Positions 1 to 64,000 of a stretch of 64,000 nucleotides of DNA are shown here, piece by piece. Source of the stretch: Takakia lepidozioides (Eukaryota; Plantae; Bryophyta); NCBI GenBank assembly GCA_030704615.1, contig CM060733.1:29202001-29266000 (forward strand), written 5' to 3'. The position numbers and the translations under genes were made by a program. Under the pieces are notes generated by a model, which was given only the letters and a program-made list of their open reading frames with translations, searched no databases and was not told the DNA's origin. How positions within the stretch are numbered: position 1 is the first letter of the stretch; every line of letters begins with the position of its first letter.

Positions 1-1130
1 TATCCTGGCTAACTCCACTCTTGGATTACTTCATCCTCTGGCGGTGTCGAGTCGAGGAATTGCTTTTTGAGCTACTCGTACATCTCTGGCATGGAGAATG
101 GTATGTCCATGAAGGTTTCTGGTGAACAAACATGACATTTGATGGCAAACTAATCCCTGATATCTTGTGCTAAGCCCTTTAGCTCTACACCATCTACGTG
201 ATCCGGTCACCGTACATTGCTCTCTTGGCTGGTCTACTATAGCCAAAGCCTTGTGTCAGAAATAAGAAACCTGAAAATGAAGGCTTGATGATTTTTCTCT
301 CTCTCTCTCGCTCTCCTTCCTTGAATGTGGCTAAGTTCTATGTACCAACATTCAAGAATTGCAGCCTGATCCTGTTATTTTGTTCAGATGTTGCATTGAA
401 TGGAACCGGAAAATGGAGGATGGGATGACTCATTAGGTTCTCCCTAGGTCTTAACCTAAAATAGCTGCCCTGTAGGGTTAGAAAGCCTGGCCACTTCTCT
501 CATAATAAACAGTCAGCTACTTCAGCTCTTGCCTGCTCCTCTTCCAATAGGGATTTGTATAGGGAGGTATGGAGGCAGATCTGGGTTGAGACGGTTTGGG
601 TGCTTGTTGGTTATGAAGTCACTACGCTCACCCTCCCATCCTTGTGGTTAGGGTGGGGTTACTATGTCAATGGTTGCCAAGTAGACCAACAGTTCCAATG
701 GTGAGTGTATATAATACACACCCACCCTTCCTCTTAAGTAGAGTTGTATGTCTTGAAAATCTGCTGTTTCGACTATTTTTTCACTAAGTCAGAAATCTCT
801 AAGCAACTGTAATGGATTGGGGTATGAGCTTTATGTCATCGTACTGCTATTCTGAGAACTGAAAAACTATGAGGGCCTGTGATGGTGCCTGAGAAGGCTG
901 TAAGGTGAGATGCTGTGACGCTCCATCTGTTTCTATGTGTGATCATTTTCAGTTTTGACCATGAACTGTCTAATCTCTCTCTGGTCCATTTTGGAAAGCT
1001 ATAGCATGCAAGAGGGCCTGCCAACATCCTCACTAACCCAGTATGCTTGTGGCATTTTCTGGGACGGCTGCAGGTGAGGGCCACTCTTCTTCTAATTTTT
1101 GAGTTCTTGTATGAAATCAGCCGTTAACCA
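1..1130 (+). mobile_element. Highly degenerate dispersed repeat (family C, possibly L1-like LINE remnant)
   Basis: Segment catcctcactaac...gggacggctgcaggtgaggg (1025-1080) recurs at ~48002-48060 and ~50458-50515. No intact ORF. Confidence 0.35.
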
Positions 1131-1210
1131 ACTTTCAAAATCTCGAGGCTGGGCCTAAAGCCCTGTTCCCTTATATCAACGTGAGTCCCACTACTGGAGT
1201 GAGCTCCTTC

Positions 1211-1309
1211 CAAAGGTAGTGTCTGTTCACTCTTGTTCTGCCCAAACTGGGCGCGGGGTTATGGCAACAAGGCTGTGGCAAACAACGTCTCATGAGTACA
1301 TTCTCTCTC
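1211..1309 (+). mobile_element. LINE family A, 3'-terminal fragment
   Basis: caaactgggcgcgggg...ggcaaacaacgtctcatgagtacattctct matches the 3' ends at 5120-5185, 22070-22133, 35915-35975 and (reverse) 53035-53095. Confidence 0.75.
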
Positions 1310-2404
1310 ATGTACACACACAGCCCAGTGCGAAAGATAGGTCAATCACAGCCACATTGTGAAATTGGAGAAAGAGTATGCATAACAAGCGAACTTCTTC
1401 ACCGACATGGAAGAACTTAAGCAGGGATGGCTCAAGGACATGTAACGTACATGAAGAAGAGGCAAGCAGTTTAGAGACTGAACAACAAAACACACAAACA
1501 ATTACATTTTCTGTACCTTTCTGAGCCTGAGTCGTCATAGCCATCACTTGCAAGGCTCTCCGGAGCATTGCCAACCTGGATACCCATTTTCGCTCCATAG
1601 CCTGGCTCGTGTATCTACTACATGATATCAAGCCTCCCGCCCTTTCACCGCAAGTAGAAAACAGGGCCTCGGGCACGGCCTCACGCATCGCGCATAGCAG
1701 AGCCCCGGGGCAAGCTGCCATGTGCGAGAAAGCGAGGACGAAGCGGGAGAGCAAACACGAACTAGCTAACAGTTACAAGTAGGAATTTTGTGACCTTTGG
1801 CTACACTTGCAGCCTAATCCCCACCTCGCATCCCGCCTAATTCTTGCAGGAGTGCCGAGTCCTCTTCCGTGATGGAGGCTAATATGGCTTGAATGGCTGT
1901 GTTCATGCTAGTCAAAGCAAGAAACATTGCATCACCCAAGGCTGTGTCTATATCATCTACCGCCATCAATCCCCGAGGATGGTTCAAACCACTGCTACCT
2001 CGGAATCCCAAACCTGGAAATGACTGGAAAATCTCTTGCAAAACCAGAATCAGCTGGGCTGCCATGAGAATCAGTTGTTGCTGGTGCTCAGTTGTCATTG
2101 TGGGTCCTGGTGGATTCATGATGAGAGAAATGGAGCTTACAAAAGGATGAACCTGCTGCATGCACAGTGTGGAGTCACATGCTCAACTCGAAAGAAGCCC
2201 AACTTTGACACCTACGAACTCGCCAGAATGTAACGGAATCACCGTAGTAGGACGGGTTTCTTGCTTTTAATGTGAAAATCAGAAAAGAGGTAGGGCCGCC
2301 ATAGTAGCCATAACATGCAGCAGGCCGTTCAGATCATCCTTAAGCTATGCGCCTAATCTTTAGCAGAGCGGATCCTTCTGTGGGACTTCCTGGCTGCTAA
2401 GGTC

Positions 2405-2520
2405 CGACTGGAAACAAGTTCAGGGAAGTTGTATGCATGACTTCATTTCTAAAAGAATTAGAGAGAGAGGGAGAGAGAATGTATTCACAAGAGGTGGTTT
2501 TGCCGTGGCTCTTTACAAAT
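2405..2520 (-). mobile_element. LINE family A fragments (internal piece plus diverged tail)
   Basis: gactggaaacaagttcagggaagtt also occurs at 46918 and 53559. The reverse complement of 2470-2510 resembles the family A tail. Confidence 0.5.
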
Positions 2521-3232
2521 GAATAACTAAAATGGCAGGGCCTTAGTGAGTGTGTCGCGCCTTGCTCAACTTGTTTAGAAAAGAAAGTCCTGAGCCCAAA
2601 GAGGTTGTTGGAAGGGAAGAAGGAGAGACAGAAGCTCAAACAAAGACCCAAGGATCGTCCATGAAAGTTAAGATGCAGGGCTCTACAGATTTTGAATGAG
2701 AGCCAAAACTTTCAAAACACTTCGGTTCCTAGGGTCGGTTTAATAGATGCACATAAGACTTTTCCGGAGGCCTATATTCTCACATACACTACCCCATAGC
2801 AGGAGGTTTATAGTTTATACATAGGGGAAAATCTGTACCATATGAAGCATAGTTTTATGCCATGCTCTCCAAAATTTGAAAGGCCCAAATCATATCACAG
2901 ACAACTCATACTGCTTCCATGCATATTGATGAATTTGCCGACTCTCCAGCACCACTCCTGATCACTCTTTGCTACCTGGGTGGCATCATAATATAACCTT
3001 ATGGAGCTGCATTTGCCAGACTCTTCAGCAGTTAGAGCAAAACTTGTTTTCGCAAAGACCACAAGTTCAAATGAGCCCATGGTAGAGACTTGAGGTGAGT
3101 CAAAAACTCATAGGGAATATTTGAAGAGCCAGTCCTCCTGATTGAGAACTATCTCCAATTGTCATCCTGTAAGAGCAGATCTGCACTAGCATGAATTTGC
3201 TGATAGACTGGAATTTTCCAGCTTTCAGATGG

Positions 3233-6702
<3,470 letters not shown>

Positions 6703-7734
6703 CTGCACAATTGCCAAATCTGACAATGAGCTCAATTCAAGGTATGCACCAATAGCACAGAATGCTTGACTCCCATTCAAACACAGCCTAGTGACTAGGG
6801 CACTTTGGCCGCCTATAGTTGGTCCTGGGTTCAAATTTAATGCCTGGGGAACTTGGGCTGCCTAACGCTACAGGGTTCTTTCTTCTTTCCCACGTAAAAC
6901 AGTTTTTGTGCAGGAGATATTGCCACGTTTCAAGAGTGAAGGGCCAGATTTCCATCAACTCGCCATACTCCCTTGGAACGATCCCTGTAGGAATCATCCC
7001 GGGTCGACGGTCAGCCGTGTCTCCCCGGTGGAAATTGGCGGGTAGGTCAAACCCGACCCCCGTCTCGGCCTCGCCCCTGCTTCTATGTATAAGGTGGAAT
7101 CATCCCGTCAGGGATTCCACACTGCACAGTATGTTTCGAAAGCATATTGCACGTGTCCGTAGCTCGTGCATGAGCCAATGCATGGCCGTCCCAGTGAAGG
7201 CCAGGGACCACGCAAACGGATCTTTGGTACGTGTGCATGTTTGTCTTCTCACCGGTTTTTTCCAGTCACACTTGTTAATGCATCATAGCCCCTCCGTGCA
7301 GTGCAGGCCCCGCAACTAATAACTTAGCAAGTGATTCGGCCGGGTAAGTCATAAAATTATGCACTTATTATGTCACCTTATAAATTGTTAGTTTCTAGTA
7401 GTATGTTCAAGATTCTTTCATCACTCATAGCCTTGAAGTCGAACAGGTTCTTGGCACCAATTGGGAGCAAGGAATGAAACGCGGCCCTTAACTTACATGT
7501 GTGAGGATCTGAGACACATATGGATGGTCCCATCCATACATGATATGTGCATGGGAGGAGTGTTGTGCAAGCGAGCCAGATGCCGTTGGTCGACGAGTCT
7601 TGTCGTAATTGTACCTGTTTGGGGATTTGAGCCCAGTAGTAGAATGAACTACCTTCTTGTATTTTGAGTGGACGTTTCTCCTGTTTTTTTTCCACTTTCA
7701 AAAACAGAAAGAGATTGCACTGGTGGTTTTTTTC

Positions 7735-7908
7735 AACCGCCTGCCAAGGCGCCCTACCGGTTGAGCCACATAGAGTTGGTCGAGCTGAAGACTCAGCTCA
7801 AGGATCTAATGTCAAAGGGGGATATCCGGCCGAGTAAGTCACCTTACGGAGCCCCGGTGCTATTTGCAGACAAGAAGGATGGGACGCTGCGGATGTGTGT
7901 CGATTACT
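7735..7908 (+). mobile_element. Ty3/gypsy reverse transcriptase N-terminal fragment
   Basis: [10 protein letters not shown]...[42 protein letters not shown] is the canonical gypsy RT start. Confidence 0.9.
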
Positions 7909-9123
7909 ATTACTGGAAAAATGTAGTTTGACCAATGTCATTTTACAGATTTTTTATTTCTCTTGACAGAATGACCTCCACATTCACAAACCGCGGAGGG
8001 GGGCAAAATGGAAATTCCACTACATTAAGAATCTACTGTTGTTCAAAGTTCACTGTTGTCAAATTCGGAGAACGGCTGCACTCTCCTCCTCTCCCATCTG
8101 CAAACAGCTAACTTAACCCAGCCCAAGCCTTCCCCCCCTCGGTCATCAAGTCAGACAACATTTTGAACAATACATGCTTGATACTGGGGAGGGAAAGAGC
8201 ATCTTCATTTTCATAGTTGCCAGAGATTAGCAGCACATAGGCTTGCCCGGGGACTGTCCCATTCCTACTCACCAATCCCTGCGCCACCTTCCAGTTAGCA
8301 TACTTCCAACTTCATGCACCCGCCTCCATACCCTGTCCCATAGAGCACAGGAGAGAATTTATAACACAAGTCAAAACAAAAATGATGAAAACTCGGAGGG
8401 TGAATGAGCTTCCATCCCCTGTTAAAAAAGAAAAGAAAAGAAAAGACGAGCAAGGTCGTTTGAGGGCCAGACCGGAGTGGCTTGCGCAGGAAGTAAAGCG
8501 ACGGCGGGGCCCAGCGAGCGTCGCCCGCGCAGTCATGGGAACGCGAGAAGGGATTTGTACGTTTTCCTCTGGGAATGTGCGGGGAAGACGGAGGCGGTAC
8601 TATTTATATGCACGGGATCCTTTTGGATTACACCCTCCGTTCTCTGGTCTTGAAGTTCTGTGTTGGCAATCAACTGTGCGGGAGTTTGGTGCAAGGCAGG
8701 CGCACGGAATTCAGAGAGATCCAAGGAGAGACGGAGAGACGGCTTTTGAGTGAAATTTTTGAGAGTCTGAGACGGAATCCTGAGACTCTATCGCCAGCAC
8801 AGAGGGGGTTGGGATACATTTGATTCTCAGATTTAACATCAATTTGGGGGTTTTGCATTCATTCAACTACAGCGCAATAGCATTATTTCTTCTCCCCTAC
8901 TTTCATTCTCATTGTGCTGGAAGAAGTTGGTGTGAGCTAAGGATAAATAGCGATTCTGAGCTCAGGTCAATTTTGTTCGACCAGAGGGTGAGAGATATTC
9001 AAGGAGGTATACGTTCAATTAAGGAGGAAAACGAGATTTCCTGATAACAGTGGGCACAGACATAAAGAGGGAGAGAGAGGGCGCAGCACGGACAGTGCAG
9101 GAGAACTGCAACCGGAGCCCCCA

Positions 9124-20655
<11,532 letters not shown>

Positions 20656-21073
20656 AAAATTCCAGTCTTTCATCATTTTCATGTTAGTGCGGATCCTTCT
20701 TACAGGGTGACAATTGGAGATGGTTCTCAATCAGGACGAATGGCTATTCACAGATTCCCCCATCAGTTTTTGACTCGCCTCAAGTCCCTACCATGGGTTC
20801 GTTTGAACTTGTTGTCTTTGTGAAAACAAGTTCTGCTCTAACAGCAGAAGAGTCCGGCAAGTGCAGCCCCAGAAGTCCTTGCTGGTTATACTATGATGCC
20901 ATCCAGGTAGCAAGACTGATCATGAGTGGTAAACCGCAAATTCATGGAAGCAGTATAGATGTCTGCAATATCATTTGGGGCTTTCAACTTTTGGAGTGAA
21001 TGGCATGAAACTTTGCTTCATATGGTACAGTTTTCCATCTGCTTAACCTCCTATGGAATAATGTATGGGAGAA

Positions 21074-21152
21074 TAACTCACCCCCAACATGGGGCAGTAG
21101 CCGCAAGGTGGAGTGGCTCTTAGTTGCGACCGGAGTCCTCTATCTCTCTCTC
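21074..21152 (+). mobile_element. Short 3' end of LINE family D (same terminus as the 25.0-26.27 kb element)
   Basis: ggggcagtagccgcaaggtggagtggctcttagttgcgaccggagtcctctatctct resembles 26206-26270. Flanked by tatgggagaa at 21064 and 21153. Confidence 0.7.
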
Positions 21153-21162
21153 TATGGGAGAA

Positions 21163-22132
21163 CAAAGCGCTGAGTCTCACTAAAAATTTTCACTGCAGAG
21201 GGATTAGCTCTGAGGTCAAGAAAACCTTACTTTGCCGCGTTATTAGACCTGCCTTGGAGTACGGATCTGCTATATGGGTTGATAACTCCAACCAGGCTAA
21301 GTCTCTAGAATCCATTCAAGTGGGGGTGCTTAAGGAGTGCATGTCAGCATGCTCCAAAACAGCCAATGTGGCTGTTCGGGGTGAGTTTGGCATCCCTTAA
21401 GCTCCCGACAAGATGAATTCCAGGTCAGATGGTGGGGTCAGTTGCAACACATGTCCAACAGCAGATACCCTAAGTTAATCGACTCTATATATTGGAAACA
21501 GGACCGCCCTGTCAAACAGGCTAAGTCCTGGCAGAAGAGAGCAGAAGAGATTCTCAAGGATTTAAATCTGGACCCGCAAGTCTTGACCTTGCTGGATAAA
21601 TCTGACTTAGAGACTGTAGTGTCCAAAGCCATGTCTGTTACCAGCAAATTGTCTGATGCAAATGAAGTTAGGCAGAAAACTTCCCTGAACCTGTTCCCAG
21701 TCTGTGACATGGGGGAGGATATCATGTCAAGGGTCTACCCACTCTCGGCACCAGACTGAAATTTAGACAATATTCATTTTCTGATTCACTGTCCGGGGTA
21801 CTCTCACCAGAGAGAAGCTCTCCTCCAATCTATCAAGAGAATTGTGCCTGTACCTCTGTTTACCAACTTTGCAAGTCTCGAGGCTGAGCCAAAAGCCCAG
21901 GCCCTTCTGAGGCCTAGTTTTTGGGCAAATCACACAGAGCAGATTGATGCATGTGTGAAGGATTTCCAGAGGATATCTGGAAAACCTGAATTAATTCTAT
22001 TTATAAAGGTAAGTCTTACTACCAATGTCAGCCCCTGACGGAGGTAGGTTCTGTCCCTTTGGTTTCTGCTCAAACTGGGCGCGGGGTCAATGGCCACAAG
22101 GCTACGGCAAACAATGTCTTATGAGTACATTC
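21163..22132 (+). mobile_element. LINE family A (RTE/RTEX-like), 5'-truncated copy
   Basis: RT thumb-like LLCRVIRPALEYGSAIW...AVRGEFGIP, then tail gagtacattct. TSD tctatgggagaaca at 21151 and 22131. Confidence 0.85.
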
Positions 22133-22336
22133 TATGGGAGAACATACACCTCTCGAATAGTCTTATAAGCATCTGTCAAAGCATCTGAAAGTTCATTCTT
22201 TCCTTCTTTCCTTCCAAATATATCTTCGGCTTAGGCCCAGGCTTTACTAAACAGGTTGAATAAACCCAAAATGCGGTCCCCCACCTAAATTGATGATCGA
22301 ATTTGGAGATCCCAACACTATGCAACAGAAATAAGA

Positions 22337-23060
22337 AATCAAATCAAATCAAGTATTTTATAATGTCCGCGGAAAGCTCAACGAGCTTATGGGACAAAAT
22401 GAAAAAAAAAACGAGAGGAAACAAAACCAGAGCCCAAAAAAAACCAGCCCAAAAGCAAGCACTGCTCGAGGGATTGTCCAAGGGTCAAGGCCTCGTGCAG
22501 GTAAGCTGCCAAGCATTTCTGATTTTCATAGTGGAAGACTTCAGTGGGAGATTGAGTTCCGCGGAATAGACAGTGGAATCTCCCACGGATCTCGTAGTAA
22601 GAGGGCAATAGAAGAAGAAATGTTCTTCAGTTTCAATTTCCTGGTTGCGCCCGGTGCAAGCTGGGCATAGGCGGTCCTCCCGTTCGAGGTTTTCCCATCT
22701 GCTAGTCTCTATCCTGAGATTGTGGGAGCCCACCCTGAATCGCCCCAATGCCCTAAGGAAGGAAGGAGATAAAGGCGCCGAAAGGTAATTGAGCCGCAAG
22801 ATTTTATCACCTTGGAGAACCAAGAATGTCTCTGGACAGAAAAGGAGTTTTGTTGTGAAATTGGGTAGCTTCCAAGTTCTCCTGACATGTAGTTCCATAA
22901 ACTCCCTTCTAATGAGTCTGTTGCGATCCTCTTTGGATGTGATTTCCACCCCTTCTGGATTCTTTGGCAATAGTGAAGCAATAGAGAGTCCACTGCACTT
23001 AAAAACTGCACACTCGAGCATACCAGGAGTGCTTGAAACCTGCTGTTTTGAGCAAGAAAT
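22337..23060 (-). mobile_element. LINE family B (RTEX-like C-terminus), 5'-truncated copy
   Basis: LGRFRVGSHNLRIETSRW...RLCPAC...ETEEHFFFYCP Zn-knuckle, 3' UTR and (ATTTG/C)n tail at 22337-22355. Confidence 0.85.
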
Positions 23061-24999
23061 GAGTGAAGGAACAGAAAGCTCAAGACAAGAAAGAATGCAG
23101 AGCCCTCAGCAAGCAGCGCAAAAGTCGGGGACAGATAGAGACTTGCCTGATTCGTTGTGCAAGAGGAGCAAGTTCATGACATCTAGAACCAAGCATATGC
23201 CACATGTGGCGCTGGATCCTAAAGAAGAAGTGTCATCCAGGACTGGAAAGATCCATGGCAGAGCTTGTCGGTTGGAGGAAAGTTTCAGTTACTTGGGTGA
23301 TCCAGAAGGTAATCCATCGTGTCGTGAAAGTGATTTATGAACCGGGATTCACAACAAAGATAAGCCGATCAATCATATGGCAATGGGCTATAAATCTATA
23401 AATGTAGTGAAGCCCTGATTGGCCTGAAAAGTTGTCTAGGCATGGATCAGTTTTTCCTAGGAGAACCATCTCCAGAATCTATGGATCATTGTTATGGTTG
23501 TAGAGGTGGTGAAAACTGTAGAAGTTAGGATGTATGGAGGAGAGGTGAGAACCCTTGCAAAGTTGTACATCTCATGAATGACGGGACATATTCAAGACGG
23601 TCTTCTCTTGGAGATTGGTACATATTCACTCAAAAATCGATTTAGAGGCTTACAACATCGTAATGGAATGTCACAAACTCTGTTGGAGATGTAATTTTGA
23701 GCGAAAAGGGGGCGAAAAGATGACAATTGTATGCATTAGTCTGATATAAAAAATGCATATCTCGACATATAACTCATGATTTGGGATAAAATTCATCATA
23801 ACATTCTATAAGATAGGTTTGTTGTTCTTGTACCCATTCCAAACTTCTGTGGCCTTATCAAATTGTGAGTAGTGTTGGTTGAGGCCCTTGACTGTCACCC
23901 AACTTGTCCCCATTGAGACCTTGTTAGAGGAATGACATTTGATCAACGTGAATTCTGAAAGTGGTGGTGTTGTGTCTTTGTCAATCCAATGAAATGAGTA
24001 ATAAAGCAGAGCCTCGAGCGGACTTTTGTGCATCATGTCTGTGATAATCTCGTTGCCTTCCTCTGCTCAGTTCCTTGTGGAAATTCTTTCACTTGCGGTC
24101 TCTCGTCCTTGCTTCGATGCTATCTTCATGCCAAAACAGAGAAACATTGAGAACTTGAATGGCACACTTCAAGTGTCATCCTCTGCTATGTCGTCTCACA
24201 CCCTCAAGAAAAATCAAGTACTTGTGCACAATCAACATACACATATTTTCATTTGAAAGCCCATCTTCATCAACTTGGAGTTGTATATTTATCATCTTGG
24301 TAAAAATGTACCTTGTATAATTATACCATATCTTTGTCGAGCGGATCACCCTTGCAAAGATTTGAAACCACTTCAATTGTTGAGTTGACAATAAATGCTC
24401 CACTAGGAGGAAAAGTAATAATATTGTTCAATATGCCTTTCCGCACATCGATGACCTGCAAGCCAGTCTCCTCAAAGTGAGACAGTTTATTAAAGTCTAC
24501 AATTCGCACTCCCATCGTCCACACTAATAACGCATGCGAGATACAATTTAATTCAACTGTAACAAGCAAAACACATCTGACATCGCTGCAAGGAAGGATG
24601 CTACAATTGTGCACCACTGAAGATACAGTTCCACTGCTCTCTACATGTACATTGACGAGGGAATGACAGACCTGCAAAATATCTCCAGCTTGAGGGCAAA
24701 AAAGATGAGCTTTCTCAATTATGAACAATTGCTCATTCTCGTGGAGCGCTAGCCTCGCTGAAGATTGGTACATTTCAAGGAAGATGAGTATACTAGTGCT
24801 GATGGAAATAAACTTCAATTAGTCGACTGAGATCGCAAATCCCAAACCACATATGGAACAGAATGCGCAACATGAGAATTGAGCAGATTCAAGCAGTTTC
24901 ATACACCTAATCATTCCACAATTTCATTCCACAATTTCATTCCACAGGACCTCGGTTCACTATTTCTTCTTTGTAACCCGCACGGTTGATGATAGCTGT

Positions 25000-26272
25000 A
25001 ATGAGGTTTTGGTCTGGGTGGTGAAGGTGGCTGGAGACCACCCCATACACTTTATCAAAGTTTGCTCCCACACCAGTATCACCGGCAATGATAATGCAAA
25101 CCTTCTCGCCCTACCGACTGTGATGACTGATAGGGGGTCGGTGCACCAACCACGCTGGCGGATAGCGAGGATAAGGGGGGCATATTTTTGTCGTTTCTCT
25201 AAGGTGGAGGGGGCTGAGTATCGGTCATGACAATATATGAATTCAACGAAGTGAATGGTGAGTTCTGGAGAAGGGAAAGTGGATAGGGGGGTATTGATGG
25301 GTAAGCCTTAGACAAGTAGGATATCCGGGCAGAGTCTGGAGGGGCAGGTACAGGGTGAATGAGGACAAATACACGAAAGGATCCAGTGAGGGACAGTATG
25401 GTCAGGAGGTCAGCCTTGGTAGGTACCAGCATTGATGAGTGAGAACCATCTGGTTTTTGATCGGGTCATGAGAAATTTATGGATGTACCAGACTGCGTAA
25501 TTATGACGAATGATGCGGAGACCATGTATAACAGGGTGAATACACTGACTAAGGAGATGGGGCCAAGTATCTCGTACTAGATGTGTATGTGAGCATAAAG
25601 GGCAATTGGGGGATGGGAATAAGCGTGGCCAAAAGATGTACTTACGTTGATGTCCCATGTATTGAGTGTAGCGAAATTTGAGTGTTTGTCGGATTTGCGC
25701 ATCAGTGACAGTCTTGGTGTGCCAGAAATAGTTTGATAACTTATGGTGAAGAATTGTAGATTGTGTCCATTTTTGGATATGGGCTTTGGTGTGGCTGGTA
25801 GAGGTTAAGGCTTGTTTGTTTGCTTTTCATGTGAGAATGGATTGTAGGTTACATATGGGCTTGGTGGTTGGGGGTTCTGGTGTTGGATGAATTAGCCAGA
25901 ATGGGTGGATGTGAGCAATATGGATGGGGTCGGCCATGGGATCCAGTGGCTTCATACCGCCAGTATAAACGCGTTACACGATAAGCTTAAAATTCCTATC
26001 CCCCCCATCCACAAATGCTTTAAGGCCATTCACCTCATTACGCTTCGCTCCCTAATAGCTATCATTACAAATAAGCGGCAACTCGAATCCAATCCCTCTG
26101 CAGAACCCCAGGGTACCCTAGGTACCGCTATCCTATCTGTTACTTCCCCATGGTTACCCGGTGTCCCATAGACACATGTTTCTTTATAGGGCCCAACCCC
26201 AAAAGGGGGCAGTAGCCGTGAGGCGAAGCGGCTCTTAGTTACGCCGGCTTCGGCCGGAGTCTTCTATCTCTA
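25000..26272. mobile_element. LINE family D relic with RNase H and restriction-like endonuclease (Dualen/RandI-like), internally inverted
   Basis: Plus 25030-25110: IHFIKVCSHTSITGNDNANLLA (RNase H end). Minus 25940-25110: LKFRYTQYMG..CPLC...HLLSQC..RHN..., IHFVEFIYCHD...EKRQKYAPL...GW (CCHC + RLE). Plus 25950-26100: C-terminal helix ..IITNKRQLE, then 3' end. Confidence 0.7.
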
Positions 26273-26329
26273 GTTACAAACTACCTCCATGGAGGTAGTT
26301 ATATAGTCAACACCAACCACCGAAACACG

Positions 26330-26400
26330 TTCGCGGAATGGAACCCCAAACCTGCATCGCTATATCACCATCGACCTACCACTAGACCACAACCTCCACC
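26330..26400 (-). mobile_element. Degenerate tRNA-derived (SINE-like) head
   Basis: Reverse strand has A-box-like TGGTCTAGTGG and B-box-like GGTTCCATTCC about 33 nt apart. No proper cloverleaf. Confidence 0.35.
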
Positions 26401-26830
26401 ATGCCAACAAATTGTCGTTTTTTTTCATATATTAGAGAAACAGGGTAATAGGAACCGTTTAAATGTAGTGGGGCCCGCAGTCAGGTCCTTGTCCCCTTTG
26501 CATGGTGCGGCCTCATTACGAGGAGGCCACACAAAATTCAGAGGCATTTCAAAGGCATGCAATAGCCATGTGGGGCCCCATGCAATAGCGAACGGAGACA
26601 AGTTGCTAGATGTTCAGTCTTTTTTTCTTAATTTTTTTTTTCAATGACTTGGGGTGCATATTCTCTTCCGTTGTGGCAATTGTACAATGGATGAAGTACT
26701 AACGTTAGACTCTGTGAGTTAATTTCAGAGCCACCTTTTTGTAGGGCTAGATATTCCTTCATTGCTTAGAGGTTGATTATTTGATGGTGATTATTTGATG
26801 GAATTGCATTATAATCAGCTTTATGCTTTT

Positions 26831-26901
26831 AGTGACCTATTCCGAATCTGGAATATGACTGTGAAATTCTACAGCCATATTCCGATTCAGAATAGGTCAC
26901 T
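26831..26901. repeat. Imperfect 71-bp palindrome (MITE remnant?)
   Basis: agtgacctattccgaatc...gattcagaataggtcact. Confidence 0.6.
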
Positions 26902-28825
26902 AGAATTTTGAGTTTATCACAGTAAAGTTTGGAGAAAAATGTTTCCAGGTTTGTCGGCATCTTACCTGCCGTAATAGTCACTAGAAATCCCCTTTCCTAC
27001 AAGGGGTTTTGATGGAGTCTACAAAAAATGTATATATATAATTTACAATGTTGGCACACCGGTTGGGACTAGCCTGTTGCGGCCCTTTCTTTGTAGCTAC
27101 CAGTATTTTATCGTTGTCAGGCTATTTACGGTGGGCTTGAAGATGCTCTTAGAGTATCTCCTGCAGCACGGTAAAGACTTTTACCCCAGGTTGTTTGCAT
27201 CGATGGCATCCTATTCCAAAGGGTGACATCAATATGTCAGTCCAAATTAATATATTTGTAGTGAATATACGGTATATGAAAAATCACTATATATAATAGA
27301 TATGAATCCATGGATATTAGAGAACCGATAGGGCAGTGTTTATTTTGAAGACTGCAACACCCTTCAACTTGCAAAAATGCTCCATATGAAGGGGAAAAAA
27401 AATCAGGGCCCCTCAAAAGAAAGGCCAGATAAAATCTGAACCTTTCATCATGAAGGGCTTAAGAAAAAAAAACTTGCAAATGAAAGTCTAGGTTTAATAA
27501 TGAAGGGTTCAGAGTCAAGGGTTCAAACTTCAAACCTCAAGGTACAGTGCTTAATAATGAAGCTACAAGTGCTTAAACCCATCTGTGCCCAAGTTGCGAT
27601 GGCCATTGGAGGTTCCAAATTCCAATGGCTATTGCAGTTTTGCAAATGTGCCAATTTCCATTGCCAATATTGCGTAAGCTTCAAAGCTATAGCATTGATG
27701 GTTTGTCCCGTCGAGACGCCCGTTACTTAGAACGACGCCGACTCTTGCGCTTAAATTCCCTCCAATTTCTTGATCCCTTTTCTGGCTTTCGATTGGCTGT
27801 AACCGCTGTGACTGGATTTTAGATTTAATTTTCTTTAGTGGGCTTTTCCTGCTGGACTGTCCACAGGATAACACATGTGACAAGAATTTCGCTTTTCTGT
27901 ACTTGTCGTTTGTTCTGTTACCCCTTTTCCGTATTCATTAATAGGCCCGCCATTCATCCGAATTGACGTGCTAAGTAGGTATTTTGACGGCCATTCTTGT
28001 CCTCTTTCTTGATGACATCTGTTCTTGCACTTCCTTCTCAGCTGTGTGTTGCGCCCTGACTTCCACATGTCCCTTTCTAAACTGGCTTCCGTCCTTTCTT
28101 CCGCCAGCAGCAAAATGTGTGTCATGTATGGCTATGGCTCTAAGTTCTTAGACCGTGTGACCTGCAGGCTGCCGTGCTGAAGCTTATCGTCCAGTCGGTT
28201 GAGGTTAAGTAAAGTGGTGGAGTTTAGAGTTTGTGGAGACATTATGGAGAGAATGTGAGCGGAAGTCTAAGTTTTGTCAGATGCTTGGGCATACTGTTGC
28301 GTTTCAGATGAGTTTCGCTTGGCCTACTTTGATTAACCTTTGGTAGAGGGTGTTGGTTATTCCTGCCAGCGCAAGTGAAGAGTGACAGATTGAAGTTGAC
28401 TTTGGATGCATTGATGCGAGTTTCATGTGGGCTTGAAGTGGAGGCTATGGATTGGACTGCCATTTTTGAGATTTGGAATGGCATGAAGAACAGTATAGCT
28501 ATTCCATTGGAAATAGATTCAAATTGAAATTCGAGTCTCATAACTTTTATCGTATGTGGACTTGTGGAATGTGAAAAGACTTCCATTTCAAGTGTATTGT
28601 ACAGCAATGTTTTTTTTTTATGTTACATGCATACTCACCAAATGGCCGCCAAAAAAAATTGAAGGGCTGATTTCTTAGGAAACTTGCAAATGCAAGTCTA
28701 AGGTGCTCTTAAAAAGTAAACACTCGATAGTGGAAGATCTAACGGTGAATTGTTTTCGTTTTTACCCCGGATAAAATTGATAAGATGCCCCACATCCAGG
28801 GCATCCCATTCACTTGGAAGTGAGT

Positions 28826-29785
28826 AGATTAACGAGCACAGAAAGGCTCCATCAGTGGAAAAAGGGAATAGGGATACACCAAAAGACTTTGTTGATGTGT
28901 TGCTCACCATGCCTACACAAGATGGAACTCATCATCTCTCCGATGTAACCATACATGCTGTGATCCTGGTAAGTTTTGATTAATATTAATGTAATCCACT
29001 AAATTGTTTATGATCACTTGAGCATCATCATCGACAGCTCGTCCCGAATAAGTTACAGTACTAGTGAAAGTTAAATGCAAGATCTATTCCCAAAAAATCT
29101 GGCTTCAGGTAGAGAGCTAGCTTTTTGAGATCAAAACTATTGTATTCATGTGTTGCTGGACATGTTGGCTGCTGGATCGGAGACATCGGCGGTCACAACA
29201 GAATGGGCACTGGCCGAGCTTCTTCGCCACCCTCATATGATGAGGCGCGTACAAGCTGAACTACATGCTGTAGTTGGAACCACTCGGCTTGTCGAGGAAT
29301 CAGACCTTCCAAATCTCGAGTACCTACTGCTGTAATAAAAGAGAACTACCGCCTTCACCCCGTGGGTCCATTGCTGGTTCCCCACGAGTCTCGTGAGACA
29401 TGCGAAGTTGCTGGTTATATTCTGCCAGCCAAAACCCGTCTGATCGTCAATCCATGGGCAATAGGCCGGGATCCTTCTAGCTGGGAAAGACCTCTTGAGT
29501 TTGATCCAGAAAGATTCATGGAGCATCCTGAGCTTGATGTGAAAGGCCAACACTTCCAGCTTTTGCCTTTTGGAACCGGAAGAAGAGGATGCCCGGGAAT
29601 GCCACTGGCACTTGTCATGGTTCAGATAATGCTTGCTCGCCTTGTTCAGAGCTTCGACTGGTCTCTTCCAAATGGGCAGGACCCCACCACTTTGGACGTC
29701 AGAGAAATACGGACTGACACTTCCCAGAGCAAAACCATTGCATGTTGTGGCACACCAAAGGTTGCCTGCCCATTTGTATGAGTAA
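28826..29785 (+). pseudogene. Cytochrome P450 (CYP71 clan) pseudogene, 5' half missing
   Basis: KDFVDVLL...IHAVIL, then GT intron with acceptor mutated to CTG at 29156-29158. DMLAAGSETS, ExxR region frameshifted near 29327, [14 protein letters not shown] heme motif, second frameshift near 29700, TAA at 29783-29785. Confidence 0.88.
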
Positions 29786-31041
29786 AGTTTCGTTGTTGGC
29801 AGAGCAACCTACGGGATGGCTTGCATTTAGTTCGACATACTCAACCCCATGATTGTGGTTGTACTTCTGCAGCAGCTTGTTTACACATATTTTCCGAGGG
29901 AGTCCCTGTAGAACTTGCAAACGAAAACTTCGGTCTGCGTCTTCTCGCTTTCACACGACTAAATAGTGCGTCGTACCTACCCCTGAAGACTATTGCTCTT
30001 GAACAATCCCCCTCCACTCATACTTGAACTATAGAGGAAGAGCAACAGATTGGCAGAGCGAGTCTTACGCAAGAACTCTTTGTTGGTGGCATGTCTTGCA
30101 CACTGTCACATTGAGTGTCACATAGGGTCAGTAAAATTAACGTAATCAAACGGTAACATCTAGAGAAGGAATCACACATGTACATTAAGTTAAAGTCTGT
30201 CTTTTGTAAATGGATTGTCACAGTTTGAACATTATATGTATTTATTCCGGAATCCGGGGAGCTTTGGTGGCAATTGCAACAGCCAACATAACATAGGCCA
30301 ACATGGCATTGAAGAGTTTTCCAATCTCTGAAACTCAAGAGTCAAGCCAAACTCACAGTTGGCCGGAACAGGGGTGAAGTGCCCAACAGCAGCCCACCAT
30401 TCCAGCAAGGCCAACTTTAGTCTGCATCTCTGAGACAGTATTGAAACTGCCCCCTCACTGCTTAGCAGCTGCCAAATCTGGGCTTTCTGAAGCACATCCA
30501 AGTTGTTGAGCAGTACATTCTCCTGTGGCACGCTTTGGCATAGGAAGAATCTGTGCTTTGATTTCTTGTGTCCCCCATCATAGAGAATACACAACATGCT
30601 ATCTTTCTATGTCGCAGAAGGGCTCTTGTCCACTTCTGCTAGTGAGAGAGGCTTTGACTGCGTGGCTGAAAAATCCACCTCTTTGAATGCCTACCAGAGT
30701 TCAACATTTCTGAGCTTCCAAAAAACAATCTAGTTTCTGTACAACAGATTCAACGTCCCCCGGGGTTGCTCCAAAATGGCTTAGCCTTTCCACAATCTGG
30801 TTCTCTCTAGGCATGTAATGCTAGAGTAGAATTTTAGGGAAATTTTCACTTTGGCTCTCCTTCCTAGATGAGACTTCCGTATCAGACCTCATACAGACAG
30901 CATAATGCTCATTTATGGAAATCACCTAGCATGGGCACTCCAACACTCAAAGATAGACCGCAATTGTCAGTCATGACCTCAGCTAAGCTTTCACCAAGAG
31001 TTTGTCCAAAAACAATGTCCTGCGCAAATGGTACCTCTCCA

Positions 31042-32943
31042 CTAGTCCTGGATCATGTTCATGGCATCGTCCTCCTCATGCATAAAGTTTGTGGGATATT
31101 CCTCCTCCTCATCCTGCAACCATCTCTCAAGTTCATCTTCTTCCTCGTGGGAACGAGCATGGTAGTTGTGAAACTCATCATAGTCCCCCTGAAACATGTG
31201 ACCCAATTCAGCACCATTCCAATAGATATGAACAGAGGGACGGGTCTTGGCCAGAGCTTCCAAGACCTCGAGCCTCAGGTTCCGTCCCAGTCCCAGACCT
31301 ACCCAGCGCACCTTTGGAAAGTAAGGCTTTTTGAGCCACCCTAAGGCAACTGGACTCACCTTTCGGCAGTTCCACAAATCTAGGAGCCTCAATGTTGCAC
31401 CAAATCCTCTGTCCTTCATCTGTGCCGAAGCCAAGGCAATGACAGTAGTGTCTCCAATCAGGGGACAATCACGAAATCGGAGCTCCAGGATGTGCATTTG
31501 GCTGCGCACCATTGCCAATGTAACATTGTCAGTCAAGGCTGCAATTCCTGAAAGATCAAGTGACTCCAATGTGTCCACCAGTCCACCTGCCAGTAGAGCT
31601 GCTACACCATCATCAGTTATGCGTTGGCAGCCTCTGAGAGAAAGTGTCACCAAAGGTGTAACACCTTCCCCTAGCACCGCCAAGCCTTCATCACCCAAAT
31701 CTGCCCCGTTCAACGCCAGCACTTCCAATTTAGAGAGACACGAAATAGCCTTCAAGCCAGCATCCCCCACACTCTTGCAGCCTTTAAGGTTGAGCGATGT
31801 CAGCTTGGCACAGTATGCCAGATGTCTCACCGAGTAGTCGCTGAGAAGCCCACATGATGCAAGGGCAACGCGCTCCAGCCCCAGGGGTGTTGCGCGTAGG
31901 TCATGAAAAGCAAGGTCAGTAAGTTGTGGCGTATTGCTAAGCTCAAATGTGTGCAACTTCAAACAACTGTGTAGCACTGCCCTGCATCCAGCATCTGTGA
32001 TCCGTGAAAAGCCACCAAACCTGATGCTCTCCAAGTTCGGGCAGCTCTCTGCCATGAGGAACATGCCAAGATCATTGACCCGCTTGAACGATACAGGGTA
32101 GCAATCTTGACTTCGAACCAGAGACAGACGGCGCAAGGAATGACAACCCCCAACCTGCTGCACACCCCAATTGGTCAAGTCATAAGCCATCAAAGGTTCC
32201 TCTGATGGTTCATCCCGCAGCTCCAGTTCTAGGAGGCAGGATAGTGTCTGCGGAATGAGAGTCATGAGAGAATCTGTTATTCGATCCAGTTCCATACATA
32301 ATTTCTCCAGATGACAGCAGCTAAGCTCTGTGTCGAATCTCAAAACTTGCTTGGCCTCCCTTTCTGATACAAATCCCATCTCCAGCGTCTTCAGACTCGA
32401 AGCAACCAGCCGTGGTATTGAGGCATATGCACCGGAATCAAAGCAGGGTCCTTCAAAACGCAACGAGAGCGACTCCAGGAACCAACATCGTTGCAGCACT
32501 TGCTCCAAAGCTGTACTGAAGGCGTAAGTCTCCACCTTGTCCTCGTGCCAACCTAGGTCCAATGTCAACACCTTGAGAATGGTGCACCGCCGGGCAATCT
32601 CACCGAGCAAGTTGGCAGAAAAATTTTGGCAGCCGAAAAGGCACAGCGTTTCTAGCCTGGGCTTGATCAACACATCAACGCTTGCATCATCCAACTGACT
32701 GCAGTCTAGTGACAGACTCCGTAGGCTTGAATTTCCTGCTAGCAACCGCGCCACTAAGACCCCCTCTGTCCTCACATCTACCAGAGAAATTACAGGCAGC
32801 AGTGGCAGCACTTCCATCGCACAAGCTTGCAGAAGGCGGCAAGAAGCAGCGGCAGCACAGATAGATGCCGCATCCAGCCGTGCCATAATAGCCTGCACAA
32901 GCGCCCTTGGCAGATGGTCCATGGGGTTCTCCATTGCTGACAT
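31042..32943 (-). CDS. FBL10: F-box/LRR-repeat protein 10-like, single exon, 633 aa
   Basis: N-terminal F-box (LPRALVQAIMARLD) and cysteine-containing LRRs. Motifs LSLVRSQ..FKRVNDLGM..., TDLAFHD and PYFPKVRW are typical of this family. Confidence 0.85.
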   Translation of the reverse strand: MSAMENPMDHLPRALVQAIMARLDAASICAAAASCRLLQACAMEVLPLLPVISLVDVRTEGVLVARLLAGNSSLRSLSLDCSQLDDASVDVLIKPRLETLCLFGCQNFSANLLGEIARRCTILKVLTLDLGWHEDKVETYAFSTALEQVLQRCWFLESLSLRFEGPCFDSGAYASIPRLVASSLKTLEMGFVSEREAKQVLRFDTELSCCHLEKLCMELDRITDSLMTLIPQTLSCLLELELRDEPSEEPLMAYDLTNWGVQQVGGCHSLRRLSLVRSQDCYPVSFKRVNDLGMFLMAESCPNLESIRFGGFSRITDAGCRAVLHSCLKLHTFELSNTPQLTDLAFHDLRATPLGLERVALASCGLLSDYSVRHLAYCAKLTSLNLKGCKSVGDAGLKAISCLSKLEVLALNGADLGDEGLAVLGEGVTPLVTLSLRGCQRITDDGVAALLAGGLVDTLESLDLSGIAALTDNVTLAMVRSQMHILELRFRDCPLIGDTTVIALASAQMKDRGFGATLRLLDLWNCRKVSPVALGWLKKPYFPKVRWVGLGLGRNLRLEVLEALAKTRPSVHIYWNGAELGHMFQGDYDEFHNYHARSHEEEDELERWLQDEEEEYPTNFMHEEDDAMNMIQD

Positions 32944-33518
32944 GCCTGCTGCAAACGATCATTCTTCTCTAGTGAAAAGACGGAATCTCTTCCTCATCAT
33001 ACCAGACGAGAGTCCTTTGACATGGCGTACTTCTCCTAATACAAAGGCTTCTTCCTGCAATACGCGTGCTTACAAAGCTGTAATATGCCAGAGCAGAAGC
33101 TCAACAACACCCCATAACCTACATCATGTGCGAAGCTTTCCCTACAAAAGTTAAAACGGGATGAAGGTACAGGAATAGAACATCTCAGAAACCCACACAC
33201 GAGACCCCAAGAAAGAAGGAGAAATGCGACGGGCGGAAGCCGTGGGGGATGTACGCATCTTGGCACCCACTGTATGTCTATGCGCATGGCTTCCTTTCTT
33301 CTCTACACAATCGAAGGCGTTGAGTGTCTCGAAATGGGCGGCGCAAAACAATGACAACCAAATGAAATTCGTGCGGCAGGGCCGTATGCAATTGGACCGT
33401 CAGCCTGGAAAGGGAATCGTGGGGCTAGAGAGTCGAGAGAGAAAGAGAGAGAGACACACACACCTTGAGAAGGGGGATGTGAAAAGCCGTGTAGAAAGTT
33501 GAAGTAGTGATCAAAATC
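32944..33518. promoter_or_regulatory. Probable bidirectional promoter / 5' UTRs between FBL10-like and MOCS3
   Basis: 575 bp between two divergent start codons, with a GA-rich tract at ~33425-33455. Confidence 0.55.
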
Positions 33519-34922
33519 ATGGAGGACTTAGCAGGAGAGGTACATGAGTTGCGCCTCGAGAATGCTCGTCTCCAAGAGCAAATTGTTCTTCTCTTGCGAG
33601 ATCAAAGCCCGATTGTGTCTGTGCAAGATTCGCAGTCTCATGTGCTGGAGGATGGAAGCGCCCAACAACGGCCGGAGCAGAATGGTCTTCTGACGGGACG
33701 CGAGGTTGCCTGGGTTGCAGGGGGAGGCCATAGTCTGACCGAGCGGCACATCCAGCGATACAGTCGCCAGCTTCTCCTACCCTCCTTCGGAATTGAAGGG
33801 CAATCAAGGCTTGACAAATCTTCAGTGCTTGTTGTCGGCGCTGGAGGTCTTGGGTCGCCGATCCTGCTCTATCTTGCCGCGGGTGGTATTGGATGCCTGG
33901 GTGTGATGGACCATGATGTAGTCGAGCTTCACAATCTGCACCGGCAGGTGATTCACACAGAAGCAGGTATCGGGGAATCGAAGGTCAAGTCGGCTGCGTC
34001 AGCGTGCCGCGCAATCAACTCATCTCTTCAGGTGCGAGAATACCCTTTTGGTTTGAAGGCAGCCAATGCCTTGGAGATCATCTCAGGGTATGACGTTGTT
34101 GTGGATGCAACTGACAATGTGGGCACGCGCTACCTCATCAGCGATGCTTGTGTGGTATTAGGCAAGCCGCTAGTGTCTGGAGCAGCCCTGGGAATGGAGG
34201 GGCAGGTGACAGTTTACAATCACTCGCAGGGACCATGCTATCGCTGCTTGTTCCCGTTGCCACCCCCTCAGACAGCATGCCAGAGCTGTTCAGATGGCGG
34301 TGTTCTCGGCGTTGTGCCGGGTATCATAGGATGTTTGCAGGCATTGGAAGCCATCAAGCTTGTTACGGGAGTAGGCGAGCCGCTCACAGCTCGAATGCTC
34401 ATCTTCGACGCCTTTCCAACCCGCGTTCACACAGTCAAGTTGAGGGGGAGGAATCCAAATTGTGTGGCATGTGGGGACAATCCACAGATCAATAGAACCA
34501 CGCTGCCCACCTTTGATTACGAGGCCTTCACGTCGTCACCCCTCTCAGATGCTGCTCCCCAAAGGCAGCAACTGGTGAGGAAGGAACATTCAGTGACATG
34601 CAAGGAGTACCAGGCGCTTGCCAAGATGGAGGGAGGAGTCCATGTGTTGTTAGATGTCCGAGAACAGCATCAATACGCCATAGCCGCACTTTCTAATTCC
34701 CTCAACATCCCCTTATCCCTCTTGCCACATCAATTGGACAGGGTCCATAGTGCAAACGTGGGGAGAGAGGATCTGCCAGTGTATGTTATATGCCGGAGGG
34801 GCAACGATTCACAGAAAGCCGTGCAATTGCTTCGGGATGCTGGATTTGCATCAGCGTATGATGTTACTGGGGGCCTGCAGTCCTGGGTCATGGATGTAGA
34901 CCCCAATTTTCCAGCGGTCTGA
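33519..34922 (+). CDS. MOCS3: Adenylyltransferase and sulfurtransferase MOCS3/UBA4 (CNX5), single exon
   Basis: RYSRQLLL, GAGGLG, NLHRQ, CYRC...C..C, and C-terminal rhodanese with CRRGNDS. ATG at 33519 (the ORF track starts at an upstream GTG). Confidence 0.95.
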   Translation: MEDLAGEVHELRLENARLQEQIVLLLRDQSPIVSVQDSQSHVLEDGSAQQRPEQNGLLTGREVAWVAGGGHSLTERHIQRYSRQLLLPSFGIEGQSRLDKSSVLVVGAGGLGSPILLYLAAGGIGCLGVMDHDVVELHNLHRQVIHTEAGIGESKVKSAASACRAINSSLQVREYPFGLKAANALEIISGYDVVVDATDNVGTRYLISDACVVLGKPLVSGAALGMEGQVTVYNHSQGPCYRCLFPLPPPQTACQSCSDGGVLGVVPGIIGCLQALEAIKLVTGVGEPLTARMLIFDAFPTRVHTVKLRGRNPNCVACGDNPQINRTTLPTFDYEAFTSSPLSDAAPQRQQLVRKEHSVTCKEYQALAKMEGGVHVLLDVREQHQYAIAALSNSLNIPLSLLPHQLDRVHSANVGREDLPVYVICRRGNDSQKAVQLLRDAGFASAYDVTGGLQSWVMDVDPNFPAV

Positions 34923-35015
34923 TTGCCCTTCTCTCTAAACACAAATTCCTCTTCATCAAGCTAGAGGGATCACCGATGTTTTGATGGCCCACCAACGACA
35001 GCATTTCTATACAGG

Positions 35016-35975
35016 CATCTGCAATATGGGTTGATAACTCCAACCAGGCTAAGTCTCTAGAATTTATTCGAGTGGGGGTGCTTAAGGAGTGCATGTCAGC
35101 ATGCTCCCAAACAGCCAGTGTGGCTGTTCAGGGTGAGTTTGGCATCCCTTCTTTAAGCTCCCGACGAGATGAATTCAAGGTCAGATGGTGGGGTCAGCTG
35201 CAACATATGTCCAACATCAGATATTCTACGTTAATCGACTCTATATCTTGGAAACAGGATCGCCCTGTCAAACAGGCTAAGTCCCGGTGGAAGAGAGTAG
35301 AAGAGATTCTCCAGGATCTTAATCCGCAAGTCTTGACCCTGCTGGATAATTCTGACTGAGAGGCTGTAGTGTCCAAAGCCATGTCTGTTGCCAGGAAATT
35401 GTCTGACAAAAATGAAGTTAGGCAGAAAACTTCCCTGAACTTGTTTCCAGTCTGTGACATGGGGGAGGACATCATGGATGACCTCAAGGGTCTACCCACT
35501 CTCGGCACTAGACTGAAATTTAAACTCAGGGCGGGAAGCCTACCTTTGAACAGCAAACAGAAGCAGAGAGGAAAGGGAGAGTGCAATTGCCCTTTGTGTG
35601 GGCAACCTGAAGACAATATTCATTTTCTGATTCATTGTCCGGGGTTCTCTCACCAGAGAGACACCCTCCTCAAATCTATCAAGGGAATTGTGCCTGTACC
35701 TCTGTTTACCAACTTTGAAAGTCTTGAGGCTGAGCCAAAAGCCCAGGCCCTTTTGAGGCCTAGTTATTGGGCAAACCACACACAGCAGATTGATGCTTGT
35801 GTGAAGGGATTTCTGAGGATATCTGGAAAACACAGATCCATTGTTTATTCCAAGGTAAGTCTTACTACCAGGTCAGCCTCTGACAAAGGTAGGTTGTGTC
35901 CCTGTGTTCCGCTCAAACTGGGCGCGGAGTCAATGGCCACAAGGCTACGGCAAACTATGTCTTATGATACATTCT
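35016..35975 (+). mobile_element. LINE family A, 5'-truncated copy just 3' of MOCS3
   Basis: Same ORF remnant and tail as 21163-22132, with CNCPLCGQPEDNIHFLIHC. TSD ttctatacagg at 35005-35015 and 35972-35982. Confidence 0.9.
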
Positions 35976-36557
35976 ATACAGGTACACCTTCAATAGTGCA
36001 TGAATAGTGCCGTTGTTGCTTTGTTTTGAAATACTCTTATTCTTGTTTCCAGCAAACAATATTGCAATAACAGAAGTTTTCAATATTTTTTTGCATTGGT
36101 CACTGCTGAGAACTCAGAGTGTCTGGTTTGGGTTCGGCCGGTCCACCACATTGTAAGCATGACATCTCCTTACGAGACTATGTACCTGGAGGCTTGAAGG
36201 AGTGGGTTGGTTACCTTGTTAAGTTTTAAAGTGCCACCTTGAATGCTTCAAAAGGTCTAGGACATTAGGCAAGGTCTGACTGGGATCCACCAGTCCTGTG
36301 ATATCAAGCTTTGGCATTGAAATAATGACAATGCAAGCTGAATTAAACCCACTGCTTGCTTTAATCATCAATGGTTGTAATCTTGCAGAGGAAGAGGCTG
36401 ATGGTCACTGGCTTTTTGAGTGGACAAGAGCTGGTGGTGAGGCAGCAGGGAGTGGATGCCATGCAAGTATCCTTACACCAGTGCAAATAGCATTTTTCCA
36501 TGAACTTTGCAGTCTCCCGTCTTATAACAGGCCTAACGCAAGTGCTTGATTGCTTAT

Positions 36558-36858
36558 GCCAGAAATAAAAGCTTCATTTCATGTGCTATCTGCCAAGATT
36601 TTGAAATCTGAAGTCTCTCCTTTTTCATCACCGTCATGGCCTTTCTCACATCTTACACAACTGGTTGCAGTTGTAAATTCAGTGTGTTTTGTTGGATTGA
36701 AAGCAGAAATAAAAGCTTCATTTCATGTGCTATCTGCCAAGATTTTGAAATCCGAAGTCTTTTTTTTATCATCACCGACATGGGATTTCTCACATTTTAC
36801 CCAATTGGTTGCAGTTGGGGTTGCAGTTATAAATTGAGTGTGTTTTGTTGGATTGAAA
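36558..36858. repeat. Tandem duplication, ~144-bp unit x2
   Basis: cagaaataaaagcttcatttcatgtgctatctgccaagattttgaaatc at 36560 and 36704. Confidence 0.8.
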
Positions 36859-37092
36859 TGAGCCAAGATCATCATGTAGTAAGAAAAATCGGTGGCATCA
36901 CACAATTGCACTCACCTTTTCAGCTATGGAAGATAGAGAACAAGAACAGTAGTGAAACGATCAGAGCAGATAAGGTACAAAACAGAGACAGATTTAAGTG
37001 TTGCTGTTACAATGTCGCCGGAATACCATGTGGCAGATGAAATTAAATAAGAAAGAATTGTGTTTATGATGAGCATAAGTACTTTGTGATGC

Positions 37093-37737
37093 ATTAATAG
37101 CGTCTTGAATGCTGAAGCGTGTGGCCTGTGGGCCCCGCCACATCCAAACAACGGGTCACCCCCACCATGGCCTGGTCCACGCCCTAGGGTCTGCCGCTAC
37201 TGCTACCTTATCCCGGACTTCGAATTTTGTAGAGACTTTATGAGTCTTTCCAAGTCCAAAAATGATTGGTTAAGCTCCATCTCAGCATACTGCGATGTTA
37301 TATAAACTCTGAACCCGTGAGTGGTTAAGCTCCATCTCAGCATACTGTGCTGTTATATAAACTCTGAACCCATGAGCGGTTAAGCTCCATCTCAGCATAC
37401 TGTGCTGTTATAAAAACTTTGAACCCGTGACGGCTGCGTTCACAGGAATTGTACCTAACCACTAGAATTCCTTCCACTTTCTACTCAGTTTCCAAACTTT
37501 TATTGCTTTATTCCAGATTTCAACCTTGGAATAGCGTATGCGCCTACAGAGAGCCCCTCCTTCGGCTCTGCCGGTCTGCGGGTCTACAAGTCTGCCGATG
37601 GGGCATGAGGAGACCCTCCATACTGCAGACCATCCCATCCCTGCAGACCCATGGGGCGGGTGGCGTGGGGCAGACCCTCTCCTTTTGGCGGGCCGCACCA
37701 TGTGTAGGCCCCGCTATGCATTCAAGACGCTATTAAT
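37093..37737. mobile_element. MITE-like element with 20-bp inverted ends and internal 55-bp tandem repeat x3
   Basis: attaatagcgtcttgaatgc (37093-37112) and gcattcaagacgctattaat (37718-37737). Repeat units start at 37268, 37323 and 37378. Confidence 0.8.
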
Positions 37738-37774
37738 CTAAAATGAACAGGTAGCCCATGCAGCCAGGAAGCAC

Positions 37775-38188
37775 TATACAACAGGGAGGAACTGCAATTC
37801 ACATACCTTGTGGAAAGGGGGATTAGAGACAGATTTACAACATGTGTGGTTGTGAGTTTTCATCACGGAGGTGCCACCAGTTGCTGAGGAGAGTGCCGGT
37901 ATGAGCACCAGCGATACTAGTGGGTATACAAGACGAGGTGCGCGGTTTAGGCCACCTTCACCTTCAGTGTCTTCTGAGGAAGGTTCAGACTTAGAATTAG
38001 GAGGATTCTCGCCGAGGGTGCAAGCCATTTCCGTGCCATTGTTGTGGGATACGATGGAGGAAATGTATGGAGCTACCAAGGGGCCACGTTGGTACTCTGG
38101 AGCTGTAGGCACCATCGAGCTTGATAATTTCATACAGGAGTTTGATAGTTGGTGTGATTTGCAGCAGATGCGCAATCCACAACTGTTC
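37775..38188 (+). mobile_element. Gag-like N-terminal fragment of a probable LTR retrotransposon
   Basis: ...GPRWYSGAVGTIELDNFIQEFDSWCDLQQMRNPQLF, homologous to 55640-56335 (-). Ends abruptly at CACTA sequence. Confidence 0.55.
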
Positions 38189-41100
38189 CGAGACCATGAT
38201 AGATACGTCTTCCTCTTGGCTGAGCATGCACAACCACCTTCCAATTCCCCCCTCTTGTTTTGTCATCGGAGAAGAAAACTTGCTCCATGTCTGAAGGCCG
38301 TGAAAAAGGCTCATCGGAGGGACGATGAGTAGGGTTGAGCCTATCTGCATTGACACGCATGAAACCACAATCATCTTGTACTAGTGTTGTGGAGGGCCCC
38401 ACAAGATGTGGCTGGAACCACCTTCCCTTGAAGAGAAGAGGCCGGTACCTTGTATACTGAAGTTGGAGTATGCTCTCAAGCTCTCCAATGTACTCAAGTT
38501 TGCTCATAGCAGGTCGTGTATCTCCCTTGCCCCACACGGAGTCTTGCCAATATGTGGCACACAAGCCAGAATCAAAGGTTGTTTTGCGCTTCATGTTAAG
38601 AGCACGAATGCGGAAATGACGACCGTGAACCCAAACCGCCGTGTATGAGGTCGCGAATTGAGACGGGCTCCTTGCAATGTCTTGCACCAAATCTGAAACC
38701 ACCTCTCCTTGAGCAACGGCGTCATAAACTGAAGCCCGAAGCCACTGTTGGAATGAACTTAGAGGCTGCAATTCCATGGGCAAATTTTGTGAAGGAACAT
38801 TCCGGCGGCCCGCTCCTCGTCGTGGGCGTCTAGTAACCGACCTTGGATGGTTCCGCCTCCATGCAAGCGTCTCCTCCTCTCGTTGCTGAACAAAATTATT
38901 GTATCTTGCCTCCCACTCATGTATGGATGGGGTGTTCTTCAGTATGAAGTCATGCGCTTGCTCAATCACCAAGGTCGGCAATTTTACCCTCTTCGATTTT
39001 TTGGGCAAAACGATGTCCTTGGTTCGTGCATCCTCCTCTTCCTTCCACATCCGAGGGGCTTCCTCATCCACCCTTGCCATGTACTCCGTGCAATAGAACA
39101 TAGCTTCTTGCAACATATACCCCTCCGCCATGGTACCCGTCGGATGCGCCATTTGTCTTACAAATCCTTTCAAAGTCTTTATATAACGCTCAAAGAAGTA
39201 CATCCACCGAGAATGAACGGGGCCGGCAATCGAAGCCTCTTCCACTAAGTGCACTACCAAGTGCACTTAGATGTCAAAGGAGGAGAGAGGAAGGTGCATC
39301 TCCAACATACACATTACCTACGCCGCCTCCTTCTTCATGCGTGGAAAATCTGCTTCTTCCAACTCTTTGGAGCAAATCCACCGGAACAAACCTCCCAATC
39401 TATAGATTGTCTCACGAACCTCGGGAGTCAATGTCCCACGTACTACAATGGGCAAGATGTCTTGCAATAGATTGTGATAATCATGAGACTTCAAACCATG
39501 GACCCCGTCTTCTTCGCTGAACTTCGTACGGAGGGATGACCCATAACCAGTTGGTGTTCGGACAACACTTATGGTGGCTATCACTTTCTTGTATTCCTCC
39601 TTTGTCAATTGACAAGGTGCGCGCCTATACTTCCATCGTACAACACCTTTTGGGTCCACACCATTTTGTTCGGCCCATAGATGGCATATGCGACCTTGCT
39701 CCTCAAGCTCCTTTCTAACACTGAGAGAATCTCGTTTTGCAGCCACTCCCTTCTTTGCCGGCGTGCCATGAAGAACCCGAAAAAAGGACGAGCGGACATT
39801 CTTCTCAATATGCATGGGATCTAGAAGATGGCGAATCTTCAGGTCTTACATATATCCCCACCCACAAAGACTTAAACAAATTCTTTTACGTGAAAGTGAC
39901 AATGCAACGCATACCAAATGTGCAATATCACATGCATGCATAGGGATATTGATGGTGTTTTTGTGGAATATGTACCGCCCAATATGGCAACTCGTAGAAG
40001 ATTGAAAGTCGTTTCATGTCAGGCACGTCCACTTCACCGTCTGTGCCCGTATGGGCCACCTTTTATCGGTCCTCCCAAAACTGCCCGGACGGTGTCATAG
40101 GGGGGGGACGTACTTCCTCTTTGTCATCAAACAAGTGTTTCTCTCTTCTTCTCCATCGATGGCTCATAGGAAGAAATTTGCGGTAGTTGGGATACACCAT
40201 CTTGTGAAGATGGTGGGAGCTATGTGCATCAAGATCATCGCCACAATGCAAGCATGCATGGTACCCTTTGGTGATTAGCCCCGAGCAAATAGTTAGTCTT
40301 GTACTACACATCCCGCCACATTAGCAAAAACAAAAAGTTGTCATGTGCATGGCCCATAATGCTATCTACCCCACTACGGTGCACAAGACTGTCGCCACTA
40401 CTTCAATCAATCCCAATTTTCATCAATATTATCCGGCATTGACAAGTGAATGTACGCGGGTTGTTCATGGGGAACATAATATACCTGGATAATCATGCAT
40501 TGTCCAAACCAAGATGCCTCTCATATGAAAAGATTGTCCGGCCATAGGGTCAAGTGAAGCATCCAATGCCGGGACCCCCCTCCATAGCTCTTTAAGTTCA
40601 TCAACAAGAGGTCGCAAGTACGTGTCCATGTTTGCCACTTGTTTTTTCCTACGAGACATTCACATCATTGTTTCAATGCTCCACCAATATGCAGATTATA
40701 CTACAAAACGAATTACACGTCTTACTCCATGATTATGTCACTCATCAATCTTGCATCCGAATTGCGTCAAAGATCAGAAGTTTAATATAAAGTTGAAGGC
40801 AATAATAAACATGAAATGAGTACACTCACCTGACACAATGGCAGCCAACATGATATGGCATTTTTTAATTGAAAGATACGGAGGGATGTTTTAATTCATC
40901 ATGGTCACCGGCCAAGTGGAATGACTACATGATTGGACAAAGAATGGGTTGACCCCATCCGAGGAGAAGCCGAGGTGGACATGTCGTGGGTCCTCCAAGA
41001 GAAAATGCCACATCTCTTCAATATGCCTCCATGCTTGTGAATCTTGTGGCCCGCACACCTTTCCCGAGGGGCTCCGATGCGAGGTGTGCCATCTCATGAG

Positions 41101-42060
41101 TCTGGACAATTCGGGGCTTCGGTACTGTGCCCTCAATCGCGGGATGATCGGAAAGTAATGCATTTTCTAGGATGAAATATCCACGCCCCCCACATGTATC
41201 ATCCCATTAGCACACATAATAGAACACCTTTATGTCTTTCCCTTTATGCAGTCTCTCCCTCATTTGGGTGTGAATGGTCAAAACCAAACGTCGCTCCTTC
41301 CACTCATCATTCACTCCTTCCAAAACCACAATCAGATCTTGCATGAGTACTACTCTCTAAACCCTAAACTTTGTGGAATACACTTTACATACATTGAGAA
41401 GATTAAAGAAAATAATCTACATGCGAGGGGGAATGGCGCTTATACCTTGCGTGTTCCCTTGGACATCATCCTGATATCGGTCTTTCTTGCACTTTGGGCA
41501 TTTGGTGAGATGTGAATCCTCTCCGTAGTATAGGGTTTTATCACATGGACATGCATTATAGCCCATCCCCACAGAGTCCAAGAGTTCGCGCGCCTCTTTC
41601 CGCGACCGTGGCATCTTGGGTTTCAAGTGTGGAGCAAGGATATAGTCTGCAATAGTTCGCATTATGGCAGACATCCCAACATTACTTATGCCAAATCGAA
41701 TTTGAAAATTGAGCAAAAGTAAGATTGTTGAAAGTCGACTCACTTTTGGCCCTTCATACGAGGGAGTTCTCGCCTCCCTCTCCATGTCATTTGAGGGGGC
41801 CATTTCAGGATCATCGATTGGCCGGGTTCCCTCTTCATGGGATGCATCAGCGCCCACATGATGCATTAAGAGATCCTCCATGGCTTGCACATCCTCCTGG
41901 TTAATTTCATGCTCATTGTTGTTGTCACTGTCATCGTCATCATCGTCCGGTACCGTGGGGGCGGCGTCTCGCCCACGGCTCCCGCCTGATGTACTTGGGT
42001 TGTTTTCGGATGGGGTGCCAAGAGAAAAGACCGGGAAGGGATGGACAAAGTCCTGATACG
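38189..42060 (-). mobile_element. CACTA (En/Spm) TnpD transposase, spliced and pseudogenised
   Basis: MPRSRKEARELL..GMGY..CPC..LY...CPKC...RY; MHYFPIIPRL; HLGFSSDGVNPF...STWPV; DTYLRPLVDELKELW; HDYPG; MHIEKNV; GLKSHDYH; HLVVHLVEE...GPVHSRWMYFFER; then a DUF4216-like end. Several stops and frameshifts. Confidence 0.92.
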
Positions 42061-42409
42061 AACAAATGAACATAGGGACATATATTATAATGTGTCATTG
42101 CAACCATACACTTCATTATAAGCGAAATGCAAACAACAACTTTCAATGTGTGTGTGCATCAAATATGTCATTCAATAATTACATGTATGTGCGCAACGTA
42201 CACGCATGCAAAGTTTCAAACCCAAACAAAATCATTTGCCCCCCCAATGACGCATTCACCCTATCAACCAATTTCTGTTTATTAATGTGAAAGAAAATCC
42301 TCTCATGCCATTGCACCCAACAAACGGATGTGGCTCAAGCTTCATTTTTTCCTATATGTGCTTAAATATGTGTGCAACACCTGTACAAAGATCCAGCAGG
42401 GAAAGACAG

Positions 42410-42441
<32 letters not shown>

Positions 42442-43021
42442 CCTCCTCAACGACGTACTCACCCTTGCACCAATTTTGAATTAAATCGAATTTAAATGAA
42501 TTTAAAATATATATTTGCATTTAGAAATATATATGATTGCGGTTTTGAGGGGCGTATGATTTTATTTTTAGCTCTATTTTGTTTTGTGACATTGGGCTTT
42601 GCACCACTACATCCTTGCAAAAAATGGGACAAAAAAAAAATGGAAAAAAAATAAGTGTGTTTCTAGGGTCACTTTTGCAAAACTCTCTATAAAGAGTGCA
42701 TGAAGTTGAAGATAACTCAATTTTGGAGTGCAAATGAGAGAACAAAATCTGGTTATGGGTCCAAATGACTTTTGTTTACTCCCAAATTTTGCACGCACAT
42801 TGCATATGCTATCATTAAGCATATGGCTTAAAAATGGAATAAAAAAAAAATCATCTGCAGACGAAACACAATTTTCCGTCTCTATGACATGTAGCTGTGT
42901 TCAACACTAGAATGACCCATTGAATCAACTTGGTTCAAGCTCATATTTGGTCCACATGTGCATAAGTATGTTTAGATCACATATGCAAAGTTGCAACCCA
43001 CACGAGCAACAAGAAAAAAAT

Positions 43022-43732
43022 TTACATCAATCGGTTAATCGGATGTATATACAAAGTACATAATGAGAATATCTGCAATGCCCCTCTACGCGATCCCTGT
43101 CTCAAAGGAACCCTATTTCTATCATACACATCCCACTCACGCTGTAATCGGAGGTCCCAATCATCCCGGGAGAACTCGTATGATGCAAATAGTTCGCTGC
43201 CAGCCCTAATAGTCCTACTAGCACATGTCATCACAAACATGTGCATCCCCTCACAGTATACTGACGTATGACCACAAAAGCTCTCATGCCCATCGCTTCG
43301 CTCGTCCCATACTACATTGGTTTTCCTAGGATGACCAAAAGAACTATTGACTAGCCCAACAACATTGCCGAAGATGTCGGGGTCACCATCACAAAATCTG
43401 ATTTCAATGAGAGACAACCCCTGTCTACGTACATCCTGTCCGTTGACACACAAAATGTAGGGTAGGATGTATGGGACTTCGAGACGTAATGTACGGAACT
43501 CCGTGGAGGTGTAGTATGGACCGTAGTATGGAAACAAGTCCACCATGTTGTTTCTCCGAGGAGGAACCACAATATCATTGACCGTGAATAAACCCCGACC
43601 CATAGCAGGGTTTGTAGCGGCTCTCACAACATACCGTCTTCCCCAATACTCGAACTCCACATTTTCTCGGATGGGGGTGGGAGGGTCGAGATGATTCCCC
43701 CAACAACGAGGCTGGACGATCCTCAGTAACAT
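43022..43732 (-). CDS. SET-domain protein (putative lysine methyltransferase) encoded within the CACTA element
   Basis: Uninterrupted 236-aa ORF with SET motifs in order: GRGLF, PYYG, DGDP..GN..GLVNSS, TNV.W, ASRTIRAGSELFASY. NSS replaces the canonical NHS. No post-SET Cys cluster. Confidence 0.72.
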   Translation of the reverse strand: MLLRIVQPRCWGNHLDPPTPIRENVEFEYWGRRYVVRAATNPAMGRGLFTVNDIVVPPRRNNMVDLFPYYGPYYTSTEFRTLRLEVPYILPYILCVNGQDVRRQGLSLIEIRFCDGDPDIFGNVVGLVNSSFGHPRKTNVVWDERSDGHESFCGHTSVYCEGMHMFVMTCASRTIRAGSELFASYEFSRDDWDLRLQREWDVYDRNRVPLRQGSRRGALQIFSLCTLYIHPINRLM

Positions 43733-43769
43733 AGTCCTATGCGCTTCCCATCGGGGGCGAGGATCCGGC

Positions 43770-44747
43770 TCAGGCCGCCCGAAGCCGACCCCTCATAGGG
43801 GTTCGGGGGGCACATGCACGTGGAGGTGGAGGTGGAGGTGGAGGTGGAGGGGGAGGGGGAGGTGGTGGTGCTGGCGGAGGAGATGAAAGTGGAGGTGGTT
43901 GAGGATGTAATGTCGGAGGTGCAGCCGGGGGTACAACGTCCGGATTAGGTACAACCGGAGGTGGATCAGGCAAGGCCACAATCAGGGGGACCGCCTGAGG
44001 AAACTGGAGGGGGGGGGTGGGCCTGCTCGTCGCCGGCCATAACGCCTACGACACCTATGATACCCCTCGACCCTACGCATCTCATCTACGTGCTGCTGGG
44101 GGAACCAACTGGTCACATCGGGCACATGCTCTGGCACAAATTCTGCAAGTAGACCGGCGCGAAATGCCTCATGTGCAATGTGATTGCGAGCTTGGGCATC
44201 AAGGCGTGGCTGCAATGTGCGTAGTGAACGACGCATCAATACTTATGTCGTAATTTTGATTCATGTATGCTTATCAATCATACTATATTATTAGATAAAC
44301 CTAAATGTACCTTAAATGAATGTTAATGAGATGGGTGGGAAAAACAATCACCTTTGCCGCATCCGCAATCTTGTTCTTCTTGTAATGTTTTTCGACAATA
44401 TGCGGTTGCCGCCTCGGTGGTCTGGTGCCGCCCGGCGGTATCCGTTCCCAACACTTAGTGCACCAACACTCAATCCTATCGGGGGGGTCAAAGGTGGACG
44501 TGGTTGGACGGGGTGGCCCGCGAGGGGGCAACCTGCGGCGCACCTGACTCGATCCCGGAGTGTCAACATCCTCTACATCACCTGAAATTTGGCCCCGGTC
44601 CCTTCTACGATTGTGCCCGGCAGCCTGTATTGGATCAGGTGCAATGGGTGCCTCCTCGCCACGAAAAATGGTCGCTCTAGGGCCACAATCGATATGTGGT
44701 ACTACCTCCCCATCCTCAAGGGAGACGGGTTGATGTTTCCTCACCAT
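43770..44747 (-). mobile_element. Upstream coding pieces of the CACTA element: CxCxxC...H Zn motif, linker and polyproline tract
   Basis: RIECWCTKC...VEKHYKKN resembles the N-terminal transposase-associated motif. The polyproline run (43820-43870) is one indel away from the SET frame. Confidence 0.5.
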
Positions 44748-45169
44748 CCCATCCTAATTAACACACACCACCAACACTTTCATTTCTCAAAAACCGTTGG
44801 CAAAAAAACCCTATGCCTCAGCCTCGGGGCTTTCAAAATTGGTAACCAAGGGCGGAGCATCCCTATGGTGCTAGAGCCCAAGACAATAAATCCTTCCTCT
44901 CGCTCTATCTTCAGGATGCTCACACTATGGAAAAATTTGTTGAGACCCAGTGCTTTGCGATTATCAGATTGAACCACATTTTGGGTATGTGAATCCTAAT
45001 TACACCGTTTATCCTTTTAACCCCAAGACCCACAACCAAAATCGCCAATCCAAAACCCAGCACCATAAAGAAAAGCAAACACCCTAACCCAGTACCATAT
45101 GAAAAAATAAATAAAATAAAATAAAAACTAAGAAACCCAAAAGGCCCTAAACCCTGAATACAGAAAGGC

Positions 45170-45420
45170 CGGCTGTCGCCGCCTGCAACACCCTGGCGTT
45201 GCATTGGACGGTGAGTTTTTTTTTAAAAAAAATTGGAGGTCGCACCCCGCGACAGACAGCCGTCGCGGGGGGCGACATGTTTTTATTTATTTATGGGGCC
45301 AGGGGTCGCAAGAAACGACGGCCAGCCGTCGCAATCTTCATTTTTACATTTCAAAAAAGGGCGGGCGCAGGCGTGCGACGGCCAGGCGCCGCACGTGGGC
45401 GCGCCTTTTTTTTTTCCCTA
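45170..45420. repeat. CACTA-type subterminal repeat region (gtcgc/gcgac motifs)
   Basis: Dense direct and inverted gtcgc motifs, similar to 55195-55620. Confidence 0.6.
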
Positions 45421-45837
45421 AGTGCTTCAAGCATCTTTTTCCCCTCCCGTTTTCGTTTGTTCTTTGGGAGAGAGGTAGTTCAGAGAGTGGGGTTTAGGGT
45501 GGAGGAGAAACGCACCTGCTGCTGAGCCCGAGGTGGTCGCAAGGCCCCAAAGAGTTTGCTCCAACGCCGCTCCAACGCCCAAGGTAAGCACTGCCTCCTC
45601 CTTCACTTTCTGTTTTTCTTTCTTGCCCTAAGCACGGGCTGATGTCTCTCTCCCCTGTGTGGTAGGAATGTCGCGCAGAGGCGCGACCTAACGAGCTGAA
45701 GAGAGAGAGCCGTGGTGAGCGGGGGAGAGACGTCCTGCAGCGGCGGGGACCCGCGCCGCTGGCAGCCGCGACAGCACCGCAGCAGCTCGCCGCGCCAGCT
45801 CGCTTCAAGCACCAGCACCAGCAGAGGTACGTCAGGG

Positions 45838-47205
45838 AAATTACACTCTCCCTTTCCTGTTTACTGTTCAAAGGTAGTCTTCCTGCCCTGACTTTAAATT
45901 TAGGTCTGGTGCCAAGAGTGGGATAGACCCTTGAGCGCATCCATGATGTCCTCCCCCATGTCACAGACTGGAAACAGGTTCAGGGAAGTTTTCTTCCTAA
46001 CTTCATTTTCATTGGACAATTTTCTGGTAACAGACATGGCTTTGGACACTACACTCTCTAAGTCAGGTTTATCCAGCAAGGTCAAGACTTGCGGGTCCAG
46101 ATTCAGATCCTTGAGAATCTCTTTTACTCAATTCTCCCAGGGCTCACCCTGTTTGACAAGGCGGTCCTGTTTCCAAGATATAGAGTCAATTAACTTAGGA
46201 TATCTGGTGTTGGACATATGTTACAGCTGAACCCACCATCTGACCTTGAATTTAGGGTGTTGGGAGCTTAAAAGAGAGCATCATAGAAGAGAGGGAGAGA
46301 GAGGGAGAGGGAGAGAGGGCGTGAGAGGGAGACATCAGGGGGCAACAAAGAAAAGAAAAGAAGGTGGGGGGGGGGAGTGACTAAGCAGCTGCTGCTGCTC
46401 AGTCACTCCCCCCCCCCCCACATTCTCTGTTTTTCTTGGTTGCCCCCTCTCTTGGGGAAACAAAAGGGACAGATCCTACCTCTGTCAGGGGCTGATGTTG
46501 GTAGTAAGACTTACCTTCACATATAGAATTAATCTGGGTTTTCCAGATATCCTCTAGAAATCCCTTCACACAAGCATCAATCTGCTGTGTGTGAGATGCC
46601 CAAAAACTAGGCCTCAGAAGGGGCTGGGCTTTTGGCTCAGCCTCGACTTTTTCAAAGTTAGTAAACAGAGGTACATGCACAATTCCCTTGATAGATTTGA
46701 AGAGAGTGTCTCTTTGGTGAGAGAACCCCGGACAGTGTATCAGAAAATGAGTATTGTCTTCAGATTGCCCACACAACGGGCGATTGCACTCTCTTTTTCC
46801 TCTGTGCTTCTGCTTGTTGTTCAAAGGTAGGCTTCCTACCCTGAGTTTAAATTTCAGTCAGTGCCGAGAGTGGGTAGACCCTCGAGGTCATCCAAGATGT
46901 CCTCCCCCCATGTCACTGACTGGAAACAAGTTCAGGGAAGTTTTTTGCCTAACTTCATTTTCATCAGACAATCTCATGGCAACAGACATGGTTGGACACT
47001 ACAACCTCTAAGTCAGATTTATCCTGCAGGGTGAAGACTTGCGGTTCCAGGTCCAGGTCCTTGAGAATCTCTTCTACTATCTTCTGCCAGGACTTAGCCT
47101 GTTTGACAGGTCGGTGGGCGGTCATGTTTCCAAGATATAGAGTCGATTAACTTAGGATATCTGGTGTTGGACATATGCTGCAGCTGACCCCACCATCTGA
47201 CCTCC
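45838..47205 (-). mobile_element. Two LINE family A fragments (45838-46270 and 46462-47205) separated by a G-rich foldback
   Basis: Reverse-strand matches to 35150-35900. Confidence 0.85.
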
Positions 47206-47959
47206 CCCCACCCAACCCATTTTTTTTCATTGTTGCCCCCTCTCTCTCCCTCTCTCCCTCTCCCTCTATAACTTTTTGGATTTCATTTGGCCCTGATATT
47301 TACTATTTGCTTCTTTCATCTAAACTGGATGAAATACATGAATAATGGTGACCTATTCTAAAAATCCAAGAGGTAGTAATTTGTACCATCATTAATGATG
47401 GCAGTTACTAAACCTAAGCCTATACCGTAACCCTAAGATACCTTTTTATGGGATATCATCCATTAACAAAGTGCATCTCTTTAAAATATGATTTTTCATC
47501 CACCCTGGATGAAAAATCGGGAAGTTGTGCCCTAAACGGGCCAACATATTTCACAGCACAGAACTCGTGCTTCTATGATCCTTGATGATGCGCCGTGTAA
47601 ACCTGCTCCCTTGCGGCTACATGGTACTCGTGATGGCTGGCTTTTGGGATGCGCAATGGCAGATAGACAGATTCTTCTCTGGCAGTCGACAATGCAGTGA
47701 TCGCTCTGCTCAGAAATTTATGATTCTGTTAAATTCGCAGCGGCGCTCTTACTCCTCGTTGGGAAATACTCCACCCCTACTTAGCCACAGATTACATGTT
47801 GCTCTCTTTCTGTATGAGCTGCTCTCTATCTACTTTGATTGCGTTCTGCTGGAGACATCTACTGGACGCCATGGCGTAGGGCATACCACAAACACTCAAG
47901 GTTTTTTTGAGTGTACCCTTGCTTGGATTACGATTTGTACATGCTTTAGAATTCAACTC

Positions 47960-49410
47960 TGACATGGATAGCAACTGTGAAAACCTGCCACTCACCTGAT
48001 GCATCCTCACTAACACACATCTCTATGTGGTGATTTTTGGGACGGGCACAGGTGAGGGTCTTCACTTGTCTTGAATTATTGAAGCTTGCAGAGTCTGATT
48101 CATGCATAAGGGATTGCTGCTACCGCCTGAAGCTGCTGATACCAACTGTTGTTTCAAATCTGCCATCTTGCTGCCTCAAATCGGCTTCAAGTCTGCTCTA
48201 ATGAGGATCACCTTCTTACTCCTTATCCCTGTTTTTGGTTCTTGATAACCACTTCTATACGTTTTGGAGTTAAGACACACAAGGGACTTCATAGAAAACA
48301 AAATCTCTGTTGAAAGCTCTGGCTGTTTTTAACAAAGGTACATGGCTGCGGCTATAGCTCTGGCAACATGGAAACTAAGCTCTGAAATGAAACACCATGG
48401 CCTGGCTCTGATGGATCAGAAGATAGACCTTGTGATAACAAACATTCTTCAAGGCTCTTATATCACCACTATTTCATTGCATGATAGGGGACAATGGTTT
48501 CTGAGTTCATTTCTTTAACTAGCAGAGCTTGTTATGAGGCCCTGGAATACCACTCCAGGCCCATATCTACTTGAGGGTACTCAGCCCTATGTTTTGTTTT
48601 GTTAGAAATCTGGCTTATGACTTGGCACTGAAGCACCTTCAGACCTGACCCCATCAGTATTTTGGTTTTCAAGAACTGCTTGCTGGTAGATGCTGTGCGC
48701 TTCCTACCTTATACTATGGCAGAGTTTTGATCTTGAAGTCCTGGAATGACTATCCAGGCTTACATATACTTGAAAAAAACTTAGCCCCGCTTCTACTGTA
48801 TGAATCTTGCATGTGTCTTGGCACTGACAGATCAGTTTCACGCCTACACAGGATGTTGTTTTAGGAAGATGAATGGCTCAAGAACTAGATTATGTAAGGC
48901 TTGACCCGTGTCAACAACAAAAAATGAATGCTTTATGTCAACTTATGGGGCTTTCAGGATATGAATGACCAGGAATCCCGCCCTCCCACCCTGTTTTTTC
49001 AGATACCCTGAAAAGTTATAAGATGTTCAAATGAGTTGGTAAAAGGGGTTGTTAGATGATGCCCTGTAAAGGGTTGCTTTGTCTTTCAATGACAATGACC
49101 TTAGTGGTCTTGTCCATGTCTTGACATGACATGTATATCTTCTCTCCCTCTCTCTTATTAACATTTTCTACCCCCTCTTTCCCTCTGTGGTTTTTTTTTT
49201 TTCTGTGAGCAGCATGAAAGAGAGGAGAGGGACAGAGAGGGACAGAGAGAGGGAGTGAGAGGGAGAGATCAGGAAACAAAAAGAAAAAGAGGAAGGTGGA
49301 GGGGGGGAGTGACTAAGTAGCAACTACTCAGTTACTCCCCCCCCCCCCCCCCACCTTTTTGTTTTTTCTTTGTTGCCCCCTCTCTCCCTCTGTCTCCCTC
49401 TCTACTGGGA
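47960..49410 (+). mobile_element. Family C degenerate element ending in a GA-rich tract and G/C hairpin
   Basis: 48960-49410 is homologous to the reverse complement of 52760-53015 joined to 53760-53950. Confidence 0.5.
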
Positions 49411-49981
49411 ATTGGCAGTTTGCTATCAGTGTGGATTTTTTGTTCCTCTATCAGGCTTTCTCATCCATACCGGATGAGCCACCAGGATAGACACTGAATT
49501 ACCTCTAGGACGGTTCTTTTGGCCTTTTCATTCCTCCTCTATTGACTCTCATCCATACCGGATGAGTCACCATGGAAGAAAAGAATTACCTCTATGGAGG
49601 TTGCCAACAACATCATGTTTTTCCATCCGCACCGGATGAAAAACTACCAGGGTGATAATTTTTCATTCCTCTTTTATTGACTCTTGTTATCCATACCGGA
49701 TGGTCTGGAAAGGAATGATAGATTACCTAGATGGAGGTAAGGCGCTGCCACGGATGATATTCCCTACTTTTTCATCCTGACACATGTGAGCTGTCTATGG
49801 GTGATGTGATTATGACCTGGAATTGATCTTTACTACCCCTAATTATGATTAGTTACGGTGGAAACCCTAACCCCTACCCCAAAACCTATTTTTTACCTTG
49901 CTACGGATGAAATCCGTCAGGGTTTATGGAATCGTCCTACCATTTTTCATCCGCGGATGAAAAATCGGGGGACAACCCTAT
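49410..49981. repeat. Element with arrayed CATCC-N-GGATG palindromes (a second partial copy at 47280-47535)
   Basis: catccataccggatg at 49462 and 49550, variants at 49624, 49689, 49948, 47317 and 47497. Shared end ggatgaaaaatcggg...cccta. Confidence 0.6.
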
Positions 49982-51031
49982 GTCGTCTCTCCCGCTGTCA
50001 GAAGCACGCGATGTGCTTCTGAGCTCGCGAGGAGAATGTTATGGCAGGCGTGCTTCGGTGGCTGCCCCGTTTGTGGTGTCGTACCCATGCTGGACGAGCG
50101 CCTGGGCGGGCACGAAGGCGGCGCCTTGTCTCTCTTGCAGCGGGAAACACCGCTATGAAAACAGTGGCATCTTCCCTCCTTTGGCTTTTTCTGTGCTTAG
50201 CAAGGATGCTTATGATGGGAAGTTCTCTCCCTCTTTTCTAGTGCCTTGCGTTTGTGCCTGCTTTGCTTCATTGCTTATGTGCTTTGTGGAGGCGGCTTGT
50301 TGCGGGTGGTGATGGCGCATAACCCTCTTCCCTAATCGCTTAAGGTGCCTTTGGAGTTTAGGGATTCTCATGTTCTTATCTCTTTCTCTTGCTTTTGAGT
50401 TTCTTAGTTGACATCGATGACAAGTGTGAGGGTCTGTGATTCACCTGGGGTTCCACAATCCTCACTAACCTGTTGGTTTTTGTGGGGGCTTGTGATGGGA
50501 CTAGGTGAGGATCCTCACCTACTTTGAAGTTTCTTGAGCATGCAGATTGGGATATGGGCTGAGGAGACCTAGGGTTGTGCGCGCTATGAGGTGGTTGTTG
50601 GCTGCAGCCCCGACTTCAACCCAGCTGCCCTTGACTTGATATGCTCCAGCCTGCGTTCTGGCCTTTGTCGTTCTGCCGCCGATGCGCAGCTCGGCCTGAC
50701 GGGCTTGTTTCCTAAGGCTGAAAGAAGACATAACAAAATCCATAGGGAAGTACAACTTACAAATCGCAAGATAAAACCCTTGGACCCGTCGGCGCCCCAC
50801 TTGTGTGTGGATTCGTGCTTGTCAAGGCGGATTGTTGTTGCTTCGCGTGCCCGGTCAAATTTGGCCTTGTTTGCGGCATCAGTCTCTCCCGCAATGAGTG
50901 CATCCCCCGATACCTATGCACCACCCCCCCCCCCCCCCCCCCCGCCCTCCCAACAATTAGTGAATTACACATATATGTTGCATCGAATCCACCTCATTAA
51001 TGCACATGCGACAAATGGAAGGTGACATGAT

Positions 51032-52671
51032 TTAGGATTTGCCAACCTGTGTAATTCCATAAGGTGGTTTGGGTATGGCCCCCTTTTCCATTACCCTCCG
51101 AATGATCTGTCTGGCACAGTACCTCCTGTCCTTCAAGTTTCGCCCCACCATCTCCATCACCCTTGTGTCACTCCAATTGCCCGGAAACCGGCGGTCTAAC
51201 TCACGGGCATACGCCCGCTTTGCGCCAAAGTGCTGATCAGCCCACTCGATGTGCAAAGGGAACCACCTCAATGCGAGTTTGAAGGCTGGCTTCTTCATAG
51301 CCTCCCAGAATGCACCGCAGGGGTCACCATGGCGATTCACCTCCACCGGTGGCACCACGATCTTTGCCAACTCCACGTCATGTATCGCCAAGGCCATCCC
51401 ACCCTCTCCCTTCTTTGTAGCCTCCTTCCTTTGCTCCTTTGTTACCCCACTGCCCTCCCCCGCATGCACACTCACCCCTTCCTCTCCATGGGACTTTTTT
51501 TTCTTCTTCTTCTTTCCCTTCCCCTTCTCCATGACCATCTCCTTCCCCTTCCCCGCTACTTCCTCTCTCTCCTTCTCCCTCTCCCTTCTCTCTCTCTCCT
51601 CGGCAGCCCCTTCATTGATGGTAAAAGGGATCTCGGGAGATCAAGGCCTCTTCTTCTTACCTTTGGTGTTCGGGTCCTTCATGAACACCACGTGCTCTCC
51701 CTCATTGGCAACCCCACTGGACTGCACCAATGAGGCCAGCCATGTTGCTGCCTCCTGAAGATAAATAACCCCTCCAAATTCAAAAAAAGAAACAAACAAC
51801 AAAGAAAATCATGCATGCAAAGGAAAGGATAAATCATGGAACAAGGTGCGACAGTTGTACCTTTGCAAGCTTGTCCGACTCGCCCCTGGTGTCACCCGAT
51901 GTGGGAGGAGTCCCCATTTCCGGATGTGCCCGCTCTATCCCCTCCCGGAGCGCCACTGGAAGTAGATTCCAGATGTGGAGCATAGCCGGCGGCGACGCCC
52001 CGTAGTCCAGGCCCTTCTATGCTGACTGCTCAGGCTCAGGGGGCGGTGTTGCTGATCGGCTAGGCTGCTCCGAATTGGCCCATACCTCCTCCTCTCCCCC
52101 CCCCCCCCCAATGCGTATCAGGGTAGAAGCCCTCACCCGGCTTGACATCTTCGAGGCGCTTCGCTATCTTGGCCACTTCATTGGCCCTCCTCGTCTCCTC
52201 CTCCCTCATCAACAACAATGGGCTGGCAATGGAGGCTTTCAAAGGCCCTTGAACCTGACGTTGGGCCTTGGCAAGTGCAGCCTTTGCTGCGGAGGAAGGG
52301 GTTGCTATGGGGGTGACATCCAAAAGGTGCCCATACCGGGCCCCCGAATGGGTGATGTGCTTTCCAACGTACATTTCACCCGTCTTGGTGGCCGAGGGTG
52401 TGCTCAACTGAGCATCCGGCTCAGCAACAACCTCCCGAATAGGAGAGCTGGCTGAGCCGGCCCCTGGCGCATCCAAGTTGTGGACAAGAGGGGGGGTACT
52501 GGCCTCGGGGGGCAGACGAGCCCTCCGGCTGCAGCTGTCGACGAGGCTGGTTAGCCGTGAGACGCCCTGGCGCGTCACACGTGCCGGCAGAGCAAACGGA
52601 TTGTCCGCCCCTTTCTTTGGGGCAGGGGACTTCTCTTTCCCCATAAGCTGGCACCTGTCATGCAAACCCAC
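51032..52671 (-). mobile_element. TnpA/ORF2-like fragment of a CACTA element
   Basis: Low-complexity K/E/G N-terminus, then WADQ...ELDRRFPGNW...VGRNLKDRRY...PKPP, a pattern like CACTA ORF2 proteins. Apparent intron at ~51755-51860. Confidence 0.5.
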
Positions 52672-53031
52672 AAGTTGGCCTCATTAGGAACATTCCAGAT
52701 CAAAAACAAAAAAAACCAAGCATGTCGGGGGCTGAGAGCAGCAAGTGCTCGGGGTCTCGAGAGGGGGCAACAAAGAGAAAAGAAAAAGGTGGGGGGGGGG
52801 GGAGTGACTGAGCACCACCAACAGCTGCTGAGCACCACGGGCTCAATCACTCCACCCCCCTCTTTTTTTTTTTTTTTTTTTTTTCTGGTTTCCTGATCTC
52901 TCCCTCTCTCTGTCCCAGCTCTCTGTCCCTCTCTCCCTCTCCCTCTCCCTCTCTCTCCCCCTCCCTCTTTTTTTTGCTGTTCACAAAAGTAAACAAACCA
53001 CAAGGGAGAGAGGGTGCAGAAAAAGTTAAAA

Positions 53032-53743
53032 GATTGTACTCATAAGACGTTGTTTGCCGTAGCCTTGTGGCCATTGACCCCGCGCCCAGTTTGAGTGGAA
53101 AAAAAAATGACATAACCTGCCTCTGTCAGGGGCTGACATTGGTAGTAAGACTTACCTTCATATATAGAATTAATCTGGGTTTTCCAGGTATCCTCTAGAA
53201 ATCCCTTCACACAAGCATCAAACTGTTGTGTGTGATTTGCCCAATAACTAGGCCTCAGGAGGGCCAGGGCTTTTGGCTCAGCCTTGAGACTTTCAAAGTT
53301 GGTAAACAGAGGTACAGGCACAATTCCCTTGATAGATTTGAAGAGAGCATCTCTTTGGTGAGAGAACCCCGGACAGTGTATCAAAAAATGAGTATTGTCT
53401 TCAGATTGCCCACACAATGGGCAATTGCACTCTCCCTTTCCTCTCTGCTTCTGTTTGCTGTTCAAAGGTAGGCTTCCTGCCCTGAGTTTAATTTCAGTCT
53501 AGTGCCGAGAGTGGGTAGACCCTTGAGGTCATCCAAGATGTCCTCCCCCATGTCACTGACTGGAAACAAGTTCAGGGAAGTTTTTTGCCTAACTTCATTT
53601 TCATCAAATCTCATGGCAACAGACATGGTTGGACACTACAGCCTCTAAGTCAGATTTATCAACCCATATTGCAGATCCGTACTCCAAGGCAGGTCTAATA
53701 ATGCGAGAAAGCATGGTTTTCTTAACCTCAGAGTTGACCCCTC
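53032..53743 (-). mobile_element. LINE family A copy inserted into the family C terminus
   Basis: TSD tgcagaaaaagttaaaa at 53015-53031 and 53744-53760. Zn-knuckle ORF at 53040-53465. Confidence 0.9.
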
Positions 53744-53759
53744 TGCAGAAAAAGTTAAA

Positions 53760-54650
53760 AAGAGAGAGGGAGAGGGAAGATATTCACGTCATGTCAAGAC
53801 ATGGACAAGACCCATAAGGGTCATTGTCAATTAAAGACATAAACAGACCTTGATAGGGCACTATCTCACATTTCCAGTCTTGTCAAATCATCCCAAAAAG
53901 ACACCACCCAATTATCCAAGACAAAACAGGGTGGGAGGGCGGGGTTTGTTCTTGTGTGGGACAAGATAAGATATTGTTGTCCCTGGGCATGCTGCAAGGC
54001 CTCTTGGTTCAGCCTGTACATATACCAGCAGCATACCAATTCAGCCATGAATTATGGCATGTCATGCATCAGCCAAGGCAAAAGGACTAGCTTGCATTTT
54101 GTCAGAATCTCAGTATCCCACCAAGCAGTCCAACTTGATCCAGATGAAGTAGATTCCATATCATTTGTATTCACCCCGAGATATGTGATCATACAAGGTA
54201 TCAAGGGAATGTGAATGCAGCCTGTCAGATTGCAGGTTCAAGATTTGTACCAACAAACAGCATGAACAGCCGAGATCCAGCCTCTTTTGTATAAAAAACA
54301 GATGGCAGGTCATAGGCCTGATGTCATGACAGATCCAAAACAGTAGGTAGGATTCCATTGCAGCTTACCATCCTCATCCTTTAGGAGTTCCATGCTAAAG
54401 ACATGCAAAAAACACCTTACTACGATCCACTACACATCAGAAATGGGCCTGACAAGGAGCAGGGCAGTACCCTACCAGGCTGCCGCCTAAAACTTCAAGG
54501 CCATCAGATCCATAGTTACCCAAAACCGCCAAAAACATACCACCAAAAACCAGATCCTCTTTGGCCAAACTAACTTACAACCTAGCCAAGTAATCCACAG
54601 GCTGTGCTGTCAAAGATTAAAAGGTAGGGTATTTGTGGCATGTGTAGCAA
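53760..54650 (-). mobile_element. Family C degenerate element (possibly L1-like 3' region)
   Basis: Homologous to 48.9-49.2 kb. Reverse-strand traces NGILPT...VHAVCW resemble the L1 zf-RVT region. Confidence 0.4.
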
Positions 54651-55149
54651 CGCGCGTTTGAGAAGAAGCCATCTCCGGTAGAATACAACTACGCCAAGGA
54701 GCATGGTTGACAATCCCTCATGAAGAACATGGCCAACACAGAGGGGATGAGTGCACTACAAGGCACTAGTATGGATGAGGTCGAGGGTCATGCCCAGGGA
54801 TTGGATGAGAGCTCTATGGGACTTAGGGGAACGCCGCCTCATTTACGTACTCTGGCAAAGGGCGCGGAGTCATCAGGCTCATCGGATAGCTCTGAGTCCT
54901 CCACTGAGGATGAGCATGAGGATGACTAGTCCTAGTCCATGTAGGTCCCAGGGTTAGTCTACTGAACCCTTATGAGTTTTTCAGCTAATATATTTCCATC
55001 TTTTCATCTTCCATCTTATTCATATGTCGCACCGTCCTCACCCTCGATTCATGCTTGCTCAATTGTGTATCTGCTAACTCAGAGAAATGGAACTGTAAGT
55101 TCTTCCATCCCCAAATACAAAACCAGGAAAAAAACAAAAACCACCCCTA

Positions 55150-55638
55150 ATTCACCCCCAAAATGAACCCCAAACCCCCCCCCCCCCCCCACCAGGCTGC
55201 CGTCGCGACTGCAGCATGTTGCCAATGGCGACGTGTTTTTTGGGCGGGGGTCGCAAGCAGCGACGGTCGGGCGTCGCAAACCCCACCCGGCTGACTCCCA
55301 GGCAGGTAAGAAAAAATAAATAAATGCGACGCCGCGCCGGCGCCCTCACCAACGTCGTCGGCTGGAGGGCCGCAACGGGGAGATGTTGCTCAAAGAGGCT
55401 CCTTCCATCGGCGCGGACGGCCTGAAAAACCGACTTCCGGTAGTCACGGGAGTTGGGCCGGGGGCTCGCGACCCCCATACGTCGCATTTTTGTGACGTCA
55501 TTTTGGCGACATCCTTGCGACTGCAGGGCAACGGCCGGGCGTCGCAAAATTCTGCGCCTCCCGCGTGCCCGAAAAGGGCGTTTTCCCGACGCTGCGGCGT
55601 GGCGCGGGCGTCGCAAAGACCCCCCTTTTCTTGTAGTG
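55150..55638 (-). mobile_element. CACTA terminus: TIR CACTACAAGAAAAG plus subterminal repeats
   Basis: cttttcttgtagtg ends at 55638, preceded by many gtcgc/gcgac motifs. Confidence 0.85.
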
Positions 55639-58600
55639 AGGGTTGAAGGCAGACACGGGTACTGGTGCTGGTGCGGTAGTGGCTTGGGTGGATGTCGTAG
55701 CTACGGTACCACCAGTCCCACTAGTCCCACTGCTGCTTGCTGAAGCTGTCGGTGCAGCGGTAGGTGTAGCCAATGCCCTCGTGGCTCTAGTGCCCCCTAG
55801 TGATGGAGACATAGTCGGGTGACCAGTACATCCTCCACTCCTCGATCTCAACCTCATGCCCCCGCCTGAACTCATGGTAATCATCAAGGTACTGAAATAG
55901 CCCCTTCCATGCCATGAAAGGCGTAAATAGTTGTGGATTGCGCAATTGCTGCAAATCACACCAACTATCAAACTCTTGGATAAAATCATCCAGCTCGATG
56001 GTGCCCACCGTCCCAGAGTACCTTCGTGGCCCCTTGGTAGCCCCATACAGCTCCTCCATTGTGTCCCACAACAATGGCAATGAAACCACTTGCACCACCG
56101 GTGTGAGTCCTCTTGATTCACAATCCGAATCAGATCCTTCCGTAAAAGACACAGGAGGTGAAGGTGGCCTAAACCGCACACCTCGTCTCGTGTACCCACT
56201 AGTATCGCTAGTGCTTGAACCGGCACTGTCCCCAACAACTAGTGGCACCTCCGTGTTGACAAACTGTCACTCAACCGGTCATGAACATGTCCCTAATCCC
56301 CTCTCCTCAAGGTAACCGGGTAGAGAACCTGTTGCGGCTTAATGGTTTGGAATACTAGGTTCCTAACATAGCCTACACCTGCACCTGCATCCACCGCAAG
56401 CACTCCTATGGTTGGCTGGTCATCATTTCCAACCTCACCACAGGAAAAACAATGATGGTTTGACTAGTCATCACCCCAGCCTCACCATCGACAGCATGCT
56501 CTAGGATTGGCCGGTGATCAAATAACAAACCACCCTCCATGAGCTTCAAAATTTGGCCTTCAAGACCGCATGCTAGTCCTCAGGCAGTCCACCAGTGCCT
56601 CCACGAGTTAGCATAGGCCGTCCACATGTCAACACGGGCCACCATAGACCAGCATAGGCCCACACAGATCACTGGTCAAAGCCGTCACAACCCCAAACAG
56701 GCCACAGGTCACAGCCTATCACAACCCCTCACAGCCCATCACAGTCTGTCACAGATCACTGGTCACAGCCGTCACAACCCCACACAGGCCACAGGCCACA
56801 GGTCACAGCCCCTCACAGCCCCTCACAGCCCATCACAGTCTGTCACAGCCCCCTCATAGCCCCAAAGGCCACATGTCACAGCCTGTCACAGTCCGTCACA
56901 GCCCACAGGCCACAGGTCACAACCTGTCACAGCCCCTCACAGCCCCATAGGCCACAGATCACAACTCGTCACAGCCCCAAAGGCCACATCTCACAGCCTG
57001 TCACAGCCCCTCACAGCCCATCACAGCCTGTCACAGTCCGTCACAGTCCCACAGGCCACAGGTCATAGCCTATCACAGCCCGTCACAGCCCCAAAGGCCA
57101 CAGGCACAGCCTGTCACAACCCTACACACGTCACAGGGGTCGCAGCCCCAAAGGCCACAGCCTGTTACAGCCCCTCACAGCCCATCACAGCCCCATCCAT
57201 GGCCACTCATGGCAGTTTAGCCATTTCTCCAAGGGGTTTAGCCACGCCAAGCTAGGGTTTGTGTCTCTTGGACTCTAGGCTTCTTTGCACCGAGCTATGG
57301 TGGCTGTGAGGAAATCAGCAAGGTATTCTTACTCTTTATGGCCCCCACACACCACCAATAGTAACTCTAATTCCAAAAGAAGATGTTTGCAACCGAAACT
57401 AAGTGCACAAGCTTCCTTTTAACTCACAAAACAGCGCCATTGATCCCTATGGCGACTAACCAAACATGGCTGACTTCCAGCCCTTGTAGACACTCATTCA
57501 TGTGCTTTCCTTGACCATAGCATGCCCTTCGCATCTATCCAGCCCCTGCACCTGCTGCTTCAAGAGTTGTGCTCCCTTCAAGCTTGAAGTTGAAACCCCA
57601 ACTCACATATGCCCTACAAGTGCATTTATTTCACCCCAAGTGGAAACCAGCCCTAGCCCTTCCGTTCTAGCTCTCTAAAGCTTGAAAACAAGAGCCTCAA
57701 TGGGCTGAAGGCATACTCCACACATGCCCCACTCTCACCATAAGAGAATTAGCTCTTTTGCTTCATTTCTTGCACCCACAAACCTGAAAATACAAGCTTC
57801 AGCGGGCTGAAAGCATGCTCCACACATGCCCTATAGGGAAACCAGCCCCTTCCTTCCTTTCTTGCACTCCCAAACCTGAAAGTACAAGCCTTCAACAGGC
57901 TGAAAGCATGCTCCACACATGCATTGCCCTCACATAAGGGAAGTCAGCCCTTTCCTCTTCCTTGCTTGCCCTCCAAGCTTGAAGATGGAAACTTCAATGA
58001 GTTGAATACATGCTCCACACATGCAACCCCTTCACACAAGAGGTATCAGCCCCCTATCTTGGCTCCTTGGCTCCTTGATGCTCTCTAAGACAAGACTAAG
58101 CACTCCACAATCTTTGCCAAGCTCCTGAAACCCTAAGGCTTACATTTCCAGCCTCAAGACATGCCTCTTGTGGTGCAAGAGCTCTTCTTCCAAGCTCTGA
58201 AACCCTAGGTGCACATTCCATGGCCTTGCCGCACCTCTTAGCTCCTGTTCCAGCCTGCTCTTGCCATGAAGAGCCCTCTCAATGCTGAAGCTCGAGATTG
58301 AAACCCAATCTCAACATACTCCACAAAGTGAACTGATTTGCCCCAAGCCAAATCAGCCCTTTCGCTTGGTCTTGCAATCCTTCACACAATGAAAGCTTGC
58401 ATTCCCAAGTCCAGTTCTCAGCTTTGCACCAAAGCCTCTATAACCTGCTCTTGATTGGTCATCTTCCCAATCGTGCTTGCTCATGCATGTACACAATCTG
58501 AAACCATCAAGGTGCTCTGGAATTACCTGCAACATGGTGCTTTTATCTCTGAAGCTGAAGATCGAATGCCAAGGTCTACCACCTCATAACCCACATCGCC

Positions 58601-58900
58601 TCTGCTTCTAACACCCAAGAGCTCCACGGTGCTCCTTGCATAACAACCAGGTTTCTCTCATTCTCAAGCAAAAACCACAAGTGCTACAACTAACTCGTAT
58701 TTGGCACTCACAGATACGAGCTCATCTTTCTCGAGTGATAAAGAAGAAGAATACAAGCACAAGCTCATGCGAGCTCACAAAGCTAAAGCATAAACTCATG
58801 CATATATAAACTCATCACTCAAATACAAGTCAAGCCAAGTGCATCCCACGCCATGGGGAATCCACACTACGGCGCCATAGCTAGGCGTGGTAAGGCTCAA
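55639..58900 (-). mobile_element. Probable LTR retrotransposon 5' part: repeat-rich leader and gag-like ORF, cut by the CACTA end
   Basis: Gag-like ORF 56248-55787 (ELDDFIQEFDSWCDLQ...). Upstream tandem repeats: tcacagcc array and aagcatgctccacacatgc units at 57710-58025. LTR boundaries not identified. Confidence 0.5.
56640..57195. repeat. Minisatellite built from (G/C)TCACAGCC-type units
   Basis: Dozens of tcacagcc / ggccacagg motifs. Confidence 0.9.
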
Positions 58901-61554
58901 CTCGAGAAAGATGAGCCTCCCGCGCTTGCCATGAAGATAACCACTCTAGGGCCTATATTTGCCTTGACCCCTGGATTGACACTTGGGCCAATCCCAAATG
59001 TCAATATGTAAAAGCTAGCTATTTCCTGGCTAGTTTCACACTAGTGGTGAAATAACTTGACACCGTGGAAAAGAATGACACAACAAGCTCTCCCTCACAT
59101 TCACTCTACACAAAAGTGTTTGTTGCCATGAATGCATTGTGAACATGTATGGTAAGTACTCATGTACTATACCATGTTATTTCTGGCATGTAAAAAGGGG
59201 ACTAAAGTTGAGGAGCCTTCCCCAGCCGTCGTGAATAGAGCTGAAAAGAAGTACAGCCTAAAACCCGAACGCTAGAACCAGAGCCACTGCTGCCAAAGAG
59301 ACTTTGAAATTGACTAATGCAATTGGTGACATACACCAAGTTCTAACGGGAGTAAGGATCGGGTGGGCCTTGAGGATTAGGCACCTAGTCCTGGTGTAAT
59401 TCCCGTACTAGAAGTGAGCACCCATAAGCCTTCCCTGTTGGCTATCATTTGTGCAGAATGTGGTCATTTAGCCATGTTGGGTACTACAAGGCTATGACAT
59501 TTGCATTGCTGAATGTGACTGCTAAGGGGTGTTGGGCGTGACGTTTGCAGGCTGAGAATGCCATATGCAGTGCACCAATTGTGGTGCCTTCAAAGACAAC
59601 CCCCAAATATCAACCCCCTGCCACTGTCACAGATATTCTTATGCTACCAAAAGTACTCTATACTCTCAGTTCTCTCATTACAGTAGTACCTTGGCAATTT
59701 CGTCACAAATTTTAATATTTCAAAGATAATCACTTACATATCACACTAGATGTGGTATGTATTCCTCTAGTCGTATTCCTAATCACTTACATACAACTCT
59801 GTTGGTAATCATTCCAATACATAGTTCTTACTCAATGAGACACAATGGATGACTCTGAGAGTGGTTTAGTAAAGTACCTAGCCACTAGATCAATACTGGA
59901 AGACGTCTAACAAACTACTAGTACTAGAGTCATAATTTCACATCACTGAATAATACTGTTGACCTATCTATAACACTACGTGGAATTAGTACAAAATGAC
60001 TAAATGAGAGATGTCATTCACTCACAAAACCGCTCACTTAGTGATACTATATATTGAAAATTGATTTTGTGAAATTAAAAAACTTTGTGAATGATAATAA
60101 AACATCCTTGGGAATATTCCATATGTCGAAATGAAATTCTCAAAATAAAATAAATATTCGACATACATGATTGTCGATCTTGCCAAGGTACTACGGTATA
60201 GTGGACGTTCCTCATTCTCTAGTTTTCAATACCATCAGTACATGTATGTCTTCATGGGTTGCTTCATGTGCATTTTGTGGGGGGTGTTGGGTGTAGTTTA
60301 AATTGAACGTCAGAGTCCACCTGTATGATCCTCGATGACCACGACATAGGGCTGGGATTGCAGTTGTCAATGGTGTGCCTAACAAAGACAAATATTACTG
60401 TTGTAATACTCTTGAAGGCTTGTACCGTCTTGAGGTTTGCTATGTCTTTATTTCACATTGTTGCTTGCCTCATCCTAACGAGGAAGAAGACCCACCACAA
60501 AAAGAGTTGGATCACATCCTCGGTATGAATTGTCTTTGGCCAGAGAAACACATGAAGAGGGCTTAAAAGTTTGGTTCACCCGGGCATAGACATTGTTGGG
60601 AGTGAGCTTGGAGTGAGGAAAAGGTAGGAAAGTAATTCAGTGTTCTTAGCATGCTTGCGGAGACGTCGTGTAGATGTAGAAGGAGACCTTTTATCATGGC
60701 TGGATTTTGTGGACTCTGTTCCAACACTTACTCTCTAGGATTCTATTCTTTTTTTTTAAGCTTGAATCTTCAAGAGTACCATGGATTTACAGATTCACTT
60801 GAATATATGGTTCTGTCCGAATTGGCAATGCATCTTTGCTCGATCATTTACAGAGGATATACGGAAGACTGACAGTAGCCAAATGCACACAATTGGTTCT
60901 TTTTTCGTTGGTATGCGTAATCATTTATATATCACCATAGTAGTGGTATGTGTTCCTCCAGTCGTATTCCTAATCACTTACACACCACTCTACTAGTGGT
61001 ATATGTAAGACAATGTCTATAGGCAAATACCTACAATTGCTTCATTTGTAACTGCACTAGTGAAACACTATTTGAGTCATTTAATGCTCACCCACATAAT
61101 TGTTTGTGAAGTGCTACATCCCTTTTGTAGCATTGAAAATATGACATGTGTCCATTGGGATATGGACACGTGTCTAGATAATGTTCAACATCATTGACGA
61201 ACTGGCTTCGTCCACGTGTCCATGGGATTACGGACACATGTCTGGATATTGATCAGTATCATCGACGGATTTGCTGTGTCCACGTCACATGCGGTGGAAG
61301 TACTTGGAATCACTAGATTGTGAACAGGTTAGCTATTTCATGAGCATGAGCGGCATGAGCGGAGTAGCAAGACAATCGGTTTTCATGAGCAGAAGTACAA
61401 ATTTTGGAAATAAAAACCATTAAAAAACATTATTTTTAATGGAATGTGTAAGAAAAAACCAATATAATATGCATTGTTTGAAGTAAAAATTGTAGTTTTG
61501 AGAGCCGTGCTCATGATATTTCGTCTTCCGCTCATGCGAATTCCGAGCGACATC

Positions 61555-61800
61555 TGCAAAAATGGCGCCGAATTTCGCGGTAATAGGTTCCGCAACCGGA
61601 GAAATCTGCGGCGTATTTCGCGGTAATAGGTGTCTCCGGCGAAAAATGGTGCCGAATTTCGCGGCTATAGGTCCCAACATGGCATGTGTGTAAGCCCAAA
61701 ATTTGGAAATGTGGCGCCGAATTTCGGTACATGGTGCCGGGGATTGCACAGATGTTGGGCAGTTCTTGGGCTATGTAACTGGAGATTCGGCGCCATTTTT
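61555..61800. repeat. Subterminal-type repeats ggcgccgaatttcgcgg
   Basis: Copies at 61564, 61609, 61648 and 61713, and inverted near 61787. Confidence 0.65.
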
Positions 61801-61899
61801 TCAGACATCGGACTTGCGGTGCTCGACGAGACCTCCTCGGGCAACATCACGAGACCACGAGGGAGCGTGCGAATGTTCTTGTCAGCTCGCCATAAATCC

Positions 61900-64000
61900 T
61901 CTTCTCCGCCAGGTGCCTCGTCAAGTCTTCGTCTCACTGGACGGGTGAGAACATCTCCTTCCAAGTGTTGGCCACTTTGAAGCAATGGCGTGTCCCGAAG
62001 GCCCTCTCGCAAGGCTTCCGCCCACTTGTGAGGATTCTTCGATCTGGAGGCAGTCCGCATCAGCATTTCCTGCCTGTCCGGCCCCAAGCCCCACTATTTC
62101 CCTTTCAAGAACTCGTCGTACCTGCATTGCTGCATAATTGACCTCACAATGTCCTCCGTTGTGACAGTGAGGATGTCCACCAGATGCGTCGCAGAGGAGG
62201 CATGCCAGGAAGAATGTACTGATTCGGCCATGTTTGTTGTCGGCATGTCGGTGTCGGAGTCGAGACATATTTCCTGCACATGCACATGTTCAGGTTACAA
62301 GCAAATTACAAATAATGAGTAGCTAGCATAATATTCAACGGGACGCAAATTCGTCCCACTCACCTCCCGCATATAATCGTCGAACTGGAGGAAATGATAA
62401 TGCCACCATGCTAGCCAACAGACCATTGCTCCCTCGTCTGATTTCTTTACAACACCTGACGTTGTCCACTAAGCCCGTATACATGCAAACTGTGTCTCTG
62501 CATCATCCAAGGTGGGAGCACGCTTCCACGCAAGACACATGGAACGGTGCTCCTCTTTGAAATCTGGCGCCACGAGCCTGGTTGTGTACTGCGACAAGCT
62601 CTGCAGAAAATGGAACCCACAAGATCTCTCCTTGATTTTCATCGGAACATTGGGGTCTTCCCCGTACACCCTTCGGATGACAGCCCAATTTGCTTGTGCG
62701 TTGTCCGCCATGAAACCATGGAAATTGGGAGGGGGAAATCATGCCCTGGCCATCTGTTCATTTATTCCCTGCCAAAGAAGCATATCCGATCGTGTGTCCT
62801 CTCCTTTCATCTCACAAATAACAATTGTCAATAGCATCCTGCAGTGGGTGTCGTAGACATGTGCACCCATTGTCACCCACTGGTGATTTGTAATTCGCTT
62901 GATATGGTCAAACATGACCCAACTGTTTGACAAGTCCCCACTCGTCACCCGGTGGACCAGTTTGACGCCGCTGCCATGCACACATGTTTACATTTTGAAT
63001 ACGAAACAGCGATCTGCCTCAGTCCCTTGTCCTGGAAATCTACTTCCATGAATGTAGTCATATCCACATCGTCGCTTCACCTCCAGAATGGAGTGCATAT
63101 CCAAGCCACGCCCAATTCTCTGTTTGCAGGAGACAATGTGGTTTCGGACATTCGGTGAACAGACGCGGAACACCGACTCCAGTAATGCCTCCATTTCCTT
63201 CTCATCGAAAGGAACTCTGTCGGAGCCGTCTTCCGACATAATTCTGGCCAATGTCATCTTATGGGCGGCCTGCAGCTGAATCTGTTTGGGTTTGGCACGA
63301 GGTCTCAACTTAACCTCCTCCTGAACGAGCTGCTCTGCCTCGTGGGCAGCCTCCCGCGAGTTACCCCTCGCCAATTTGTGACAATGGGAACCAACGTGTA
63401 TGCAAGCTGGTGTGAGGTCAGGGAAACGGTGCAACACATAGAACTGCTTGGCATTATAAACAGACATGCAATGTGGTGGTTCTTTGCAATGTGCACACTT
63501 AAATGTGGAGGTTGGAACCTTCTCCTGAGCTCGAAATGGTTGATGAGGTGTGTCTGTCCAATCCGTCTCGTTCCTGTGACCTCTGGATTTAAAGTGGAAG
63601 CAAATTGGGGAGAAACACCGCAACGTGCCCGCACAAACAACGTAGTGTACCTGCACACCATTGAGCATCTTCATGCTGGTGGTTTTGGTGACGCACCAAG
63701 GATGACCGTCATGTTTCCTATCCATATCTATCAACATTCCGGACGCCCTTGAATAGTCCGTTCGAGAAGGGAACTCAAAGAAGATATTACCGTCGACGTC
63801 TGCGGGAAGACATGTAACGGATTTAATTGTGAACTTGTTGTAGTCCAGGAATGCGGCCCCTGGCCTTTGCGCAATAACTGCCAACGGTATGCAGTCAGAA
63901 GGTATATGACCAGTGCAGATGCGCTGCACAAACCAATAATTGTGGCGTCTGACAAGAAGCGTGGGGGGGCGAGCGTGCAAACACCTTCCCCATGGACAGA
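61900..64000 (-). mobile_element. Mutator (MULE)-type transposase pseudogene with N-terminal GCM/WRKY-like Cys/His domain; runs off the window
   Basis: One frame broken by in-frame stops at 62990, 62741 and 62471: C..C...HVGSHCH; VMFDHIKR; FMADNAQANW; SCGFHF (CxxH); after an intron, TTNMAESVH (catalytic E motif). Confidence 0.75.

Follow-up and report, generated by a model that had tools for sequence, protein, structure and literature searches.

The window analysed here, a stretch of 64,000 nucleotides from Takakia lepidozioides, contains at 43732-43022 (-) an uninterrupted open reading frame (ORF) of 236 codons, lying upstream of and on the same strand as the remains of a CACTA transposase gene (TnpD). 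A first-pass annotation had read this ORF as a SET-domain gene belonging to the transposon. The question that the locus raises is whether a SET domain is indeed encoded, whether it is part of the element or of the host, and what a CACTA transposon could do with it. Our results indicate that the ORF is what a decayed copy has kept of a terminal exon in the transposase gene, namely its 3' part, and that the exon is very probably a conserved cargo of its CACTA lineage; that its product would favour the element by writing a histone mark is a possible role.

The SET domain and its predicted fold

The motifs of a SET domain occur in the ORF in the expected order, as the first-pass annotation had described, with GRGLF at 43600, PYYG at about 43528, GN..GLVNSS at about 43348 and GSELFASY ending at 43178. 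The core spans about 43675-43178 (-), and the residues of most interest are those of GxG (43600), Y69 (43528), Y92 (43459), N129 (43348) and Y185 (43180). Compared alone with the Pfam SET profile, the window ORF stays below threshold (E 0.16); a language-model search placed it adjoining SET clusters (score 0.95), and PF00856 was matched by 26 of the 30 aligned members of its family, with a best E of 6.5e-9, while no other Pfam family was matched across the same 30. The AF2 model of the ORF has a mean pLDDT of 77, exceeding 85 in most of the core and falling below 50 in the tail beyond residue 207. A structural search with this model rendered Z scores of 12.1 for Set1 (COMPASS), 11.7 for SET8 and 11.4 for SET7/9, the top rows of Foldseek were all SET enzymes, SET7/9 and SET8 first, and the best structure match in the Atlas was a streptophyte SET cluster (TM 0.65). 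The Foldseek ranks across SET families were nearly tied, and the fold matches single out no subfamily devoted to a particular histone mark. The profile and structure searches that had been suggested for the ORF thus found the fold, and with the family profile, the AF2 model and the fold searches in agreement we regard the SET fold predicted for the window ORF as established.

Active site and possible catalysis

Among the 30 aligned members, G45 and G47 are conserved in 29, Tyr or Phe at position 69 and E180 in all, and Y185 in 27; in a membership test for the SET superfamily the GxG, YxG and C-terminal ELxxxY motifs were all present. The best solved-structure match of the family profile was Legionella LegAS4 (E 7e-5), in which Y135, Y159, N181 and Y220 are among the six residues mutated in a catalytically dead allele (10.64898/2026.05.29.728679). 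By residue count on the profile alignment, these four correspond to Y69, Y92, N129 and Y185 of the window ORF, and the equivalent sites hold Tyr or Phe in 30, Tyr in 30, Asn in 24 and Tyr in 27 of the members, Phe having replaced Tyr at the Y69 position in nine of them and Gln having replaced Asn at N129 in five.

The first-pass annotation had noted NSS in place of NHS and the lack of pre- and post-SET Cys clusters, and both observations hold for the whole family. The His of the RxxNHS motif is absent throughout, the motif reading GY(I)NSS or QSS with Ser in 29 of 30 members, and the Arg that usually precedes the N motif is replaced by Gly. LegAS4 reads NFS, not NHS. NSS is a signature of the family and not a lesion. 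No pre-SET, AWS, CXC or post-SET Cys clusters were found in the family alignment, and of 27 members 25 end their SET frame 2-18 residues past the last Tyr; the cofactor pocket thus lacks its post-SET cap, and a partner may be needed. In 20 of the 27 an aromatic residue is located two places past the last Tyr. The net charge of the core spans -8 to +9 among the members, a variability that would give no pointer to one conserved histone-binding surface. The missing cap, the Gly in place of Arg and the variable charge speak against catalysis, but intact copies are probably active as SAM-dependent lysine methyltransferases.

Gene structure and splicing

The gene model was searched exon by exon. Upstream of the SET ORF, an ORF at 44747-44352 (-) bears a CWCTKC...H motif and constitutes exon 1, whose CxCxxC...H zinc motif belongs to the C-terminal half of the Transposase-associated domain, the domain that normally opens TnpD. 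The exon 1 of the window itself had no Pfam match; five of the six homologue exons tested matched PF13963 (Transposase-associated) weakly, with a best E of 6.5e-5, and CxCxxC...H or CxxC motifs are located 500-800 nt upstream of SET in loci L001-L006, L010, L011, L014 and L017. Past the zinc motif there is a GT donor in phase 0, both in the window and in L003, L004, L006, L010 and L011. In the window, two phase-0 acceptors are available to it. One, at 44209, enters the SET frame after an intron of 142 nt (intron A, 44351-44210 (-), GT..AG), and the exon thus opened begins with a basic (RRRYGRRR) and polyproline linker (44209-43733 (-)) and continues into the SET domain. The other, at 42053/42052, lies in frame with the exon 1 donor and opens TnpD exon 2 (42052-41446 (-)) after an intron of 2299 nt, within which the SET exon sits; the remaining TnpD exons, with Transposase_21, DUF4218 and DUF4216 and the motifs SDG, HDYP and HIEKN, occupy 41167-38188 (-). 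The domain is therefore not an intronless gene, as it had been described at first: the exon begins at 44209, is spliced to exon 1 and is longer than the 236-codon ORF, which is what survives of its 3' part.

The splice from exon 1 to SET is supported by contigs of two runs, X8 and X9, that are only guessed to be RNA and whose contigs derive from other copies. In an X9 contig 44384 and 44211 are linked through 30 other letters, which leaves 142 nt missing in net terms, and one piece of an X8 contig starts exactly at 44209, another contig covering 43065-43973. An X8 contig has changes at the codon of the invariant E180, so that the transcribed copy appears to be decayed itself. Among the joints of the RNA contigs shown there was none between exon 1 and TnpD, and a junction that skips the SET exon is what we infer from the splice sites. 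In L001, L005 and L014 the zinc motif and SET are in one continuous frame. A conserved splice donor after the SET domain was not found among the homologues, and this, together with the early end of the frame past the last Tyr, indicates that SET is the terminal exon and that a fusion of the SETMAR type is unlikely. We consider a layout with two isoforms of one gene, zinc motif-linker-SET and TnpD, to be quite likely.

Two further features were observed in the long intron. Strong GTGAGT donors at 43140 and at 42463-42382 (-), accompanied by a poly-T acceptor, lie downstream of SET and could delimit untranslated exons of the SET isoform. The region 42690-42830 is abundant in RNA-like contigs with unrelated flanks and is probably a small dispersed repeat.

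The element in the window, its ends and its decay

The copy in the window is a dead member of a high-copy CACTA family. The TnpD pieces at 42052-38190 match Transposase_21, DUF4218 and DUF4216 and carry four in-frame stops (near 40892, 40062, 39320 and 39268), which bears out the lesions that had been noted in these same-strand exons. In the SET exon, frameshifts are located between 44209 and 43732, one at a C-run near 44010, deduced from the reading frames, and another at a gap of about 26 nt near 43780, defined relative to the contigs of other copies; one contig shows 26 gaps over 43634-43806, and loose ends occur at 43780. The spliced SET product of this copy, read from its sequence, would be broken upstream of the domain, though the frame of the domain itself is open. 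Among the differences shown between the window and the majority of copies, six are non-synonymous and three synonymous, a pattern that would be compatible with neutral decay. In a DNA run, about 10,600 contigs were found over 5.9 kb, and the summed depth over SET was of the same order as that over TnpD; this fits a high-copy family in which most copies have SET, although such depth is not a copy number.

CGAC-rich, near-palindromic repeats are present upstream of exon 1 at 45167-45393, with five matches against 0.02 expected. Two of the five are at 55260 and 55528, adjoining a CACTA terminus, CACTACAAGAAAAGGGGG, at 55638, which together with its CGAC subterminal repeats occupies 55200-55638 (-), has the flank AGG and is inserted in a gag-like ORF. 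In a test for subterminal repeats, these were present at 55200-55620 in the window and at both ends of L003, a complete Riccia element described below. Following the layout of the Riccia loci, the end at 55638 is probably the upstream end of the SET-bearing element, and later insertions may have pushed it away from exon 1. The repeats at 45170-45420, which had been taken for subterminal repeats of the CACTA element, are real; as regards their position, however, they probably form an internal promoter cluster, since a CACTA end with the same repeat exists at 55638 and L003 also has an internal cluster. On the other side, the 3' end of TnpD abuts at 38187 a retrotransposon gag-like fragment (37800-38187 (+)), 81% identical and inverted relative to 55926-56314, so that the downstream end of the element has been lost. 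No pair of terminal inverted repeats (TIRs) with a target duplication was found in the window, in which 55638 is the one end recognized. Two other candidates for a terminus were rejected: CACTATAC at 37772 falls within the flanking gag-like sequence, and CACTTAGG at 45424 matches poorly. The decayed element is bordered by two gag-like fragments in inverted orientation, at 37800-38187 (+) and 55639-56314 (-), which are 81% alike; the CACTA terminus cuts the one on the right.

A probable first coding exon of a divergent accessory gene, in the position of TnpA, can be proposed at 45668-45826 (+), where it is cut off by a LINE-like repeat. Genes on the opposite strand are found upstream in L001, L002, L003, L005, L006 and L018. 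These had no informative Pfam match, and no similarity to them was found in the window between 45.4 and 55.7 kb. A decayed multi-exon gene running from 52671 to about 51000 (-), with no informative match in Pfam or the Atlas, may be the flipped remainder of the gene at 45668 (+). Copies of the LINE-like repeat, 84-94% alike and with a zinc-finger-like C-terminus, are located at 35150-36000, 45840-47260, 49200-49400 and 52700-54100, in the places at which the upstream portion of the CACTA element is disrupted, and a long hairpin involves three of the LINE-like copies (about 46337-46448, 49246-49403 and 52764-52900).

Several features elsewhere in the window can be added. At 33507-34922 (+) there is an intronless host gene of the MOCS3/UBA4 type (ThiF and rhodanese domains), with its best match in Sphagnum (68%). 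A cluster of palindromic CATCC..GGATG repeats at 47300-49960 possibly represents the ends of another DNA transposon. Many matching inverted stretches, between about 3200-6600 and 18250-20700 and between 14660-16840 and about 22540, suggest inverted copies of a large repeat. A degenerate tandem array with periods of 10, 20 and 41 nt occupies 56659-57194, and a Cys/His-rich ORF of 330 codons at 62988-63980 (-) looks transposase-like by eye and has no Pfam match.

Relatives and linkage to the transposase

A full HMMER scan rendered 64 relatives, 27 of them at E <=1e-10 and with about 30-45% identity. A word-index homology search found nothing with the ORF and, with the profile, only a Ginkgo protein. 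Named SET proteins among the relatives come from the liverwort Riccia sorocarpa (several), from the transcriptome of the fern Psilotum nudum and from the annotation of the gymnosperm Ginkgo; the Ginkgo (P0158, Gb_21150) and Psilotum (P0139) members are known from annotation or transcriptome sequence alone. The arrangement of SET within a CACTA element is confirmed in the genome of the window and in Riccia.

Evidence on the ownership of the domain comes from the loci with enough DNA around it, in all nine of which a same-strand TnpD exon 2 is located about 0.3-1.6 kb downstream of SET. These nine are independent (L001-L005, L006, L010, L011 and L018). A check suggested in the first-pass annotation was whether homologues always lie upstream of Transposase_21 within CACTA TIRs. 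The downstream TnpD was found throughout, and a full set of TIRs in L003, which is a complete Riccia element at 5980-16234 with CACTAC ends and a 3-bp ACC duplication, and which has an internal CGAC cluster at 9400-9900, directly upstream of exon 1. In the Riccia loci exon 1 is preceded, at a distance of 4-6.5 kb, by a CACTAC-type end, and a gene on the opposite strand occupies the interval. For L001, L002 and L005 a search for TIR pairs found none. In L003 a small ORF at 15182-15517 (-) with no Pfam match converges on the 3' end of TnpD.

The distances among SET domains and among TnpD proteins are correlated (Mantel Spearman rho 0.70, permutation p 2e-4), and the two trees (FastTree, 10 taxa, unrooted, leaving aside the redundant loci L007-9 and L012-13 and the short loci L014-17) have all 7 splits in common, several with modest supports (0.36-0.84). 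In the closest pairs, pS is 0.66-0.84, that is, saturated, against a pN of 0.19-0.35, similar to the values of TnpD; the dN/dS-type comparison that had been proposed thus points to purifying selection. No host homologue outside the family was found among the 64 matches, and homologues in the form of single-copy host genes unlinked to CACTA, the alternative raised in the first-pass annotation, are contradicted by the linkage to TnpD at nine of nine loci. Taken together, linkage, matching trees and a pN lower than pS show that SET and the transposase have been passed on together, with SET under purifying selection. They uphold the view that it is not a recent capture of a host gene, and we consider it almost certain that SET is a conserved cargo of this CACTA lineage.

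Possible functions of the SET protein

A mechanism can be proposed in which a single promoter, rich in copies of the repeat motif of the element, would yield two proteins from the transposase gene. Use of the near acceptor would produce a zinc motif-basic/proline linker-SET protein ending soon after SET, and use of the far acceptor would skip the SET exon and produce the TnpD transposase. The shared N-terminus might bring the SET enzyme to the element or to its transpososome, and the SET isoform would there methylate a histone lysine, favouring expression or mobility of the element, that is, acting against silencing. The whole of this mechanism, two isoforms plus targeted histone methylation to the benefit of the element, is a real possibility that falls a little short of being probable. 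More tentatively, the transposase gene of an old land-plant CACTA lineage could, through one splice isoform, encode a histone lysine methyltransferase that is active and targeted by sequence, and that places a protective mark on the copies of the lineage itself by way of the shared zinc exon. If true, this would be, to our knowledge, the first plant example of a histone writer that is encoded by a transposon and shown to counteract silencing, and the choice of splice site would be a switch between protecting and jumping.

Other roles have to be weighed against this one. An active methyltransferase might instead modify a non-histone substrate (the TnpD or accessory protein of the element, or a protein that serves silencing or repair in the host) and tune transposition post-translationally. 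SET7/9 has many non-histone substrates, and it stands with SET8 in the top Foldseek rows; the surface charge is not conserved, and the common N-terminus could drive binding to TnpD. However, the nearly tied Foldseek ranks take weight from the first of these arguments, LegAS4, the best profile match, is a histone H3K14 enzyme, and the basic linker upstream of the domain resembles the nucleosome-binding NLS of RomA (10.64898/2026.05.29.728679), so that we regard such a role as unlikely, while deserving attention. It can also be the case that the SET domain is catalytically dead and serves as a reader or decoy, binding a histone tail or competing with host PRC2 or SUVH and so shielding the element. 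This could explain the absent post-SET region, the family-wide replacement of the His and Arg of the RxxNH motif and the substitutions at Y69 and N129, but LegAS4 is active without the same His, and at 35-45% identity the members still share the GxG for SAM binding, the Asn and the tyrosines of the channel, which makes a dead domain rather improbable. Slightly less probable again is an active histone methyltransferase that writes repressive H3K27 or H3K9 methylation on its own element or insertion site as a form of self-limitation. Two competing splice acceptors would suit a feedback switch, and enzymes of the EZH2 type rank next after LegAS4 in the profile matches; those matches are weak, however (E 0.006 or worse, and restricted to the last motif), and the known chromatin cargos of transposons (VANC, TnpA, TET/JBP) have been described as anti-silencing.

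The two remaining alternatives concern the gene rather than its activity. A single SETMAR-like fusion of exon 1, SET and TnpD, made through a splice donor that closes the SET exon, would agree with the strong GTGAGT donor at 43140, past the last motif, and with the Riccia gene models P0122 (L002:10001-11795) and P0146, which join SET to TnpD exon 2. The donor at 43140 is nevertheless in phase 1, against phase 0 of the good TnpD acceptor, and the homologues stop directly past the domain with no conserved in-phase donor. Moreover, the Riccia models omit the final Tyr, to which, and to a stop, the genomic frame of L002 runs on; the joins in P0122 and P0146 are probably annotation artefacts, and the fusion is very improbable. 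That SET is a functionless fragment captured from the host and carried passively would agree with the decay of the window copy and its six non-synonymous against three synonymous differences, but is largely refuted by the co-divergence of SET with TnpD, by saturated synonymous sites accompanied by conserved motifs, and by the lack of any host homologue outside the family among the 64 matches; we give it hardly any credence. An element-borne SET isoform that favours its own element is the likeliest of these readings.

Comparison with known systems

The first-pass annotation knew of no SET domain as cargo of plant CACTA elements. For land-plant CACTAs this stands, no description having been found in the literature searched (most subscription papers and Repbase Reports being outside its scope); SET cargo elsewhere, including the EnSpm-lineage Plavaka, has on the other hand already been described. 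HarbingerS elements and the MuDR elements of Phytophthora have been reported to contain SET genes (Kojima and Jurka 2014, cited in PMC12730594). The same holds for Helitrons and for the Plavaka elements (EnSpm superfamily) of red algae, whose PAG2 is a fusion of an N6-adenine DNA methylase with SET (10.1101/2025.02.11.637652). As far as the available part of the source on HarbingerS and MuDR goes, these share with our family a transposon-borne SET methyltransferase gene; they belong to other superfamilies and hosts, and that part describes no shared-exon layout. Plavaka comes closer, being a DNA transposon of the EnSpm superfamily with a long-retained accessory SET, in which the activity of PAG2 is a prediction. 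PAG2 is, however, a separate gene and a methylase-SET fusion, within a three-gene cassette beside the Plavaka transposase, whereas in the land-plant element, compared by description, SET comes without a DNA methylase and lies inside intron 1 of a Transposase_21-type TnpD, with a common exon 1. When the Plavaka PAG cassette was looked for, the genes called in the homologue loci included no methylase, and the 30 members matched only PF00856.

The resemblance to LegAS4/RomA concerns the domain itself: neither has the NHS His or pre- and post-SET Cys clusters, and four active-site residues align. The identity is only about 22%, and LegAS4/RomA has an ankyrin domain and a C-terminal flank of SET that are absent from the CACTA family, so that the match should not be taken to show the origin or the substrate of the CACTA SET. 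SETMAR (Metnase) likewise has SET and a transposase coded at one locus, but that locus is a domesticated one of primates, in which a host SET gene is fused to a mariner transposase, whereas the family described here is a multi-copy transposon in which SET and transposase are most likely alternative products.

The production of transposase and accessory factor from one CACTA gene by alternative splicing is the classic layout of maize En/Spm (PMC13547354; 10.64898/2026.08.24.746577), and the alternatively spliced TnpA of Arabidopsis Spm3 induces CG hypomethylation at Spm3 elements (10.64898/2026.08.24.746577). The SET-bearing elements thus resemble En/Spm and Spm3 in deriving a transposase and a chromatin-related accessory protein from one alternatively spliced gene. 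They differ in that TnpA, the alternative product there, is a DNA-binding protein without an enzyme domain, and in having a further, opposite-strand gene upstream. The anti-silencing factors so far known from plant transposons, VANC and TnpA, have been described as DNA-binding regulators; an enzyme with a conserved SET domain in the same splice position would allow a direct biochemical approach to the ways in which elements change the chromatin they lie in. The SET protein, which is small and has a single domain, lends itself to assay, since its frame is open in Riccia and in contigs from metagenomes. In bryophyte, fern and Ginkgo annotations the family raises the apparent number of SET genes, its members being entered there as host genes. 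The combination of a stand-alone SET exon nested in intron 1 of the TnpD gene of a land-plant CACTA element and sharing its exon 1 has no counterpart in the papers searched.
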